Below are positions 1 through 64,000 of a DNA stretch of 64,000 nt, piece by piece. Location: positions 12,349 to 76,348 of the IMG/VR virus record IMGVR_UViG_3300033463_000086; one strand, 5' to 3'. The notes beneath the pieces are model-generated. The model made no database searches, had not been told where the DNA came from, and saw only the letters and a list, made by a program, of their open reading frames with translations. Source of the stretch: a virus (taxonomy: Duplodnaviria > Caudoviricetes). The number at the start of each line of letters is the position of its first letter. Position 1 is the first letter of the stretch. A program made the translations under genes and the position numbers.

Positions 1-311
1 AACATATCACGTGCGAAACCAAGCTCAACTTTGTAACAATCGAGCCTTGCCTGTGCTTCAAGAACCTTAGCGTTGAGTTCAGCAAACTCACTGATGGTCA
101 TGCTTCTGATGCACTCTTCGGAGTATTTAGCACCGAGTAGCTTTTCCTTGTAAAGTTCGGTACGCTTTCCGTGGCGCGCACTGTCATAGGCGGCAGTAAG
201 GTTTGCCAACTCGATTCTTGCGTTTTCGTAGTTGCTCATAGCTTTTGCGTAGTTGCATTTGAGCAGGTTCTTGTCGTTCAGTTCGATTGCAGATTCCATA
301 GCATCTGTCAT
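1..311 (-). CDS. Hypothetical coiled-coil protein, runs off the left edge (weakly UvsY-like)
   Basis: Manual translation from ATG at 311 with GGAG RBS: MTDAMESAIELNDKNLLKCNYAK...; open to position 1; promoter just upstream. Confidence 0.6.
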   Translation of the reverse strand, partial: MTDAMESAIELNDKNLLKCNYAKAMSNYENARIELANLTAAYDSARHGKRTELYKEKLLGAKYSEECIRSMTISEFAELNAKVLEAQARLDCYKVELGFARDM

Positions 312-349
312 TGTGGTTCTCCTCTATTGGGGTTGTGGGCTGCTTTAAG

Positions 350-383
350 TATAATATAGCACACTTAAAGCAAAAATCAAGCG
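350..383 (-). promoter_or_regulatory. Sigma70-type phage promoter
   Basis: Minus strand TTGATT-N16-TATATT with TGn extension; member of a repeated promoter family. Confidence 0.65.
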
Positions 384-406
384 AAAATCAATAAAAAGTT
401 GAAAAT

Positions 407-1714
407 TTATTCAGGTAAATCTCGAAAACCCTTGAAAATTGGGAATCTGAGGGAAGGTTTGCCTGTTGCATCGGTTGTTTCCTCGAAGTATTTCACGGTT
501 ATCTTGCGTCCGAGGTACTTATCAGGGTTGTTATAAAGGTCAATCCTAAGCTCGTCAGAAAGCCCACTGCCAACAGCTACAGGATTACCCTTATAACGAA
601 TAACCATAGCCCCAGCCAGTTTCGTTTCTTCCATCTGACCCGTTTTGACATTGAGGATATTCTTGGTGGTTCCTGTAATGTCCTCAATAATAAACTCGTC
701 ATCTGTGAACTTCTTGACCTTCAGCAAATCAGCAGTACGACCAGACTGATATGGAGCATCAGCACGAAGAATCAGACCCTCCCATCCCTTACGTTCGACA
801 AGCTGAGTTGCCTTATCGAAGTTCTCAGGTGTATACTTACAATGTCCAATCACGCTGAACTTAGAGCTTGTGAAATTCTGAAACATGAACTCCAAAGCAT
901 TTAATCTCAGGCGGTAGGGTCTGTCTGATTTGATACCCAAGAACTCCTCCGGGGTAAGCATATCGAACATCTTGTAGTGCGGTTTGAGCATTGTCTCGTG
1001 CCGTCTGATTTCCGATACTGCCTGTTTGAAGTTCTCCTTGTTATTCTCGTCAATGACACAAAGCTCACCATCGAGATAACAGGAAGTGCCGAATCTCTTG
1101 AACACAGGCAACAGAGCCTCACGAAGTAACTCCAAAGAAGTATAAGGATGCCCGATACGAGAGAAGAAGTTGACTGCATTTGTGCTTGCCTTATACTCAC
1201 AAATCAACCTTACTCCGTCCAGTTTACGTGTGATGATATAGGGGGTTGTTTCGACACGCTTGCTGAAGGTAGGGCTTTTATGAATATCGTGAGCTAAAGC
1301 AACCTCAAACACAGGTATCTTCAAGTCCATACAGGCATTGATAGTCTTGGTGTCTGCTCCGATTTTCAGGTCTTTATCGAAAATCTTATACAGCACATCT
1401 TCGTATTCATTACCTGCCTGACGAATGAAACTGGCACAGTAATCAAGAGCCTCGTTACCACTAAGCGCACGAGAAGCCAAGCGTTGTAGAATGTAGACCA
1501 AGCTCGTATCGTTGCTCATGGTGATTGACGGTGTGAACTTTCTGATTGAGTTGGAAGTAACACCGAGCGTAGTCATTGGGTTATACAAGATGGACAGAAG
1601 CTCACGTACTACTCCGTTTTTCGAGTAATACTTCAAGCATTCTTTCTTGTGGCTTTGCTTGTTGCTCGTGTTCATGGCACTCACAAACTGCTTGATAATT
1701 GGTAAAGTTTGCAT
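407..1714 (-). CDS. lig: ATP-dependent DNA ligase
   Basis: KLDG adenylation motif, EGLILR, LLKVK, C-terminal OB fold (VGSGLSD...LRFPIF); start moved to ATG 1714 behind AGGA. Confidence 0.93.
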   Translation of the reverse strand: MQTLPIIKQFVSAMNTSNKQSHKKECLKYYSKNGVVRELLSILYNPMTTLGVTSNSIRKFTPSITMSNDTSLVYILQRLASRALSGNEALDYCASFIRQAGNEYEDVLYKIFDKDLKIGADTKTINACMDLKIPVFEVALAHDIHKSPTFSKRVETTPYIITRKLDGVRLICEYKASTNAVNFFSRIGHPYTSLELLREALLPVFKRFGTSCYLDGELCVIDENNKENFKQAVSEIRRHETMLKPHYKMFDMLTPEEFLGIKSDRPYRLRLNALEFMFQNFTSSKFSVIGHCKYTPENFDKATQLVERKGWEGLILRADAPYQSGRTADLLKVKKFTDDEFIIEDITGTTKNILNVKTGQMEETKLAGAMVIRYKGNPVAVGSGLSDELRIDLYNNPDKYLGRKITVKYFEETTDATGKPSLRFPIFKGFRDLPE

Positions 1715-2048
1715 GATATTTAATCCTATCAAAGTTGTCGCATACGATTACTTGGTCTTCATAACTCAGGCGTTTCACTACGTCAAATAATGAAAGCAAA
1801 TACCTGACCAAGAAGTTTACATTATAATCGTTTGCAGTTAGTTGTTCGTTGAGTTGTTTTCTTGTTGTATTGACGTTTGAGTTGGTGAAATGTGACAGGA
1901 AATCAAGGTCGTGTGCCATAAGCAACCTTCTGTCCACCGAGTAGTTGATTTCGTTGCAAGTATCACATAGAAAATCAATTAGCTTGGTAGGATAGCGTTT
2001 CTTTACGGCACACAACATATCTATCGGGTCATAAAACAGAACTTCCAT
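1602..2048 (-). CDS. Hypothetical protein (3' end overlaps ligase start)
   Basis: ORF track; coupled to upstream gene. Confidence 0.5.
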   Translation of the reverse strand: MEVLFYDPIDMLCAVKKRYPTKLIDFLCDTCNEINYSVDRRLLMAHDLDFLSHFTNSNVNTTRKQLNEQLTANDYNVNFLVRYLLSLFDVVKRLSYEDQVIVCDNFDRIKYHANFTNYQAVCECHEHEQQAKPQERMLEVLLEKRSST

Positions 2049-2712
2049 TTTTCTTCATAAGTTCTATTTTGTGGTTGAGATACCAGACCGCTTTTTCCAA
2101 GTCCTCAACCGCATCACCCTTCTTCCCTGCTCTGAGGATATATTTGAGTGCGTTACCGACTGAGAAATCGTACTTGTCGGTAATCTCAATGACCTCAAGA
2201 CCGAAGGGTGTGTCGGTGTAGTGTTTGGGGTGATTCACTGCATCGGCTTTAGACAGGGCATGTTTCGGCTTCGGGCAATCCAAATAGGACGGATAGTTTT
2301 TGGTCGGTACTTCTTTAGCCAACTCAGCAATCGTTTTAACATTTGTGGTAGCTTTCTCCATAACTGCTGGCTTGTCATTCTCAAACTTATCCGAGGTAAT
2401 TTCCGCAGGGACAGTAAAGTTGTGGTCATCCAAGTAGAAATCACCATACACCTTACGTGGATTGTTCTGCCATTCTGCTTTAAGGCGGTCGAGATTATCG
2501 TTGACGGCATCAGGTTTAAGTCCGATACTTGTCAACCAATCCAAAGCCTCTTTCAGCCTGTCTCCTTCTCGCATCGTCCAAAGAATCCACTCGTTATGAG
2601 GAGAGTTTTGAACGTATTTCCGCAAGAAGTCCGTATTGCGTTTGATTTCCTTACCAATGGCAGGGAACTTATTTTCACACAACGTACCGTCAAAATCAAC
2701 AACAAAAATCAT
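2029..2712 (-). CDS. HAD-family hydrolase fused to DUF3310/SaV-like domain
   Basis: N-terminal VVDFDGTL, WTMR, YLDD HAD motifs; C-terminal VNHPKHY...GNALKYILRAGKK...EDLEKAVWYL; start coupled (TAATG) to upstream stop. Confidence 0.8.
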   Translation of the reverse strand: MIFVVDFDGTLCENKFPAIGKEIKRNTDFLRKYVQNSPHNEWILWTMREGDRLKEALDWLTSIGLKPDAVNDNLDRLKAEWQNNPRKVYGDFYLDDHNFTVPAEITSDKFENDKPAVMEKATTNVKTIAELAKEVPTKNYPSYLDCPKPKHALSKADAVNHPKHYTDTPFGLEVIEITDKYDFSVGNALKYILRAGKKGDAVEDLEKAVWYLNHKIELMKKNGSSVL

Positions 2713-3665
2713 TATTTCACCTCGAACGCACAGGCAAGCATATACGTCAGACCACACTTACCTGCATTGAAGAAAGGATTAAGGAAACACTCTGCAATAC
2801 GAACCATACGCGCTCTGTCTGTGGCGGATTTGGAGTTCATCATGCAAGCGTTGAGATAGCCAAGAATAGCCATACGGACTGTTTCTTCCTGTCCACTGTA
2901 CGCTTTCAGGAACGATACGATTTCTTCCCATGTACCTCTTTTGCTTACGATTGACTTGCAAAGAGCGCGTGTATCGGCTTCAAGTTTTTCACCTGTACCA
3001 CTCTGCATCTCAATAGCCTTATCAACGTTACCGCCATTGAGTGCATAGTTTTCAAGAATCTGCAACGATACTCTGGCAGACGATTCAGAGTTCAATGCAA
3101 TCTTCTTCATAGCCTCATCGTCAATCTTAATCCCGGTCTTTTCAACAACACGACCAAGATTCTTATAGATGGCAGACGGAGTTAAAGGCTTGATTGGCAG
3201 AACCTTACAACGGCTCTTCAATGCTTTAGGCATCTTGGAAGCATCGGTCGTACAGAAGAAAACAAACGTGCATGGCGGAACCTCTTCACAATTCCGCAAC
3301 AGAGCCTCGAAACAGATGGGAGTAAGACCCTGCATTTCGTCAATAATATAGACCCTGCCCTTAGAGGTTCTTGTCATAGGATAAGTACCCCACATGTCAA
3401 CAAAGGCTCTGATATTATCAATAGAACGGTCTTTACTGGCATCGAGAATCTGCACATCACCGAGTGAGGCATTACAACCAATCGCTTTAGCAAACACGTA
3501 AGCGGCTGTCGTTTTGCCACATCCAAACTGTCCTTCAAGCAGAAAGACCCTCGGCTGTGTTTTATCATCTGTGTGTTCTGCGACATGTTTCAGGATTGCC
3601 ACAGCTTCATCCTGACCTACAATTTCGTCAAAGGTGGTAGGTCTCATTTCGTTGTATAATGACAT
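2712..3665 (-). CDS. Clamp-loader AAA+ ATPase, DNA Pol III gamma/tau-like
   Basis: RPTTFDEIVGQ, Walker A GQFGCGKTT, Walker B IIDE, SRC motif. Confidence 0.9.
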   Translation of the reverse strand: MSLYNEMRPTTFDEIVGQDEAVAILKHVAEHTDDKTQPRVFLLEGQFGCGKTTAAYVFAKAIGCNASLGDVQILDASKDRSIDNIRAFVDMWGTYPMTRTSKGRVYIIDEMQGLTPICFEALLRNCEEVPPCTFVFFCTTDASKMPKALKSRCKVLPIKPLTPSAIYKNLGRVVEKTGIKIDDEAMKKIALNSESSARVSLQILENYALNGGNVDKAIEMQSGTGEKLEADTRALCKSIVSKRGTWEEIVSFLKAYSGQEETVRMAILGYLNACMMNSKSATDRARMVRIAECFLNPFFNAGKCGLTYMLACAFEVK

Positions 3666-3675
3666 TTACGTCTCC

Positions 3676-5040
3676 TTATGAATGTTTGATTTCGCCCATT
3701 TCTTCAAGGTCAGCCCAAGAAGCACCGGGTTTGCCTAAGTCAGCTTCAACGGCAATAGGATAAACAATCCATGACCATTCTTTTCTGACCTCGGCTTGAC
3801 TTTCGATGTAAAGGTCGCAGATTGTCTGATACTCGTTAGGAACAATATCCATAACGGCTGAATCGTGAATCTGCCCGATAATAAGTGATTTGAGTTTGTA
3901 CTTGATGAACTTGCGCTGAAGGTGAATCAGTGTGTTAAGCAGTACATGGAAAGCCGAACCCTGAACTACGGTGTTGATAGCCTGTGTTTTAGCCATCTTC
4001 ATCGTAACCCTGAATCCTGTAGGGTAGTCAAGATAACCCTGCTTCTTGTATAGCTCCCACTGCTTTTCCTTCCATTCACCGTAGAACTTGAACAGGTCAA
4101 ACCAGAACCATTCGTATTCCTTTTGAGTGTGGGTCAGCATATCGTCAAACGTATTGATTCCACGCTGTTTAAGGTGTTCGAGGATTGGCTGTCCTGTTCC
4201 TGTGTTCGGGTTGTCCTCTGTAACGAAGTCCCAAAGGTTACGCGCCATTGATTCAAACCCTGCACCGTAAAACCCTGCAAAGACGAATCTGCCTTTAACG
4301 GATTTACGTAGAGCTTTGCACATTTCGTTGTCTTGGAGCATGTAATAGTGCTTTTCGACCTCACTGTGCATATCGGCGTTCGGGTCTGACAGGAAACGTA
4401 ACATATTCGGGTCATGGTGAATCGAGCAACCACAGGAAACCTCATTGGCACGTAAGTCAAGTTCCACCAAGCATCTGTCTTTAGAGCGAGGTAAGAAACC
4501 TGTACGAACAATGTGTTTCTGGAAGTCGTTGTTCTTAGGCATCTGTTGTAGGTTCGGGTTGACACAGCTTGAGCGATAGGTACGTACTGTATGAAGCATA
4601 AACTCAGGGTGGATAAAACCGTTCTCATCCACTTCCTGAATAGACTTGCTGATAATGCTCTGCCACAGGATTTTGAGTTGGCTTCGCTTCAAGAGCAGAC
4701 TTGATTCCTCATAAGGCAGTTTTTCAATAACCGACTTGTCTACGGAATCATTACCTTTCTCTGTCTTGCGGAACTTATCAAAACCACTGGCTTGCAGTAC
4801 GTTACGGATTTGTGAAGAGCTGTCAATATCGGCTTTGTAACCGTACTTGCTCAACCATAACTGCCCCAATTTAGTCTCATTAAGAAACTTATCTTTGAGG
4901 TTATCGCACTCTTTGATAATCGTTTCCCTCTGAGATTGAAGGTAAGGAACGTCAATATACATGCCGTTATTGCTGACCTGTGTAAGAACGTCCTCACCTT
5001 GCATCAGGAGCTTAAATGCCTCTGGTGTACGTGGAATCAT
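3676..5040 (-). CDS. Family A DNA polymerase, polymerase domain only
   Basis: NPNLQQMP, motif A ELDLRANE, motif B RKSVKGRFVFAGFYG, motif C QIHDS; no exonuclease domain. Confidence 0.92.
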   Translation of the reverse strand: MIPRTPEAFKLLMQGEDVLTQVSNNGMYIDVPYLQSQRETIIKECDNLKDKFLNETKLGQLWLSKYGYKADIDSSSQIRNVLQASGFDKFRKTEKGNDSVDKSVIEKLPYEESSLLLKRSQLKILWQSIISKSIQEVDENGFIHPEFMLHTVRTYRSSCVNPNLQQMPKNNDFQKHIVRTGFLPRSKDRCLVELDLRANEVSCGCSIHHDPNMLRFLSDPNADMHSEVEKHYYMLQDNEMCKALRKSVKGRFVFAGFYGAGFESMARNLWDFVTEDNPNTGTGQPILEHLKQRGINTFDDMLTHTQKEYEWFWFDLFKFYGEWKEKQWELYKKQGYLDYPTGFRVTMKMAKTQAINTVVQGSAFHVLLNTLIHLQRKFIKYKLKSLIIGQIHDSAVMDIVPNEYQTICDLYIESQAEVRKEWSWIVYPIAVEADLGKPGASWADLEEMGEIKHS

Positions 5041-5213
5041 TTATACCTCTCAGTTCCGTATGGTGGTCTGACAATCGGAATAGTTACCTGATGAAGAATC
5101 TCACCGTACTTGTCTATAATTGCTTCGGCATACTCAGGTTGTCGTTCGGTTTCCCTTACAGCATCACAAAGTATGCTAAAAGCCTCTCCAAAGTCTACTA
5201 CCTCGATTGTCAT
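5037..5213 (-). CDS. 58-aa hypothetical between the two polymerase parts
   Basis: Manual translation MTIEVVDFGEAF...GTERYK; ATGA overlaps with both neighbours. Confidence 0.65.
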   Translation of the reverse strand: MTIEVVDFGEAFSILCDAVRETERQPEYAEAIIDKYGEILHQVTIPIVRPPYGTERYK

Positions 5214-6436
5214 TCTTCAATCTCCGGGAATGTTTCGTAGAAGTGTTTAAGTTGGTCAAGAAGTACGATTGCAGTGCGGTACTCAACCAAAGAATCTATT
5301 GCATTATAGGTCAGCAATATCCTCTTCGGTATGCGATGAATTGTGTTGATTGCATAAGTGCCGTACTGTTTAATATCTTTGTCGCTGGGTTTCAATTCAG
5401 CTTCAACGTTAGCGTTCCAAACCGTAGTACCAATGAAGATAGGTGCTAAGAACTTAATTGACAGACCGCCCATATCTCTGTTATCCAAGGCATGAGCAAG
5501 AAGCATGGTGTCGATATTCAGCAGAGCCGGATTCGTACCAAGTTTCACAATACTCCAAAGCCTCTCGAAGTGTGAGTTGTGTGCAATTTTTAGAATGTGT
5601 GTCGTTCTGAGCCACTCCGTAAATTTTGGAATCGTATTAGAATCCAACATAAAGGCGTAACTCAAATCACTGTTCTCGCAAATAGACACAGACCACAGCT
5701 TCGAGTTATGGTTGTAGGGGCGTAAGCAGTTTGTCTCATAGTCGAAAGCACTCATACGGCGTTTTGGATTCTTTATCATTTCGTCCATAACGCTGACAGC
5801 ATCCGAATCCGTAAGAATCTTGACGCACTCGGTTTCTTCCTTCCAAATGCGCCGAGGTTCTTTCAGGCTGTCAAGGGCGATTTTAATATCTCGTTTAATG
5901 AGCAAATCGTCTATACTGTCCGGTCTGTTGCCTTTCACGTTAGAGTGTGGAGTAAAAGTTGACATGATGTTACACTCAAACTCCCTGCTGTTGTGGAGCA
6001 AACCGTGAACAGCTTGACAGGATGCGTCTTTTTCGACAACTCTGCTGAACAGTACCTTTGCAGACAAATCACCGAAAGCTATGATAAGGTTTGGTTTGAG
6101 CTTCTTGATTGTCTGTTTCAGGTAAGGAAAACAGCATTGTGCCTGTGTAGCCGTAATTGTGTTTCCGTAGCAAGCCACCGTTGATGTAACCCAGCAATCC
6201 AAGGAGATGTCAACACCGTAAGAGGCTAACACGTCCTTAATCCAACTGAACCTGTCCCCAATAGCATACGTCTTGCTTGTCTGCTGAATCGGGTCTTGTT
6301 TTTCAAGTAGGATAAGGATGCGTTTCTTTCCCTCACCGTATAACATCAGCTTGGAGTTCTTGATTAGGTGGCATGACGCACAGTTAGGCTCGTCATACTC
6401 AACCCTGCTCATAGATGCTGGCATTACAATTTTCAT
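5210..6436 (-). CDS. Family-4 UDG-like domain fused to PolA-type 3'-5' exonuclease
   Basis: CASCHL...YGEG, VAC, QCCFPYLKQTIKKLKPNLIIAFG (UDG4 fold); Exo motifs AFDYET, AHNSHFE, YNAIDS. Confidence 0.85.
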   Translation of the reverse strand: MKIVMPASMSRVEYDEPNCASCHLIKNSKLMLYGEGKKRILILLEKQDPIQQTSKTYAIGDRFSWIKDVLASYGVDISLDCWVTSTVACYGNTITATQAQCCFPYLKQTIKKLKPNLIIAFGDLSAKVLFSRVVEKDASCQAVHGLLHNSREFECNIMSTFTPHSNVKGNRPDSIDDLLIKRDIKIALDSLKEPRRIWKEETECVKILTDSDAVSVMDEMIKNPKRRMSAFDYETNCLRPYNHNSKLWSVSICENSDLSYAFMLDSNTIPKFTEWLRTTHILKIAHNSHFERLWSIVKLGTNPALLNIDTMLLAHALDNRDMGGLSIKFLAPIFIGTTVWNANVEAELKPSDKDIKQYGTYAINTIHRIPKRILLTYNAIDSLVEYRTAIVLLDQLKHFYETFPEIEE

Positions 6437-7596
6437 TAGTCTTCCTCGTACAGAACAGCGATAGCCTTGAACAGAGGATTACCAGTAGGAGTACCATTAT
6501 CCGTACTGCCGATAACAGTGAGCTTGCCGTCATAGGTGCGGAAATATTCACCGTACTTAATCAGGGATTCGAGCAGTTTGAAGCTGACCGTGAATCTGAT
6601 TGTCTCATTGACTTTCGGAATATCACAGCGTTCATAGATACGGCTCCCATCTTCACGAACCGCAGTCAGGATAAAATAGGAAATGTCTGGCGGAGCCTCG
6701 ATTGTTTCCTGTTTCGTCTTGATTGTGTTGCAAATATGAACAGTAACGCGCTTGACCTTATTGTTGTTGCCGCTGAATGGGTTAGCCCTGTCCATAGCTT
6801 CTTCAACGCTCTTATTGATACGGAACACAGGACTATTGCCGGGTTCAAGCACAGATTCCATGTAGTTCGCATCGAAAGCGTTATCAGAGCGTGTCCTTGA
6901 AGAGAAGATAACACCGTCAGCAGTACGCATGTGAAGCCAACCGTTCTTGATGCAGTATTTCGGTCTGCCTTTCATGGGGTCGATAGCCATGTACTTCTGA
7001 ACGAAAGTCTGAGATTCGCTGTGGATAAAGACAGTTTCCTTGATGGAGAAAGCGTCAATACCCTGCTGTTTCATGTCAAAGCAAGCGAATCTGTCCTTTC
7101 CGTTATAGCCGTACATCTTGCCATCGTTCACTGCAACATGGCTGTACTGGTTATCACTTTTATCCGAAGCCCAAGCGGTATATTGCATAGCCGTAACAAA
7201 GGAATCGGGAAGCTCATGCCAGTTATCCTCGTCCGTTTCAAGGTATTCTTCATCAAAGTCAATATCGTCTCTGATTGCAAATTCGACACGGCTCTTATCA
7301 CCTGCTTTGACACCAAGAGTACCATTCGGCGTGACACCAACCATAATCTCTTTTTCTTTGAGTTTACGGAGATAGTCATACAGAAGGGCAAACTCAACGT
7401 CAATACATCTTGCGTCAAAGTTCAGCTCGGAAGGAATCACAAGCATAAACTGATTCGAGATACAGTGAATCCGACCATGTTGAATAATGACATATTTGGA
7501 GGGGTCGGTGTTCTCTGTGGTATCGGGTTTGATGATTTCCTTGATGATGCCCAGAGCCTTCAAAATGTCAGCCCGGTTGACGGTAGCTACGTTCAT
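6436..7596 (-). CDS. Sliding clamp, DnaN (beta)-like
   Basis: 386 aa, VNRADILKAL start as in beta clamps, beta-rich pattern, context next to clamp loader and polymerase. Confidence 0.7.
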   Translation of the reverse strand: MNVATVNRADILKALGIIKEIIKPDTTENTDPSKYVIIQHGRIHCISNQFMLVIPSELNFDARCIDVEFALLYDYLRKLKEKEIMVGVTPNGTLGVKAGDKSRVEFAIRDDIDFDEEYLETDEDNWHELPDSFVTAMQYTAWASDKSDNQYSHVAVNDGKMYGYNGKDRFACFDMKQQGIDAFSIKETVFIHSESQTFVQKYMAIDPMKGRPKYCIKNGWLHMRTADGVIFSSRTRSDNAFDANYMESVLEPGNSPVFRINKSVEEAMDRANPFSGNNNKVKRVTVHICNTIKTKQETIEAPPDISYFILTAVREDGSRIYERCDIPKVNETIRFTVSFKLLESLIKYGEYFRTYDGKLTVIGSTDNGTPTGNPLFKAIAVLYEED

Positions 7597-7605
7597 TGTT
7601 TCTCC

Positions 7606-8085
7606 TTAAAGTTTGGTTGTTAAGTTGAGTGAGTAAGTGTTTCCATCGCTTGTCGTGATAACTGAAACCCTCTTTGAGCCGAGCAGATTCAACATATCCT
7701 TGACTTCCTGTTCGAGTGCTTCACTTTCCGCACCCATTTTAGAGGCAAGCAGAGCAAGGATTTTTTCGATAGTGAAGAGGGATGCGTTTTGAAGCAAGAT
7801 AACCTCGACTACCATATCTTCAAGAGTTGTTTCTGTCTTGTTTTCCATGATAGATTCAGGTGTTTCAAGCCCAAGCTCGTTCTGCATAAAGGTTACGTCT
7901 TCCTTGTCGAATGAACGTACTTCCCTCTGCGATAACTGCTTGATTGTAGAACACAGGAGGCGTTTCAATCTGCCTGTGTTCGACTTATGCGCCGATTCAA
8001 TTTCCTTTGTTGAAAAATTGAATAACGAGGCTATCTTGTCAAATATCTCAATGAGTTTGCGGCGGTCTGTATCAGTCTTCGTCAT
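7606..8085 (-). CDS. Hypothetical protein
   Basis: Likely start MTKTDTDRRK at 8085, overlapping the upstream stop region. Confidence 0.6.
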   Translation of the reverse strand: MTKTDTDRRKLIEIFDKIASLFNFSTKEIESAHKSNTGRLKRLLCSTIKQLSQREVRSFDKEDVTFMQNELGLETPESIMENKTETTLEDMVVEVILLQNASLFTIEKILALLASKMGAESEALEQEVKDMLNLLGSKRVSVITTSDGNTYSLNLTTKL

Positions 8086-8389
8086 CGTCAACCTCTTCAG
8101 CATCAGTAATTTCAAGACTGTCACTGAGCATCTCAATAATAGCTTTTTTGACGAGATATGCCTGAGTTGCGTCAGTGTCTTCCTGAAGTTTACTGACAGT
8201 TTCTTCAAGTTTATCCATACGCTCACAGAGTTCATTAAGAACACCAATCGTGAACTTCTTGAAGTTGTTGTTACGCACATCAGCATTCAGCTCGTGGATT
8301 GCTTCTTTATCAACAATGCCGACCTTCTTGCAGACGTTAGCGAGTTTCTTTGCGGAGATTTTCTTGATAGTGAGTTTCATGTTTTTCAC
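8072..8389 (-). CDS. Hypothetical protein with acidic tail
   Basis: ORF track; ATGA coupling with helicase stop. Confidence 0.65.
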   Translation of the reverse strand: MKNMKLTIKKISAKKLANVCKKVGIVDKEAIHELNADVRNNNFKKFTIGVLNELCERMDKLEETVSKLQEDTDATQAYLVKKAIIEMLSDSLEITDAEEVDDDED

Positions 8390-9924
8390 CTCGTGGTTGG
8401 TTTTGGTAGTTCAGCGAAGTTATGGACACTTAGAATGTGAGGCGTTCCACAAGCCAAGCATCCGTAAAGTTTAGCCTGTTGTCGTTCATCATAAGGAGAT
8501 TCACGTTTAAGTAATGCCGCAATTCTCCAAATGTTCTTGATTCGCTCTTCTGGTGTCTGATTGATAGCGTAAAGAGCTGAACAGTTATCAATCTTTCGTT
8601 TATCCTCAGAGAACGATGCCAACGTCAAATCCTCTGTATTAAAGCCTGTTGCGTTGGATTGTGTAGCCGTAACAACAAGGCATTTGAATATATCGGCATA
8701 AGCACGTATTGACCGCCACCTCTGATTGACTGCCTCGCGTGGGTCTCTTCCCTCGGTTGCCATAGCGTCAATGTAGTCTATAACAACCACGTCAGGATGT
8801 TCCCAACCGAGCTTCTTGCAGATGTTCTTTGTCAGCGTAACCAGACCGCTATACGTAAGAGAACCTAATGGAAACTGCTCAACGTACAGACTGCCTTTGT
8901 GCTTCTGATTGACCCAAGAATCACGCATGAGTTTGGCAATTTCAGGTGTCAGAATCGGGTTATGCACCTGACGATAGGACACAGCTTCCTTATATTCCTT
9001 GCAAGCCTTATCATCACATGGGATATATTCGTCGCTTGTGATAACAGGTCTATCGGGAATATCGTTCCATTCGTTGAGAAGACTGCCACTGCCTTTACGC
9101 TCAAAACAAGTGCCTTTTTGGTTCTTTACGCAATCCAAACAAGGTATGAATTGTTTATCCGCATATTCAGGTGAGGTGGAAGTCTTGGCATCACCGCAGA
9201 GGATTCGTTTGTTGACCTGATTTTTGGTAAGGTCTCCGCAACTGATGAAGAGGGTTTTGTTTCCCTGATTACGTGCTACTCTGGCTGTGTAAATGAGCAT
9301 GTGAGATTTGCCCACTTTACCACGACCCTCAAACACGACAAAGGAATTTCGGGTAAGCGTATTGTTCATAAGCCTACCTAATTCACCCTCGAAGGAAATC
9401 AGCCGTTCATCCTCTTGACGGAACAAATCATCAATCTCGGAATCAGTGGCTTGCAGAATATCGGTTGAATTGACTACGACAGGCTTAATCTCATCAACAG
9501 AGTTAAGGAGTTGTTTAGCCTCATCGAGTTTACCTGATTCTACTAATGCACTGGCTTCTTCCGAGGACAGCTTGATGATTTGAGCCTGAAAGTAGTTGTA
9601 AGCCTCGTCAATCTCAACCTGAATGTCGGTAATCGGTTCCTGATTGGCAAACGAAGACAAGACAATCTGTATCTCTGATGCCACTTCGGGTTTGATTTTA
9701 CCTAATGCAACCTGATTCTTAAAGACGCGCTCGAACTTATCTTCCGGTGCGGTGTGGAACTTATTGAAGAAGACAATGCAGATACGAGCCATGACAGAGT
9801 AGTACCGATTCGACAGTACGCCCTGTTTGTATTTATCCGCAAACTCTTCAAGGAACTGTGTGGAGTTGACCATATCATAAACGATACGTAACTCCAAATC
9901 AGCCGTAGCCTCAATTATTTCCAT
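8386..9924 (-). CDS. Replicative helicase, DnaB-like (SF4)
   Basis: Walker A EGRGKVGKS, VVVIDYID, VVTATQSN. Confidence 0.88.
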   Translation of the reverse strand: MEIIEATADLELRIVYDMVNSTQFLEEFADKYKQGVLSNRYYSVMARICIVFFNKFHTAPEDKFERVFKNQVALGKIKPEVASEIQIVLSSFANQEPITDIQVEIDEAYNYFQAQIIKLSSEEASALVESGKLDEAKQLLNSVDEIKPVVVNSTDILQATDSEIDDLFRQEDERLISFEGELGRLMNNTLTRNSFVVFEGRGKVGKSHMLIYTARVARNQGNKTLFISCGDLTKNQVNKRILCGDAKTSTSPEYADKQFIPCLDCVKNQKGTCFERKGSGSLLNEWNDIPDRPVITSDEYIPCDDKACKEYKEAVSYRQVHNPILTPEIAKLMRDSWVNQKHKGSLYVEQFPLGSLTYSGLVTLTKNICKKLGWEHPDVVVIDYIDAMATEGRDPREAVNQRWRSIRAYADIFKCLVVTATQSNATGFNTEDLTLASFSEDKRKIDNCSALYAINQTPEERIKNIWRIAALLKRESPYDERQQAKLYGCLACGTPHILSVHNFAELPKPTTR

Positions 9925-10526
9925 TCGTTCACAACCTCGTATTGGTTAGTCATTTCAGCAAGACGCATGGCAATCTTAGGCTGTGCAGGTAATTCCGTTG
10001 CAGTCATAAGAAGTCGTTTCCCTGCACCGTGAAGCGTCTTGATAATGTAGTAGACGTAATCGTAGGTATAATTGTTATCAACGTAGAAATCGTCAATAGC
10101 AATAACACCGCAATTCAGCATGTCGTTCACAATATCACGGTACGCTTCCGGCTTACATCTGAGGGTACACATAACGCTGGACCAATCGCAGAACTTGACC
10201 TTAAAGCCAGTAAGGATAGCCTCTTTCAGCATACCAACCATTTGATAAGTTTTCCCTACACCTGATTCACCATACCAAATAGTACCTTTAACGAACTCAA
10301 GAGAGCTGAGGTCATACATGGCTGTTGTAAGGTGTGCGGCTCTGTAAATGTTTGGTACGCCGAGTTTTATCATAAGCTGAATCATGGCAACGTTGCTCAT
10401 TTCCTGCATACGGTTGAGTTTATTTGCATTACAGCTCGGACACCACTGAGTAAGCTCTTCCACCTTGCCGTCAATGAGAAAGCGGAAATCAAGTAAAGGG
10501 GTATTACACTTCGGGCATTGGTTCAT
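9915..10526 (-). CDS. DnaC/IstB-like helicase loader ATPase
   Basis: N-terminal CxxC pairs, GESGVGKT, IAIDD; directly upstream of DnaB-like gene. Confidence 0.8.
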   Translation of the reverse strand: MNQCPKCNTPLLDFRFLIDGKVEELTQWCPSCNANKLNRMQEMSNVAMIQLMIKLGVPNIYRAAHLTTAMYDLSSLEFVKGTIWYGESGVGKTYQMVGMLKEAILTGFKVKFCDWSSVMCTLRCKPEAYRDIVNDMLNCGVIAIDDFYVDNNYTYDYVYYIIKTLHGAGKRLLMTATELPAQPKIAMRLAEMTNQYEVVNEWK

Positions 10527-10842
10527 TTTTATACCTCACGATGACAAGGCGTTTCGGGTGGTAGTATTTGTTTACGGCTTCAAGTTCCTTTGTTCCTCCG
10601 GCTATGACAGAACGAACAATGTCCTCTTTCACTAACCGATTGAGGGAAAAGTATTCGTTATTAACCCATTGAGAAGTAGCGAGTTTCTTGAAGAATATAT
10701 CTAACTCGTCTCCTGTGAATGGTTTGAGGTATTCTTGCAGTTCAGCATGTTTCGTACCCCTCGGAATCGCCATAGCTTTGTTCGTTATCTTGATTACTCT
10801 CTTCACGAACTCCACTATTCCGCTGTTGTCGAATTGCGGCAT
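10504..10842 (-). CDS. Hypothetical protein (possible replication initiator fragment)
   Basis: ORF with AGGAG RBS; position before loader and helicase. Confidence 0.55.
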   Translation of the reverse strand: MPQFDNSGIVEFVKRVIKITNKAMAIPRGTKHAELQEYLKPFTGDELDIFFKKLATSQWVNNEYFSLNRLVKEDIVRSVIAGGTKELEAVNKYYHPKRLVIVRYKNEPMPEV

Positions 10843-10996
10843 AATGTCTCCTTTGTTCTTGTTTGATTTGTTTGACGTAACGGTATATGGTTGCAGAAGA
10901 ACGCCCTGTCCTTCTCACAATTTGAGGTTGACTGAAACCAAGATGAACAAGTTTCCTGATTTCTTCAACCTCTGATGGTGTTAAGGTATCTGGCAT
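10742..10996 (-). CDS. Helix-turn-helix DNA-binding protein
   Basis: GFSQPQIVRRTGRSSATIYRYVK, HTH_7-like; AGGAG RBS. Confidence 0.75.
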   Translation of the reverse strand: MPDTLTPSEVEEIRKLVHLGFSQPQIVRRTGRSSATIYRYVKQIKQEQRRHYAAIRQQRNSGVREESNQDNEQSYGDSEGYETC

Positions 10997-11010
10997 TATA
11001 TCTCCTTAGT

Positions 11011-11087
11011 TGGTCGGGGCAACAGGATTTGAACCTGCGACCTTATGCTCCCAAAGCACACGCTCTACCAACCTGAGCTATACCCCG
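11011..11087 (-). tRNA. tRNA-Pro(UGG), CCA encoded
   Basis: Acceptor CGGGGTA/TGCCCCG, anticodon loop TT-TGG-GA, GGTTCAAATCC T-arm. Confidence 0.95.
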
Positions 11088-11100
11088 AATTGTTACAATA

Positions 11101-11132
11101 TAATATACACCGCCAAACTACGAAAGTCAAGC
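11101..11132 (-). promoter_or_regulatory. Sigma70-type promoter before tRNA-Pro
   Basis: TTGACT-N17-TATATT. Confidence 0.7.
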
Positions 11133-11159
11133 GGTGTATCAAAGATTTTTCGGAAATTT

Positions 11160-12029
11160 TTAGAATGAACCACGGAAGTCTTTATAAGCAGGGAAGATAC
11201 CGTTTTTCGCCAAGCGTATAATCTCCAACGTTTCATTCTGTAGTGTAGGTCTGTAAATGGCATCCCAATAGTCAGCAGGGATTTCTTTCATTTTTATCCC
11301 TGCGTAACGACCAACCTTCATAATTGGTTCTTTGCTCATTGAGAACGTAAACAAACCGTCAGGGTCAATGAGATACTTGTCGTTATTTGACACTGTAAGG
11401 AACCATGAGAGTTCACGAGGTTTTCTTACACCGTCATTGAAACGCTCAAGTTGCTTCTCAAACACTTCCCGATAAAGCGTAGTGTGCATGTCAGGTTCGC
11501 CTCTCAACTCAGCCTTACGTGCATTGAAGCCGTAGGGAAATACATCGTTGTAAGCCATGCTGAGATATTGCTTGCCCCTGAAATGAAGACCACGAGCAAC
11601 CATTCTTATCCGGCTTATATCGAGCTTACCTGCAATACTGAAAGCACCTCGATTATCTGTCTGATATGCCTTACGGAGTGGCAGACAAACATCGTATTCA
11701 AGATTGTTACCGCACAGAATACAACCTTCAAGGTCATAATTCAGTTCGGTAGCAACAAGACAGAAAAACTCGCCCTGATTCTTGATGGTGCTGTAGGTTA
11801 ATCCAACATCAGACCAGCCGTTTTCCGCTTTTGTTATCTCGAACGGAGGATAAACAATGAACTGCTTGTTGTGAAGTACCTTGCTCTCATCGAACCTATA
11901 TTCCACAACCTTATACTCAATATAGACAGGGTACACGTCCTTAGTGCCTCGTGTACCTACCTTGTGAGCATAGCAACAGTGGATATAGGCTATCTTGTTT
12001 CCGTCAAGCCAATGGTTTACTTGGAACAT
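11160..12029 (-). CDS. DnaQ/exonuclease X-like protein, catalytic motifs degenerate
   Basis: ILCGNNLEYDV (ExoII-like), C-terminal GRYAGIKMKEIPADYW (ExoX C-terminal/DUF3820-like); ExoI DxE not seen. Confidence 0.55.
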   Translation of the reverse strand: MFQVNHWLDGNKIAYIHCCYAHKVGTRGTKDVYPVYIEYKVVEYRFDESKVLHNKQFIVYPPFEITKAENGWSDVGLTYSTIKNQGEFFCLVATELNYDLEGCILCGNNLEYDVCLPLRKAYQTDNRGAFSIAGKLDISRIRMVARGLHFRGKQYLSMAYNDVFPYGFNARKAELRGEPDMHTTLYREVFEKQLERFNDGVRKPRELSWFLTVSNNDKYLIDPDGLFTFSMSKEPIMKVGRYAGIKMKEIPADYWDAIYRPTLQNETLEIIRLAKNGIFPAYKDFRGSF

Positions 12030-13302
12030 TGATATTCTCCTGTTTGATTAGACGGTCGATTGCTCTTATTACACGCTCTGATGTAATGTTTCTGGTGCAT
12101 GAGAACTTTGTCGTTTCAAGTGCATCTCGTTCCTGTAGAAGCATGTTGCGCTCTTCCATCGTTGGTGCTTCGTAGATTTTCTTTGTAAGCTCGAAGACCT
12201 TTTTATCGACACGAGGACACCAAAGCCAAGCACTATGCCAGAAAGGAATCGTCATATCGCCCCAACAGTCTTTACACGGATTTTCTTCATTGAAAACACG
12301 GTAAGGAGTGTAGAACTCATTTTTAGGTGCTGTGAATCCTGAAATCATAACAACAGGTTTCTCACACGCCCAAGCAAGCCAAGACAGACCTGAAGTCATA
12401 CCGATAAAGAACTCAGCACCTCTTATCTGATTGACACGATGCTGTAAGGTATAATCACCAGTCCAGTCAATAGCTTCATGTGGAGCTTTCTGATATGAAC
12501 CCGGCAGACCAACGATGTTTGTTTTGTCAATGCACATCACGTCAAATCCAAGTTCGTTCAGGTGTTTTATCACGTCAGACCACCCATACGGATTCCACCA
12601 CAGCTTGCATCCTTTACTGCCTGAGAAACCGATACAGACATAAGGACGGTCTGTTTCAATCTGTTTGGTAGCTTTCAGGATAGGCGGTTTAGGTTCGATA
12701 TTGTTCGGCAGTCCCAATATGTTAGCCGCTAAACGATTCAAACCATGCTGTTGATAAGGAAGTTTACCCCATAGCGGCTCAACGTCCTTATCGAAGAAGA
12801 TGCCGATAAAATACGTTGCGTATATGGGTATCTCGGACAGCATTGATTCGTCAGACACCATTGTTATCTCAGGATAATGTGGCGCAAACAACTCCACGAA
12901 CCAAGGCTGTGCAAATACAATCGGCTTGCATTTGTGCTTTTCGATGAACGCGAGTATCTGCGAGAAGTGGGCAATACAATCACCCAGCGTTTTATGGGCG
13001 ATTCTGAACCTGACGTACCTGTCCTTGCAATCGAATGTGGTGGAGAAAACATTGTGGGACTTCGTGTTGAGAGCCACAATCTTCCACTTCACATAATATT
13101 TGGTTGGGGTGGCGAAGTAAGCACCGGGGGCAAGCTCTACATGATATAAGAGGTCCCCTGTGTCTTCATTGAAAAAGCTGACAGACCAAGTACCTTCAAC
13201 ATCCTTTGGTGTTTTTACCTCAGCCCCATAATTGAAACTGAACTGGATTCCGGTAACAGGGTCTTTCAACAGTTTCACATCATCTTCAAACTGTTCCATC
13301 AA
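12004..13302 (-). CDS. Autotransporter strand-loop-strand O-heptosyltransferase (Aah/TibC family)
   Basis: FNYGAEV, TLGD catalytic motif, KLWWNPYGW, FIGMTSGLSWLAWACEKPVVMISGFT...EF, iron-finger CxxC...WCPR...CTR. Confidence 0.92.
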   Translation of the reverse strand: MMEQFEDDVKLLKDPVTGIQFSFNYGAEVKTPKDVEGTWSVSFFNEDTGDLLYHVELAPGAYFATPTKYYVKWKIVALNTKSHNVFSTTFDCKDRYVRFRIAHKTLGDCIAHFSQILAFIEKHKCKPIVFAQPWFVELFAPHYPEITMVSDESMLSEIPIYATYFIGIFFDKDVEPLWGKLPYQQHGLNRLAANILGLPNNIEPKPPILKATKQIETDRPYVCIGFSGSKGCKLWWNPYGWSDVIKHLNELGFDVMCIDKTNIVGLPGSYQKAPHEAIDWTGDYTLQHRVNQIRGAEFFIGMTSGLSWLAWACEKPVVMISGFTAPKNEFYTPYRVFNEENPCKDCWGDMTIPFWHSAWLWCPRVDKKVFELTKKIYEAPTMEERNMLLQERDALETTKFSCTRNITSERVIRAIDRLIKQENINVPSKPLA

Positions 13303-14240
13303 TTTAACAGCTCCTTAATCTCGGCAAGTTCTTTTCTACCGTCCTTTGTTTTCAGGAGGTCATTCAGGTCTTTTCCATGCGACCAATGAATACGGTAGAC
13401 TTCTGTACGGTGTGAGAGTTGGTTTACGAGCTGATGTGCCGCAGATTCACCAGCCGAATCCATATCGTAGGCAACGTAGACCTTACCGAATGTAGCCAAC
13501 TCGTTTATTTGTTCTCTTGTGAAACAGCAACCGTGAGTATGAACAGCACCGTCACCAACAGACATGGCATCGTAGGCGGCTTCCGTAACGATAACAGTAT
13601 CAGCCGGAACATTATCAATACCCCACAGGAACGACTTGCATGGTATCAACTCTTCGTATTCGCAGGCGGTTATGTACTGTTTCTTGACGTAACTGCCACA
13701 CTGAAACGAAACAAGCTGACCCTGCAAGTAATTCGGTATTACAATGCAGTTGGCGTACTTGTTTGAATACCGCTGTTCCTTGACCGTCTTGTAGTATGTG
13801 AGGTACTGGTCTGCTATGCCTGTTGAACTGAGGTGGTACTTCCTGATTACATCGTCAGCACAATCAGGGAACCGCTTCATCAGGTACTCATAAGCACGAA
13901 GAAGCATAGCACCATTCCCCGGCAGTACAACTTCTTTAGGACGCAACGAAATCTCCTTCATATCCTGTTTGTCAATATTCTTGAACAAACCATGAAGGAT
14001 GTGCCTTGTTTCAGTTCGTTTCGTACCGAGCAAGTTGGAAAAGACTGCTACGGTGGAATGGTAGCCGCACTTGTAACAGTTGCAGTAACCTTCTTCCAAA
14101 TTGATACCAAGATGAAAGTTCGTATCACCAGACATGCAGAATGGGCAACAAATCTGAACCCATCCACGCCGACAGTGATGATTGCCTTCAAGTCGGTAGT
14201 CAATATGGTTATCCTCTAAAAAATCAATCACTCGGCTCAA
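13299..14240 (-). CDS. DnaG-type primase
   Basis: Zn finger CPFC...CYKC, TOPRIM VTEAAYD and YDMD. Confidence 0.88.
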   Translation of the reverse strand: MSRVIDFLEDNHIDYRLEGNHHCRRGWVQICCPFCMSGDTNFHLGINLEEGYCNCYKCGYHSTVAVFSNLLGTKRTETRHILHGLFKNIDKQDMKEISLRPKEVVLPGNGAMLLRAYEYLMKRFPDCADDVIRKYHLSSTGIADQYLTYYKTVKEQRYSNKYANCIVIPNYLQGQLVSFQCGSYVKKQYITACEYEELIPCKSFLWGIDNVPADTVIVTEAAYDAMSVGDGAVHTHGCCFTREQINELATFGKVYVAYDMDSAGESAAHQLVNQLSHRTEVYRIHWSHGKDLNDLLKTKDGRKELAEIKELLN

Positions 14241-14356
14241 GTCTCACCTCACCGTTGGATTTGATGTACATTTTCTTGAAAGTACCGTCTTCGTCCTTGT
14301 ATTCACCCACGTAAACATCGTAGGTATCGGGTGTAGTGTCTTCGGTGTTAATCTTT

Positions 14357-14560
14357 TTATCGGGCATAATTACCTCCTGTAGTTTTGAGTGTAGACGTCA
14401 AGTTTACGACATCCTCATTCTTTGCTGTAAAGCCGGGGTGTGTATTGAAGTTATCTGGAATGTACGAATAACCTGCACAGTCATACCCACATTCAGCTTG
14501 TGAGTTTGTCAGTTTGCAGTTCCCTGTATTCGGGTCGTATCGTGTGCAATTTGTCTTCAT
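14357..14560 (-). CDS. Small Cys-rich hypothetical protein
   Basis: Start MKTNCTRY behind GGAG. Confidence 0.55.
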   Translation of the reverse strand: MKTNCTRYDPNTGNCKLTNSQAECGYDCAGYSYIPDNFNTHPGFTAKNEDVVNLTSTLKTTGGNYAR

Positions 14561-14575
14561 AATTTCTCCAAAAAA

Positions 14576-14649
14576 TGGCAGTCCAGCATGGATTTGAACC
14601 ATGACCGACAGGACCAAAACCTGTTGTGCTACCGTTACACCACTGGACT
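14576..14649 (-). tRNA. tRNA-Gln(UUG), CCA encoded
   Basis: Acceptor AGTCCAG/CTGGACT, anticodon arm ACAGG-TTTTGGT-CCTGT. Confidence 0.93.
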
Positions 14650-14654
14650 GCGTG

Positions 14655-14885
14655 TTATTGTTCGTTTGTTACAGAGCCAGCCAACATATCATGTTTAGCC
14701 GCCGCACCAAGTTCTTTTGTTATTCCCGGTTCAAATGTATTCAATAGGTTTGCAATATCACCAATGGAATCCTGAAACCGACGCCCCCATGCATACGTAT
14801 CACACATGTAGCGATAGTATAACAATTTCAGCAGGTCAACACAGAAATGTAACCTCTCCGCTGTCGTGTAGGGTGGGACAATCAT
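14655..14885 (-). CDS. Hypothetical protein
   Basis: ORF coupled to methylase stop. Confidence 0.5.
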   Translation of the reverse strand: MIVPPYTTAERLHFCVDLLKLLYYRYMCDTYAWGRRFQDSIGDIANLLNTFEPGITKELGAAAKHDMLAGSVTNEQ

Positions 14886-15802
14886 TTTTGAAGTACCTCT
14901 ACTTGATGTTGAAGGTGGTAAGTTAAAAGGTCATATTGATGTTTAGGAACAAACAAACATTCTTTCACAGGGTGCATACACTTCGGTACAGGTCCGAATA
15001 TTGTGCGGTGGTCGAAAGAGGCAACCTTCAAGAATGTATCAGGCATTTCGTACTCTGATATGAAAGTCAACTGCTCCTGTTTACTGCACCAATCGTAAAA
15101 CGCCTCGTAATCGAACTTTTGATAGTTATACGTGCCTGTTCCCTTATACGGAATATCGCAGTAAACCACGCTGTAAGGCTTTATAACCACGTCCCGATAG
15201 TCAAGGGCAGTAATTATAGGTCTTTTGATATTAGCCAGCCTTAAAAGCCGTGTAAAAGCGTTGTAGTGTGGCAATACCAAATGAATCGTATCGACCGTAG
15301 ATGACTGCTCCCTGATAGCGTGTTGAACCTGACTGTATCGCATTTCCAGCGTATAGTAATCAAGGTTCTTCAGGTGTTTCAAGTCAATACCGTAACGCTT
15401 CATACCTGCTCCGTCACCAAAGAAGACGGCATTGTGGTACTGGCGTTTGTAGTCCTCAATCTCCCTGCTGTAAGCGTATGTCCTCCAATTATTACCGAAG
15501 GAGAAACAACATGAGATATAGGGGTCTGTTCTGCGCTTGTACTTGAACTCCGATATGTCAGCAAAGTGGTTCTCGTGTCTGAAACCATCACTGATTGCCC
15601 TGTCGAAGCTGTCCATAACGAACTTATCATTGTCGTTGGTGTAGACAGTGCCGAACTTCAGAGGCATAGTTGTAGCGTAGTGTGAAACGGAACCGCCACC
15701 TGCAAACAAATCATAAAAGTTATCTGCGGCTGGCATAACGTCAAGGATTTTTTCGGCTAACCTGCTTTTGCTACCCTGATAAGGCATACCGTATAGGTTC
15801 AT
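14882..15802 (-). CDS. N6-adenine DNA methyltransferase, Dam/D12-like
   Basis: PYQGSK, DLFAGGGSV (motif I), VYCDIPY (motif IV variant), EYEMP; start at ATG 15802 behind GGAGG. Confidence 0.85.
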   Translation of the reverse strand: MNLYGMPYQGSKSRLAEKILDVMPAADNFYDLFAGGGSVSHYATTMPLKFGTVYTNDNDKFVMDSFDRAISDGFRHENHFADISEFKYKRRTDPYISCCFSFGNNWRTYAYSREIEDYKRQYHNAVFFGDGAGMKRYGIDLKHLKNLDYYTLEMRYSQVQHAIREQSSTVDTIHLVLPHYNAFTRLLRLANIKRPIITALDYRDVVIKPYSVVYCDIPYKGTGTYNYQKFDYEAFYDWCSKQEQLTFISEYEMPDTFLKVASFDHRTIFGPVPKCMHPVKECLFVPKHQYDLLTYHLQHQVEVLQK

Positions 15803-15916
15803 TCCATACCTCCTGCGATAGCCAAAAGAAGAGTAAAGCCCAATATCCCTGCCGCAATCAGAAACACAAGCATGATACAGCATCTTACAAGGAACGCTGC
15901 ATCTTCCTGTTCTTGG

Positions 15917-16339
15917 TTAGGCATTATTGTATTCTCCTATTTGTAGTATGTAGCCAAGTTCTCTGAAAGCACGAACCAGTGTGTGCGGTGTTACATTCCT
16001 ACGTCTGCAACATCTACATGCGACCACAAAGGCACTTCTTCCTGAGCGTCTACGGCGTTGTGTGTCAAGAAACTCAAACAAGGCTTCGGCATCGTTCGTT
16101 ACGAGTTCCACCTTGTTCGTCAGGATGTTACGAATACCGAATATCAGACCCATGACGCGCATTTGTCTGCACAGGGTTCTAATTCTCGGATGGTATCTCC
16201 TGTTCAGAATCGAATGGACCGTCCCTGTGTTTGGAAGTTGTAATCTGTGCATAGCATAGGAGTAGATTCTATGACTGTACATTTGATTAAAACGGTCATA
16301 GAACTTATCCATGATGTACTTGCCAGCTTCTTCTTCCAT
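15917..16339 (-). CDS. Basic hypothetical protein, possible DNA binder
   Basis: ORF track; Arg-rich. Confidence 0.5.
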   Translation of the reverse strand: MEEEAGKYIMDKFYDRFNQMYSHRIYSYAMHRLQLPNTGTVHSILNRRYHPRIRTLCRQMRVMGLIFGIRNILTNKVELVTNDAEALFEFLDTQRRRRSGRSAFVVACRCCRRRNVTPHTLVRAFRELGYILQIGEYNNA

Positions 16340-16418
16340 AATCAGTGCCTTGGTTTCATGTCCATAGCGAAGAGAGTGAATAAAATCATAATCAAAAGTA
16401 TGTTTGTGAGATTAATCA

Positions 16419-16730
16419 TTACCCCTCCGTTACGTTATCAGGATTCTCTTCCATCGCTTCAAGGCAATCATCAATGCGCTGGATAAGACGGTACTCTTCT
16501 TCCATACCCTCCTTGAGTTCTCTGAATTTCATATCAAGGAACTCAACCCAAGGATATTCAGTACCGTCTTCGCTTTTGGCATAAACAGGAGGCGTCATAG
16601 CCATATAGCCCAGAATCTCGTTCCAGTACATAGCAATAAGGGCTTCTGACTGCTCTCGTTTACTGTGCAGTTCATGTTTACCTATCCGAGAAAGATAGCC
16701 GTCAAATTTGTAGTAAGTACCCCAACCCAT
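16419..16730 (-). CDS. Hypothetical protein
   Basis: ORF, TAATG coupling. Confidence 0.65.
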   Translation of the reverse strand: MGWGTYYKFDGYLSRIGKHELHSKREQSEALIAMYWNEILGYMAMTPPVYAKSEDGTEYPWVEFLDMKFRELKEGMEEEYRLIQRIDDCLEAMEENPDNVTEG

Positions 16731-16945
16731 TAAGTTGTCTCCTTATCGTTGTCGCTAACTTCCAAAATAAGTTTCAGCATCTCGTTAGCTTGGGATGCCA
16801 GTTTAACATACAAGAAAGCCTGATTGACAACCAAGTCCCTGCCAGTTTCTTTCCAACGGTAGGTCATGGCTTCGATTGTTGCAAGTGTATCACTGATTTC
16901 GTCTACATTTGCCTGAACACGTGAAACAATATTGTCGTTCGTCAT
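16730..16945 (-). CDS. Hypothetical protein
   Basis: Start MTNDNIV behind GGAGG. Confidence 0.55.
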   Translation of the reverse strand: MTNDNIVSRVQANVDEISDTLATIEAMTYRWKETGRDLVVNQAFLYVKLASQANEMLKLILEVSDNDKETT

Positions 16946-17229
16946 ATACAACCTCCACAGCATCCTTTTGGGATTTGCTCGTTCATAGCGTCAATCACAG
17001 CCTCCGCCATGCTGACTGTTATATTTTCGGGGATATAGTTTTTGTTCAACATCCAATCACCCTCGATAACATAGTAATTACCTTCGCTATCACAGGTTAT
17101 GGACCCGCCTGATTCCCAGAAAGGCTCGAATCTGTAATGCTTGCCGTCAATGTCACAATCAAGTGTACCACGACACCAGCACCATGTCGGACCTTCATAG
17201 GTAAGGTTCTCTACCTTGTGCTTTATCAT
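16942..17229 (-). CDS. Hypothetical protein ending CCGGCI
   Basis: GGAG RBS, immediately after a promoter. Confidence 0.7.
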   Translation of the reverse strand: MIKHKVENLTYEGPTWCWCRGTLDCDIDGKHYRFEPFWESGGSITCDSEGNYYVIEGDWMLNKNYIPENITVSMAEAVIDAMNEQIPKGCCGGCI

Positions 17230-17263
17230 TACAATCTCCTCTGTTATGATTGTTGTTTATAGA

Positions 17264-17294
17264 TAATATAGCACCTTTTTCTGTAAAGTCAAGC
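17264..17294 (-). promoter_or_regulatory. Sigma70-type promoter
   Basis: TTGACT-N16-TATATT with TGn and A/T-rich upstream element. Confidence 0.7.
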
Positions 17295-17378
17295 GGAAAA
17301 ACAAAAATTTCTCAAAAAATATAAGCGATATAGAGTATGACGAACAAGATAGCCCCGAAAACAAAGGGAATCAGGTCT

Positions 17379-17678
17379 TCACTTTGCATTTTTGCGCCTT
17401 TTTGTTTTATGTTTTTGCGGATAGAACATGTCACACTTACCGTTTTCGTCAGGCTTAAACCCACACATGCTGACAGGGTACGGATAATCTTTCAGCCTAT
17501 CGGTATTACGACCGCATTTAGGACGCAGTGGACATTCGTTATTGCCACAGAAGGTGATGTCATAATCCCAACTATCGACAACTTCTTCCGTGATGCCGTA
17601 CAAAGCACAAAGCAGTTCAAGAATATCGTTCATTTTGGGTTTAACTCCTCTTCTGCTCTCTTGGCGATACGGTTGCAC
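17379..17678 (-). CDS. Small Cys-rich hypothetical protein (true start probably internal, MNDILE)
   Basis: FCGNNECPLRPKC...GKC. Confidence 0.55.
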   Translation of the reverse strand: MQPYRQESRRGVKPKMNDILELLCALYGITEEVVDSWDYDITFCGNNECPLRPKCGRNTDRLKDYPYPVSMCGFKPDENGKCDMFYPQKHKTKRRKNAK

Positions 17679-17932
17679 ATATCACGCAAGGCAATCAGAG
17701 CATCGTGTTCAGTTGCGTAAAGTAACGACATTGGCATAAATACCGTACCAATCGCGCTGTTGATATAGACCTTTCCAATCGGGTCTATGTGCTTGGGATA
17801 AATGTCAGTGACCAAGACATGTTCAATAGTCAGGTCGGTTGTGCCAAATTTAATATCCGGCATAATCAACCAGTACGTTTTAGCCATCATACTCTTCCTC
17901 CATAGCCGCCTCAGAGAAATCCAAATCAGCAT
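17630..17932 (-). CDS. Hypothetical protein (true start probably MMAKTY)
   Basis: ORF track. Confidence 0.55.
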   Translation of the reverse strand: MLIWISLRRLWRKSMMAKTYWLIMPDIKFGTTDLTIEHVLVTDIYPKHIDPIGKVYINSAIGTVFMPMSLLYATEHDALIALRDMCNRIAKRAEEELNPK

Positions 17933-18584
17933 CGGGCTTGTCTGTTGTTCTCTTCGGTAGCGGTTCAGTTATGTGTTGACGTTTTGGTTTTGTGAGCGTG
18001 AAGCAAGTTGGGAAGCATATCAACTCTTTTGCAAGTTTCATAAATCCCCTGCGTTGCTGTAAGCTGTTGAAGGCAGGTAGACGTTTATTCATCACAAGAC
18101 AACCGACCATAGTACCGTGTTCGTTCTTGACACAAGCGGCACATGTACTGCAAATCTTGAAGTCTTTTTCGATGGACCTGCGTCTCGGTTTCTTCACGCC
18201 TTCATTCATTTTGGCGTAACTCTCACCTTCCCACAAAGGCAAATCAGGTGTGTACCATTGACCTTTGTGGTACTGAACGACATTACGAGGTATCAGGTTT
18301 TGAACTTTATCGAGGTAAACCCAATAAAGCACCTTGTATTTCTCGCAAAACTCATTCCACTCTTCATGGAAATGCGTATTGCAAGTAACAATTTCGACCT
18401 CATACCAGTAAGTCGATTCTCTGAAAAGCAAGATACGTTGACCACGATAGGGCATATGTCGTGGGTCGTTTAGCACTGAATAAAATTCCTTGTCCATTTG
18501 ATGTTTGTTTTGTTTTTGATTTGGATTAAAAGGTGAACGTACCGACTTGCGATACAATGAGGGCTTACAGAAGCACCGAAGCAC
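17880..18584 (-). CDS. Hypothetical protein with CxxCxxC cluster (true start probably MDKEFY)
   Basis: ORF track. Confidence 0.55.
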   Translation of the reverse strand: MLRCFCKPSLYRKSVRSPFNPNQKQNKHQMDKEFYSVLNDPRHMPYRGQRILLFRESTYWYEVEIVTCNTHFHEEWNEFCEKYKVLYWVYLDKVQNLIPRNVVQYHKGQWYTPDLPLWEGESYAKMNEGVKKPRRRSIEKDFKICSTCAACVKNEHGTMVGCLVMNKRLPAFNSLQQRRGFMKLAKELICFPTCFTLTKPKRQHITEPLPKRTTDKPDADLDFSEAAMEEEYDG

Positions 18585-18658
18585 AGCTCTTTAGAGAGTG
18601 GGCATTTTGTGCATTTATTCTCTGTAAGTCGTTGAAGCATAGAGTCAATTTTTCTCAT
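18470..18658 (-). CDS. Small Cys-rich protein (CxxCP family)
   Basis: KCTKCPL...LC. Confidence 0.5.
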   Translation of the reverse strand: MRKIDSMLQRLTENKCTKCPLSKELCFGASVSPHCIASRYVHLLIQIKNKTNIKWTRNFIQC

Positions 18659-18685
18659 AGCTACTCCGATATGGTTGTATGAAAA

Positions 18686-18937
18686 CTACAGATTTTCTAT
18701 AGTTCTGATACACATAGCCGCAGTGTGTGACAGCTCCTTGATGAGACAATCCTTGAGAAGTTTGCGTTCATCGTAAGTGGTTGCATTATCAATATCGTTT
18801 GCAACCTGTACTGCCTCACCTGCCTCTTCGGACATAATAGCAACCATCTTCACTACATCAGCAGGGAAAGTTTGGTGCTTACGTTTGGCAAGAGTAAGTT
18901 CGTTAAGGATGTTATCAACGATTTCTGTTTGTGTCAT
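18686..18937 (-). CDS. MazG-like NTP pyrophosphohydrolase fold protein
   Basis: AIMSEEAGEAVQ...IKELSHTAAM EExxE/E pattern. Confidence 0.65.
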   Translation of the reverse strand: MTQTEIVDNILNELTLAKRKHQTFPADVVKMVAIMSEEAGEAVQVANDIDNATTYDERKLLKDCLIKELSHTAAMCIRTIENL

Positions 18938-19093
18938 TTTGTCTCACCTTGTTGGTTTTTGGTTTATGGGTACGGCAGAAGTCCCCAGCGTCTCCGAGTT
19001 TCTGTTTGTATAACTTACATTCGGTTTTACACAGCTTGGCTTCTGCAATTTTTGGGTATTTGCATGGTCCAGTACAAAGAGAACATGCCCAAG

Positions 19094-19312
19094 TCATTTT
19101 GCCTTAGCTCCGTTCTCTAAGAGTTTGTTGAATGTATCTGCGGTTATCTTATCACAGTATTCGTTCTCTGCATCGAAGTATGTGTTAATCCAACCGCCAC
19201 CGGGAATACGAATGTAAGCAACAACCTGTCCGTCTTGGATGTCAACCTTTGCGTTGTGCCGTTCAAACACATCAGCAAGGTCTTTAAGAAGTGCTTTCAT
19301 TTTGTCAGTCAT
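19094..19312 (-). CDS. Hypothetical protein
   Basis: ORF track, coupled. Confidence 0.55.
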   Translation of the reverse strand: MTDKMKALLKDLADVFERHNAKVDIQDGQVVAYIRIPGGGWINTYFDAENEYCDKITADTFNKLLENGAKAK

Positions 19313-19530
19313 TGGTTTTCTCCTCTTAGTGTGGTGATGAGAGTTCCAAACTGTACCTCATCAAGTTTTACAGATATTGTAGTGTCATCGTAAGGCTTGA
19401 AATCTGGTGTAAATGCCTCTTTGATGTTGCCGTGATGGATGATAATAGGAATCCCAAATATCAGCGACAGAACGATTAGAAGAATCATACCAACCTCAGC
19501 CATGTCGGATAGGTTTTGTTTCAGTGTCAT
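19309..19530 (-). CDS. Small membrane protein
   Basis: One hydrophobic helix MILLIVLSLIFGIPIII. Confidence 0.55.
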   Translation of the reverse strand: MTLKQNLSDMAEVGMILLIVLSLIFGIPIIIHHGNIKEAFTPDFKPYDDTTISVKLDEVQFGTLITTLRGENQ

Positions 19531-19717
19531 TTTGTCTCACCTCAAAGTATAATGTCATCGTGGGGGTCGTGTTGTTTGGTTTTGATACCACGTTCAAGTT
19601 TCCATCGTTCCTGTCTGTATTCAAGAACAGCATGAATAACTGTCGTAGCGCATATAATAAATACGCAACCGACAAAGATACCTGCTACAATGAAAGCACC
19701 AAAGGTAGAATCGTCCA

Positions 19718-19927
19718 TTAATAATCGTCCTCCTCGTCAAAGTAAGAATATTCGCTGTCCTCTAACTCTTTGCTTATGCGTTCAAGAGCAGATTTAAGAC
19801 AGAACATGTGGTAATCGTCTCCGATGTGAAACGGACAGTAACCGCAATTACCTCTACATGATGCGTTGATTTGTAGAATAAGCAAATCGACTACCGCCTT
19901 TATTGTTAGGTTTTTATTTACTCGCAT
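19718..19927 (-). CDS. Small Cys-rich protein (CxxCP family)
   Basis: SCRGNCGYCPFH...FC. Confidence 0.6.
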   Translation of the reverse strand: MRVNKNLTIKAVVDLLILQINASCRGNCGYCPFHIGDDYHMFCLKSALERISKELEDSEYSYFDEEDDY

Positions 19928-20207
19928 CCTTCACTCCAATCGTTTCGTAGAGTTCGGTTTTAAGTTCATGGATAGCGTCATCAATGATTTCTTTAAGACG
20001 CTCATCACGAGGACCAAACCACTTCCTTTTGAAAGCACGAATGGTCTTATCGAGGGTATCTTTTCCAATATCGGAATCAATATACCACTCAACATCGTGA
20101 AGAACCTTAGCGAAATCAACACATAATGCACTGATTTCACGGTCTTGTATCTGCCGTGAAGCGTCCTCTACTTTATAATAGAGGTAGTCAAGAGAACCGC
20201 CACTCAT
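19914..20207 (-). CDS. Hypothetical phage protein
   Basis: MSGGSLDYLYYKVE start behind GGAG. Confidence 0.65.
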   Translation of the reverse strand: MSGGSLDYLYYKVEDASRQIQDREISALCVDFAKVLHDVEWYIDSDIGKDTLDKTIRAFKRKWFGPRDERLKEIIDDAIHELKTELYETIGVKDASK

Positions 20208-20373
20208 TTTTGTTTCTCCTTATGTTTGTTACAGTCAACGGAACACTCATACTCTAAGAGTTTGACGTTCCTCTTTTTAGCCAAGCAAAAGTGTGATTCA
20301 TGGATAGCCATAATCATACCACCTCTGCAACGTATATTTGCTTTTCTGATACACCAAGCGCAGGTTTTACAGG

Positions 20374-20577
20374 TCATTTCTTATCCTTGTTCATTTGTAA
20401 GAAGTCATAGATAAGTTTATACTCATCGTAAACACGGTCGAAATTCTCATCCCACTCTTCACAATGTGCATCAAGTACAGCCTGAAACTGTTTAGCGTGT
20501 TGTAAGATATTGATGATGAGAGCTTCCGGTCTTTCAATAGAGGTAGTAATTTTTATCGTGTAGGTTTTACGTTTCAT
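20374..20577 (-). CDS. Hypothetical protein
   Basis: ORF track, coupled. Confidence 0.5.
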   Translation of the reverse strand: MKRKTYTIKITTSIERPEALIINILQHAKQFQAVLDAHCEEWDENFDRVYDEYKLIYDFLQMNKDKK

Positions 20578-20804
20578 TTCTTATCCTTTCGTTGTTTTTC
20601 GTTCCAAGATACGATACCCCAAACAGCCAATGCAAGCTGAACCACGTCAAGCGTAGCCCTGTTGTAAAGACACATAGAGCAGTCGTAAGTGAGCCAAAGA
20701 ATGTTGCCAAGACACCAGAGGTAGAAGCAAAGAATGTTCATCTTCACATTCAACACAGTGCCAGTAAGACAAACAACAGTAGCCGCCCATGTTAGATAGT
20801 TCAT
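20574..20804 (-). CDS. Short PnuC-like (nicotinamide riboside transporter) membrane protein
   Basis: Three helices, WCLGNILW and WGIVSW motifs. Confidence 0.65.
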   Translation of the reverse strand: MNYLTWAATVVCLTGTVLNVKMNILCFYLWCLGNILWLTYDCSMCLYNRATLDVVQLALAVWGIVSWNEKQRKDKK

Positions 20805-21403
20805 GACAGAATCAGCTCCTTTGCGTAAGGAAGTGTTTCAATCCAACCGCAGAAACGATGCCATTCCTGAAGTTTGTGGTTCTTACGCTGTTTGTAGATA
20901 GTTCGTAACTGCATGTAATTGGTAACAACATGAGCCGTCAACTGCAAACCCATAGGACAGTGAGCAACAAAATCATCGTAAGTAATGTGACCGTTCTTAT
21001 ACTCACAAAGAGCATCGTTGAGGTTAGACCAATCAGCGTCACTCACATGTTCGGTTGCCACGTTACTTCCCATAAGCTGTTCAAGGCAGTGCATCTTAGA
21101 TTGGCTTGAAACAATCTGGATGAAGTGATACCGTTCAAACTGCATCCACCATGTATTAGTTGCAGTCACGTTGAACGACACCAAGATACCAGTGAGGAAA
21201 TTCTTATGACCGGAATTATCATCACCTGCTTTCACAAGACGGTCTGCCCTGTCTAATGCCAGCTTACCGACATTCAGTTCAGGGTTGTCGAAGTCTTTTA
21301 CTTGACTGTCGAATACCTCAGCACAAAAATTGCATCTGAACGGAAATCCAGATGCAACCAAGGCTTCTTTTAGGTTGTAGACGTTTGTGTTGCTGACGTT
21401 CAT
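20801..21403 (-). CDS. ThyX-like flavin-dependent thymidylate synthase homolog
   Basis: GHKNFL, QFERYH...SSQSKMH, PMG...TNYMQLRTIYKQRKNHKLQEW. Confidence 0.7.
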   Translation of the reverse strand: MNVSNTNVYNLKEALVASGFPFRCNFCAEVFDSQVKDFDNPELNVGKLALDRADRLVKAGDDNSGHKNFLTGILVSFNVTATNTWWMQFERYHFIQIVSSQSKMHCLEQLMGSNVATEHVSDADWSNLNDALCEYKNGHITYDDFVAHCPMGLQLTAHVVTNYMQLRTIYKQRKNHKLQEWHRFCGWIETLPYAKELILS

Positions 21404-21825
21404 TTCTTTCGTCTCCTTCTCGGTTTGGTTATTAGTTTAAGTTCTTTGAGGAAATGGGTTGTCATCGCCCCAAGTAGATAACAATGTGCTTCTGCGTTAC
21501 TGTCCTCTGCCTCAATACCACGAGGATGCAGAATATTTACCGTTGCATGTAGAAGTTCGTGTATAAGAGTTGACACATGCTCCGGTGTTTTATCAATCTT
21601 AGGCATGAAGATAACGTTGCCGAACAAGCCGCCATCACAGTCACGTAAATCCATAGTGATACCTTCCTTGTCCTTGCAGTCGTAAATCTTCTCTGTTTCT
21701 CTTTCATTCAGATGCAGATTCTCGACCATCCAATGAGCGCAGAAGGTAGGCGTTCCGGTGATAAGATAAACGTAAGACGTATACGTATCGTTATAATATT
21801 CGTAGACCTTGTTTGCCATAATCAC
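21400..21825 (-). CDS. HExxH metallopeptidase-like protein
   Basis: TLIHELLHAT...EAHCY. Confidence 0.55.
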   Translation of the reverse strand: MIMANKVYEYYNDTYTSYVYLITGTPTFCAHWMVENLHLNERETEKIYDCKDKEGITMDLRDCDGGLFGNVIFMPKIDKTPEHVSTLIHELLHATVNILHPRGIEAEDSNAEAHCYLLGAMTTHFLKELKLITKPRRRRKK

Positions 21826-21828
21826 TCC

Positions 21829-22431
21829 TTATGGTTTTGGCAGTACGTTATAATAAGCTATGGAGGTATTCACGAACTTGATGTTTCTTCCGTCCGTTTT
21901 ACACTTCATAAAGAACCAACCATCTTCGCCTCTTCCTGTAAGTCCGCCATGATAGACGTGAAGCTCTCTCATGGTTTTGACTTTTGTTAGGAAGTTAGCC
22001 CAATCAATATGACCGATAGGATTAAAGGCGTTCATTATATCAGGATTGCCCAAATGAGGCAGGTTGAATATCTTGAAGACAATCATATCCTGACCTTCAC
22101 ACTCATCGGCAATCGTCAGGAAACCACGATAAAGCAAGTTATCATCGTCAAGAATATACACATAGTCGTTATCAGAACCCACGTATTGTATAACCCTGTC
22201 AATCCACGATGAAAGCCACTCGTCATTTTCTTTCTTATCCGTAGCGTAAAAGACCGTAGTGTGTTCGTCATTGAATTGCGTAAACTCCGTGTAAGGTGTT
22301 CCAAAAGTCAAGTCAACGATAAGCGCATGTGTGTAGGTGTGGTGCGAATCCTTGAAGGCATACGCAATACTGTCCTTGACCTTTTGAATGTTGGTCGGTT
22401 TATAGCACCGGGTTATAAAGACAAAATTCAT
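21829..22431 (-). CDS. GT-A fold glycosyltransferase (GT2-like), paralog 2
   Basis: FITRCY start strand, YILDDDN DxD motif, IDWANF. Confidence 0.7.
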   Translation of the reverse strand: MNFVFITRCYKPTNIQKVKDSIAYAFKDSHHTYTHALIVDLTFGTPYTEFTQFNDEHTTVFYATDKKENDEWLSSWIDRVIQYVGSDNDYVYILDDDNLLYRGFLTIADECEGQDMIVFKIFNLPHLGNPDIMNAFNPIGHIDWANFLTKVKTMRELHVYHGGLTGRGEDGWFFMKCKTDGRNIKFVNTSIAYYNVLPKP

Positions 22432-22433
22432 GC

Positions 22434-23030
22434 TTACCTCTTCAATTTATTATAGTAAGCAAGTTCACGGTCTACGAATTTAACGGAACACTTCTCAACC
22501 CAAACTGCATTATTGAAGAAGTTGCCGTCAATTTCAGATGATTTCTTACCGTTTCTGAACACTTTGACACGCTTCATAACATCAGCTCTCGTGATAAAGT
22601 TAGCCCAATCAATATGTCTGATGGCGTTGCCAATGTCAGAACGACCCCAAGCCGGACGTCCTTTAACCTTGAACACGATTATATCTTCATCACTAATTTC
22701 TTTGCAGACGTCAAGAAAATCTGGATGAAGGATATTATCATCGTCAAGGATATAAACGTAGCTGTCATTCGGTACATTAAAAGCAATCAGAGCAGTATCA
22801 ATATCGGAAGCCATGAACTTATCTCCGTCAGTTTTGGAGTAGACATAGCTTATCTTATCCGCCTTATCTGCAAACGGCTTAAACTCTTCTTCCGTATGTC
22901 CTGATGTGCAGTCAACGATAAGGATATGCTGATACGTGTGTTCTGTCAAGCCGAATACGTTGCGTATACTGTCTTGTACCGCTTCAAGGTTATCAGGTCT
23001 TGAACACCTTGTGATGATTGTGAAGTGCAT
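22434..23030 (-). CDS. GT-A fold glycosyltransferase (GT2-like), paralog 1
   Basis: IITRCS, YILDDDN, IDWANF shared with neighbour. Confidence 0.7.
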   Translation of the reverse strand: MHFTIITRCSRPDNLEAVQDSIRNVFGLTEHTYQHILIVDCTSGHTEEEFKPFADKADKISYVYSKTDGDKFMASDIDTALIAFNVPNDSYVYILDDDNILHPDFLDVCKEISDEDIIVFKVKGRPAWGRSDIGNAIRHIDWANFITRADVMKRVKVFRNGKKSSEIDGNFFNNAVWVEKCSVKFVDRELAYYNKLKR

Positions 23031-23059
23031 ATTTTATCCTATATGTAGGTTGTTATCGT

Positions 23060-23135
23060 TGGTGGACTTGCTCGGACTTGAACCGAGATACTCTTACTTA
23101 TGAGGTAAGTGCTTTCACCTTTAAGCTACAAGTCC
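23060..23135 (-). tRNA. tRNA with CAU anticodon (Ile2 or elongator Met), CCA encoded
   Basis: Acceptor GGACTTG/CAAGTCC, anticodon arm CTTAC-CTCATAA-GTAAG; lacks the initiator GGG/CCC stem. Confidence 0.88.
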
Positions 23136-23139
23136 AATT

Positions 23140-23212
23140 AGCCGCCTGTCGGAATCGAACCAACAACCTGATGTTTACAAAACACCTGCTCTGCCTATTG
23201 AGCTAAGGCGGC
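23140..23212 (-). tRNA. tRNA-Thr(UGU), no encoded CCA
   Basis: GCCGCCT acceptor, GGTGT-TTTGTAA-ACATC anticodon arm, GGTTCGATTCC. Confidence 0.92.
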
Positions 23213-23351
23213 ATATCTAAGGTGCTGTCTTCGTTTATTTTGTAGCATACAGACAGCGGGGTACACTTGGGAGTCAGGTCTTATGCCAAACCTGTCGGGG
23301 TCTGATAAACGAACAGAAGTTATCCCGATACTCATATGGAAGTGGTTATCC

Positions 23352-23609
23352 TTAATCATAAACGACTGTAGCAGGTCCACCACATCCCGGACACATCGTC
23401 TTATTCCGGGAATGTGTAGCGATTGGTGTCAAATCATCAACGTCAGAATATCCGCAGTTAGGGCAGTAAATGCGAGGTTCTTTACACCCCCTGAAGAAAT
23501 CCTGAACGGTATAGTCACGTTCTGTTTCTTCCCAATCCATATCATAATCTTCGTGATGGGGCTTACCTTTACTGCCCCATTCCTTCTCGTGTCTCTTTGT
23601 TTTACCCAT
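23352..23609 (-). CDS. Small zinc-ribbon protein
   Basis: CPNCG...CPGCG; start MGKTK behind AGGAG. Confidence 0.65.
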   Translation of the reverse strand: MGKTKRHEKEWGSKGKPHHEDYDMDWEETERDYTVQDFFRGCKEPRIYCPNCGYSDVDDLTPIATHSRNKTMCPGCGGPATVVYD

Positions 23610-23640
23610 TTTTAGCTCCTGTTTGTGTTCGGGTTTACTA

Positions 23641-23671
23641 TAATATAGCACGACAAAGATAAAAGTCAAGC
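23641..23671 (-). promoter_or_regulatory. Sigma70-type promoter
   Basis: TTGACT-N16-TATATT with TGn. Confidence 0.7.
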
Positions 23672-23872
23672 GATTTTACGAAGATTTTTTGAAAATTTTT
23701 TGATGGGGTGTCTGCTCTCCTATGGGAAACCGTCAAGAAAACCATAGGAGGCAGACGTAGATGTATTTGTAGATTCGCTAAGGCACATACATCAGGCACT
23801 CTCGAAAGGAATGGGTGGGAAAAGTTAAGGAAACCCACCCTACCGCATCTACAAGGCGGCTCTTGTCGGGGT

Positions 23873-25393
23873 TTAACAACAAACGCCAGACTGAGTAATC
23901 ATATGTGAAAGTTTATCTGAATCGTTCATGGAAACACCGTCAAGCACCTCGGATAGAATGTTTGTCTTACGGTCAAGCATACGAGCAAGCCTTTCGTCAA
24001 GTGAGTTCTCGACAAAGTGAATGTAACAAACTACTGGTTCCGTTTGTCCATTCCTATCCAGACGTGCGTATAACTGATGCAAGTCACCGGGAGACCAGCA
24101 TAATTCACAGACCAATAACGTACTGCATACTGTCTGTAAACCGTCTAATCCTGTGCTAATAGACTGAATATTGCCTATTAACAACCTGCAATCAGGGTCG
24201 TTGATGAACTTCTGAACAGCATCGTCTTTCTTCTTGGTCGATACAGAACCATTAATCAAGACAGAGCAATCCTTGAAGTTATCATAAAGAATCTGACCGC
24301 ACTTCTCACGATGAACACAGGCAACCACAAGTTTATCATCGGTCTGTTCGAGGTAGTCTTTTATCCAACTTATCGTCAATGGCAACTTTATCCGAATTGC
24401 CTCCTGAAGATAAGCCTCGATAGACTGATTCATACGTGCGTTAGCCATGAATCTATCACGACTGCAAGCGTTCAGGTATTCGTGTTGCGCTCTGATTGCA
24501 TCCTGTTCGAGTTGTTTAATATCGTTGGATGCCACGTCAAGTGGTACAGCCCTTATCTGAACCTTTGGTACTTCCTGATAGATGTCCTTCTTGGTGCGTC
24601 TTATCATCGTACCGGATTCTATCAGCTTCTTGTGTAGTTCAAGCGTATTTATCGACACGGATGCACGATTATACTTATCCCTGTACGAATTGCAGTAACG
24701 CTGGTCATAAACAAAACGAGAAGGGAACAGGGATGGGTTGACCAGTTTTATCGTGTTATACATATCCGCGTTTCTATCCGTCAATGGAGTACCCGACAGG
24801 CAGATACAAGCCTTGACGTGTTTTCTTATCTCGAAGATGGCGCGTGTTCTGCCAGTGTTATCCGTTTTTATCTTCTGAGATTCGTCAAGTATCATCATAT
24901 CCCATTGAAACTCGCAAAGCGGTTCCATCCAAGCGTTGACTATATCATAATTTATAATAGTTATCCGCGATTTAGAGATTTCCATGAGGTCTGCTCTATC
25001 ATAAGTTGTCGAGTTGCAGACTTTCACATGTGGACACTTCTTTATCTCGTTTTGGAGGTTGCGTTTCCATTGGAGCTTGATATTGGAAGGAACAACAATG
25101 AGCGTCTTCTTGGAACCTGACGCAACATGACACGCAATAGCAGAGCTTGACTTACCTGCACCCATAACGTCAGCAATCAGCAGGTTCCAGCTATGCTTCG
25201 CGGCTTCAATAACGGATGTAAGCTGATAGTGATACAGTACACGATTCAGCTTGCCGCCTAAAGTACGCATGGATTTGGTGCTGTACCCTTTGCTTTCGAG
25301 GAGCTTCATGTTATCCTCGCTGTAAGGCATCCGATACAGCTTACCATCTCTTTTATAGTAGAGATAGCCTGATTTGTAGCAAACTTTTTTCAA
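23873..25393 (-). CDS. SNF2/HARP-like SF2 helicase
   Basis: IADVMGAGKS, ILDESQ, LSGTP, LDGLQ, QLYARLDRNGQ. Confidence 0.9.
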   Translation of the reverse strand: MKKVCYKSGYLYYKRDGKLYRMPYSEDNMKLLESKGYSTKSMRTLGGKLNRVLYHYQLTSVIEAAKHSWNLLIADVMGAGKSSSAIACHVASGSKKTLIVVPSNIKLQWKRNLQNEIKKCPHVKVCNSTTYDRADLMEISKSRITIINYDIVNAWMEPLCEFQWDMMILDESQKIKTDNTGRTRAIFEIRKHVKACICLSGTPLTDRNADMYNTIKLVNPSLFPSRFVYDQRYCNSYRDKYNRASVSINTLELHKKLIESGTMIRRTKKDIYQEVPKVQIRAVPLDVASNDIKQLEQDAIRAQHEYLNACSRDRFMANARMNQSIEAYLQEAIRIKLPLTISWIKDYLEQTDDKLVVACVHREKCGQILYDNFKDCSVLINGSVSTKKKDDAVQKFINDPDCRLLIGNIQSISTGLDGLQTVCSTLLVCELCWSPGDLHQLYARLDRNGQTEPVVCYIHFVENSLDERLARMLDRKTNILSEVLDGVSMNDSDKLSHMITQSGVCC

Positions 25394-25422
25394 GGTTATG
25401 GTCTCCGATTGTTTGTTTGCAA

Positions 25423-25455
25423 TTAATATACACCCTCATTTGGTGTTTGTCAAGC
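25423..25455 (-). promoter_or_regulatory. Promoter for helicase (divergent pair)
   Basis: TTGACA-N17-TATATT. Confidence 0.7.
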
Positions 25456-25489
25456 CAAAAATCAAAGAAAATCTAAAAATTTTTGTAAA

Positions 25490-25534
25490 TAAGTGTCATA
25501 TTTATTTGACTTCTGCATCAGTAAAGTTTATATT
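25490..25534 (+). promoter_or_regulatory. Late-class promoter for terS-GT8
   Basis: TAAGTGTCATAT-N4-TTGACT-N17-TATATT. Confidence 0.6.
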
Positions 25535-25565
25535 TTACTTGTGCAAGAGTAAAATGGAGACAACG

Positions 25566-26189
25566 ATGAACTTCACACGCAAAGACAATAACGGAAACGA
25601 AATCAAACCACCAGACGTGACGATGAATACACACACCGACAAAGGTAACGATGAAGACAAACGCGCATGTAACGACAAAGACATGCCGACAGATACATGC
25701 ACAGGCGTATTAGATGTTAGAGAGGCATTAATGACGGTGAAAGAAAATGAATCGCCAGATATGCCAATCGCTAATATGAAAGTTGAAACATTCCTCTGTA
25801 ACATAGCAGAACAATCATTACATGGGATGCCTGCACTTGTTGATGCATACAAACGGTGCGGCTTCAATGTAGATAAACCACCTGCGCTTGTCCGTAATGA
25901 TATTAGACGTCTGCTTTTCAATAAGCGCATAAAGGAACGTCTGGCATATCTAAAAGAGTGTGAATGGGAAATCAATAAGCCAGACTTATCATCCATTTGC
26001 AAGGAGTTCGAGAATATATTGAATGAAGAAGAGTTAGCTATGAACTCTCGTATCACTGCATTAAATTCCCTTGCAAAGTTAGCCGGATTACTTGAAAACA
26101 ATCAACATAAATCAGACACAAAGGTAGCGGTCATTTTCAACACGTCAGAAAAGCCGCCTATTGATGTGAAAGTAGAACAGGTGAACTAA
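25566..26189 (+). CDS. terS: Terminase small subunit (putative)
   Basis: DAYKRCGF...RRLLFNKRIKERLAYL...RITALNSLAKLAGL matches the TerS HTH and oligomerisation pattern; start behind GGAGA. Confidence 0.7.
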   Translation: MNFTRKDNNGNEIKPPDVTMNTHTDKGNDEDKRACNDKDMPTDTCTGVLDVREALMTVKENESPDMPIANMKVETFLCNIAEQSLHGMPALVDAYKRCGFNVDKPPALVRNDIRRLLFNKRIKERLAYLKECEWEINKPDLSSICKEFENILNEEELAMNSRITALNSLAKLAGLLENNQHKSDTKVAVIFNTSEKPPIDVKVEQVN

Positions 26190-27094
26190 TGAAAATTCAT
26201 ATCTGCCTCGTTACGAATGACAAGTGGTATCGTTTCATGCTCAGGACCATGTACGATATTATCATCCGCAAGAATCCTGAAACAGAAATCAAGTTCTATG
26301 TGCTTTTAGACCGTGTGGATAAGGCTGATGAACTTGACGCCTTTAACGCGATTGACGGCATTGAAGTTGTGAAGAAGAACATGGATTCCTATGAAGAGTT
26401 CGGTCAACTTAAAAGGTATCATTCGTATTGGGTCGGTCAGGAAAAGCATCTTAAATTCCTTATCCCTGAGCTTGACATTTTTGAAGGCGTTGACAGGGTT
26501 ATCTACATGGATATTGATATGCTTGCCCGAAAAGACCTGACTGATATTTACACGGTCAATCTGAATGACAAGCCTATTGGACTGTGCCGAGATTATTACA
26601 CGCTTCTCGATGGCTCATTTGCTCTGCCACCTGAAAGCCGTACAAAGCAACTGGAATCGGGTCTTATGGTTATGGACCTGCCGAAGTTGCGTGACATTCA
26701 ATTTACGAAACAGTGTAAAGACATCGCTCCTTATCACTGTGGGGATATGCCAGTGGTCAATACGATATGCACACCGATTGCACAGAAACTTGACCCGAAG
26801 TATCAGATTCCGTTCCATGAAATGAGTGTTATCGGAAACTTTAACATTATTGAACACTGGAACATTTTCAACAACACTGCCTACGAAAACATTCAGGAAC
26901 TTATCGACAAGAGTTATATATGGCATTTCTGTGGCGATAAGAAACATATGTACAATACAGTCAGTGTTGTCAGGATGGCATTCTATCTGTCTGAATCCCG
27001 TCTTTCTGCATTCCTCAAAACAGGGAATGTAATGGAATGGAAACCAGAAGATGATGCACCTCTTACGAATACATCAGATTTGAATGGTATCTGA
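26189..27094 (+). CDS. GT8 family glycosyltransferase (RfaJ/WaaJ-like)
   Basis: IHICLVTNDKW, RVIYMDIDML DxD, SGLMVMDL, WHFCGDKK. Confidence 0.88.
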   Translation: MKIHICLVTNDKWYRFMLRTMYDIIIRKNPETEIKFYVLLDRVDKADELDAFNAIDGIEVVKKNMDSYEEFGQLKRYHSYWVGQEKHLKFLIPELDIFEGVDRVIYMDIDMLARKDLTDIYTVNLNDKPIGLCRDYYTLLDGSFALPPESRTKQLESGLMVMDLPKLRDIQFTKQCKDIAPYHCGDMPVVNTICTPIAQKLDPKYQIPFHEMSVIGNFNIIEHWNIFNNTAYENIQELIDKSYIWHFCGDKKHMYNTVSVVRMAFYLSESRLSAFLKTGNVMEWKPEDDAPLTNTSDLNGI

Positions 27095-27107
27095 TAATTT
27101 ATGACCC

Positions 27108-27156
27108 GCCGTGGGATGCTGTCTGTGATGGCGCAAAAATCCCACGGCTTATTTTT
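27108..27156 (+). terminator. Intrinsic terminator after GT8
   Basis: GCCGTGGGAT...ATCCCACGGC stem followed by TTATTTTT. Confidence 0.6.
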
Positions 27157-27370
27157 GCGTATAATTGCTAATAAACCTACACAACTTGCTATAAATCGTG
27201 TAAGATAATGAGCGTTTTGGCATGGTTTTGTAAGTGTTTGATTACCAATACGTTATAACTTTGTAGTGCGTATATGGTAAATATATAGGGAAACAGGTAA
27301 CAATAACTTTGATATTATCATTGTTATAGTTTGGTGTTACTCTATTCTATTTGATTTATTTTTTCTATTT

Positions 27371-27565
27371 TTAATTCTCTTGTGTACGTGTGTATGTGCG
27401 CGTATCTATATTATACTTGGGTTCGTAGTATTGGCAATCATCCTCATGGGTTTGGTCATAAAGACAATACCAATACATTTCATCGCATTCGTAACCGTCT
27501 TTATCAATGTAATGACGGCGACAGTCAACACGATTCTTACATTTGAAGCAGGTTTCCAGTTTCAT
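27371..27565 (-). CDS. Small Cys/Tyr-rich hypothetical protein
   Basis: ORF with GAGGT RBS. Confidence 0.4.
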   Translation of the reverse strand: MKLETCFKCKNRVDCRRHYIDKDGYECDEMYWYCLYDQTHEDDCQYYEPKYNIDTRTYTRTQEN

Positions 27566-27736
27566 AAGGGCTTGACCTCGGACGGATTTGGTTTAGACGG
27601 CTTAACTAATTTTAACGCGATTTAAGACAAGGTAAACGACCGACCCGATAAAGATATAGGGTAACACTAAAACCGCGCTTAAAACGCCCTAAAACCGCCT
27701 TAAAAACGATTTACAAGTAGCATCGTAAAGTCGATA

Positions 27737-28039
27737 CTATTTCAATTTGATTTTCGACTGGTTAAAGGCTATGAAGGAATCAATATCACATCCTCCAATC
27801 ACAGCCTTTATGACTTCCTTCTCAAAATCAGAAAGCACGTCATAATTAACAGAACCGTCATTGTAAAATTTATACCTCGCTCTTAATGCAAACAGTTTGA
27901 GTATCTGTTTTTTATGCATTTGGTTTTCAGATACATTTAGATTGGAGTTTACATACATCAATGCAAGGATATAGTCAAGTACCGATGCATTTCCGTACTT
28001 TATCCTCTCAAACGTTATGAGAAATTGGTCGTGTGTCAT
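27737..28039 (-). CDS. Hypothetical protein
   Basis: ORF track, coupled. Confidence 0.55.
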   Translation of the reverse strand: MTHDQFLITFERIKYGNASVLDYILALMYVNSNLNVSENQMHKKQILKLFALRARYKFYNDGSVNYDVLSDFEKEVIKAVIGGCDIDSFIAFNQSKIKLK

Positions 28040-28623
28040 TGATAAGCATCCCTCTTACCTTCTGCAAGTTCAGCTATGAAAGTCTGCCTACTGGTCTCGA
28101 AGGTAATGTTATGTTTTCTGAGTGGTGCAAGACATGACGTATCGCAGTCTTGATAAATAAATGTAAATGGGTGGTGCTGGATTGTATTTATGAAGCGTAC
28201 AGGTAACGACATTCTCATAGGGCAGTAATCCCAATATGACCTTAGAGAACGACAGGTTGCCTCATATAGTTGGTCTGATTTGCCCATACTTTCTCTTGTA
28301 ATCAGCCCACGCAAATCATTTATGTCGTGCATCGTATTTGCCATATAAAATAGCAGGTCGTTTAGGTCCATCATCCTAAAGTTGAAAATGAAAATAGGCG
28401 GACAGTCCTCAATATCACATGTAAAAATGTCTATTGCGTTAAATTCATTAAGGTCAAAACTTGTTCTGCCATAATGCTTGAAGGTAACATAAACCTTATC
28501 CGCCTCAACAGCATTACCTTGGTTTTGACATGCCCTTGCGAAACATGGTCCGGCTTTTATGGAGATTGACCTGAATGGGCCACGAAGCAACGATGCAATC
28601 TCAGTGTTATCGTTGATTATCAT
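28036..28623 (-). CDS. Hypothetical protein, probable paralog family A
   Basis: VTFKHYGRTSF resembles the neighbour motif. Confidence 0.65.
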   Translation of the reverse strand: MIINDNTEIASLLRGPFRSISIKAGPCFARACQNQGNAVEADKVYVTFKHYGRTSFDLNEFNAIDIFTCDIEDCPPIFIFNFRMMDLNDLLFYMANTMHDINDLRGLITRESMGKSDQLYEATCRSLRSYWDYCPMRMSLPVRFINTIQHHPFTFIYQDCDTSCLAPLRKHNITFETSRQTFIAELAEGKRDAYQ

Positions 28624-28633
28624 TGTTATCTCC

Positions 28634-29299
28634 TTATTCGTTAGTGCATGTGAAGTTAATTAGTGTACTTGCGTCATCCCTGTTGTACTCTTCGTTGGCG
28701 ACCATATTCTGATAGATACGGCTCCATTCAGAATACGAGTAAGGCATGTCGGTAGTTGTAGCCATAGTTTTCTCAACTTTATAGGTACATGACCTTACCA
28801 CAGTAGTCCGACCATTAGTACGGTAATCTGAATCGCATAAGAACTGATATTGATACAAATGGTCAAATACCATCTTCAAAGACCTGCGAACAGCCCTATA
28901 GTATGGGTTATCACGTTGAAGCATGCTATACGTTTTCAGCATATAACAGCGCAATTTGAACAGGTTATCCTTTTCATAGTACGTATCGGGATTGCCTTGG
29001 TCATTCAATAGTTCTCTGAATTGGACCTCTCTTGTGTATTTTACGAACTCACGAAGAACGTCATGGACATAAGGCAGGTTCTCATAGCCCTGATAAATGA
29101 AAGGGATAGCCGGAGCCTTATTCTTATCAATCACGACGATGAAGGGATATAGATGTTCAATACCGTACCACCGCATATTCCATCTCATGCGTGACAGTCT
29201 TTTGAATCTTATCCCGAAATCAGGCATTTTTATCGTTGCCTGAACACGACCGAACTTAAACTTATCTTCAAGTTCAGGTATTAATGTGTTATCAGTCAT
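28634..29299 (-). CDS. Hypothetical protein, paralog family A
   Basis: PELEDKF, IKMPDFGIRF, AIPFI. Confidence 0.7.
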   Translation of the reverse strand: MTDNTLIPELEDKFKFGRVQATIKMPDFGIRFKRLSRMRWNMRWYGIEHLYPFIVVIDKNKAPAIPFIYQGYENLPYVHDVLREFVKYTREVQFRELLNDQGNPDTYYEKDNLFKLRCYMLKTYSMLQRDNPYYRAVRRSLKMVFDHLYQYQFLCDSDYRTNGRTTVVRSCTYKVEKTMATTTDMPYSYSEWSRIYQNMVANEEYNRDDASTLINFTCTNE

Positions 29300-29309
29300 T
29301 GTAAACTCC

Positions 29310-29903
29310 TTAGTATGTTAGACGTGGACCGAGGTTTGCTGTGATTGGCGCGGCATTGATTACGAGTGACGGTGATGCATCTTCAAGGTATCTGATGTTT
29401 AAGTCCTCGAAGTTACCATCGTCAACACGTACAGACATTAAAGAACGATATGACATTGGCTCTCCGTTCAGTGTGTAAAAAGCATTGTCACGAGAGCCAA
29501 TCCACATTTTATACAGTTTGTCATAAGTGTCCTTGTTGAATACCTCCATCATATTTATCTCTGACCGAAGAAGCCAACAGCATATCTGAAACGACACATC
29601 TGAAGCCATTGGTTGATAGTCGTTTAGATAATCTTCAACGATACCGTCATAATAAGCCTCTCCGCCGTATCTCAGAATGTCAACGAACATACTTTGAAGG
29701 CGAAGATTCCAGTTAGCCCATCTGTCAGCAAGTGAAATGAAAGGTACAGGCTCTTTGATGCCGGAATGCAACTTACACGCATAGACGTTGTAATTTGATA
29801 ACGACATTCTACCATGATACGTAACCGCCACGTCCATATCTTCAAGACGAATGAATCTGAGTGGCGGCGTGTCTAACATGTCTTTTATCATATCAGATTC
29901 CAT
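29310..29903 (-). CDS. Hypothetical protein, paralog family A
   Basis: IRLEDMDVAVTYHG, PVPFI. Confidence 0.7.
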   Translation of the reverse strand: MESDMIKDMLDTPPLRFIRLEDMDVAVTYHGRMSLSNYNVYACKLHSGIKEPVPFISLADRWANWNLRLQSMFVDILRYGGEAYYDGIVEDYLNDYQPMASDVSFQICCWLLRSEINMMEVFNKDTYDKLYKMWIGSRDNAFYTLNGEPMSYRSLMSVRVDDGNFEDLNIRYLEDASPSLVINAAPITANLGPRLTY

Positions 29904-29904
29904 G

Positions 29905-30426
29905 TTACCAACCCTCTAATTTGATTGTTTGGTTGAATGTGAAGAAGGTACAACTTAACGGTGAACGAAAATATGCAGTCCTATTTTCTACAAGTGCATT
30001 TTCATACCACCTAATCTTGTCGATGAAGTGATTCCTGTCAACAAATGAAGCCATACGGTGTCGATAACAAAGATATGCAAAGAAACTATCCCTACTCAAC
30101 CTATGAGAAAGCCGACGGTCGCTTGCAACATCTCTATTCAGTCCGTTATTTTCGGCATAGAATTTTAGATATTGCAGGATATACCATACACTAAGTTCCT
30201 GTCTTGGAAACGATGACTCTAATGCACAGTCGCAAATCTCATTCGTATCGAGGTTCATAATAGAGAAGAAGTAAATGTAAGTGTTATCATAGAAATCATC
30301 ACCGTAAAATTTGATTCCGATATTCATTTTTGGAATATAAATTTCGACGTGTGCATACTCATGAAACATCATCTTCTCTCTGAGTTTGACAGTAACCCAA
30401 TCATTCTTGAAAGGTTTACTTGCCAT
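29905..30426 (-). CDS. Hypothetical protein, paralog family A
   Basis: IYIPKMNIGIKFYG. Confidence 0.7.
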   Translation of the reverse strand: MASKPFKNDWVTVKLREKMMFHEYAHVEIYIPKMNIGIKFYGDDFYDNTYIYFFSIMNLDTNEICDCALESSFPRQELSVWYILQYLKFYAENNGLNRDVASDRRLSHRLSRDSFFAYLCYRHRMASFVDRNHFIDKIRWYENALVENRTAYFRSPLSCTFFTFNQTIKLEGW

Positions 30427-30700
30427 GAGGGTCCTTTCCGTATTTGAGTTTCATAAGGTTGATGTTGTAGAGTTTCAGCCCATCCAACACAGAGTAGAAT
30501 GAGCAACCACGAAAGGTTTTATGGTAGAACGGACAGCCATTACACTTGCGGAAGCCCTTTTTATTATGACGGCGACCACAAATGCCTTCAAAGGTTGTCA
30601 GAACATTCACGAGGTCTACTTTATCTTTACCTGTCATTGGATGCTCTCCTCTTGGTTCGAGCTTTATATGCTTCGTAAGAGAGGGTATCATTCCCATCAA
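30416..30700 (-). CDS. Small Cys-rich protein (CxxCP family)
   Basis: ICG...KCNGCPFY...GC. Confidence 0.6.
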   Translation of the reverse strand: MMGMIPSLTKHIKLEPRGEHPMTGKDKVDLVNVLTTFEGICGRRHNKKGFRKCNGCPFYHKTFRGCSFYSVLDGLKLYNINLMKLKYGKDPHGK

Positions 30701-31085
30701 AAAATGAAACAGGACCCGAACCGAGCATAAATTTCTTATGTGACTGTACGCTCTTCAAGATGCCGAGCAACAGATTTTCGAGTGCTTCTTTTGCATCTTC
30801 TCGTGTATCAAACAGCCACCATTCCGGTACGCATCTGACTGAATACATACCATTTGAAGCTACGCAACGAGTACCATAATCGTCAATAGGTACGACAATT
30901 ACATTACCCAATTCCTCATCCAATACCTCAACATGAAGGATTGAGTACCCCTGAAGATTAGGATGTGCGTGTAACATGAATTTACATTTATTCATCGAAA
31001 TAGTCCATTTTATGTTCTTCTTCGGCGTCATTGATTGCTTCACGCAGGTCATTGAGTTGCTCACAGTCGCTACCATAACCTGCAC
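30627..31085 (-). CDS. Hypothetical protein (true start probably MNKCKF)
   Basis: ORF track. Confidence 0.55.
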   Translation of the reverse strand: MQVMVATVSNSMTCVKQSMTPKKNIKWTISMNKCKFMLHAHPNLQGYSILHVEVLDEELGNVIVVPIDDYGTRCVASNGMYSVRCVPEWWLFDTREDAKEALENLLLGILKSVQSHKKFMLGSGPVSFFDGNDTLSYEAYKARTKRRASNDR

Positions 31086-31179
31086 CGTAAATGGCGATAC
31101 CGATAATCAGTTTTGCCATTTCTATCAAAAGTGTATCACGGGTTGTTTGTTTCATTGTTATCACCACCTCCAAGCTCAT
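30988..31179 (-). CDS. Hypothetical protein
   Basis: ORF track; GGAGGTG RBS before MKQTT. Confidence 0.5.
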   Translation of the reverse strand: MSLEVVITMKQTTRDTLLIEMAKLIIGIAIYGAGYGSDCEQLNDLREAINDAEEEHKMDYFDE

Positions 31180-31495
31180 TCATAAGAAACTCACTGATTG
31201 CTCTCCCAATGTCATCCATTTGAGTATCATCAGGAGGATTCACAATGACTGGTTCGACTTGCTTGTGTTTGTATGAGGCGTGTTTGTTCTGCCCATTCAA
31301 ATCATCGACTGCCCTGCGAATAAGAATGCTCTTATCCACAAGGTCATCCAATTGTGCTAAGAAACAACCGCTATGCAGATTGAACGGACACTGACTGCAC
31401 ATGAGAGTATGACAAGAAACACTGCCTGTCATAAAAATCATGTTAATGTTCTTAGCCACACTTTCAAGATAGGCTACCGATGGGTCTTTTGACAT
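31136..31495 (-). CDS. Small Cys-rich protein (CxxCP family)
   Basis: SCHTLMCSQCPFN...GCFL. Confidence 0.65.
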   Translation of the reverse strand: MSKDPSVAYLESVAKNINMIFMTGSVSCHTLMCSQCPFNLHSGCFLAQLDDLVDKSILIRRAVDDLNGQNKHASYKHKQVEPVIVNPPDDTQMDDIGRAISEFLMNELGGGDNNETNNP

Positions 31496-31499
31496 TTTA

Positions 31500-31763
31500 T
31501 TACCTTTCTTTTGCGTGTTTGCATTCGCTTCTTAGGGCGATTAATGCGTTATCAAGTTTAGGGGCGAGACTAATGGCTGCAAGCATTCTTACGAGAAAGC
31601 AACCATCTGAATGAGGAAAGTTTAACGGACACTGAGAACATATCCTGTTGGTACACATGCTTTCTGTCATAATTTGCAGTGTATAAACAGTCTTGATAAT
31701 GTTATCCCTGAGCGTTGTACATTCGTCTGTTGTTAGTGACATAAGGGGCATGGCACACCTCAT
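31500..31763 (-). CDS. Small Cys-rich protein (CxxCP family)
   Basis: MCTNRICSQCPLN...GCFL. Confidence 0.65.
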   Translation of the reverse strand: MRCAMPLMSLTTDECTTLRDNIIKTVYTLQIMTESMCTNRICSQCPLNFPHSDGCFLVRMLAAISLAPKLDNALIALRSECKHAKER

Positions 31764-32416
31764 AAGAAGTTATCAGGGTTAATGTACTCATCCCTTGAGT
31801 AGATGTAATCGTCAAGGTGCATACGGAAAGAGTATTCGTGTCCATGTGTGAATATAACACGACGGATGCCACGACCACTCCCAATCAATGACGCCTTAGC
31901 CAACAAATGTCCATCAAACTCAGAGGGCGGTTCGTAGATGCTGTACTGATGCCCATAAATACAACGGACACATGTATTGCCTACAACATCCACTAACATT
32001 CTGAACTTTTCCCGAAGAAGCCTGTATGACTGACACCTTGCGAACATATTACGACAGACACACTCGAACATCATGTCTTTATCGTCTTGAGATTCGTACT
32101 GTGTCATAGAGAAATCATCTTCAGGGTCTCCATATGTGAGAATCTTGCATAGGGGCCAGATGATATGGGCGAGGTTCAGTGGGATATTGTTGACATACAT
32201 AATAGGAACCACCATATCGAATGGTACGGTTCTCTTGCCGACTTTCTCATAGATAACCACAACCGCGTATCTTACATTGGTGGACGGGCTTTGAACTGAA
32301 CCACGATAAGCCAATGTAAGGTCGATTTGCGGAAAACAGAATGCAGAGAAAGGTATATGCCTCGACATACGCGACAAAAGCGTATCTGCAAACTTATCAT
32401 CAAAATCTGGAAGCAT
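31760..32416 (-). CDS. Hypothetical protein, paralog family A
   Basis: PDFDDKF, FCFPQIDLTLAYRG, TVPF. Confidence 0.7.
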   Translation of the reverse strand: MLPDFDDKFADTLLSRMSRHIPFSAFCFPQIDLTLAYRGSVQSPSTNVRYAVVVIYEKVGKRTVPFDMVVPIMYVNNIPLNLAHIIWPLCKILTYGDPEDDFSMTQYESQDDKDMMFECVCRNMFARCQSYRLLREKFRMLVDVVGNTCVRCIYGHQYSIYEPPSEFDGHLLAKASLIGSGRGIRRVIFTHGHEYSFRMHLDDYIYSRDEYINPDNFL

Positions 32417-32467
32417 AAGAAATCTCCATGAGGGGTGAGTTTATGTACCCACCCCTCTTACGTTATG

Positions 32468-33523
32468 TTATTTCTTGGCTGCGGTACTTTCGACATTCAG
32501 TTTGAAGTTCTTCTTGAACTCATTCCAAATTGCCTGTTTCGTATCGGGACCATACTCGTCCCAATGATTCGGATAACGGTCCTCGACATAGTGCTTGAAG
32601 AGAATCCCTGCATCAGATTCGTAATACGCATCGAGTTCACGTTCAGTAATGTTCTTGGCAAACATCTGACCGCTTTCCTCCATGTCGTAATACGCACCAT
32701 AGTATGCGTTGTAGATTTCCTCTTTTTGGTCAGCCGAGTAAGATTCCCATTCAGGCTCGTTGGCAATCACGTAAGCCATGAAATCTTCGTCACCCTCGGT
32801 GTATTCATCGATGAACTTTTCTTCATCGACACCGTAGTGAGTGCGATTCTTATACAATGCGTCAGACCAATCTCTCCGATAGTCTTCATAAGAATCGTAG
32901 CCGTACTCTTTCCACCATTCATTTGTGGACACGAGTCCTTTTCCCCAATAACCGCCACTGTAAATGGAGTATGAGTAGGTCTTGTTTGAATAGTAGACGC
33001 CCTTATCCTTAATCCAGTCACCCATAAGGTAGACTTTGACGCCGTTCATCAGGGCAATCTTGTTTGTTCCGAGGAAGCCATCAAAAGCGTCCTTAAACTT
33101 TTCGGATGTAAGACCAGATTCAGCAATCCTCAATGCCATTTCAGCGGTATCGGAGATGTTATTCTTGCGCGGCTCGATAGGCAAAACCCCATTGTGAATC
33201 AGGCAACGAGGGCATACCGTGTAAGTCTTGCCTAACTGCTTCACATTCGTCGTGATAGGGAACGGATGGGTGTTCTCTTTATTGATACCACCATGCGTGT
33301 GAATCCTGAAATGAATCAACACGTCATATCCGTTCAGTTTCTTGAGTTGGGAATCATAGACCTTTTCAAAGTCCTTCCAGTCCATGATACCTTTGTGGAT
33401 GTGGCACTGACCATCCTTTCGGACAGCATAACCGGCTCCGTCAGGATTCGATTCCCAACAATTCTCGAAAATGCTCAATTCAGGCATTTTCACGCCTTCG
33501 GGCTTGTAAATTGCGATGCACAT
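32468..33523 (-). CDS. Class II (Ntn) glutamine amidotransferase with acidic Tyr-rich C-terminal extension
   Basis: N-terminal Cys2 (MCIAIYKP), NPDGAG, HFRIHTHG, NTHPF, IHNG. Confidence 0.9.
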   Translation of the reverse strand: MCIAIYKPEGVKMPELSIFENCWESNPDGAGYAVRKDGQCHIHKGIMDWKDFEKVYDSQLKKLNGYDVLIHFRIHTHGGINKENTHPFPITTNVKQLGKTYTVCPRCLIHNGVLPIEPRKNNISDTAEMALRIAESGLTSEKFKDAFDGFLGTNKIALMNGVKVYLMGDWIKDKGVYYSNKTYSYSIYSGGYWGKGLVSTNEWWKEYGYDSYEDYRRDWSDALYKNRTHYGVDEEKFIDEYTEGDEDFMAYVIANEPEWESYSADQKEEIYNAYYGAYYDMEESGQMFAKNITERELDAYYESDAGILFKHYVEDRYPNHWDEYGPDTKQAIWNEFKKNFKLNVESTAAKK

Positions 33524-33526
33524 AAC

Positions 33527-34624
33527 TTATACACCTTTCCTTTCGATAAGAGCGTTAGCCTTATCATAGTTGTGTTCTTTGATGAACGTCTTGAACGAAG
33601 CAAATGCAGTTCTCGGCGTTTCAATGATGAGTTGGTCGAGGCACTCCGTATGAATGTGATGAACCCAACGAACAAGAGCGTCAATGAGTTCCAAATCTTC
33701 ATACAGAGTATTGATGTTCGTTGTGCTTGCGAACATTCTGAACTCGATTGTGTACTGGCTCGAATGATAGTTGACGGCACTGTATCTGTCCATGTCGTCA
33801 ATGTTGTTCGAGAAACTGCTGAATGAGCCGTAACTGTAATACTCGGCATAATCATTTCCTTCACGCCGAGCAAGTTGTTCAAAGCGTTCACTGTTCTCAT
33901 TCACAAACCAACCGACCATGTACCATTCGAGGCTGTCCATGAACTGTTTGGAGGCGTGGATATGAAGTCCGCACTTGTAATGAGCATGAAGACCCCAATC
34001 ACGAAGAAGGGCGAGAATATTGTTCCATTTCTTGAAGTCAGTACGATACTCTTCAAGCGTATGCGGAGTGCTGATGAGTTCAAACCCATAGTCGGGAATC
34101 GAACCGTCATGCTCAAGATAGAACATATCCTTGCTGCTGTCGTAGTTTTCGTCATCCTCGTCAGTGGCATTACGAAGAGGCTTCAATGCTTCGACACAGG
34201 AAAGCATATCATCTTCGCCAGTGTCGCCAGTTTCCAACTCAAAGCCGAACCGAAGTTTACCATCATCGGGAACTTGGTATTCGTGGGAATGATAACCACC
34301 GATTCCACCACGATGCCGTCTGATTTCATTGATGCACGAGTGACAGCACATCTGACCACGGTAGCGAGTGAGGTTATCCATAGTGAAATCGTTGCCGCAG
34401 TGTTCGCATTGTGCGCCGACGCTCTCGTAGCACTGGTCGCATACGTGCCTATCACCACGATTCATAGAATGGCGGTTGGTTGCCCTGTACCACTCGTGAC
34501 ATTCATCGCACTGGAAGTAGAGGATTGAATGGCACTGTTCGCAGAAAGCACCATCGTCATTGACGTAAGATGCTTGCCGTCCACAAATGATGCAGACGTC
34601 GGGGTTTTCATTTTCTTCCGGCAT
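33527..34624 (-). CDS. Putative amidoligase (COOH-NH2 ligase type) with N-terminal zinc-ribbon repeats, copy B
   Basis: FGFELE, HDGSI, GFELISTP, CGLHIH, RYSAVN, TIEFRMF. Confidence 0.88.
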   Translation of the reverse strand: MPEENENPDVCIICGRQASYVNDDGAFCEQCHSILYFQCDECHEWYRATNRHSMNRGDRHVCDQCYESVGAQCEHCGNDFTMDNLTRYRGQMCCHSCINEIRRHRGGIGGYHSHEYQVPDDGKLRFGFELETGDTGEDDMLSCVEALKPLRNATDEDDENYDSSKDMFYLEHDGSIPDYGFELISTPHTLEEYRTDFKKWNNILALLRDWGLHAHYKCGLHIHASKQFMDSLEWYMVGWFVNENSERFEQLARREGNDYAEYYSYGSFSSFSNNIDDMDRYSAVNYHSSQYTIEFRMFASTTNINTLYEDLELIDALVRWVHHIHTECLDQLIIETPRTAFASFKTFIKEHNYDKANALIERKGV

Positions 34625-34781
34625 AAGACTTGCCCTTTCTCTGTTTGGTTTTGAAGATGGACTTCATTTTGTTGTTGAACTCGATGCGCTTGAGGGCATT
34701 ACGCTCTCGCACATACTCGGCTTTTGTCATTACGGACACACTTCGCCCATAATTGACAACGACAAGTTCGGGACGTTCCAT
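34608..34781 (-). CDS. Small basic hypothetical protein
   Basis: TAATG coupling to GGCT stop; MERPELV... Confidence 0.5.
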   Translation of the reverse strand: MERPELVVVNYGRSVSVMTKAEYVRERNALKRIEFNNKMKSIFKTKQRKGKSYAGRK

Positions 34782-35182
34782 TACACATACTCCTGTGGGT
34801 AGTGTTGTTTGTGGTATGCTCTCCAATCCCCATTCGGAATAAGGATGAAAGAGCGTTGAATCTGTTCTCGCTTGAAGAAATAGACGAATCCATGAACATT
34901 GGCTCCGTCAAACGTCTTAGCAGTTATGAGCTTTCGCCCATACAGCTTCGGATAGCCCTCAAGCCTGTCAATGTCGGGAAGGGATGTTGGAGGCAGAATC
35001 ATAAGTTCCGCCTTAATCTGCGTATGTCCCTCAAGAACCAATGCAGGGAAGTTATACCTTGTATCGAACAATGTGCCGAAGAAGGTAACAGGAACGATAC
35101 CCATGCAATTACGGCAAAGGTAATGATTCCTCTGCCCCGACATAAGGGTTCCATACGTGATAATCTGTACTGAATCAGGCAT
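34781..35182 (-). CDS. Gamma-glutamylcyclotransferase (AIG2-like)
   Basis: ITYGTLM...NH, IDRLEGYPKLY. Confidence 0.88.
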   Translation of the reverse strand: MPDSVQIITYGTLMSGQRNHYLCRNCMGIVPVTFFGTLFDTRYNFPALVLEGHTQIKAELMILPPTSLPDIDRLEGYPKLYGRKLITAKTFDGANVHGFVYFFKREQIQRSFILIPNGDWRAYHKQHYPQEYV

Positions 35183-36335
35183 AACGACACCTCTTCATGG
35201 CTTCTTCGAGCTGTTCATTGACGCGACGATAGAGATAATTTGCATTTTTATCCCCATTCGTCTCTTCCATGCGCTTCTTATTCCAGTTGAACCAGTCATA
35301 AACTGCGCGGCGAGGCATTTCAACCATATGCAGATTACCGAGAGGCATTGTGTCCTTTGCCCACTCATACAATCCCTGAACAATGGCAAGATGTCCGAAG
35401 AAATCATCCGCACAATCCACAGGGCAGAAAATGCGAAACTCACAGGTAACATGAGTTGACGTGCAGAAAGACAATGCCGCATAGTGCGTATCGTCCTGTC
35501 TTTCCCAGAAACCCTCACGGTAATCATCGTCAGGGTCTCCATATTCAACCCAATCATTTTCTTCACGACCAGCCAGTTCCTCGAACAATGACTGATTCTT
35601 AGAAATGAACCACTGCAACGCTCTCCACGTCAATGCCGGAAGAGCCGCCTTAGTGATATGCACATGGAAACCACAGGAATAGTGCGGCTTCATATCGTGG
35701 TTGCTGAACGTATCATACAAGTTCTCAACCATGTTTTTGTGAGCAAGCCACCAGTCCCATGTGTAAGGATTGGAAATGGTCTCGAACCCATAGTCACGGA
35801 TAGAACCATCTTCTTCCATGACAAAGAAACGACCGAAGTCATTTTCAATCTCACCCGAACAACGGCGCATATCCTCGGAACAGGCATCGCCCATTTCGAG
35901 TTCCACACCGAGGTAAGGCATATCACCTTTTTTGAGTCTGGGGCAGTCATAATCGTGGGAATGATAACCACCAATGTCACCTGCCCTGTGTTGCTCGGAC
36001 TGATGCTCTTCGTAGCAATCATAGCAGAAGTCCTCTTCACAGTCCTCGCAGTAATAAATGTCGTCACTATGGACAACTTCACCGCAACGAGCGCAGGTGT
36101 AGTAATGGTCATCGTAGCACTCACGACACACGCAATCATAGCTGCCAATCTGCATCATTTCAGCAGAGGCAACGACATTACCGCAATCAGGACAAACGCA
36201 GAAATCGTCATCTTTGTTGTCCTCATAGCAGGTGTCACAGAGATGGTAGGTTTTCCCATCAATTTCGACAATGTGGATTTCATCATCGTCGCAGTTGTCC
36301 AAAGAGCAACCGCAGTCATAATAGTCGCAACGCAT
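35175..36335 (-). CDS. Putative amidoligase with N-terminal zinc-ribbon repeats, copy A
   Basis: LGVELE, EDGSI, GFETISNP, CGFHVH, TCEFRIF. Confidence 0.88.
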   Translation of the reverse strand: MRCDYYDCGCSLDNCDDDEIHIVEIDGKTYHLCDTCYEDNKDDDFCVCPDCGNVVASAEMMQIGSYDCVCRECYDDHYYTCARCGEVVHSDDIYYCEDCEEDFCYDCYEEHQSEQHRAGDIGGYHSHDYDCPRLKKGDMPYLGVELEMGDACSEDMRRCSGEIENDFGRFFVMEEDGSIRDYGFETISNPYTWDWWLAHKNMVENLYDTFSNHDMKPHYSCGFHVHITKAALPALTWRALQWFISKNQSLFEELAGREENDWVEYGDPDDDYREGFWERQDDTHYAALSFCTSTHVTCEFRIFCPVDCADDFFGHLAIVQGLYEWAKDTMPLGNLHMVEMPRRAVYDWFNWNKKRMEETNGDKNANYLYRRVNEQLEEAMKRCRYA

Positions 36336-36553
36336 AATCGTTACTCCATTATTTAGTTTGTTTTGGTTTGAAATGAACTTATCGACAAAGGTTTATGCCG
36401 ATAACGGTTTAGTTCCATATCCTCCTAAATATGGAAACGTTGGTTGATACTCTAACTTAAATCATAAAGCACCGAATGAACCGATGCCTTATGATTTAGA
36501 TTAGAATGTAGGCGGCAGTAATGAAACCACCGCCCATATCCAAGAACCGAATG

Positions 36554-37039
36554 TCAGAACTTATCATTGTCAACATAATGAAAGTTCAAATTGATGTCGC
36601 CCTGATTATGCAACCACTCATATGCAGGGTGGAAATCATACAGACTGGTCACATAAACGCGATTGTGAGCCACCTGAAACACATAGTTGCACAAAGGAGC
36701 CTCAACATATGCATCAGCCCACTGGTCATTGAATAAATCACGACCAACGACCTCTTCCATTACCAACGTGCCAGCCCATTTCAGATACAGGAAATTGTCA
36801 TGCATTAATGTAACTGCCGCCGTGTCCCTGATGTAGTCCACAAGTTCTTTCAGCGTCATTGTGAAACCTGCGCGAATGACGATAAACTCGCGTTCGCCAT
36901 ACTTATCCGTAAGATTGAACTTATGGATGCCGAACTCTTGACCCTCTCCGTATGTGGCTGAGGTGGAATGTACGTAAGACATTTTAATATCCACAATGTC
37001 GAACGTACCATCTTCGTTGATTTCGATTTCGTGTTGCAT
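36554..37039 (-). CDS. Hypothetical early protein
   Basis: AGGAG RBS. Confidence 0.7.
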   Translation of the reverse strand: MQHEIEINEDGTFDIVDIKMSYVHSTSATYGEGQEFGIHKFNLTDKYGEREFIVIRAGFTMTLKELVDYIRDTAAVTLMHDNFLYLKWAGTLVMEEVVGRDLFNDQWADAYVEAPLCNYVFQVAHNRVYVTSLYDFHPAYEWLHNQGDINLNFHYVDNDKF

Positions 37040-37057
37040 AGTTTTCTCCTTATGCGG

Positions 37058-37507
37058 TTAAATCCATGTTTCAAAGAGGTCATCGAAATTGAACATAATA
37101 GGAACCGTCAGCAAGTCATTCTTCTTGCCGTAGTCCATAATGCGCTTCAGTTCGCTGTCCTCAACATTGAATTTATTGTACGAAATGTGCTTGGCGACTG
37201 TGTATGCCCTTGACGTGAACCAGACATCCTTATGGTTAGTCGGTATCACCATTCTCTCCAACAGTTCCTTACAGAAAATGTCGTTGGGGATAGTGCTGAA
37301 TGTGCCTTTCTTTGCATGTTCGAGGAAATACCACAAATGTTCACGGTATGGATTTGCGAACAATGTCACCACAGTTATCGGTCTTTCCCATATTTGGAAC
37401 CGATGAACGTATCTTCTTTCCACATAGTCTTTTATCTTGACCGGGAATGAAGACGTTCCGTGATAGACCCCATAACCATTTGAGGTCAGTTGGAAGTCGT
37501 GTTGCAT
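37058..37507 (-). CDS. Hypothetical early protein
   Basis: AGGAG RBS. Confidence 0.7.
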   Translation of the reverse strand: MQHDFQLTSNGYGVYHGTSSFPVKIKDYVERRYVHRFQIWERPITVVTLFANPYREHLWYFLEHAKKGTFSTIPNDIFCKELLERMVIPTNHKDVWFTSRAYTVAKHISYNKFNVEDSELKRIMDYGKKNDLLTVPIMFNFDDLFETWI

Positions 37508-37525
37508 TAGATGTCTCCTTAATGA

Positions 37526-38005
37526 TTACGAAAGCGAACCAGCCCATACATACTGGCATGGGTGATTTTTCATATCTTTGAGGACGATGGGCTGAACCCA
37601 TTTGGAGTTGCCTTTATCCCATATTGTACGATAAGCGTTTACCATGATGAAACAGATAAGACGCCATTCTTCAGAAGTCATCCATCCATAAGCCCTCTCA
37701 TCCCAATCCAAATGAAACAGATGATAGGCAACGTACAAGCACATAAGAACCTCGACTTCATGACCTATGCAACCAGTCATATCGTAGTGTTTCTCATACG
37801 CAAGCCGGAAGAAGTAGTATAAGTCATTCGCAGTGGGTTTCTTTCCTTTCGGATGCGGAACTACGATTGATGTTTTGTAGACACCACGATAGACCACGGC
37901 ATAACTGGTGAATGTTATTGCCTTTTTGTACTTTTTCGGATAATTGCTCAACTTTGCATTACAGTCAAGCACATCCTCCAATTCTATGAAGTTTGTGTTT
38001 CTCAT
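37526..38005 (-). CDS. Hypothetical early protein
   Basis: ORF track. Confidence 0.65.
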   Translation of the reverse strand: MRNTNFIELEDVLDCNAKLSNYPKKYKKAITFTSYAVVYRGVYKTSIVVPHPKGKKPTANDLYYFFRLAYEKHYDMTGCIGHEVEVLMCLYVAYHLFHLDWDERAYGWMTSEEWRLICFIMVNAYRTIWDKGNSKWVQPIVLKDMKNHPCQYVWAGSLS

Positions 38006-38190
38006 TGAATACCGCCTTTCGTTTTCTTAATGCGGTCAATCGTATCGGCAATCCTGTCAGAAATGCCGAAGTCGTGAACATCTTCTTCAATCAGCATAAC
38101 GAGGAAGATGCAGGTGAAGAGAATTGGGATAGCGAAAATGACCAATTCCACAAATTGTTCAATGCTCATTTTGTTTCCTTTCTTGTTTGG

Positions 38191-38469
38191 TTAGATGTTG
38201 AAGAAACGCTCCATCGGGTCGAAGCCATAGTAATCTTCGACATACGAATCAGCAATTTCAGGTTCTTTCTGAATGTTCTTAACGAACTCAACAGCCTCAT
38301 CTATGGTGTTAAAGTAGTGTTGCCGTAATTCAATGTCATGGTCGTTGCAGGTGATATAAATGGAGTAAGAGAGTTCAGGGTCAAGTTCATAAATCTCAAA
38401 CTCTGCACCATTTTTAGTGATTGTCTTGACGAGTTTCATAATAACTCCAAAAGTAAAGCCCTGCCGCAT
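38191..38469 (-). CDS. Hypothetical early protein (true start probably MKLVKT)
   Basis: GGAG RBS. Confidence 0.6.
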   Translation of the reverse strand: MRQGFTFGVIMKLVKTITKNGAEFEIYELDPELSYSIYITCNDHDIELRQHYFNTIDEAVEFVKNIQKEPEIADSYVEDYYGFDPMERFFNI

Positions 38470-38485
38470 TTCTTTGGCAGGGCTT
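38456..38485. terminator. 10-bp hairpin (terminator or processing site)
   Basis: AAGCCCTGCC-N10-GGCAGGGCTT. Confidence 0.45.
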
Positions 38486-38504
38486 GTGTGGTTGTTTGAA
38501 TGAC

Positions 38505-38690
38505 TTACTCGTTACGCCATTCATCGAACTTGAAGTCGGGGTTCGCATCGCGTACAAGGTGCGACTCGTCCCACGCATTCTGAAGCCGATTGCGGAGGTC
38601 ATTCATGTTGATGGATTCGAGAAACTCCATCACATCGCAAACGGTCTGTTCTGCGTTTCTCATGGTTTCTTTGACGGTTTTGTTGCCCAT
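38505..38690 (-). CDS. Hypothetical early protein
   Basis: AAAGG RBS; first ORF after the long leader. Confidence 0.65.
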   Translation of the reverse strand: MGNKTVKETMRNAEQTVCDVMEFLESINMNDLRNRLQNAWDESHLVRDANPDFKFDEWRNE

Positions 38691-38719
38691 TTTAGTACCT
38701 TTCCTGTTTGGTGTTTATG

Positions 38720-39395
38720 GACTGATTAGAATGCACCGGATTGTGCATTCTTGACAATCTACAAACCCCCGTAGGGAATGGCGTATAGGGCTTATCTGCC
38801 GCAGCATGCTTATCTATACGCCATTGTTGTTGCAATATTTAGGACTCAATATTGCCATTCGTTAATCTATAGGGCGGAAGTATCATTGAATAATTATTAC
38901 GTTTTGATTTTAAGTTTATTGAATAATTTATCTTTGATACATTTTAATTTTTGTCGCTATTGTCAATCATAGCGGAGAATTAGGACTTATTCATCGGGGT
39001 TTGTGCCGAAAGTAATGGGCTGCCTTTCTCAATGCCGCTGATATTGTTGTATATCACCCATTCTCTCCTACTTTGCATCGCTTATTAGTGTAGTTTCTAT
39101 GCCCGTGTTCGCGTGTAAGTATTCTTGCATTTAACTATATTTCTCACTGACCGTATGCCAAAAGGTCTGCGATAGCATTTTGGACTTATGCCTTATCGCA
39201 GAGATAGGACAGAGTACATTCCATCACTATTCTGCTTTATGGGCTGACGGCTAACCCCCTACCGAAATGCAAGACCGTAGTCCTATTGCATACCGTAGTA
39301 TACTGCATTCGGAAATCGGGTATTACATAGGAATCCCCGTCAACCGAATGTCAAAGAACACCACCTGGGCGGCGAATGAACGCCCCGTCCCACAG
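38720..39395 (-). ncRNA. Candidate structured leader / ncRNA
   Basis: No ORF of gene size; at least 7 hairpins; starts just below promoter 39401-39433. Confidence 0.45.
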
Positions 39396-39400
39396 GATAC

Positions 39401-39603
39401 TATAATATAGCACTTCATTAGCCAAAGTCAAGCCCTCATTTTGACAATTTTCCGAATGTTTTTGAAATTTTTTATCGAAAGTTATCATTGTTACTTAACG
39501 TAAATGCTTAACGTATCTTTAACGTTACCTGTCTTCATAAATAAGGTATAGCACGTCATAATCAAAAGTCAAGCCCTCATTTTGACAATTTTCCGAATGT
39601 TTT
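39401..39603 (-). promoter_or_regulatory. Tandem early promoters sharing a 39-bp duplicated -35/UP block
   Basis: aaagtcaagccctcattttgacaattttccgaatgtttt at 39424-39462 and 39565-39603. Confidence 0.7.
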
Positions 39604-39720
39604 ACCCTATACGGAATCTTATCTACATTTGCGGTAAAACTCAAGCATTATCCGTATCGGCAGTGCATTAGTTATCCGCATTTGTATGAAGATTGTGTAT
39701 ATGTAAAGTTATCCTGATTA

Positions 39721-39780
39721 TACCCTATCGGGACTATTTTAGCCATTTTATCCGATTTTATACCCTATCGGGACTATTTT
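39721..39780. repeat. 20-bp direct repeat
   Basis: TACCCTATCGGGACTATTTT at 39721 and 39761. Confidence 0.9.
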
Positions 39781-39838
39781 ATCTATGGTCTAACATTAAT
39801 CATATGGTTGTTAATGACGGTTTATCGAATGTAATAAA

Positions 39839-40179
39839 AAGTTAGTCCAGCCTAAGTCATTCAAAGCGCCACTATTAGAGTTTACATTTGTTTTTTACTC
39901 GTTTTTAATGATAGGTGTGTTGGTGTAATAGTGATGCGGTGTACTATAACAGTAATACACCTATGGTATAAATTTAATTAATACTGAGTGTCATTTTGGT
40001 GGCAGTTTGTATTTATGGTGGCACTGTGTCATTATAAAAACAGGGTGTAAGTGTTCTCCGCCCGACACCAGCATTTCATAACTTAGGCTGGACTAACTTA
40101 TGTAAATAACTGACACTCAAATATTTACAACTTACATAACAATAAATACACATAAATGACTTAGGCTCAACTAACTTTT
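39839..40179. repeat. 19-bp inverted repeat plus a third imperfect copy
   Basis: AAGTTAGTCCAGCCTAAGT 39839-39857; reverse complement 40081-40099; 21/23 copy 40157-40179. Confidence 0.85.
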
Positions 40180-40600
40180 GAAGTATGTTATGTTTGAATA
40201 TACCGACAAAGGCATAATCATAAAATGAAATGCAACGACGAATGAAATGCCAGCCCTCATTTATAACAATATTATATAGTGTGCTAAACTGTTGCCTATG
40301 CCGATGGTTATAACGATGAACATTCTCAATTCCATTCAATGAAATGTCACCATTATTATCTCATCCACATAACGACAACGACAACGATGAAGATGAACAT
40401 TGAAAACGATAGCGAATGAAATGCCAATGCCGACGTTTACATTCCATAACGACAAAGACAACGATGAAGATGCCGACAGATAAAGCCATACCGACGATTA
40501 TGCCGATGACTATATACATTCACATTCGTTCGTATGACCTAATAGTTCGTTCATAAAAATATCTTTAATAGAAAAATAATAATTTGCAAAAAGGCGGCAA

Positions 40601-40632
40601 AAAATAAAAAGGCCGCCGCGAGAGCGGCGGCC
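40601..40632 (-). terminator. Intrinsic terminator
   Basis: GGCCGCCGC-TCTC-GCGGCGGCC followed by TTTTTATTTT on the minus strand. Confidence 0.8.
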
Positions 40633-40644
40633 TTGTCGGCCTTG

Positions 40645-40908
40645 TTAGAGCTGGCCTTTTGTCAATCTCGGCAAGATTGTATTTTCAAAGATAAAGCTCG
40701 CAATCTCGGCGGCTAAATTGTCGGCCTCGGCTTCGGCCTCAGTTTTTGCCGCTTCGGCCTCGGCTTCGGCTATCGCCTCGGCTTCGGCCTTTGACAAAAG
40801 ATAGATAGTTAAATCTAACTCTTGTTTCAACTCTTCGAGCTTATCTTCGAGCTTGTCTTTGTGACGTCTAAGAGTAGAGATTCTTTGTGATAACTTGTCG
40901 TTTTTCAC
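40645..40908 (-). CDS. Coiled-coil protein with EAEA repeats, GTG start
   Basis: AAAGGA RBS, GTG start, no internal Met. Confidence 0.65.
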   Translation of the reverse strand: MKNDKLSQRISTLRRHKDKLEDKLEELKQELDLTIYLLSKAEAEAIAEAEAEAAKTEAEAEADNLAAEIASFIFENTILPRLTKGQL

Positions 40909-40945
40909 TTTTGTTTTTCCTTTGTTTTAAGTTGTTTGTTTTTGT

Positions 40946-41720
40946 GCTATTGTGCTTTATTGTGCCGCTTGTCGGTTAGGTTTTTTGTTTGTTGTTGTTT
41001 GTTGTTGGAGTTGTTTACTTTGCGGCGGCCTTTTCGGCCTTGTCGGCGGCTTCGGCGGCCTTTTCAATAGCCGCTTTTAAGCTGTTGTTGTATTTTTCTA
41101 TTGTTGCGGCTTCGGAGAGCGGCACAATAACAACAGCAAAGCCGAGGAGGCGGAGAATAAGAATAAACCTTTTCCAGTAGCCGTACTGACCGCAACTTGT
41201 TGCACCTGAGTCGATAAGCTGTTTTTGTGTATAGTCAACAGCGAGGGCCGAAGAGAGAGCAACTGCGGCTTGCCGCAAGTCGTTTTTTGTGACTTGTTTG
41301 TCTTTTGCGGCCTTTTCGGCCTTGTCGGCTTCGGCCTTTGTGCCTTCAGAAGCTTTCTTTGCGGCTTCGGCCTTTGCCTTTGCTTCGGCGGCGGCTTTGT
41401 CGGCCTTTGCGGCTTCGGCCTTTGCGGCCTTTGCGGCTTCGGCGGCTTTGCTTGCCTTGTCAATCTTACCGCTTGAGAGCAACTCAAGAGCGGCGGCGGC
41501 CTTGTCGGCGGCTTCGGCCTTTGCGGCTTCGGCCTTGACTTCGGCGGCCTTTGCTACTAACTCAAGAGCGGCGGCGGCCTTGTCGGCTTCGGCGGCCTTT
41601 GCTTTGAGCTTTTCGAGAGCGGAGAGCGGAGAGAGAGAACGAACGAACGAAAAGATTGTTTCAAACGTAATCACTTTTTGACTGCACTTTCTAACAAGCG
41701 GCACAATAAAGCACAATAGC
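40946..41720. repeat. Perfect 27-bp inverted repeat pair enclosing an ORF
   Basis: GCTATTGTGCTTTATTGTGCCGCTTGT 40946-40972 and exact reverse complement 41694-41720. Confidence 0.92.
41015..41674 (-). CDS. Ala/Lys/Glu-rich repetitive protein (histone H1/TolA-like composition); start uncertain (GTG 41674 or upstream)
   Basis: AAEADKAAAALEL repeats; open frame over 650 nt; no Met codon. Confidence 0.55.
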   Translation of the reverse strand: MITFETIFSFVRSLSPLSALEKLKAKAAEADKAAAALELVAKAAEVKAEAAKAEAADKAAAALELLSSGKIDKASKAAEAAKAAKAEAAKADKAAAEAKAKAEAAKKASEGTKAEADKAEKAAKDKQVTKNDLRQAAVALSSALAVDYTQKQLIDSGATSCGQYGYWKRFILILRLLGFAVVIVPLSEAATIEKYNNSLKAAIEKAAEAADKAEKAAAK

Positions 41721-42238
41721 GAGAGAGTTGTATATTTTTCAAAGAGCAACAGCCGAAAAACAAGCGGCTTCACAAAAGAAAAGATTTTTAGAGTTATTTT
41801 ATACAGTTTTTATTGAATAAATTATAACGTTTACACAATACACTATAAATAAGCACGTTACAGAATACAGCAATAAACTAATAGTTCGGCATTCCTAATT
41901 ACTTTGCCGCAAAGAAAAAGTCTTAACCTATTGATAATCAAAGAGTTGCACCAAATTAGATTTAGTAAGGCGGCTGGGACCCTATAGAGTACCTCACACA
42001 TACAATCCACATTTTCAAAACCCATCAATAAAATCACTTACTGCAATTCCCTATAAATAAGTAAATTACAGTATAGGATTATTTGCACCAGTTTATAAAT
42101 CAAGGATATATGTATTAAACTGTCAAAGAACAAAACAAATTGACTTATGACAAAACGCTACTGAGAACTTTGCAATAATGAGCGTAAAGTTTGCATTATC
42201 GTCTACACTTATTGATATTTATAGACACTTTGGCGCAT

Positions 42239-42339
42239 AACTGGTACGAAAAATGTGCCAAATAACTGCAAAACTGGTTGGAAAAATGTGCCAAAGTGCC
42301 ATTTAAGGGTAATATTTGCACTTTGGATTGCACTTTGGA
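42239..42339. repeat. Iteron-like direct and inverted repeats
   Basis: GAAAAATGTGCCAAA x2 (33-bp period, each preceded by AACTGGT); TTGCACTTTGGA x2 tandem; CCAAAGTGC/GCACTTTGG inverted. Confidence 0.8.
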
Positions 42340-42609
42340 ATACTTGCTTCAAATACATCAAATATGACGCAATTCTTTATAAAATACGCTCGAAAATGCT
42401 ATATTTGATTGATTGTACGTTTGAAATTTAGTTGACATGTTGACCTAATTTCTAACAAAACAGCTATAATGATATAAAATTATGCACACAGAGGTAATGA
42501 CAACCATATGATTAATGTCTGTTTTTGGATTAATGTCTGTATAATAAAAAGACACGTACAGAAGCGGCAACTAATGTACGTGTCAAAGCAGAGGAGCCAA
42601 GATATGCGA

Positions 42610-42813
42610 TTAAGAATGTTTTTGTTTCAGTTCATAAAGAAGAATGGTATATGCGATAATTTCTTCAATGTACTTATATAGCCAGCGTTTATCGTCATCA
42701 TCAAGTTCAAATGGAATACGATTTATGAGTAATTTCTTTTTGAGTAGGTGGTTTTCATGTTTAAGTCGTGTGTTTTCTTGAATGTAGTATTGTTCATTCA
42801 TAGCTAATCTCAA
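42610..42813 (-). CDS. Hypothetical protein (true start probably MNEQYY)
   Basis: ORF coupled to the polymerase-like gene. Confidence 0.5.
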   Translation of the reverse strand: MRLAMNEQYYIQENTRLKHENHLLKKKLLINRIPFELDDDDKRWLYKYIEEIIAYTILLYELKQKHS

Positions 42814-44023
42814 TGTTATGGCGTGTAAGATTATGGTAGCAGTTTCTCATAAGGGTAATGACAGAGCTAACATCGGATTCACGGCAAATACAGGAATCGT
42901 GGACAGGAATGATTGGGATATTAATTGATTTGGCAAGTTCAAGGATAGAAAGCATCAGTTCGGAATCGGCGTTTTGAAGTCTGAGACCAAAGTTATCGTC
43001 AGCAAAGAAATGTTCACGGATAGCAGAATGACGTTCAAGCATTTTGGATATAGCAAGTTCAACATCAAGGTAGTTGTATTTGTTTTTGACGTAAGGATTT
43101 TCAAGGATGGCGTTAATGGCTTGATTTCGTGTTGTGCAGTTAAGAGAGATAAGGATGACCTTCTTGGCAAACTTACGGTCCGGTACGAAGTCATAAGCAT
43201 CGCCAACAAGTTCTTTTCCGTTAAGGTTATAGGCAAGATTGATATGGAGGCAGTGGAAATCCGGTTCGACTGTTGCTTCTCCGTTGATTTCTATGGTCTT
43301 GCGTTCAGATTTTTTGAGGGTCTGATATGTAAAACCGTTGCCATCAGTACAGGTAGCATACAATCTTCCACCATGTTCCCAATCCTCAGTATAGACAGAT
43401 TGAAGGTTGATGCGGAGGCGTTTCTTTTCGTTGTTCTTAATGCAGGTAACAAGGACAGAATCAGAGTAATAAGCGTTCAGGGATTCAATAGAGTGTTTTT
43501 TCGCTAAGATGTTGGTAGGTAAAGAGTTAAAATCAAGTTTAATGTCGTGTTTGTTCTTTTTAAGGCGTATGGTATTGGTGTGTTTGGTGTTGAAAATGTG
43601 TTTATGAGCTTTGTTCTTGGTATTGAAAATGAAAGTTAAGGCTTCAGTGGCAAAATATCTGGAACGGTAATTGTTTACATTGGAAATCAAGTCTTTATGC
43701 CCCTTGATTTCTTTAAGATAGCCACGATTGACAAGGAAATCAAGGACTGCATTGAGCTTGCGGACCGAGATTTTCTGTTCCTTTAAGGTGGTTGTCTTGT
43801 TGTATGCCGCCCAAACGTGACAATCTCTGGACACGTAGAAGCCAGTCCCGCACATTGACGTATAAAGAGCGTTGCACAGAACCATTGTAAGGTACTTCTT
43901 GGCGTCAACAGTATTAATTTCCTTGGCAAACCCATCAATAAGTGGTTCGACTTCCGGGAAATTGAGTTCTGCGATAACGTCAATCGGTTTGGCTTGTCTG
44001 ATTTGAGTTGTTTTCGTGTCCAT
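42794..44023 (-). CDS. Stand-alone superfamily-A polymerase-like protein (TV-Pol-like) with N-terminal winged-helix-like region
   Basis: GGRLY, motif A EPDFHCLH, motif B RKFAK, GLRLQNADS, motif C PVHDS; no exonuclease. Confidence 0.72.
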   Translation of the reverse strand: MDTKTTQIRQAKPIDVIAELNFPEVEPLIDGFAKEINTVDAKKYLTMVLCNALYTSMCGTGFYVSRDCHVWAAYNKTTTLKEQKISVRKLNAVLDFLVNRGYLKEIKGHKDLISNVNNYRSRYFATEALTFIFNTKNKAHKHIFNTKHTNTIRLKKNKHDIKLDFNSLPTNILAKKHSIESLNAYYSDSVLVTCIKNNEKKRLRINLQSVYTEDWEHGGRLYATCTDGNGFTYQTLKKSERKTIEINGEATVEPDFHCLHINLAYNLNGKELVGDAYDFVPDRKFAKKVILISLNCTTRNQAINAILENPYVKNKYNYLDVELAISKMLERHSAIREHFFADDNFGLRLQNADSELMLSILELAKSINIPIIPVHDSCICRESDVSSVITLMRNCYHNLTRHNIEISYE

Positions 44024-44051
44024 AGGTTGCCTTTTTGTGTTTTACGAGATA

Positions 44052-44172
44052 TAATATAGCACCGTTTCCGAAAAAGTCAAGCGAAAAAGCAACATTTCTA
44101 CAAACTTTTTTCGATTTTCTTTTTCTTGATTTGGTGTAGTATCTAATATAGCACAGAATCTCCAAAAGTCAA
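44052..44172 (-). promoter_or_regulatory. Two tandem promoters for the TV-Pol-like gene
   Basis: TTGACT...TGCTATATT at 44052-44083 and 44145-44172. Confidence 0.65.
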
Positions 44173-44451
44173 ATCTAAATCAAAGAAATAAATTAGAATA
44201 TTTGATATATAATTGTCGAATCCTACATATACTATTTACCATATACGCACTACAAGTCACAACCTCTTCATTCTCAGCTACTTACAAAAACACCCTCAAT
44301 TTCTGCTTATTTTACCTATTTACATTGATTTATGAGCAGGTTTTAGACGCATAGATATTACCGTTCGGGCATATTTTCGGTTTTCATTCGGTAAAATTTC
44401 AAAAATGTTACCGTTCGGGAATAAAAAATAAAAATCGAAAAAAGTTATAAA

Positions 44452-44495
44452 TATGTTACTTTTTTGCTTGACTATTTGGTTATTGGTGTTATAAT
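44452..44495 (+). promoter_or_regulatory. Late-class promoter of the terL operon
   Basis: TATGTTACTTTT-N4-TTGACT-N16-TATAAT. Confidence 0.6.
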
Positions 44496-44521
44496 ATGTG
44501 TTGACTTACTATAGGAGGACT

Positions 44522-44875
44522 ATGCAAAACATACCAATCGAGTTGAACAGACACTATCGGCATGATGAGATTTCCATACAGTGCGGCGAATCTGCATACA
44601 CTTTGGCATTAGAAAACCAAGATGATATTCGCAGACGGTTTGTTCGTAATGAAAACGTCCACTGGTATGTAACTGCAAAGCGTCGTGGGAAAACTACATT
44701 GAGTTATATCGTTGTTCATAAGAAAGACATAACAACTTCTCAGAATGCAGCGAAGCGTACTATCTTTATGAGTTATGAAGAAGCACGTGAAATTGCTAAC
44801 GAACTTATGCACTCTGAAATGTTTTATGCGGTAAATATTGTCGAATGCTATGACAGGGTGGGTGTATGCCTCTAA
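44522..44875 (+). CDS. Hypothetical protein
   Basis: AGGAGG RBS; overlaps terL start. Confidence 0.7.
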   Translation: MQNIPIELNRHYRHDEISIQCGESAYTLALENQDDIRRRFVRNENVHWYVTAKRRGKTTLSYIVVHKKDITTSQNAAKRTIFMSYEEAREIANELMHSEMFYAVNIVECYDRVGVCL

Positions 44876-46164
44876 AACTGACAGAAAAACAAAAATATGG
44901 CATGAAATTGCTGAATGACCCTAAATACACGAGAATTGCGTTTACTGGTGGTTCTCGTGCTGGTAAGTCTGTTGCATTTATGGAATTTCTGATGCAGAGA
45001 GCATTTCAATTCCCCGGTTCCAGACAACTCATATGCCGCAGAGCCTTGGTTGATGCAAGACGAGCTATTTGGGAAGACACCTTGAAGAAATACTTGACGG
45101 ACCAGATACCGGAATCAGAATATACGTTAATGAAATCTGAAATGAGAGTGGTATTCAAGAATGGGTCCACGATTGAGTTGGGTGGTTTGGATGGCGAGGA
45201 CCAGTTGCAGAAAATACTTGGTACTGAGTATCTTACAATATGGCTGAATGAAGCTACTGAAATGAGGTTTGAGGCTGTTACGATTCTGATTACTCGTCTG
45301 GCTCAATCCGTAAAGGACACCACAGGCACGTTTACAGGGATAAATAAGCTGATTGCTGACGCTAACCCCTCTTCCCCTCGTAATTGGGTCAAAAAGTGGT
45401 TTATTGACAACGTAGACCCCACCACAAGACCGCCAAAGAAGCTGAAAGACGCAGATAAGTTCGTTCACCTGCACTTTACCCCCTACGATAACGCTGAAAA
45501 CCTACCTCCGGGATATATCGAACAGCTTGACGCACTTCCTTACGAGATGCGTGAAAGAATGCTCAAAGGTAACTGGATTGGTGGTGAAGGTCAGATATTC
45601 AAAGAGTTCAATGCGGAGAAACACTTGATTGCTCCGTTTGAAATACCGAAAACATGGGAAAAGGTGAGAGCCATTGACTTTGGTTATAATCACCCTTGCG
45701 CCATTTTATATACGGCTTACGATTATTCAACAGATACTATATATGTATATGATGAATATAAGGAATCCGGTAAGACGATTGATGAGATTGCAAATTACAT
45801 GAACAGCGTGGAGCAGAAGAGGCACGAGTTCTATGATTGCACGTGGTCAGACCATGACAAATCAGACCGCGCTTTCTTGGCAAAACATGATATTGTCACA
45901 AGGGCGGCGAAAAAGTCTGTTCTGGACGGTATCAATGCAGTACGTCAGCGTCTTTCTGAGATAAGCCCCAAGACACACAAACCTAAACTGCTCATATTCA
46001 ACAACTTAGATGCCCTGATTGACGAAATGTACAGTTATGAATGGCATCAGTCCGAATCGGAGGTTATGGATAAGGACGCACCAGTCAAAATCAATGACGA
46101 CCTTGTTGATACATTGAGATATATTGTTTATGGTAGAGATAAAGACAACGGAATTTCATTATAA
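44866..46164 (+). CDS. terL: Terminase large subunit (PBSX-like)
   Basis: TGGSRAGKS, WLNEATE, IDFGYNHP, DDLVDTLRY. Confidence 0.95.
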   Translation: MPLKLTEKQKYGMKLLNDPKYTRIAFTGGSRAGKSVAFMEFLMQRAFQFPGSRQLICRRALVDARRAIWEDTLKKYLTDQIPESEYTLMKSEMRVVFKNGSTIELGGLDGEDQLQKILGTEYLTIWLNEATEMRFEAVTILITRLAQSVKDTTGTFTGINKLIADANPSSPRNWVKKWFIDNVDPTTRPPKKLKDADKFVHLHFTPYDNAENLPPGYIEQLDALPYEMRERMLKGNWIGGEGQIFKEFNAEKHLIAPFEIPKTWEKVRAIDFGYNHPCAILYTAYDYSTDTIYVYDEYKESGKTIDEIANYMNSVEQKRHEFYDCTWSDHDKSDRAFLAKHDIVTRAAKKSVLDGINAVRQRLSEISPKTHKPKLLIFNNLDALIDEMYSYEWHQSESEVMDKDAPVKINDDLVDTLRYIVYGRDKDNGISL

Positions 46165-46175
46165 GGAATTTGAAT

Positions 46176-47804
46176 ATGGATAGCACAATTACTGTAAACA
46201 CATCCACTGACGCACAGACCCCGAACGAGCGAATCTTCAATCGGGTCAATGCCTATTATCTTGCAACAAGAAATACTTGGCGAAAAGCTCTAAAGGCATA
46301 TAATGGCGGCACGGGTTATTTGAAGGAAACGCTTAGGAAACACCCATCCGAAACAGATGAAGAGTTTCAGGAGCGTGTGGACAACTCTTATAATATCAAC
46401 TTAATCAAATACAGCGTCAAGGAGTTCGGCAATTACATTTTCTCCAAGACACCGCGAAGAAACAACGCGGATGAGGAAATCGTAAAGGACTTTGACCGCC
46501 AACAGAAGCAGGTGAACGAAGTTATGTGGAATCTGTTTCTGTATCATAACCTTTGCGGTCTCACTTGGGCTTTGGTTGATATGCCGCAATTCAGAGGCAA
46601 CGAGATTGACATAAAGACCAAACAGGAGCAGAAGATTCGTCCGTGGTGTAAGGTACTTTCTCCGCTTGCCGTTCCTGACTGGTGCTTTGATAAGTTCGGC
46701 AACCTTGAATGGATTATTATTGAGGAGTTCGTTGTTGAGAAGGACAATCCGTTTGCGGAACCTAAACTCATAAAGAAACGCACCCTCTATACGAAGACCT
46801 ACTATCAGGTGTTCTCTGCTATTATTGCCAGCCCGACTGCATCTGTAAAAAACAATGAGATTCGGGTAGGCAGAAAGATTAGGAACACTATTGGTGTGGT
46901 TCCTGTCATTCCGTATAGCGACCTTCTGTTTGATAAGGACTTCAATACTCCTGAGATTGCTGACATCCTTACAATTTATGATGCGATTCTGGCAGGTGAA
47001 TCCGAGCTTCTCACCAATATCCTGAAGCAGACATACGGACAGCTTGTACTTCCCATGTCTTCGCACTCTATGGTGAGCAAAGTCAAGGCTCGTCTGTCTG
47101 AGGCTGGAATCGACCCAAATTCTCCGGCTACCACAGCAATCATAACTCAGGAAATCGGTATGGAGCTGTCTCGTACAAAGGCAATTTACGAAGACGAGGG
47201 CGAGAAACAGATTGCCCGGTACATCCAACCAGCCGGAGCTACCACGGAATCCATTATCAACCACAATGACCGTCTGCTTGCTCTTACAATGAAGATTACA
47301 GGCTTCCTTGTCGGTGTTTCCACTACACAGCGTGAATCGGCAGACAGCAAGGCGGTGGATAATGCTTCTCTTGCCGCACAGCTCATACGTATTGCAAGCC
47401 GACTTGAGGAGCTTGAGCTGAATATCTGGAAGCTGTTCAATATGTTTGACCCATCTATTCAGGTCCCGAAGGTTGTTTACAGCAAGGACTATGATATTCA
47501 CGAGTTCAAGGCTGTTATTGCTGGTATTGTTGAGCTTGCAAACGTCAATGGCGGCGACAATTTCAAACAGCAGGTACTTAGGACTGCGGTTCATGCTATG
47601 GACAGTATTCATCGGATTCCTGACGAAACATACGAACAGATTATGGATGATATTGAAAACGGCAAAACATCCGCACTTCCTCCTACTTTTTCCGGCAAGG
47701 CAGATTACATTTCAGATACCTCCGGGAGCAGACCTGACAGTGTAAGAGCCAAGACGGATTATGACGGCTCGAACGAAAAAATAGGAAAAACTGAAAAAAT
47801 TTAA
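46176..47804 (+). CDS. Portal protein
   Basis: Follows terL; ~540 aa; YLKETLRKHPSE...RVDNS, DFDR, PLAVPDW, ESADSK. Confidence 0.85.
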   Translation: MDSTITVNTSTDAQTPNERIFNRVNAYYLATRNTWRKALKAYNGGTGYLKETLRKHPSETDEEFQERVDNSYNINLIKYSVKEFGNYIFSKTPRRNNADEEIVKDFDRQQKQVNEVMWNLFLYHNLCGLTWALVDMPQFRGNEIDIKTKQEQKIRPWCKVLSPLAVPDWCFDKFGNLEWIIIEEFVVEKDNPFAEPKLIKKRTLYTKTYYQVFSAIIASPTASVKNNEIRVGRKIRNTIGVVPVIPYSDLLFDKDFNTPEIADILTIYDAILAGESELLTNILKQTYGQLVLPMSSHSMVSKVKARLSEAGIDPNSPATTAIITQEIGMELSRTKAIYEDEGEKQIARYIQPAGATTESIINHNDRLLALTMKITGFLVGVSTTQRESADSKAVDNASLAAQLIRIASRLEELELNIWKLFNMFDPSIQVPKVVYSKDYDIHEFKAVIAGIVELANVNGGDNFKQQVLRTAVHAMDSIHRIPDETYEQIMDDIENGKTSALPPTFSGKADYISDTSGSRPDSVRAKTDYDGSNEKIGKTEKI

Positions 47805-47852
47805 TACTTATGTTGCAGATTTACTTGCAATATACTCACTTTCCACTATATT
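47803..47852 (+). promoter_or_regulatory. Late-class promoter of scaffold/capsid
   Basis: TATGTTGCAGAT-N4-TTGCAA-N16-TATATT. Confidence 0.7.
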
Positions 47853-47909
47853 ATGTACCAGCAGACTAAACTGCGATAACAAATGATAACACAACATAGA
47901 GGATTCACA

Positions 47910-48542
47910 ATGACTTACGAAGAACTGTCCGCAAAACTCAAAAAAGGAGAACCTCTGACAGAAGAGGAGTTCAAAGAGTTCGGGAAAGTTACACGCCCGA
48001 CTGAACGCTTCAACGAGGTCTCCGCAGAAAAACAGAAACTTAACGACCAGATTAAGGAGTTGAACACACAGATTGAAACTCTCAATGCTGAAAAGCTCAA
48101 GCTCACTCAGCAGAATGATGATGCTTTCAATGCCAAGCTCTCCGAAATCACTGGCGCACTTGAGACGCTGAAAGGAGAAAATGAAAACCTGAAGAATGCA
48201 AATCAGAAATATGAGCGTCTTCAGAAGGTCAGTCAGATTGCTAACACAACCTGCAAGACCGTGGCAAATGCTACGTTCAAGGATGCTGACTATCTTTCTG
48301 TTCTCCTTGAAAGAAAAGGGGTGGACCTTACAAAAGAGGAGGATGTCAAAAAGGCTATCCTCGAAATCAAAGAGGAAAAGCCCGAACAGTTTGTCGTTAC
48401 AGTCAATTCCGGTTCTGGTGCAGGTGGAGAACCTAATAACCAGACATCGGGTGAAAAACCTGAGTTCAAAACACAAGAAGACCGAGTTGATTTCATAGCT
48501 AAACACGGCTTTGAAGAATATAAGAAACTTAAAGGAGATTGA
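47910..48542 (+). CDS. Capsid scaffolding protein
   Basis: Coiled coil, PEQF...GSGAGG, directly before the capsid gene. Confidence 0.8.
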   Translation: MTYEELSAKLKKGEPLTEEEFKEFGKVTRPTERFNEVSAEKQKLNDQIKELNTQIETLNAEKLKLTQQNDDAFNAKLSEITGALETLKGENENLKNANQKYERLQKVSQIANTTCKTVANATFKDADYLSVLLERKGVDLTKEEDVKKAILEIKEEKPEQFVVTVNSGSGAGGEPNNQTSGEKPEFKTQEDRVDFIAKHGFEEYKKLKGD

Positions 48543-48544
48543 TT

Positions 48545-49621
48545 ATGGCTATCACACTTCTTTCCGACCTTCTTCCGTATGCGAATCAGTTCCGTGAAGG
48601 TTACATTGATTCGATGGTTGAGGCTTCTCGCCTTTTCAATGAAGGCTCCAACGGCGCAATCCGCTTTACCGATTCTGATGCCAAGGGTACTCTGACCAAG
48701 ACTGCCTACTTCAAGGATTTCGGTACTGTCAGTCGGCGCGACATTACTTCTACTTCCGACCAGACCCCGGAAAAGATTGAACGTGCTGAACACACCATGT
48801 TCCGCACCTACTTCAAGCTGAATGCCATTGAATGGCAAGATGAGGCTTTCTGGACCTCTGACCGTATGCAACAGGACGCCATCATGTATATGATTGGCGG
48901 TCAGCTTGCCAAGAAGAAGATGCAGGAATCCATCAAACAGGCTATCAACATCGCCTCTACCGCGATTGTTTCTGGTGATGGTGCTACGCATAAGACCGTT
49001 CTTGACCTGACCTCCCCCAAGCAAAACTTCCTTCAGCCGCAGGTCAACCTTGCGCGTATGAAGTTTGGTGCTGAGTACGGTCGCCTCAAGATTATGGTCA
49101 TGCATTCCAGTGTGTTCTTCGCTCTGGTTCAGAATCAGACCCTCAACTACATGTATGACCTCGGCGGCGGCGTTACGCTCTACGGTGGCATCCCTGCTAC
49201 TATGGGTATGCCGTTCATCGTGTCCGACCAGCCGTCCCTCATCTACACCTCTGGTGATGATGTCTTCTACAAGACCCTCCTCCTGACTGATTCCGCCATT
49301 ACTCTGGCTGACGCAGGTCCTATCCGCGCCAACCTTCAGACTGTCGGCGGCAAGGAAAACATTTCCCATCTGTATCAGGCTGAATGGTCTATGTGGAACA
49401 ACGTCAAGGGCTATCAGCTCAAGGCTGCCGCTAACCCGGATTCCAATCCGTCTGACAGCACTCTGACCACATCCTCGAATTGGGAACAGTGGGTGGCTGA
49501 TACCAAGAATACCGCTGGTGTTCTTGTTAAGTCCATCGCTGACCCGGCTTCCATCCAGCAGGTCATTAACGTGCGTTACGTTTCTGATGACGCTGGCTCC
49601 GGCTCTGGTTCCGGCTCCTAA
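48545..49621 (+). CDS. Major capsid protein with C-terminal GSGSGS tail
   Basis: HK97-fold-like pattern (LFNEGSNGAI, SRRD, VMHSSVF, LLLTDSAI), strong C-ending codon bias, terminator downstream. Confidence 0.85.
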   Translation: MAITLLSDLLPYANQFREGYIDSMVEASRLFNEGSNGAIRFTDSDAKGTLTKTAYFKDFGTVSRRDITSTSDQTPEKIERAEHTMFRTYFKLNAIEWQDEAFWTSDRMQQDAIMYMIGGQLAKKKMQESIKQAINIASTAIVSGDGATHKTVLDLTSPKQNFLQPQVNLARMKFGAEYGRLKIMVMHSSVFFALVQNQTLNYMYDLGGGVTLYGGIPATMGMPFIVSDQPSLIYTSGDDVFYKTLLLTDSAITLADAGPIRANLQTVGGKENISHLYQAEWSMWNNVKGYQLKAAANPDSNPSDSTLTTSSNWEQWVADTKNTAGVLVKSIADPASIQQVINVRYVSDDAGSGSGSGS

Positions 49622-49632
49622 TCGGAACTGAT

Positions 49633-49676
49633 TGTGGGTGGTGTGGGACCTTGAAATCCCACACCATCTACATTTC
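49633..49676 (+). terminator. Terminator after capsid gene
   Basis: TGTGGGTGGTGTGGGA / TCCCACACCATCTACA stem. Confidence 0.6.
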
Positions 49677-49689
49677 ATAAGGAATTGAC

Positions 49690-50145
49690 ATGAAGTTTAG
49701 TATACCAACTATTCTGTACGACCCGGAAACATTCCCCCAAGCACAAATCTACGCAGAAGTATGGGGTATCTACGCAAAAGATTTATCCTCATTGTTAAAA
49801 TGGAATAGCATTAAGCCAGAGCATTTCGATTACGGTGATATTTACTTCGCTGTACGGAATGACAAATACAAACAAATTGAAGATGAACATAAGAAGTATT
49901 TTCACTGCGAGTACCTTGAAGACTTACCGGATTATAGGGGTTGCGATAGATACAAAAAGTATGCAGAATTAGTGAAGGCTGGACTTCATGTTTTTGAGGA
50001 CATGAGGAAAATGCTTGCAAACAGGGCTTACCAGAAAGAAGTAGCTGACCGGGAAAAGAATGGTGAGTATCTTGACGAAAAGCCAGATGAAAAGCTATCT
50101 CCGAAGGTCAAGAAATCGTTGAAGAAGAGAGGGTTACATGCTTAA
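49690..50145 (+). CDS. Hypothetical protein
   Basis: ORF track, RBS. Confidence 0.65.
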   Translation: MKFSIPTILYDPETFPQAQIYAEVWGIYAKDLSSLLKWNSIKPEHFDYGDIYFAVRNDKYKQIEDEHKKYFHCEYLEDLPDYRGCDRYKKYAELVKAGLHVFEDMRKMLANRAYQKEVADREKNGEYLDEKPDEKLSPKVKKSLKKRGLHA

Positions 50146-50683
50146 TACAGTTGAAATGGCGGATTCGTACTTTGCCTCTAATTTCTTCTACAAGGACACA
50201 TGGGCTGGTATTGAACTGGAAGATAAGAAGTCGCTCATTGAGACAGCAGAGAGAGACGTCAACGCTTATTTGATGGCTCAGGACGTTGACATTAATGTTG
50301 TATATAATACCTTTTTAAGCAGTAAGAAGACAAGTGAACTGACATTCTGGGTCTGCGGTAATCAGGCTATTTATTACAAGGATAATGTGACTTCTTGGGG
50401 CACACCAACAGCCACATTGGGTAATTTCAAACCTACTTGCTACCAGTGTGCGGTGTTCGAGTGGGCTATCTTTATTTTCATGCACAAGGACGCTATTCTT
50501 AGGGCGTTTGATGATATTGGACGTGATGCTACAAGCGTTAAGGTGGACAACATTGGTGCTGAGACTTATTGGACACGTAGAACTGACGGTTTGCAGTCTG
50601 ATAAATATATGCAGATTTTCAAGAAATCCCCTGCTATGCGCTTTTTAGATATGATACCAAAGAACATAAGGATTATACGCTGA
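50138..50683 (+). CDS. Head-tail adaptor (putative)
   Basis: TVEMADSYF...W...EDKKSLIETA pattern; position. Confidence 0.6.
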   Translation: MLNTVEMADSYFASNFFYKDTWAGIELEDKKSLIETAERDVNAYLMAQDVDINVVYNTFLSSKKTSELTFWVCGNQAIYYKDNVTSWGTPTATLGNFKPTCYQCAVFEWAIFIFMHKDAILRAFDDIGRDATSVKVDNIGAETYWTRRTDGLQSDKYMQIFKKSPAMRFLDMIPKNIRIIR

Positions 50684-51084
50684 TGTTTGAAGTTCTGAAA
50701 GAGCCTCGGAATCGAATGATAATCCGAGAGTGCGTTTATGATAGAGACGGTGATTTTGTTTGCAGTTTTGATATTGGTGAGTGTTACGGAATCTTTACGA
50801 AACGAGAAGCCGCTGATATTGAGGCAGATACAGCAAACAGAAACGCGAATGAATCTGTCGGCGTGTTCTATAAATACTTTGGTGTTCAGGAAAAGGTGAT
50901 TGACAAAAAGACCTATACTTCTACATTTGATGAGCCTTTTGTTACGACTGGCGAAAGAACCTGCGTTGCAATATGGAGAGGCAAGGCTTATACAATCACA
51001 AAGGTTGGTTACAGTTACGATGTTCACGGAAACTTTGTAGGCTTCAAGCTGTGGAGCAGTAATGAAAACGTGAAGTTCTATTGA
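50683..51084 (+). CDS. Head closure protein (putative)
   Basis: Position and beta-rich 133 aa. Confidence 0.5.
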   Translation: MFEVLKEPRNRMIIRECVYDRDGDFVCSFDIGECYGIFTKREAADIEADTANRNANESVGVFYKYFGVQEKVIDKKTYTSTFDEPFVTTGERTCVAIWRGKAYTITKVGYSYDVHGNFVGFKLWSSNENVKFY

Positions 51085-51092
51085 GGTTATAT

Positions 51093-52046
51093 ATGGGTGC
51101 AAATAGGTTTATCACAGGTAATGTAAATACTGTACTTCTTCGGTCTACACAACTGAAGGGTATGAGTGTTCAGCTTGTGGTTACAGAACGAGGTATGTCA
51201 CCAAAAAACGTGACAAACCTAATGCTGGCTTCTCACAAACGCTATATGCGTAAGATTGCACAGCTTATGGTATATGCTTCTCGTTGTCTTGCACCAACTT
51301 CTCACGGTGATGGTACATATCACGAGGGGTCTCTTACTGATAGTATTATAGCCCAATATAATCCAATGCAGGGTGGTAAGTATTCGTTTACAATCGGTGT
51401 TGACGGTACTAATTGGAACTCTGATTATGATGAACGCTATATGAAGCATTATCATAGAGAACCGCCTTGGGGTACATTGAAGACAAGTAAGAATAATATC
51501 CTTTACATTCTACATGACCACTGGAATTATCTTATTCAGCGTATGGAGAATTGGAGACAGAATACATACGGTTCTATCTTAAAAGACTTGCATCCGGGTG
51601 AATCCCTGAGCAGTGCTATTGCTGATATGAAAAGGCAGGGCTTGGCTGTACCCGGTACACGCAGTGGTCGTAGCCGCAAGTATGTTATGGATGAATATAC
51701 TGCCAAACAACGCGCTGAAAATAAGCAGAGTATGTGGGGAAGTTATTATACGGAGGTCTTACCGTTCATTAGTGGCTATAAAGTAGGTGAAAAATTCCTG
51801 TATAATGGTGTAAAGGCAATCTGGGATAATGCTTCTAAAACAAAAGAATATAAACATTTCTTTGAACAAACAATGAATATGAGTAAGGGTTTGTTATTTT
51901 CTCGACATGGTTTAACAGGTGATTTGGCTGGTCAGGTTGATGTGTATGATAGAGCTGTTGTTGCTGATTCTTGGGTAACAAAGGCACGTACTGTTAGACC
52001 ATATCATAAGAAATCTACACCAGAAATACCCGGACTGACGCGGTGA
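51093..52046 (+). CDS. Neck / tail-component protein (putative; start approximate)
   Basis: LAPTSHG...GSLTDSI, YILHDH as in gp10-like neck proteins. Confidence 0.5.
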   Translation: MGANRFITGNVNTVLLRSTQLKGMSVQLVVTERGMSPKNVTNLMLASHKRYMRKIAQLMVYASRCLAPTSHGDGTYHEGSLTDSIIAQYNPMQGGKYSFTIGVDGTNWNSDYDERYMKHYHREPPWGTLKTSKNNILYILHDHWNYLIQRMENWRQNTYGSILKDLHPGESLSSAIADMKRQGLAVPGTRSGRSRKYVMDEYTAKQRAENKQSMWGSYYTEVLPFISGYKVGEKFLYNGVKAIWDNASKTKEYKHFFEQTMNMSKGLLFSRHGLTGDLAGQVDVYDRAVVADSWVTKARTVRPYHKKSTPEIPGLTR

Positions 52047-52053
52047 GGTTAAT

Positions 52054-52443
52054 ATGAGTAATTCAAACAGAATAAAAAAAGTTGAAGATTTCATTTGTGA
52101 TAGGTTAGATGCAATTTTCAATGATTCTATCAAACTGCAAAAAGAGTTTGATGCATCTAAAGAGTGTCGCTCTGTCAGTATTGCTGGGTTGGGGCGCACC
52201 ACAGATGACCAGCATACGATGCTGGGTGGTACATTAGATTACATCGCTTGCCGTACAAAACGAAGTGATGCAGTAGCTGATATAGATAAAATACAAAAAA
52301 ACTTCAACATTTATAATACTTATGTTGCAGATGGACTTGTAATTTCAGTGGTTCTGGTATATATTACATCTCCAATGAGAACTATTGTGGATTCTCATTA
52401 CGGATGGACTTATACAGCGACTTTTGAAGTTACTACTACATAA
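52054..52443 (+). CDS. Tail terminator/completion protein (putative)
   Basis: Position before tail tube; YTATFEV end. Confidence 0.55.
   Translation: MSNSNRIKKVEDFICDRLDAIFNDSIKLQKEFDASKECRSVSIAGLGRTTDDQHTMLGGTLDYIACRTKRSDAVADIDKIQKNFNIYNTYVADGLVISVVLVYITSPMRTIVDSHYGWTYTATFEVTTT
52315..52365 (+). promoter_or_regulatory. Late-class promoter inside the completion gene, serving the tail tube gene
   Basis: AATACTTATGTTGCAGAT (18 bp identical to 47803-47820)-N4-TTGTAA-N17-TATATT. Confidence 0.65.
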
Positions 52444-52456
52444 AGGAGATATTACA

Positions 52457-52945
52457 ATGAGCAGACCTTCTTCCTTCACACCGAACCCAAACAAAATCAA
52501 AATGGGTCCTGCTATCGTGGTTTACGATAGCGCACAGCTCGGCTACACTATGAATGATAGTGTCAGCATCAATCTTACTCAGGAAACCACTCCGATTCAG
52601 CCTGACCAAGCCTCTGTGCCTATCGCTGACCGTGTTACTGGTATGGAATGTACTGTTGACATGGAACTTGGCGATACCAGCAAGGATATTATCAAGCTGA
52701 TTCCCGGCGGTGACGAAACTGGCGTGAAAGACCCGACTGGCATCGACATGCTTGCCACAGGTAAGGTTCTTGAGATTTATCCTCTTGACACCAATGACAC
52801 CCGCGTTTTCATCTTCCAGAAGGCTACACCCATTCTGAATGGTGCAATCAACTTTGCTCGTGAAACGCCGTCTGCCCTTCCGCTTCAGTTCAAGTGCTAC
52901 GTTGCCTCCGCTGGCGAGTACATTATGAAGTTCACGGAATCCTAA
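52457..52945 (+). CDS. Major tail tube protein
   Basis: KIKMGPA...LGYT, LEIYPL, LPLQFKC; AAGGAG RBS; biased codons. Confidence 0.75.
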   Translation: MSRPSSFTPNPNKIKMGPAIVVYDSAQLGYTMNDSVSINLTQETTPIQPDQASVPIADRVTGMECTVDMELGDTSKDIIKLIPGGDETGVKDPTGIDMLATGKVLEIYPLDTNDTRVFIFQKATPILNGAINFARETPSALPLQFKCYVASAGEYIMKFTES

Positions 52946-52977
52946 TCTCATAACTCAAATAAAGAGGTACATTATAC

Positions 52978-53523
52978 ATGAGTGAAGATGTTGTCGGTAT
53001 TGACTTTGAGGCTCTTAACACCTTCCGCGAAAATGTGGAGGCTAAACTGCCGAACGGTAAGCTCGTGAAACTGCCGCTTATCACCCTGCGTGATGCGGCT
53101 ACTGCGAACATTTACCTGCGTAAGTTTGACCTCCTCCGCACTAAGTATTCGCTCGAAGCAACCAAACTCATGGAGCTTGGTGAAGGGGCGAAGGAACAAG
53201 GTGAGGTGGAAGACAATGAAGCCAACATCAAACTGCTTTCCAAGGCTACTGACGCGGCTATGGAGGCTATCAATCGTTCTAAGGAGCTGATTGATGCTAC
53301 CAATGCCCTGATTGACGAGGTTCTTGTTTTCATGGAGCCTTACGTCAGCGATATTCAGGTTGATGAAAATACAGGATTCATTGGTTTCCTTCGTCAGTCC
53401 GAACCAACCTTCACGATTCGCGTCTTGCAGTGTATGATGTACGGTAAAGCCGCTATTGCTGACGAGGCAGAGGATTCCGAGGCTAAAGAGGAAGACGCAG
53501 ATGAAAAAAAAATGACGGAGTAG
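52978..53523 (+). CDS. Tail assembly chaperone (G)
   Basis: Between tail tube and tape measure; ends in an A9 slippery run. Confidence 0.8.
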   Translation: MSEDVVGIDFEALNTFRENVEAKLPNGKLVKLPLITLRDAATANIYLRKFDLLRTKYSLEATKLMELGEGAKEQGEVEDNEANIKLLSKATDAAMEAINRSKELIDATNALIDEVLVFMEPYVSDIQVDENTGFIGFLRQSEPTFTIRVLQCMMYGKAAIADEAEDSEAKEEDADEKKMTE

Positions 53524-53846
53524 TACCCGAATTTCTTGACGTTGAGTACATGTGCATCGTCATAATGAGGGTCTTTTCCGCCTACACAATGAATCTGCTA
53601 CTGGAACTGCCTTTCTGTCATGTATTGGCTTTATACCACATGGCAGAAAAGGCAGTATCTTTATTTAGGTTTGACATTTTAATTGGCAACGCTTCTCTGC
53701 ATGATGAACAAATGGCAAAAGGGTTACAGAGAGTTGCCAAAACTGCTACAATAGCTGACCGCCAGAAGATGAAGGAATTGACATCTAAACGGAATAGAGA
53801 GGCAATCATGAAGAGAGCCAGAGAGAAGAGGTTAGTCCATGCCTAA
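53505..53846 (+). CDS. Frameshifted GT extension of the tail assembly chaperone
   Basis: A AAA AAA at 53505-53511; -1 frame open through 53846. Confidence 0.75.
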   Translation, partial: KKNDGVVPEFLDVEYMCIVIMRVFSAYTMNLLLELPFCHVLALYHMAEKAVSLFRFDILIGNASLHDEQMAKGLQRVAKTATIADRQKMKELTSKRNREAIMKRAREKRLVHA

Positions 53847-56800
53847 TATTCTTGACCTGTCTGCGCGTTTAAGTGCTGACGTTAGACCTTTTGTAAATTC
53901 TATGGCGTCTGGGGCTAATGCGTCCCATACGACATTTCAGAATATAGCGCAAGCCGCAACAATGTACCTTGGGGCGCGTGGTCTCTTAGGTACGCTTAAT
54001 CGTGCAAACCAAGCCTCAATGGAATTTGGGCAGAGCTTGGCTGACGCATCCGCAATCTCCACCCTCAGTGTGAAAGAGATTGGGGACGCTCTTATGTCTC
54101 TGGATAACGTTTTCGGTCGTGTCTCCAAGGCGTCTCAGTCCATGTACCGCATCCTTTCGTCCGGCTTTAGTCAACTGGATGCAAGTCAGTTGGTGCAGTT
54201 TCAGAAAGCAGTTGGTATTTCTGCTAAGGTTATTCGTGCTGACCTGTATAACACAGCAGACGTCATGACCACTATCGCCAATGCTTACCAACTGAATATC
54301 AAGGAAATCGAAAAATTACAGGACTGGTTCTACATTACAGTCCGTGAAGGTAAAGCTCAGGGTCAGGATTTGGCTCGTACCCTCGGTCTTGTCATTAACA
54401 GTGCGTCCGAGGCTGGTGTGTCCCTGAATGAGTTAGGCGCGGCTATTGCTGTGCTTTCTCGTACTCAGTCTGTTTCGCAGTCCATGATTGGCTTGAACCA
54501 GATGCTAAACGCCTTCATCAAACCGACCCTTCAAGCCCAAGCCGCTGCACGTAAATGGGGTATCGAAATCAGTGCTACGGCGTTACAGGAAAAAGGTCTT
54601 ACCAATATCCTGACAGAGCTGAATCAGAAGGTTGGCGGTAATGTTGAAGCACTTGAAAAGATGTTCGGTAACATTCGTGCCGGACGCGCTATCCTTTCTC
54701 TTACTGGTAAGCAGTTCCATAACTACCTGAACGTGGTTGACATGTATAACCACGAGGCTGGTGCTGGCATGGAGGCGTTTGAAAAGCAGATTGATACTGT
54801 TCAGAACGCTTATGAGAGATTACAGGCACAGCAAGAGAAAACGCTTATCACTGTTGGTGATGATTGGGGTAACGTCAGGAAAGCGATTTACAATACTGGT
54901 GAAGTGCTTCTTAAAGCATTTTCTGATACAAGCTCGATTGCAAGATGGAGTGTGTACCTTACTGGTATCAATTTGGCTGTAAAAAATATTATAGCAGTCA
55001 TAAATAATTTGAGGGATTCAGTCAACAGCGTAACGCGCTCTGTTGATAGGATGACTGCTTCATTCACAAGAGCCTCTGCTACGTCTTATGGTATCGGTAA
55101 TGGTGTGATTCGTGCTGACATAGCAAAATTACGTAAAAAAGCGGCAAATGCGAATCTTGCTCTGACTGGTGATTTCAAACCACTTCTGGAAAGAAATGAC
55201 CAGATTCTTCGTGGTGCAACTCCGTGGTTTAATCTGAAAAACCAACATGGTATTGCACAGAAAAATAACCCATATTCTGTTATAGCGCAGAATACCCTCA
55301 GCCCATACGTTCGTGAGCATCAGGTTATAGCGCATAATATTGCCAGAAACTTTATGAAGCAGTATTTTGTGAAGTACGAAGACATTACTGACCCGGTTAC
55401 TGGCAAGGTAGTTGATTGGAAAGTCAAAAACGCTGAAACAGGCTTCAAGTATAAAGCAACGCATAATCAACTTGAAAAACAGCTTACAAAGAGTGTGTTC
55501 ATACAGAATGAAAAGAGTATGAACGTGCTTAGGAAGTATATAAACTCTGCGCGTCAGACAAAAATTTCTGCTGAAAGTGCTGAGAAGAGGTTGATAAATG
55601 AATCCAATATGCGTGTCGGCAATTTTTATGCACAGCCACACGGTTTCAGAACAGGTACAATCAACCGTCTTTACAGGAATCAGAGTTCTCTTGACCGCCT
55701 TGCTGATATGAAGCAAGCTCGTTTTGCCAAGAGCCATCGTATAATGAACTGGATGGGCATGAATCCTTACGACAGGGGTTCTGGTATCGGTCGTTGGTGG
55801 ATGCAACATTCTATGGGTCGTTCCTTCCAGTATCGTGGTAAAACGCTTGTGCAAGAACCGCATTGGTTCTTCAAGGCTGGTAACAAGATTGGTTCTGGAA
55901 TAGGTAAAGAGCTTGGCAAATTTACAGGTTCCATAGGTAAAACTATGGGTGTTGCCTTTAATGCTGTTGCTACTGTTGGTCTGATGAAGTTTGCTTGGGA
56001 TTTTGGGAAGAAAATCGGTGAAAGCATAGGTGAATCCCTGAATCTGAAAGACACAGAATTTTTCCAGTGGTTAGGTCGCGCAGTCACAACAGGCGATTGG
56101 ATGGGTCTTGGACCATCTACAGCACAGGTTGAAGCACGAAACATTCACTCTAACGCACAAGCAAGAAACAATACGTTCAACAAGCTGATTGATGATATGC
56201 GTAAGGCTAAAATCTCTCCTGATAAGATTTTGACATATCAGGAACAGATGGCAGAACAGTACATCAAGGCTATGGGTAAAGACCTCAAATCCGCACAAGA
56301 AGCAACTGAGGCTATGAATGCCATTATTGACAATATCGTTCAGGACCTCAAGGATTACAGAGAAACAGTCAATGCGCGTACTCAGCTTGAAGAGGCGTAT
56401 CGTGCGCTTCGTCCTGTTGACCGTGAAAAAGAACTTAATACCGCAGAGAAGTCGTACATCAGGAGTTATATGTCCAGAGAGGGTATGGCTATGAACGGTG
56501 TTACACGCGGTCTGTTTGAAGAATTTATGAAGAACCCTCAAGGTTTCACAAAAGCATTTAGTAAGTTCAACGCTTTTGAGTATAATGAAGCTGGTCTGAA
56601 GCAGTATTTTGATGAACTCGGTATTGACGCAAGTAATATCGCCTTGAATAATAGACTTTTGCTGAATGAGGGAATCAAGGAAGTTCTTTCGGTGTCCAAT
56701 CTTATGCGACAGGACAAGGCAGTACAAAAGGCGAATCAGCAGGTCCAGCGGAATAAGGTAATCAATGCAAGCAGCCGAGCCGCCGCCAACTCCCTGTCTG

Positions 56801-58224
56801 CATTTAACAAAGCCCTTGATAGACGCAGTAAGGATGTTGAGTATAATGATGTTCAGTCTGAGTATTTTGACAATCTTGCTGAACTTGATAATAGGACAGG
56901 GCTTGGCTCTGCGCGTCTGAATAAGGCGATTGAACAGGAAAATGAGGCACGAAACACCCTTGAATTTCTCACTGCAAGACGTACACAAGCTGAGAGTGAG
57001 ATGTATAAGGACATTGAACGTCAGCGTAAGGAAAAGGGTTCGCTTTCACAGGCTGAACTTACACTGATTCAGAACAGGTGGCGTGATGAGGCGTTCATTT
57101 CTATGGACAAGCAGATTATTGAGGCACAGAAATCGGTAATCAAGGCATCTACTACTACACAGAATGAGCGTGACAGGCAGAAGAAGAATCGGGTGAAAGA
57201 AATATCCGATGTACTTGAACATCAGCTTGAAACAAGTGCTGTCGGTTCGCTTTCTATGCTGTATGAACGCGCACAAAGCCAGCTAAAGAAGAATCTTGGT
57301 GATTATAAGCTGAAGACTACACCGGAAGAGGCTCGTGATGCTGAAAAGGCGTTGCAGAATATCTACATAAAAGGCATGAAGAGTCGTTTTGAGAACCTTG
57401 GTCAGAGCATGAGTGGTATTTCTGTTGAACAAGCCAGCGGTGCAATCAGCAGAAAAACAGCTATCGCCCAGCAGAAAGAAATCATTGGCGCACAGTGGAG
57501 GCTTTATGCTGAGGCTCTTCGTGGCTTAGACCCAACACGTGATATGGAGGCTATACGCGAGTTCAGACAGGCGGCTGACAGCGCAGCTGAAAGTTGGAAT
57601 AGACTGGCTGTAAGCGAGATGGCTCTGTCTATCGAGAACATTACAAAAGGTCTTGATACTGTTGAACTTGCAAGAGCGCAACACAGAATAACTGATAGAA
57701 CAGCAAACAAGAGGCAGATGGCGATTTACCGTAATATGCGTAAGGAAATCGTCAAACAGATGCGTAATTATGCTGAAGGTTCTGAGCAGTATGAGACACA
57801 CCGTAGACAGCTACATGATGTTGACATGAATATCGCTCGTCTGAAGGATGCGATACAGAATGACGTAAATGAGGCGCGTCAGGGTTTGCTTTCTGCATTT
57901 AGTGACGTAATCAGCAGTAATCTGCAAGGAGACAGACTTTCCAACTATGGTCTGTATCACGCGACAAACCTGCTTGCTCGTCTTGCTCCGGCTCTCAACA
58001 TCCAACAGAAGGGTGTAAGTCTTTCTGCTGTGCTTGCGAACGCCAATGCTCGTTATAGTGGTTCTACACCAGATACTTCAAGAGCCATGAGACAGCAACA
58101 GAGGCTTTCGACAATCATGGATTCCTATATCGCATCGAAGCAGTATCAGGATGCAGGTATCGGTAAGAACGTCCAGACTATCGTAACAATCATGGGTAAA
58201 CGTACACCCTTATTCTTAAATTGA
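53839..58224 (+). CDS. Tape measure protein (TP901-like core)
   Basis: 1461 aa, helical; TVREGKAQGQDLA, NSASEAGVSLNELGAAIA, MFGNIRAG. Confidence 0.92.
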   Translation: MPNILDLSARLSADVRPFVNSMASGANASHTTFQNIAQAATMYLGARGLLGTLNRANQASMEFGQSLADASAISTLSVKEIGDALMSLDNVFGRVSKASQSMYRILSSGFSQLDASQLVQFQKAVGISAKVIRADLYNTADVMTTIANAYQLNIKEIEKLQDWFYITVREGKAQGQDLARTLGLVINSASEAGVSLNELGAAIAVLSRTQSVSQSMIGLNQMLNAFIKPTLQAQAAARKWGIEISATALQEKGLTNILTELNQKVGGNVEALEKMFGNIRAGRAILSLTGKQFHNYLNVVDMYNHEAGAGMEAFEKQIDTVQNAYERLQAQQEKTLITVGDDWGNVRKAIYNTGEVLLKAFSDTSSIARWSVYLTGINLAVKNIIAVINNLRDSVNSVTRSVDRMTASFTRASATSYGIGNGVIRADIAKLRKKAANANLALTGDFKPLLERNDQILRGATPWFNLKNQHGIAQKNNPYSVIAQNTLSPYVREHQVIAHNIARNFMKQYFVKYEDITDPVTGKVVDWKVKNAETGFKYKATHNQLEKQLTKSVFIQNEKSMNVLRKYINSARQTKISAESAEKRLINESNMRVGNFYAQPHGFRTGTINRLYRNQSSLDRLADMKQARFAKSHRIMNWMGMNPYDRGSGIGRWWMQHSMGRSFQYRGKTLVQEPHWFFKAGNKIGSGIGKELGKFTGSIGKTMGVAFNAVATVGLMKFAWDFGKKIGESIGESLNLKDTEFFQWLGRAVTTGDWMGLGPSTAQVEARNIHSNAQARNNTFNKLIDDMRKAKISPDKILTYQEQMAEQYIKAMGKDLKSAQEATEAMNAIIDNIVQDLKDYRETVNARTQLEEAYRALRPVDREKELNTAEKSYIRSYMSREGMAMNGVTRGLFEEFMKNPQGFTKAFSKFNAFEYNEAGLKQYFDELGIDASNIALNNRLLLNEGIKEVLSVSNLMRQDKAVQKANQQVQRNKVINASSRAAANSLSAFNKALDRRSKDVEYNDVQSEYFDNLAELDNRTGLGSARLNKAIEQENEARNTLEFLTARRTQAESEMYKDIERQRKEKGSLSQAELTLIQNRWRDEAFISMDKQIIEAQKSVIKASTTTQNERDRQKKNRVKEISDVLEHQLETSAVGSLSMLYERAQSQLKKNLGDYKLKTTPEEARDAEKALQNIYIKGMKSRFENLGQSMSGISVEQASGAISRKTAIAQQKEIIGAQWRLYAEALRGLDPTRDMEAIREFRQAADSAAESWNRLAVSEMALSIENITKGLDTVELARAQHRITDRTANKRQMAIYRNMRKEIVKQMRNYAEGSEQYETHRRQLHDVDMNIARLKDAIQNDVNEARQGLLSAFSDVISSNLQGDRLSNYGLYHATNLLARLAPALNIQQKGVSLSAVLANANARYSGSTPDTSRAMRQQQRLSTIMDSYIASKQYQDAGIGKNVQTIVTIMGKRTPLFLN

Positions 58225-58232
58225 GGTGGATA

Positions 58233-60314
58233 ATGGCAGATACAACATATACAACTAAGTGCTATCTAAAGGGTAGTGTTCAGACCTCGATTGACAATTC
58301 GGGGAACATTACGAAGAACTTTACTTGGATGGTGCTTAATGCAAACGAAACCAATACCTTACTGGAATGGTTGGCGTTTCAGGATTATGTAGAGACTGAA
58401 TGGGCAGGTAAATCTGGCGACAACTGGAAGAAACCTGTTCAGCAGGCTGGAAGCAAGGAATGTACTGCTTTTGATAGTACGGACGATAGCTTCATTGTTG
58501 CAGACCTGACCATTGAAACACCTCCGGGCAGAACGCATGTTGAGGTTACTTATACCTGCACTGGAAACCCGAATAAAATCAAGCACTTTACGGATGGTGG
58601 TCTTTCCATCAACTCTTCGGATGAGCGTACCAAGTCTTTCAGCTTCAAGTATGTTATCCCAGAAAAGCAGGTTACGCTTGGTGATGATACTTGGACTGCA
58701 CCTGATTTGGAGACGGTCGAAACTACTATTGACGGTCTTTTCAAGATAAACGATAATGTCACTTGGGCTGATTCTGAAGGTCACACTTACGTTGTTGATA
58801 ACGTTTCTGTAAGCCAAGAATCTCCAAGTGTTTACAACGTCACTGTGTCCCTTAAAGACATGGCTAAGATGCGTGTCGGTCTGATTTCCGTGAATGAAGA
58901 CAGTTACGGACAGAAGACAATTTCGATTACTTGGCGGCTCTCTAAGGAAGAATATGACGAAACTGACCTGCCCAATTCCGGTGATGCTGTAGGTACTTGG
59001 GTTGGTGAGGGCTATGACGGCGTTGGTTATGACAATTACGTTGTGACTGGTGTTGAGCATAGTCCTGACGGTAATCTCGGCTACCTTGTTACAATCAGTG
59101 CAAAAGACACCACATTTACCAGACTTCATACCCAGCGTGATTACAAGTGGAACGGTACAGGTCTTGAGAAATCTGCCAATGTTGTTTATCAGCTTCATAG
59201 CAAAGAGGACGCAGAACAGTTCCTCAATAACCTTGGTCGTGAGACGCTGGATGTTGATGGTGAATCATTTACGGTAAGAGACGCCAATATTACCCAAAGC
59301 GGTAAAGACGATTATGAGCTGTCCCTTTCGCTCTCTGATGATTTGACACCGCTTATCGTCAACATCGGCAGCAACACCCCTGATGATTTGGACAAGGATA
59401 TTCAGGTTTCTATGACTTACGGTACTTTCAGACTTACTCCTCATCAGTGTGGTCTGTTCCGCAGTCTGTCCAATCTTGCTTACTATCCAATCAATAATCC
59501 GCCTAACACCAAATTCAACACACGGATTTTGGTTTCCGACCTGCAAGAAATGGATAGCAGGTGGACAAACGCTATGCTAACAAACATTATAACAAGCCCT
59601 AATCCTCGTATCGGTTTTTCTGACATTGTGGCTTGCTATGACGGCAGTGACAATAAGGTGAAGAAAGAGCTGTGGAGTACATATCCTGTGGGTGAAGCAA
59701 GCGGTGTTGGCTCCAAGTTCATTAACAGCTTCAAACTTTCTCAATACGTTTATCCACAGCCCACATTTACGGAATCTTCTTATGGTGAAACACCCAAATA
59801 CAGTGAGTTCTTTGTTCCGTGGGTTGCGAAGAATGACTTGCTGATTATTCCCGGTGGCAGTACATACAACGGCAGAACACTTAATACCGACCTGAGTAAT
59901 TATCCGAAGTATGATAACGGTCTTGATATGGCTCTTCCGCAGAGATGGCTCAACAGGAAGATACCTTACATGGATTGCACAGTCACCATGAACTATCGTG
60001 GCAACCTTCAATCCAACATTAAGAAGAATTGGGATGATTACTTCCTGAAAGCAATCAAGCAAATCTGTAAGGAAGCCGAGTTGATTGGTAAAGATTCCAG
60101 CTCCAACTTCAACAAATACTTTATGATGCCTTACGAAAAAGCCGCAAGGAATCATAGCCAATACCCACTTACCAGCTTCAAACGCACTGGTATGTCTGTT
60201 CAGCGGATTATTGACACCAAGGGTCACGAATGGACGCAAATCACAATGAACATTCAGGCTCTTTGTGGTGATTACTGGAACTACAACTACAAAGATAAGG
60301 TTGACTTTGAATGA
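58233..60314 (+). CDS. Tail protein with internal repeated beta modules
   Basis: Follows tape measure; repeats of YVV-NVS...YNVTVS-KD type. Confidence 0.6.
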   Translation: MADTTYTTKCYLKGSVQTSIDNSGNITKNFTWMVLNANETNTLLEWLAFQDYVETEWAGKSGDNWKKPVQQAGSKECTAFDSTDDSFIVADLTIETPPGRTHVEVTYTCTGNPNKIKHFTDGGLSINSSDERTKSFSFKYVIPEKQVTLGDDTWTAPDLETVETTIDGLFKINDNVTWADSEGHTYVVDNVSVSQESPSVYNVTVSLKDMAKMRVGLISVNEDSYGQKTISITWRLSKEEYDETDLPNSGDAVGTWVGEGYDGVGYDNYVVTGVEHSPDGNLGYLVTISAKDTTFTRLHTQRDYKWNGTGLEKSANVVYQLHSKEDAEQFLNNLGRETLDVDGESFTVRDANITQSGKDDYELSLSLSDDLTPLIVNIGSNTPDDLDKDIQVSMTYGTFRLTPHQCGLFRSLSNLAYYPINNPPNTKFNTRILVSDLQEMDSRWTNAMLTNIITSPNPRIGFSDIVACYDGSDNKVKKELWSTYPVGEASGVGSKFINSFKLSQYVYPQPTFTESSYGETPKYSEFFVPWVAKNDLLIIPGGSTYNGRTLNTDLSNYPKYDNGLDMALPQRWLNRKIPYMDCTVTMNYRGNLQSNIKKNWDDYFLKAIKQICKEAELIGKDSSSNFNKYFMMPYEKAARNHSQYPLTSFKRTGMSVQRIIDTKGHEWTQITMNIQALCGDYWNYNYKDKVDFE

Positions 60315-61318
60315 GCGCACTTAGAGACAAGTACCAATCTGTAAGTCAGTTCTTCAAGGACGTTAAGCGCGTCATTGAGGATATAGTTACACGCCTGTCT
60401 GATGTTGAAGCCACTATGGACAACTTCGGTGGTGGCGGTATTCCTCAAGAAGAAGACTTACCAGCGTATGAGGCAGGTGAGGGTATTGCTATTGATGACG
60501 AACAAATCAGCCTGAATTATGATGGTCCGTTTGCTGTTCACGTAGACCATTATGACGAAACCACACCAACCACAATGTACGTACAGGCAAATTCCGGGCG
60601 TATTATGATTGACCAGACTTCGGTGTTCTCTACTGCTCCGGCTGAGGGTGTTTATACAGCGTTAGGTTCAGGTCAGGTTATGTGGTTAAAAGTCAACTTT
60701 ACCACAATGACAAGCATTACAACTGAATACTTGGCGGCTTCTGAGACGTATTATACTGATACTCAAAACATTATATACATCAGACTTGCCAAAAACGTTG
60801 ATGGTACGCTTCGTCAGTATCAGTTCGGTGACATAAAATACAGACGGCAGGGTGTTTCAAAACTGTCGAGTACAAACACAAGTACAGCCGCTATTTCAAC
60901 ACAGGCTGGTTATAATGAAGGTACTGGTCCGCTGAATCTTACTGTGTATAGCGGCAGTACGCCAACACCTCCTACACCCCCCACACCTTACAGCAGTGGT
61001 GGAATGATGTTCCCGAATTACATGAACCTTGCTGATACTTCTCCATACGGCACTTCAATGTATGAGGGTGTTACTTATACAATGGGTAACGCAGGTTGGA
61101 TTCGTTTTACTTGTTTCGGTACTACATTAGCTGGTGCTTGTGAGTTTATACACATCGACAACAATGCAATCGGTATGTATAAGGGTGGCGGTGGTGGTTA
61201 TACTACATTCTTACCTGTAAGCAGTGGTGCTGTTGTTTACTATACTGGTGGTGTTCCGTGTCTTGTTAAATTCGACGGTTATGCGACAAGTAATGGCATA
61301 GTTTCCAGTACGGCGTAA
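60311..61318 (+). CDS. Tail/baseplate-associated protein, S/T/G/Y-rich
   Basis: YEAGEGIAI, PTPPTPP linker, C-terminal MFPNY...AGW domain. Confidence 0.55.
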   Translation: MSALRDKYQSVSQFFKDVKRVIEDIVTRLSDVEATMDNFGGGGIPQEEDLPAYEAGEGIAIDDEQISLNYDGPFAVHVDHYDETTPTTMYVQANSGRIMIDQTSVFSTAPAEGVYTALGSGQVMWLKVNFTTMTSITTEYLAASETYYTDTQNIIYIRLAKNVDGTLRQYQFGDIKYRRQGVSKLSSTNTSTAAISTQAGYNEGTGPLNLTVYSGSTPTPPTPPTPYSSGGMMFPNYMNLADTSPYGTSMYEGVTYTMGNAGWIRFTCFGTTLAGACEFIHIDNNAIGMYKGGGGGYTTFLPVSSGAVVYYTGGVPCLVKFDGYATSNGIVSSTA

Positions 61319-61340
61319 ATTTCCTGAAATAAACTATAAT

Positions 61341-61384
61341 TATGTTGCAGATACATTTGACTTTTAAGTTTTCCAAAGTATATT
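61341..61384 (+). promoter_or_regulatory. Late-class promoter
   Basis: TATGTTGCAGAT-N4-TTGACT-N16-TATATT. Confidence 0.7.
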
Positions 61385-61406
61385 TAGATACCAACAGGAG
61401 GACGAA

Positions 61407-62366
61407 ATGCAGAAAACATTAGTCAACATTGATATAAACACACGAAGTCAGATTACACAGACAGGGCAGTTTGTGAATCGACAGGCTGATTACGTGCGTA
61501 TTGAACGTGCATCTTGGTCTGTCCTGTGCTTTCAGTTCTATGACAGGCAGATAACGGACGAGGGTGGTGTTGTTCTTACCCCCTACCCCATTACTAATCT
61601 TTCGTTGGAGCTTCTGGTTGATAATGACTTTACAACCGAAACGCCAGTGATGATTAAATCTGTTGCTTCGGCTACCGTATTCGACCCAACCCAACCATCC
61701 GAATCCAACATGGTGAATATTGCCGGAGACTGGATTGACGGTGGTAATGCAGACCCGCTTCTTGGTCAGGTCTCCATTCGTATTTATTCCGGTACTGAAC
61801 GTCTTGAACAGGAATTTCAACCATCTGGAAGGACACCGCCATCTGAACTGAAAAACTGTTACCTCAGTCTGCGTCAGAAAGACCTTGAGGTTGCAACGAC
61901 TACACCTCTTGTATGGATTCCTGTTATTCCGTATAACACCATTCTTGAGGAAATGCCCACTGAATATGTGATACCGCCTACTGAGGTTCTTTCACAGGCA
62001 CTCGCGGCTTATTTCACTCAGCCATTCACACTCAGCTACGCACAAACGGCTGATGCGACAAATTGGCACAGTACACCACAACCTGACGATAATTTCATGG
62101 TTTTCAATCTCGGTCAGGTTGGTGCGATTCCTTCTGCACATTCGGGTCCTCTTCCAATCCCGAAACGCAGTATTGTCCGTTACAGTGTAGATGATGACCC
62201 ACAGAGTATGGACGATGTTCTTGAGGAACCCAACGCTAATACTTACTTTGTGGCAATCATCAGCACAATAAAGGATGAAGCGGACCTCGAACTCAGTGAT
62301 TTTCAAAACAAGTGGTATCAGGCAAGAGCTTATGCAACTGAACCTATTTGGCAAACTGGAAACTGA
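61407..62366 (+). CDS. Virion structural protein (baseplate upper-protein-like, putative)
   Basis: AGGAGG RBS; position before the fibre gene. Confidence 0.55.
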   Translation: MQKTLVNIDINTRSQITQTGQFVNRQADYVRIERASWSVLCFQFYDRQITDEGGVVLTPYPITNLSLELLVDNDFTTETPVMIKSVASATVFDPTQPSESNMVNIAGDWIDGGNADPLLGQVSIRIYSGTERLEQEFQPSGRTPPSELKNCYLSLRQKDLEVATTTPLVWIPVIPYNTILEEMPTEYVIPPTEVLSQALAAYFTQPFTLSYAQTADATNWHSTPQPDDNFMVFNLGQVGAIPSAHSGPLPIPKRSIVRYSVDDDPQSMDDVLEEPNANTYFVAIISTIKDEADLELSDFQNKWYQARAYATEPIWQTGN

Positions 62367-62396
62367 TAACATATATTAAAATAAGGAGCTTTTATT

Positions 62397-64000
62397 ATGG
62401 CTACTGGTTCCCCTGTTTCTTTCTGGTACGGTACTCGCGCACAGTTTGACAGTATCGCTACCAAACTCGACACAACCCTCTATTTCATTACGGACGAACA
62501 GGCTCTTTACAAGGGTTCTATCAAGTTCTCCGGCTCTGGTGTTGATACCCTGCTTTCTGTTGGTACTTCGGCTCCGGCATCCAACCAGCCGTATGACAAG
62601 TATTTCAACACAAGCACCGGTCTCATTTACGTTCTGAGTGCTACTGGTTCTACCGTTTCCAGTTACACCCCTGCAAATGGCGCACTGTATTACAACGCTG
62701 ATTCCAAGAGATTCATTACCCTTACTTACGATGGTTCTGCTTGGTCTGAAAACGACCTGTATGACGCAGGTATCAGTGTTGAGGACGGCACTGGTCTGTA
62801 TCTGTCCGGCACTACCATTGGCGGTCTTGATGCTACAACTTCCTCCAAGGGTGTTGTTCAGATTGGCAACAACATCACCGTAACGAATGGCACTATCTCT
62901 GTTCCTGTTGCCGCGAGTAACGTTTTTGGTGTTGTGAAGATTGGCGATAACATCACTAATGCCAGCGGTACTATTTCTGTTGCCAAGGCTACATCTTCCT
63001 CGCTTGGTGTGGTTAAGACTGGTACTTCGACTGACACTGGCATTAGTATTGACGCAACAGGTCTTATTAGTGTTGTTACTGCAAGTGCCTCTGTTCGTGG
63101 TGCTGTTAAAATCGGCACTAACATCAATGTAAGTTCTGCTGGTGTTATCTCTGTAAATGACGCGACACAGGGTCAGAAGGGTCTTGTTACCCTGCTGATT
63201 GCTTTTGATGCAAACAACCTGCCTCCGGGGTCTTATTGGAGTACGGATTCCGCAAGCAAATACGCCACAACCCTTACCGCAGTTAGAAATTATGCTGAGG
63301 CTGTTCTTGATAACAGTACGGTTGGTCTCAGCATCAACTCTTCGACTGGAAAGGCTCAGATTGCAAATGCCTCTGCTTCTCAGAAGGGCGTGGTTAAAAT
63401 CGGTACTAACATTGACGCGGCTGATGGTGTGATTTCTGTTAAGGACGCCAGCACAGCAGATAAAGGTATTGTTGCTCTTGTCAATAATGCCTCTTCCAGT
63501 GATATGAGTTCCGAGGTCAAGGCTATCACTCCTTATGCGGTCAGTCAGGTTGCGGAAGGTCTGAATACTGAAATCAACACCAAACAAAATTCCCTCACAC
63601 CCGGTTTCGACATTACACTTACTTCCGGTTCTACAATCAGTGTTCCTCGGTATCGTGATGTTGTGAATGTGACTGGTTCTTCCGTTACGCTTCAGGCTGG
63701 TTACGCTTACAAGATTCAGGCTACTACTGGCGCGAAGAAGCTGTTTACCGAGACCATTCCTTCCGGTCAGTTCGGTATGGAAGGTCATGCTGAAATCTAC
63801 GTGACTGATACTGGTTACATTCAGACAGACACCAATGTTGTTCTTGTTGACGCTCTTGAACCGAACTCTGTGAATAACTGCACAATCCGTTTCCATAACG
63901 GTCTGTGCCTCATCAGCATCGAAGACCATGTTGCAGGTTATGTTGTTCGCACTGCCACAGGTACAGCTAACGGCTCCATTTACTACGGCATGACCACTGA
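62397..64000 (+). CDS. Tail fibre, partial (runs off the right edge)
   Basis: Manual translation MATGSPVSFWYGTRAQFDSI...; ~25-aa repeats ASASQKGVVKIGTNI...GVISV; open to 64000. Confidence 0.85.
   Translation, partial: MATGSPVSFWYGTRAQFDSIATKLDTTLYFITDEQALYKGSIKFSGSGVDTLLSVGTSAPASNQPYDKYFNTSTGLIYVLSATGSTVSSYTPANGALYYNADSKRFITLTYDGSAWSENDLYDAGISVEDGTGLYLSGTTIGGLDATTSSKGVVQIGNNITVTNGTISVPVAASNVFGVVKIGDNITNASGTISVAKATSSSLGVVKTGTSTDTGISIDATGLISVVTASASVRGAVKIGTNINVSSAGVISVNDATQGQKGLVTLLIAFDANNLPPGSYWSTDSASKYATTLTAVRNYAEAVLDNSTVGLSINSSTGKAQIANASASQKGVVKIGTNIDAADGVISVKDASTADKGIVALVNNASSSDMSSEVKAITPYAVSQVAEGLNTEINTKQNSLTPGFDITLTSGSTISVPRYRDVVNVTGSSVTLQAGYAYKIQATTGAKKLFTETIPSGQFGMEGHAEIYVTDTGYIQTDTNVVLVDALEPNSVNNCTIRFHNGLCLISIEDHVAGYVVRTATGTANGSIYYGMTT

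Follow-up and report, generated by a model that had tools for sequence, protein, structure and literature searches.

An exact 27-bp inverted repeat around one gene of a rumen phage and its probable role as a long-range mRNA helix

Bacterial RNase III typically accepts perfect RNA duplexes of 27 bp as substrates and cuts them largely irrespective of their sequence. In the phages T7 and lambda, the host RNase III cuts early polycistronic mRNAs between cistrons; the leftover stem protects the 3′ ends, and cleavage activates translation in some cases. These T7 and lambda sites are local hairpins with internal loops. Base pairing over long distances within the mRNAs of bacteria and phages is difficult to detect and has only recently begun to be mapped (e.g., by end sequencing in Bacillus subtilis). 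RNase III of B. subtilis acts on long-range intramolecular mRNA duplexes of 10–36 bp with at most 505 nt between the cleavage sites, and both strands are cut to leave a 2-nt overhang (PMC11780869). The Coxiella burnetii 23S IVS is a 444-nt element with an ORF, and the 28-bp terminal stem that encloses it is cut by RNase III mid-stem, by which the element is excised (PMC4990558). Type I toxin mRNAs (hok, aapA1, and aapA3) have 5′ and 3′ ends that pair with each other over the whole coding region; while the message is being transcribed, its Shine-Dalgarno (SD) sequence is hidden by local hairpins, and nucleolytic processing switches the state of the message (PMC6733600; PMC5416894).

The locus described here is an inverted repeat that brackets a single gene (gene A) of a tailed phage. 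It resembles the RNase III processing stems of 16S and 23S rRNA and the 23S IVS (PMC4990558; PMC6582327), in which distant segments form a stem of about 26–28 bp with hundreds to thousands of nucleotides between them. Unlike those stems, it belongs to a translated phage mRNA cistron within an operon, its stem is perfect, and its cleavage is a prediction. The mRNA duplexes of B. subtilis (PMC11780869) are similar in that 10–36 bp form across hundreds of nucleotides. However, those duplexes are not described as exact brackets of a whole ORF, whereas the arms here lie just outside the start and stop codons in every relative. Furthermore, the loop spans 481–721 nt among the loci compared and its closure is conserved by covariation; in the phage studied here, the loop (721 nt) exceeds the largest distance mapped in B. 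subtilis (505 nt). In comparison with the local T7 and lambda hairpins, the duplex is free of mismatches and its two halves are 721 nt apart. The likeness to type I toxin mRNAs lies in the pairing of message ends across a coding region, but the enclosed protein has 150–220 residues, unlike the small toxins. Moreover, the SD sequence here lies outside the helix, so that the helix does not sequester it as the long-distance pairing of the toxin mRNAs does. In form, the closest counterparts appear to be the rRNA/IVS processing stems and the long-range RNase III mRNA duplexes. The arrangement is most likely a new example of this known kind of RNA processing stem and, as such, a putative RNase III substrate.

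Gene A lies in a phage genome of 76,348 bp, which is an IMG/VR record with direct terminal repeats and an estimated completeness of 100%. A stretch of 64,000 nt of this genome (hereafter the window) was analyzed, and positions refer to this stretch unless another contig is named. Genes typical of tailed phages are present, including those for the large terminase (44866–46164), portal (46170–47804), and tape measure (53839–58224). The inverted repeat is found where genes are sparse, with leftward early genes on one side and rightward packaging genes on the other, near the switch in gene orientation and the GC-skew minimum. The leftward gene block is itself bracketed by another perfect inverted repeat of 23 nt, which is intergenic and has its two halves 16.9 kb apart (27261–27283 and 44233–44255).

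The two arms of the inverted repeat (27 nt each, separated by 721 nt; Table 1) are exact reverse complements of each other. This confirms the perfect 27-bp repeat reported in an initial annotation of this DNA, with 100% complementarity between the arms. The arm pair is the longest perfect inverted repeat of the window. When up to three mismatches were allowed, the 27-mer occurred at only two sites within the window, i.e., the arms themselves, and no match was found in 100 dinucleotide shuffles. In the complete phage genome, the 27-mer is present solely at the two arm positions. Two further details of the initial annotation also hold. The unit GCACAATA occurs twice in each arm with a period of 10 nt, and a partial copy of an arm is present inside the ORF. 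This copy has 13 nt, which exceeds the maximum of 11 reached in shuffles of the interior (n = 200), and it could act as an alternative pairing partner for the 3′ arm.

The proteins of the gene A family share an N-terminal hydrophobic helix, a long helical hairpin rich in Ala, Lys, and Glu, and, at the C terminus, a small conserved domain containing the motif NDL.Q.A...YTQ...GA...GQ(F/Y)GY.KR. An AlphaFold model of the gene A product (mean pLDDT of 87) likewise consists of a long helical hairpin and a small C-terminal domain. Searches of Pfam, PHROG, PDB sequences, and Foldseek gave no significant match to gene A, and no DNA-binding fold was detected in the PDB-sequence and Foldseek searches. 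PspA/Vipp1 and similar proteins were rejected as weak coiled-coil look-alikes (E > 0.2). None of these results connects the gene A product with the arms. The start codon of gene A is most likely the GTG at 41674, which aligns with the Met-Glu-Thr-Ile-Thr-Phe N terminus of the homologs. With this start, the 5′ arm is located in the leader, 19 nt upstream of the coding sequence. This corrects a 252-codon reading of the ORF, which would put the 5′ arm within the coding sequence.

Upstream of the arms is a promoter-like site and downstream is a terminator-like hairpin on the same strand, which places both arms in one predicted transcription unit. The promoter-like segment is duplicated, with a second copy at 42070–42099. 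The relatives of this phage have a conserved extended −10 promoter of the sigma-70 type at the equivalent place and GGAG ribosome-binding sites (RBSs), and a small hydrophobic peptide gene takes the place of the 87-codon downstream ORF. In the leader, the arms of a small hairpin vary among relatives yet remain complementary (TAGTC/GACTA and GTAAAGA/TCTTTAC), and the box that follows this hairpin is conserved as GCTCTTTGA(A/C)AA in the leaders of L003–L017. Two other promoter candidates were rejected. A scan for a Bacteroides-type promoter (TTTG ... TAnnTTTG) was uninformative, with the relatives showing the sigma-70-type extended −10 instead. The TTGAAA box conserved upstream of the arm might have belonged to a promoter with transcription starting inside the arm, but no conserved −10 element lies behind this box. 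Finally, a different box, ATCGAAAAAAGTT, recurs beside promoters and precedes the gene A promoter in relatives. In the window, it is found as a 22-nt inverted pair (44103–44124 and 44425–44446) between a 409-codon gene and the packaging operon. This box is possibly a promoter-associated site of these phages.

Table 1. Positions of the inverted repeat arms and of associated features in the predicted gene A transcription unit.
Feature	Position in window	Strand	Remarks
Promoter-like TTTATA-17-TATAAT	41821-41849	-	10/12 consensus matches; 5′ arm follows about 95 nt downstream
Small leader hairpin AGCCG/CGGCT	41751-41769	-	Shared with relatives; just upstream of the 5′ arm region
Conserved leader box GCTCTTTGAAAAA	41735-41747	-	Follows the small hairpin, just upstream of the 5′ arm
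5′ arm of the putative long-range helix	41694-41720	-	In the mRNA leader; ends 19 nt before the GTG of gene A
Gene A, 219 codons, probable GTG start at 41674	41015-41674	-	Ala/Lys/Glu-rich; start placed by homolog alignment
Partial 5′ arm copy of 13 nt	41118-41130	-	Inside gene A; not conserved in relatives
3′ arm of the putative helix	40946-40972	-	Starts 42 nt past the gene A stop; ends 37 nt before the next GTG
Downstream ORF, 87 codons, GTG start	40645-40908	-	Ala/Glu-rich coiled coil; same unit as gene A
Intrinsic terminator-like hairpin	40609-40634	-	11 pairs, 9 of them G-C, then a T-run; closes the unit

For comparison, 12 distinct loci with eight arm types were collected from at least nine rumen metagenome samples; the comparative counts cover these loci, and the distant homologs P0005–P0017 come from a protein search only. 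Scans of viral and genome contigs with alignments of the distant homologs returned no new locus, and a megablast search of the region against GenBank phages returned no match. All 12 loci have an inverted repeat of 19–34 nt flanking the gene A homolog. On either side of the region, the sister contig L003 shows about 97% identity, whereas the segment 39981–41994 has diverged, and L003 carries its own perfect 29-nt inverted repeat, with a different sequence, around a homologous gene of 158 codons. The 5′ arms of different relatives have 12–24 of about 30 positions in common, and arm sequences differ by 20–50%, yet 93–100% of the positions pair between the two arms of a locus. In comparison, the 20 nt just outside or inside the arms are 15–40% complementary, which is the chance level. 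The initial annotation had named a lack of conserved complementarity in relatives as evidence against its proposals; complementarity is retained in 12/12 loci despite the drift of the arms. The arms were compared in seven pairs of loci, which overlap and have lineages in common; of 48 substitutions on the 5′ side, 43 are accompanied by a pair-preserving change on the 3′ side. The induced alignment has double-sided changes in 28/34 helix columns, which is an upper estimate, since the most distant arms could not be aligned with certainty. When applied to the entire cassette, MAFFT misaligned the arms, and this result was left out of the pair counting; RNAalifold found no consensus structure on a MAFFT alignment of the leaders. 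From a reading of the alignment, we attribute the latter result to matched indels in arm and leader that shift the register. Folds of individual sequences with shuffles, together with direct counts of pairs, were used in place of RNAalifold.

The few imperfect positions and the placement of the arms are also informative. Among six independent arm mismatches, five are G·U or U·G in the gene-sense RNA, none is A·C, which would be a wobble in the antisense strand, and one is U·U. A strand-neutral process is expected to split the five transitions evenly, and the observed split of five to zero has a one-sided p-value of about 0.03. At every locus, the arms are outside the ORF: 14–19 nt separate the 5′ arm from the start codon, and 16–43 nt separate the stop codon from the 3′ arm, whose far end lies a few nucleotides upstream of the RBS of the next gene. 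Most arm variants have the core TATTGTG in common. The doubled GCACAATA motif is private to the window phage.

Several other sequence features were observed in and around the unit. A stretch of 1338 nt (40552–41890) is free of ATG and CAT on either strand, and all start codons in it are GTG. This stretch coincides with the promoter-to-terminator unit; under a local first-order Markov model, about 19 occurrences would be expected. CCC/GGG and CCA/TGG are strongly depleted there as well, indicating that the k-mer repertoire of the unit is generally restricted. The corresponding unit of the sister phage has 10 ATG and 4 CAT. The non-coding stretch to the left of the unit contains a 24–29-nt unit similar to AGTTAGTCCAGCCTAAGT in both orientations (39839–39867 and 40071–40099), and several copies of this unit are found in L003 around 9654–10155. 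In addition, a perfect 19-nt inverted repeat, ACATTAATCATATGGTTGT (39793–39811 and 42500–42518, with 2688 nt between the copies), surrounds the variable region in its entirety. The sister phage has an identical 19-mer (L003:10234-10252), and a more distant relative has three tandem copies that are 36 nt apart (L015:3264-3354). This 19-mer looks like an iteron or operator site associated with an origin or a regulator. Outside the window (G000:C1:2826-3317; L022), the phage encodes a reverse transcriptase of 345 codons (PF00078, E = 7e-18). Upstream of this gene is a pair of imperfect direct repeats of 122 nt (88% identity), which are 334 nt apart. The reverse transcriptase and repeats are beside tail genes and probably represent a diversity-generating retroelement. 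A retron msr-msd was considered for the arms and rejected, since this only reverse transcriptase match is about 50 kb away and the arms enclose a conserved protein-coding gene.

When the predicted transcript of 1220 nt is folded, all 27 pairs are present in both the minimum free energy (MFE) and the centroid structures, and a fold of 855 nt also retains all 27 pairs. The energy of the arm duplex is −47.4 kcal/mol in the window phage and ranges from −27 to −48 kcal/mol in the relatives. An Rfam search found no match at the arms and two weak, sub-threshold matches near the terminator. RNase III processing stems are duplexes of at least about 20 bp on one transcript; the duplex here is of that size on one transcript whose boundaries are a consensus prediction, and compensating changes accompany it in 12/12 loci. 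We consider it probable, at roughly 0.7, that the arms form a long-range helix in the minus-strand mRNA that closes gene A into a loop and serves as an RNase III substrate, with effects on stability and translation. A stem in the minus-strand mRNA was one of three options in the initial annotation, and this part is favored by the compensating changes, the G·U pairs in the sense strand, the arm placement, and the presence of both arms in one unit; the RNase III cleavage and release of the message that were coupled to it may follow from such a duplex, and the circularization also proposed there is the more speculative outcome. Compensating change by itself could also be explained by concerted evolution of DNA repeats. 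The sense-strand bias toward G·U among the six mismatches and the position of the arms, just outside the ORF and before the RBS of the next gene, argue for RNA rather than DNA.

Among the readings at the DNA level, the initial annotation had offered an invertible cassette, in which the arms are recombination sites and gene A is flipped relative to an external promoter. A perfect inverted repeat of fitting length does flank a discrete segment, and the recombinase required may be encoded by the host. Within the phage, the lack of a recombinase noted earlier for the window extends to the complete genome, since a six-frame search for serine and tyrosine recombinases (PF00239 and PF00589) found neither type while the controls were positive. 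Moreover, with the conserved promoter upstream and the next gene downstream as references, the orientation of gene A is identical in 12/12 assemblies from at least nine samples, although minor orientations could be missed in assemblies. The single orientation and the lack of a recombinase in the phage genome both favor RNA over DNA. In addition, recombinase sites should keep their sequence, whereas the arms drift by 20–50%, and the G·U bias in the sense strand would have no reason at the DNA level. We therefore regard inversion as very improbable. Slightly less credit still is given to a small MITE- or IVS-like element, mobile or selfish, whose terminal inverted repeats would be the arms and whose passenger would be gene A. 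A single ORF between perfect end repeats fits this form, and divergence from the sister phage, which is otherwise 97% identical, is confined to the segment 39981–41994. However, the borders of this divergent block do not coincide with the arms, as it runs about 1 kb past the left one and 270 bp past the right one. This mismatch of borders, the lack of a target-site duplication at the arm ends, and the single copy in the genome again favor RNA, and no transposase was found. Furthermore, the location of the cassette does not change among the relatives, as it always lies between the promoter and the downstream RBS, and the arms co-drift with the gene.

The initial annotation had also suggested paired operators or an injection-pause signal. 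More broadly, the arms may be paired binding sites for the gene A product or another protein, acting as operators or in DNA looping and evolving in concert. The common TATTGTG core, the two GCACAATA units per arm at a spacing of one helical turn in the window phage, and the small conserved C-terminal domain of gene A are compatible with this explanation. Against it, the doubled motif is private to the window phage, gene A has no detectable DNA-binding fold, and the motif has seven matches in the window versus 3.2 expected, of which five are at the locus, i.e., there is no wider regulon. Outside the core the sequence varies, but the arms of any one locus are identical over 27–34 nt, which selection on binding sites does not explain. 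Operators and iterons conserve the sequence of the site, and the 12–24 common positions out of about 30 do not fit such conservation. The nearby 19-mer, which is identical across relatives, behaves as a protein site should, whereas the arms show the opposite pattern, in that the sequence drifts and the pairing stays; this is a further reason to prefer RNA. Given the private motif and the free drift of the arms, binding sites or a pause signal are unlikely. The lowest probability is assigned to a structure in single-stranded DNA of sense polarity that acts in replication or packaging. Since G·T is the most tolerated mismatch in DNA, the strand bias is compatible with such a structure, as is the gene-poor locus near the orientation switch and the GC-skew minimum, but the placement of the arms at ORF boundaries and RBSs and the anti-RBS hairpin of the relatives (see below) make sense only for mRNA.

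If the arms form an mRNA helix, its action may be envisaged as follows. Once gene A has been fully transcribed, the 3′ arm past the stop codon would pair with the 5′ arm before the RBS, and the resulting 27-bp duplex would close the 660-nt coding sequence into a loop. Because the arms are outside the ORF, a translating ribosome would not melt the helix. An RNase III gene was not found in the phage genome, so the enzyme that cuts the stem is assumed to be that of the host. Cleavage across the stem would excise the gene A message from the operon transcript and remove the leader. The excised message would have its ends joined by a short helix stub and may thereby resist exonucleases, and the downstream cistron would acquire a new 5′ end. 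Helix formation in vivo, its cleavage by RNase III, and any effect on stability and translation are deduced from the comparisons and folds above.

Six of the arm types (L003, L005, L013, L006, L015, and L017) have an additional layer, a local hairpin (−13.6 to −19.5 kcal/mol) in which the 5′ arm covers the SD sequence and the start codon. In this hairpin, the arm core pairs with the GGAG SD sequence and the spacer, and a UUUCC stretch pairs with AUGGAAA. The z-scores relative to shuffles range from −2.9 to −5.1 in these six relatives, and the spacer between SD and AUG covaries with the arm core (TACACAAT/ATTGTGTA, TATCAA/TTGATA, and AACGCA/TGCGTT). In partition-function folds, the mean unpaired probability from the SD sequence to the start codon increases from 0.11–0.27 without the 3′ arm to 0.47–0.55 with it. 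These models predict that the 5′ arm acts as an anti-RBS in the six relatives and that the 3′ arm after the stop codon acts as its displacer. Formation or cutting of the long helix would then unmask translation, and cleavage would fix the RBS in its open state. In toxin mRNAs, long-distance pairing hides the SD sequence and trimming of the 3′ end activates the message, and the predicted order of events in the six relatives is the reverse of this. The masking layer is absent in the window phage and in the L016 and L010 types, such that only the long-range helix is universal across the loci. In the window phage, a local anti-RBS hairpin is not significant (z = +1.35), and the predicted accessibility of the RBS is unchanged by the 3′ arm (0.37 versus 0.44). 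Therefore, a translational switch applies to the relatives only. A more speculative extension, which we hold only tentatively and consider rather doubtful, is that these rumen phages possess a three-part mRNA device in which the RBS is masked, the post-stop arm is the displacer, and RNase III locks the activation, with the masking having decayed in the window phage. If so, the gene would be translated only once its transcript is complete, and cleavage would make the activation irreversible. RNase III would also excise a stable, end-paired message and reset the downstream cistron. Such a device would be the mirror image of the long-distance lock of type I toxins.

The locus provides a clean case of natural covariation, in which a perfect helix of about 30 bp brackets one gene and is represented by eight distinct arm sequences that have no Rfam family. 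It may serve as a simple system for studying the effect of whole-cistron excision, or of the pairing of message ends, on phage gene expression. In addition, the relatives offer a testable example of translation that would be unmasked by an element located after the stop codon. For phages in general, the findings suggest that some of the inverted repeats that flank genes are RNA structures rather than sites of DNA inversion or the ends of transposons.

Follow-up and report, generated by a model that had tools for sequence, protein, structure and literature searches.

The locus examined here raises the question of why a phage that encodes a replisome of its own should keep a second polymerase well outside it. 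The window (the whole stretch of 64,000 nucleotides that was analysed) carries a replication block with a PolA polymerase domain, a UDG/exo gene, a DnaB-like gene and a Toprim primase, and a leftward gene for a 409-aa protein of divPolA2 type (Table 1). The canonical PolA lies inside the replisome block and is the sole PF00476 match genome-wide (E 3.6e-34); the divPolA2-type gene is additional to this regular replicative polymerase and stands outside the replication module. A first-pass annotation made from the sequence alone had described the product as a stand-alone, exonuclease-less second polymerase, remote from a replisome that already has a PolA and a primase. The first part of that description is borne out by the ORF, the AlphaFold2 model and the fold matches, and the second by a distance of about 29 kb and by the Toprim gene.

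Table 1. Positions of the polymerase gene, its surroundings and the replisome in the 64,000-nucleotide window.
Feature	Position	Strand	Remarks
divPolA2 / TV-Pol-like gene	42794..44023	-	409 aa, ATG start; stop codon 42796-42794
N-terminal winged-helix domain, residues ~21-140	43604..43963	-	VIA fold matches and DSSP order
Minimal family-A polymerase core, residues ~141-409	42797..43603	-	fold matches, residue invariance, hhalign registration
Core landmark: beta-hairpin GGR220			
Core landmark: motif A D255	43261-43259		
Core landmark: fingers R283xxxK287...N295			
Core landmark: motif C H375-D376	D376 = 42898-42896		
Downstream ORF, 63 codons	42610..42801	-	ATG overlaps polymerase stop codon (ATGAATGA); sequence read directly
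ORF-poor AT-rich region (29-35% GC), 836 nt	41774..42609	.	directly downstream of the gene pair
Repeat GCACTTTGG x4	42225-42338		within 41774..42609
28-nt repeat x2	42235-42295		within 41774..42609
13-nt repeat x2	42510-42540		within 41774..42609
Distal promoter-like P1	44145..44172	-	TTGACT-N13-TGc-TATATT; within 32-nt direct repeat with P2, spacing 92 nt
Proximal promoter-like P2	44053..44080	-	TTGACT-N13-TGc-TATATT; then AAGG ribosome-binding site and ATG at 44023
Divergent intergenic region, polymerase gene versus packaging/structural operon	44166..44497	.	
Repeat CCCGAACGGTAA x2	44358-44369, 44408-44419		within the divergent region
Mirrored promoter	44468-44495	+	within the divergent region
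PolA polymerase domain	3676-5040		replisome
UDG/exo	5210-6436		replisome
DnaB-like	8386-9924		replisome
Toprim primase	13299-14240		replisome

The 63-codon ORF that follows the polymerase gene has no match in Pfam, NCBIfam or PHROG and, to judge from the overlap, is possibly a translationally coupled partner of the polymerase gene. Small, tightly abutting 3' ORFs are frequent in related loci, with no detectable homology to one another.

The first-pass annotation had made its reading depend on a Pol-A-like fold, and structure prediction, Foldseek and VIA all agree on one. The AlphaFold2 model of the 409-aa protein has a pLDDT of 83.3 and a pTM of 0.78, and every top Foldseek match in the PDB is a family-A polymerase (Taq, Klenow, Bst, apicoplast Pol; E 2e-6, prob 1.00). 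In an all-against-all VIA search, residues ~140-409 matched apPol (Z 14.5) and Aquifex Pol1 (Z 13.9) together with the RNA polymerases of yeast mitochondria (mtRNAP, Z 13.7, rmsd 3.7), T7 (Z 13.0, rmsd 3.4) and N4 (RNAPII, Z 8.2), the matches to PolA, T7 RNAP and mtRNAP spanning Z 12-14.5. An exonuclease domain is absent, as is a canonical thumb. The winged-helix-like N terminus proposed earlier was likewise recovered: residues ~21-140 match the winged helices of MarR, RosR, Z-beta, MotA-NTD and S19e (VIA Z 6.3-7.2), and the DSSP order H41-57, E62-65, H68-77, H87-99, E103-106, wing, E120-125 reproduces the topology of a canonical winged helix. A profile match to PadR was marginal (E 0.7).

All 123 tabulated homologues, a diverse set, keep G219, R220, R241, D255, K287, N295, H375 and D376; H260 and S377 are found in 120 each, R283 in 116, D275 in 110 and L291 in 106, a pattern that suggests strong selection on the active site. 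In the model, D255 stands at the end of a strand and D376 in a beta-hairpin turn, GGR220 lies between strands E205-212 and E219-225, and R283 and K287 open the first fingers helix (H283-294), with helices 299-308 and 318-331 coming next. By hhalign the family is co-linear with a PolA alignment over 319 columns, with D255 on the motif-A Asp and H375-D376 on the motif-C HD (pairwise E 8.7e-4, probability only 23%). The same weak alignment puts Q234 and R241 on the PolA fQNiP...R ('QNIP.R') motif; the family pattern GGRFY...Q.L.K..R resembles the PolA motif-2 consensus, TGRLSS...QNIP.R. No match was obtained when the first profile was aligned by hhalign with a single PolA sequence, nor could R283xxxK287 be registered on PolA motif B (hhalign E 0.25). 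Motifs A and C of the first-pass annotation are therefore upheld as invariant residues weakly aligned to PolA, and motif B as conserved residues whose correspondence with the PolA motif was not recovered.

The motif A pattern D-[YF]-x-x-[LMI]-H is near the DYSQIE of PolA, with a bulky His replacing the steric-gate Glu, and on this basis dNTPs rather than NTPs may, very tentatively, be taken as the substrate. The sugar-pocket set of Klenow comprises the steric-gate Glu E710, the Phe/Tyr at K+4 (F762), the Tyr at K+8 (Y766) and the Glu that comes after the motif-C Asp (E883). These residues of canonical PolA are not kept in the window protein, which has H260, L291, N295 and S377. Counting the window protein, 108 of the 123 tabulated homologues have this H/N/HDS active site; the divPolA2 prototype and one allele of phage ICP1 keep E/Y/DE residues.

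The protein is an intact member of divPolA2, made of a winged helix and a minimal family-A core whose fingers are short and helical, and we predict with high confidence that it is an active polymerase. The family was defined by Yutin, Tolstoy, Mutz, Wolf, Krupovic and Koonin in 2024 (Virol J 21:200, PMC11348598), with Rheinheimera phage Barba18A and relatives and AUR84708 of Vibrio phage 1.063.O as prototypes. Our family profile (A2) has one match in MG592441.1, at 25463-26704 (E 5.7e-46), which is the CDS of AUR84708.1, and BLASTP aligns the window protein with AUR84708 at 25% identity over 340 aa (E 1e-17). A structural search of BFVD returned Barba31A (E 2.5e-21), and in PHROGs the protein matches phrog_4756 (E 1e-50), a family of unknown function. 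At 50% identity the homologues fall into over 10,000 clusters, and tblastn found one in 266 phage records (Vibrio, Rheinheimera, Aeromonas and Pseudoalteromonas phages), 114 of them from Rheinheimera. Sequence libraries recognise little of this: Pfam gave zero matches even at E 10, the gathering score of PF00476 (DNA_pol_A) not being reached, scans of the protein against NCBIfam and PADLOC were also empty, and phmmer and profile searches of PDB sequences reached no polymerase. This is a very large family lacking a Pfam or NCBIfam model and spanning phages and many bacterial mobile elements.

The family, already named in 2024, is hence not new and the present gene is one more member; the winged-helix reading of the N-terminal domain, the two active-site subtypes and the fusion to DRT4 described below appear to be further points that this analysis contributes. 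The window protein shares with the published members an N-terminal globular domain and an active-type palm, the lack of an exonuclease, an existence extra to the replicative polymerase, and top fold matches that mix PolA with mitochondrial and N4 RNA polymerases. It differs in its active site (H/N/HDS, versus E/Y/FDE in AUR84708), in its companion polymerase, which in this phage is a split PolA and not a PolB, and in its N-terminal domain, for which the divPolA2 paper detected no similarity and which is here read as a winged helix. Yutin et al. further described a thumb that is missing or replaced, gene neighbourhoods that vary and genomes with as many as 2-3 paralogues, and suggested as roles a repair-type DNA polymerase or an RNA polymerase (PMC11348598).

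The label given in the first-pass annotation was TV-Pol-like, after the Transposon-Virus polymerase family of Iyer, Abhiman and Aravind (2008; PMC2579912). TV-Pols, one subset of which has an N-terminal domain, were predicted to be primase-polymerases since they displace AEP prim-pols in situ, and one TV-Pol element is integrated in phage Ma-LMM01 (PMC2579912). Both families have a minimal core like that of PolA and T7 RNAP, a beta-hairpin Arg (GGR220, 123/123), an RRM-like palm with two catalytic Asp (D255 and D376, 123/123) and no nuclease. TV-Pols also have a fingers Asp with RxxxK in the first helix of a tri-helical HTH, for which D275, together with R283 and K287 at the start of helix 283-294, are candidate counterparts (motif B registration on PolA at E 0.25). 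The extra N-terminal domain and the integrase/resolvase neighbourhoods in bacteria are shared with the TV-Pol subset, and the host taxa overlap in Paracoccus denitrificans, Methylobacterium, Roseovarius, Geobacter relatives (Geomonas), Desulfobacterales and Planctomycetes. The replication protein of the Zamilon virophage, presumably a homologue of Sputnik V13, is a structural match (E 1.8e-4, 15% identity over 287 columns). On the other side, one TV-Pol context is a D5-like helicase, to which no link was seen here; TV-Pols reached PolA by PSI-BLAST in the hands of Iyer et al., whereas the window family cannot do so through sequence profiles alone; and TV-PolN was predicted to be all-helical, whereas here a small sheet forms part of a winged-helix N-terminal domain. 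The family profile found nothing in the genome of Ma-LMM01, the named TV-Pol carrier, even with HMMER filters off. Two adjoining weak-scoring ORFs of that genome are unannotated hypotheticals. Features, host taxa and mobile-element context thus make the label a reasonable one, although the direct test in Ma-LMM01 was empty, and divPolA2, to which the protein belongs, is the more precise published name.

Regarding expression, the tandem promoters claimed for the gene are present as two copies of TTGACT-N13-TGc-TATATT ahead of it. They belong to a family (TTGACT-N13-TGnTATATT) with 7 members in the window versus 0.08 expected by chance, and no other gene has two of them. An opposite-strand ORF precedes the gene in 18 of 35 viral loci, versus 20% for control genes. 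Three late operons are preceded by a conserved box of ~18 nt, placed 4 nt upstream of sigma70-like -35/-10 elements whose spacing, read from the alignment, is ~15-17 nt. Early and late promoter classes both look host sigma70-type in their sequences.

The AT-rich region downstream of the gene pair is a candidate origin or regulatory region. All three exact copies of GCACTTTGG in the 64-kb window lie inside it, and it is contained in the cumulative GC-skew minimum, a trough at ~39.6-42.4 kb that comes 2-4 kb before the transcriptional strand switch. Since divergent junctions in phages fall at GC-skew minima as well, it is by this 2-4 kb offset alone that a signal of replication can be told from one of transcription. 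Rfam returned no matches over 40.8-44.9 kb. The single syntenic relative (L046) has the same layout, judged by gene sizes only, and does not keep the position of the repeat region. A metagenome scan for close relatives returned this same phage and nothing else.

A homologue in phage ICP1 offers an independent view of the same association. The theta origin of ICP1_2006_E was mapped 'near the 60 kb position' in 1-kb bins (PMC7145576), and its homologue lies at 58,951-60,615. An engineered CRISPR-Cas deletion upstream of the gene could shift its coordinates by a few kb, so the coincidence holds only 'within about 0-5 kb'; cas1 lies upstream of the homologue in MW794152. ICP1 isolates carry two alleles at this locus (43 records versus 39) that are mutually 28% identical, each group being at least 99% identical internally except for one record at 95-99%. 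Their active sites are E/Y/DE and H/N/HDA, i.e. the two subtypes alternate at one locus. A literature search on ICP1 gp100, the locus of the homologue, gave nothing relevant. ICP1 is genetically tractable, and the position of the homologue near an experimentally mapped theta origin opens a direct test of an origin role.

Among the roles that might explain these observations, we tentatively favour an origin-specific primase-polymerase that starts replication, a reading that we regard as plausible at somewhat less than even chances. Host RNA polymerase would make the protein early and abundantly from the tandem pair of strong sigma70-type promoters with which the leftward early unit opens. The winged helix would target the enzyme to a specific DNA site, likeliest the AT-rich repeats at 41.8-42.6 kb at the GC-skew minimum, where the polymerase core would start a chain de novo or extend a short primer; the resulting 3' end would then be passed to the canonical replisome (split PolA, DnaB-like helicase, Toprim primase). 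Origin priming, one of the roles put forward in the first-pass annotation, thereby gains circumstantial support from the ICP1 homologue beside a theta origin and from the repeats. The integrase and recombinase genes beside cellular homologues are as expected for an element's own replication starter. The primase-polymerase prediction for TV-Pols (PMC2579912), the dNTP primase CcPol-MP and the fusion of some bacterial relatives to DRT4, a DNA-synthesising defence enzyme, lend the reading precedents. Against origin priming, a Toprim primase is already present and a second primase is not obviously needed, the variable neighbourhoods and paralogues reported by Yutin et al. are odd for a dedicated initiator, and two ICP1 alleles as dissimilar as those described would require the co-replacement of the cognate site. 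The atypical skew and low GC of the gene (37% versus 43%) could instead reflect horizontal acquisition.

That composition, with a GC skew also unlike that of the neighbours, bears on an unlikely but credible alternative, in which the gene is a conflict-related or semi-autonomous cassette: either the replication starter of a settled mobile element, or a defence or anti-defence enzyme that makes or converts DNA, e.g. by ssDNA fill-in. The allele turnover in ICP1 is typical of arms-race loci. Among 121 loci, cellular homologues adjoin tyrosine integrases in 29 and serine recombinases in 11, a recombinase context that the family shares with TV-Pols; the TV-Pol element of Ma-LMM01 (PMC2579912) and the variable neighbourhoods with paralogues (PMC11348598) point the same way. 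Furthermore, some bacterial relatives consist of a full-length DRT4, a defence reverse transcriptase, fused to the complete winged-helix and polymerase module with all catalytic residues kept, and these fusions adjoin MmeI-type restriction-modification genes, from which a link to anti-phage immunity may be hypothesized. The fusions came from the 716-985 aa band, covered by the exhaustive search only; no fused forms of at least 985 aa were found, which is weak evidence. The gene in the window, however, has no integrase, resolvase or transposase adjoining it, and neither has that of ICP1; it is driven by the phage's own promoter family, its homologues are spread over phages of four host genera, and the stand-alone protein matches no PADLOC model.

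Slightly less probable is that the enzyme serves the repair, gap filling or lesion bypass of phage DNA as a specialised polymerase, extending primers without initiating; this is one of the two suggestions made for divPolA2 (PMC11348598). An exonuclease-less PolA fold with intact catalytic residues and a motif A near that of PolA would suit such an enzyme, in a phage that already has a replicative PolA and a primase. A winged helix of sequence-specific type, early tandem promoters and a location at the start of an early unit are nevertheless atypical of repair polymerases; the integrase-linked context of the relatives favours a role at the start of replication, and the missing or replaced thumb predicts poor processivity on ordinary primer-templates.

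The possibility of a tiny RNA polymerase, also raised in the first-pass annotation, is weakened and we consider it improbable. Such a very small single-subunit enzyme would transcribe a class of phage genes or, at a specific site, produce an R-loop or RNA primer; its winged helix would be the promoter-recognising part, and the box ahead of the late operons could in principle be its site. The replacement of the steric-gate Glu by His and of the Tyr at K+8 by Asn fits this role, as do the HDS of motif C (120/123), which is the motif C of T7 RNAP as well, and ESM Atlas neighbours, one cluster of which bears the automatic name 'DNA-directed RNA polymerase family protein'. HDS is, however, also carried by the canonical PolA of the same phage and is therefore not diagnostic, so that the equation of HDS with RNA polymerase was rejected. 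Motif A resembles DYSQIE and not DGSCSG, the motif A of T7 RNAP, and has a bulky His in place of the Gly of RNA polymerases. As fold matches, T7 RNAP and mtRNAP tie with DNA polymerases, as they did for Yutin et al. (PMC11348598), but the characterised relative CcPol-MP uses dNTPs (PMC7581432). A comparison with T7-like RNA polymerases gave no Pfam RNA_pol match, with His and Asn at the steric gate and K+8; the 409 aa leave no room for a promoter-binding domain or specificity loop, and the specificity loop, intercalating hairpin and N-terminal domain of those enzymes are all lacking. A transcriptase role is made less likely by the host-type look of both promoter classes, and a screen of exact 12-mers with at least 4 copies brought up no T7-style promoter family. 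It would be equally surprising if divPolA2 proteins of the H/N/HDS subtype were the smallest known site-specific single-subunit RNA-synthesising enzymes of the PolA/T7-RNAP fold, with a winged helix reading the origin or the late ~18-nt box and a 270-aa core making RNA de novo. If so, DNA polymerase I and T7-type RNA polymerases would be bridged by a living intermediate, and the two ICP1 alleles would differ in sugar selectivity. Terminus processing, the remaining role of the first-pass annotation, was rejected, since the ICP1 pac site, between gp1 and gp2, is far from the homologue and no recurrent terminase occurs among the clustered neighbours of homologues.

An origin-specific primase-polymerase, the reading that we favour, would have parallels in known systems. 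T7 RNAP and mtRNAP are single-subunit enzymes whose site-specific chain start primes a separate family-A replicative polymerase. The role proposed here would resemble theirs at their origins, or that of CcPol-MP and AEP prim-pols in mobile elements. T7 RNAP and mtRNAP belong to the same fold superfamily (Z 13.0-13.7); they have 880-1200 aa with promoter-recognition elements and use NTPs, whereas the window protein has 409 aa with a winged helix. CcPol-MP of SCCmec elements, placed among TV-Pols by Iyer et al. 2008 (PMC2579912), is a proven primase that synthesises DNA de novo with dNTPs (Bebel et al. 2020, PMC7581432; Rice lab 2023, PMC10061031). It too is an exonuclease-less A-family polymerase, belongs to a mobile element and is followed by a small partner gene. 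CcPol, however, belongs to the CHEAP subfamily, close to canonical PolA, and unlike the window protein keeps the equivalents of E710 and F762 and three exonuclease helices; no winged helix has been described in it, it is linked to a Cch2 helicase, and its partner MP is an OB fold whereas the 63-aa ORF here matches no family. The window protein has no PolA Pfam match, and neither a Cch2-like nor an OB-fold partner could be recognised. PLE-like satellites have initiators with a Pfam-recognisable 'DNA Pol I domain', which were set aside as an analogy only. The fusion forms of the family in turn recall a known Abi/UG-class reverse transcriptase that carries a second polymerase module: both join a reverse transcriptase to a polymerase, divPolA2 relatives pairing DRT4 with the winged-helix unit, but the second polymerase has an AEP fold in the former and is of family A in the latter, and the window protein is stand-alone and phage-encoded. 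If the origin role is true, it would account for the second polymerase of phages whose replisomes are complete, and tailed phages and integrative elements would have, beside DnaG and AEP primases, a way of initiating replication that is built on the family-A fold.

The gene for the 409-aa window protein opens a long leftward block and is oriented divergently from the packaging and structural operon. It matched nothing in Pfam, NCBIfam or PADLOC, and in PHROGs it matched phrog_4756 alone, a family of unknown function (E 1e-50). An AlphaFold2 model built from 14 homologues was confident (pLDDT 83.3, pTM 0.78), and its top Foldseek matches in the PDB were all family-A DNA polymerases (E about 2e-6, probability 1.00). 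Against 48,161 representative chains, in a second and independent search, residues ~140-409 matched apicoplast Pol (Z 14.5), Aquifex Pol I (13.9), yeast mitochondrial RNAP (13.7), T7 RNAP and Pol nu (both 13.0), while residues ~21-140 matched, at a modest Z of 6.3-7.2, the winged helices of MarR-like proteins, RosR, Z-beta and the MotA N-terminal domain, and follow in the model the canonical order helix-strand-helix-helix-strand-wing-strand. No exonuclease domain was found in the 409 aa.

Residue conservation was tallied over 123 diverse aligned homologues, whose identity with the window protein is 22-53%. G219, R220, R241, D255, K287, N295, H375 and D376 were invariant, and H260 (120/123), S377 (120/123) and R283 (116/123) nearly so. 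In the model D255 lies at the end of a beta strand, before a helix; H375-D376 occupy a beta-hairpin turn, and R283xxxK287 opens the first fingers helix. HMM-to-sequence searches with the family profiles never reached PolA. Profile-profile alignment with the phage's own canonical PolA family was weak (pairwise E 8.7e-4, probability 23%) and co-linear over 319 columns; in it YQ.L..R241 falls on PolA fQNiP.R, PVH375D376S on motif C, and E253.D255....H260 on motif A, so that H260 coincides with the steric-gate Glu. The fingers did not register on PolA, and the residue-level assignment of motif B is putative. The first-pass annotation, which had described a family-A-like polymerase with intact motifs A, B and C, is therefore confirmed in its PolA-like fold and in the alignment of the Asp residues of motifs A and C with the active site, its motif B being putative at residue level.

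The family was found to be large: an exhaustive profile search returned 10,358 clusters at 50% identity (E up to 1e-3), and by tblastn 266 phage records matched, 127 of them from Vibrio and 114 from Rheinheimera phages, with Aeromonas and Pseudoalteromonas phages besides. The divPolA2 family, defined by Yutin et al. 2024 from 110 barbaviruses and further phages, was described as having an active palm, a globular N-terminal domain of unknown kind and a variable neighbourhood, and as lacking an exonuclease and a canonical thumb (PMC11348598). Its Fig. 7 prototype, AUR84708 (PMC11348598), is the CDS behind our family profile's single match in genome MG592441.1 (E 5.7e-46); compared pairwise, the window protein matched this prototype too (E 1e-17). 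By these profile and pairwise matches the window protein is a member of divPolA2, published in 2024, and its prediction as an active polymerase of that family is close to certain. Three sugar-pocket positions (steric gate, K+8 and motif C) co-vary across all homologues collected: 108 of the 123 tabulated, the window protein included, have the triad H/N/HDS, and AUR84708 and one allele of phage ICP1 have E/Y/[FY]DE. Judged from these residues, the two triads may differ in nucleotide selectivity.

The virus record is complete at 76,348 bp (the window being bases 12349-76348) and the assembly is circular, read as such because its 127-bp terminal repeat is a common assembler k-mer length. The canonical PolA of the phage is split, with the exonuclease in a separate ORF upstream of the polymerase domain, a layout reminiscent of the UDG-PolA and split exo/pol arrangements that Czernecki et al. 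2023 described. Two copies of TTGACT-N13-TGc-TATATT, 92 nt apart, precede the AAGG and ATG of the divPolA2 gene. They belong to a strong extended -10 promoter family, TTGACT-N13-TGnTATAWT (7 in the window vs 0.08 expected by chance), of which no other gene in the window has two copies. The divergent intergenic region also holds a pair of CCCGAACGGTAA, with a single near-copy elsewhere in the window (53049, one mismatch), that may be an operator, and a degenerate copy (~44450) of an ~18-nt box with a ATACTTATGTTGCAGAT core. Three late operons are preceded by this box, probably an activator site, which lies 4 nt upstream of their sigma70-like -35/-10 elements.

At its 3' end, the stop codon of the divPolA2 gene is overlapped by the ATG of a 63-codon ORF (ATGAATGA), which had no detectable relatives in family-library searches. 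An ORF-poor stretch follows, where all three exact copies of GCACTTTGG in the 64-kb window lie together with one near-copy, the four spanning 42225-42338; no close relatives with flanking DNA were found for this repeat region and the small ORF. Cumulative GC skew over the whole genome reaches its lowest value in a trough at ~39.6-42.4 kb of the window, and the transcriptional strand switch (44.0-44.5 kb) comes 2-4 kb after it. In skew the divPolA2 gene is opposite to the rest of the leftward genes, and the gene's GC content is lower. Two Ala/Lys/Glu-rich repeat proteins without family matches are encoded nearby, their genes standing out at 50-64% GC from AT-rich surroundings.

Features of the window and of homologous loci (L, loci of relatives, with coordinates within the locus)
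Feature	Position	Strand	Remarks
PolA polymerase-domain ORF	3676-5040	-	canonical PolA
UDG-superfamily domain + 3'-5' exonuclease ORF	5210-6436	-	upstream of polymerase-domain ORF
TTGACT-N13-TGnTATAWT promoter	353-380	-	
TTGACT-N13-TGnTATAWT promoter	17265-17292	-	
TTGACT-N13-TGnTATAWT promoter	23642-23669	-	
TTGACT-N13-TGnTATAWT promoter	39404-39431	-	
ORF-free region	38973-40075		1.1 kb, within the GC-skew trough
Ala/Lys/Glu-rich repeat proteins	40645-40908 and 41015-41773	-	many repeated 12-mers, e.g. CGGCTTCGGCCT x7
ORF-poor stretch	41774-42609		836 nt, 29-35% GC, local repeats; next after 63-codon ORF
divPolA2 gene	42794..44023	-	ORF, 409 aa
TTGACT-N13-TGc-TATATT promoter	44080..44053	-	proximal to divPolA2 gene
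TTGACT-N13-TGc-TATATT promoter	44172..44145	-	distal to divPolA2 gene
CCCGAACGGTAA x2	44358-44369 and 44408-44419	-	50 nt apart; divergent intergenic region
TTGACT-N13-TGnTATAWT promoter	44468-44495	+	
Terminase large subunit	44866-46164		packaging/structural operon
Portal	46170-47804		packaging/structural operon
~18-nt box (ATACTTATGTTGCAGAT core)	~47805-47825, ~52315-52335, ~61335-61355	+	late operons
ICP1 allele, 555 aa	L148:2614-4278 (NC_015157 ORF100)		H/N/HDA; 43 records
ICP1 allele, 434 aa	L001:5740-7041 (MW794152)		E/Y/YDE; 39 records
Small protein upstream of homologue	L001:5340-5630, L002 (4L372D_151), L014, L097		XRE-family in one record's annotation

On circumstantial evidence, we tentatively propose, at somewhat less than an even chance, that the window protein is a site-specific primase-polymerase starting replication at an origin region: made early, it would be targeted there by its winged helix and would hand the canonical replisome its first 3' end. 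In ICP1_2006_E, Barth et al. located the early bidirectional origin 'near the 60 kb position', using 1-kb bins (PMC7145576), and the divPolA2 homologue of that phage lies at 58,951-60,615. The phage used for origin mapping carried a CRISPR-Cas deletion upstream of the homologue (cas1 is upstream in MW794152), so that the true distance to the origin is about 0-5 kb. An opposite-strand ORF directly precedes the gene in 18 of 35 phage loci vs 20% of control genes, on crude ORF maps that include some near-duplicate loci; bacterial loci showed no such bias.

A conflict-related or semi-autonomous cassette, which we consider unlikely, would accord with the atypical composition of the gene and with its paralogues. 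It would also accord with the two very different alleles of ICP1 isolates, each isolate carrying one or the other at a single locus immediately upstream of gp103: they are just 28% identical over 240 aa, with at least 99% identity within each group bar one record at 95-99%, and in NC_015157 the 555-aa allele is followed by ORF101 and the Mom-like ORF102. Fusions favour it too, three long relatives (931-948 aa; P0032, P0096, P0105) combining a complete DRT4 (UG15) defence reverse transcriptase (PADLOC E about 1e-165) with the whole winged-helix and polymerase module, all catalytic residues kept; in two MAG loci (L064:~4246-7060, L124) such a fusion adjoins MmeI-type restriction-modification genes. 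The roles proposed as possible for divPolA2 were repair DNA polymerase or RNA polymerase (PMC11348598), and we regard the former as improbable. The latter is more doubtful still, given that the early promoter family is sigma70-like, that the late-operon box sits by sigma70-like elements, that exact 12-mers with at least four copies include no T7-style promoter family, and that HDS at motif C is also present in the phage's own PolA.

A 75,159-bp contig of an Acutalibacteraceae MAG, JAZSPI010000071.1, is probably a related phage: it matches this one in size and, on gene sizes alone, resembles it in layout. Its homologue (431 aa, 31% identical) diverges from ORFs of 547, 438 and 127 aa, which we take for the portal gene, the terminase gene and a small gene, and no large non-coding gap was found downstream of it. 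Directly upstream of the polymerase gene, a small protein is conserved in ICP1-like and Aeromonas phages and one Pseudodesulfovibrio MAG. Scanning one genome for each prokaryotic species yielded 135 relatives, with hosts including Paracoccus denitrificans, about a dozen Methylobacterium, Roseovarius, Geomonas, Desulfobacterales and Planctomycetes. The genes that recur beside them encode tyrosine integrases, in 29 loci, and serine recombinases, in 11 loci. The phage Ma-LMM01, a named TV-Pol carrier, gave no match to the family profile even with filters off. The replication protein of the Zamilon virophage, which we take to be a homologue of Sputnik V13, matched by structure only (E 1.8e-4, 15% identity over 287 columns). 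Given these two results we file the protein under divPolA2, which is probably the TV-PolN-type subset of TV-Pol.

The resemblance to TV-Pol, as described by Iyer et al. 2008, extends to the beta-hairpin Arg, two palm Asp and, in the putative fingers, an Asp and RxxxK, to the lack of a nuclease and to an N-terminal domain (optional in TV-Pol), as well as to the integrase and recombinase context and the overlapping host species. Of the proteins that Iyer et al. counted among TV-Pols, CcPol alone has been assayed, and it is much nearer to canonical PolAs. In the DRT4 fusions the winged-helix and divPolA2 module takes a slot that elsewhere holds an AEP prim-pol, the same displacement logic that Iyer et al. 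applied to TV-Pol, and CcPol-MP provides the example of an A-family polymerase able to prime de novo with dNTPs.
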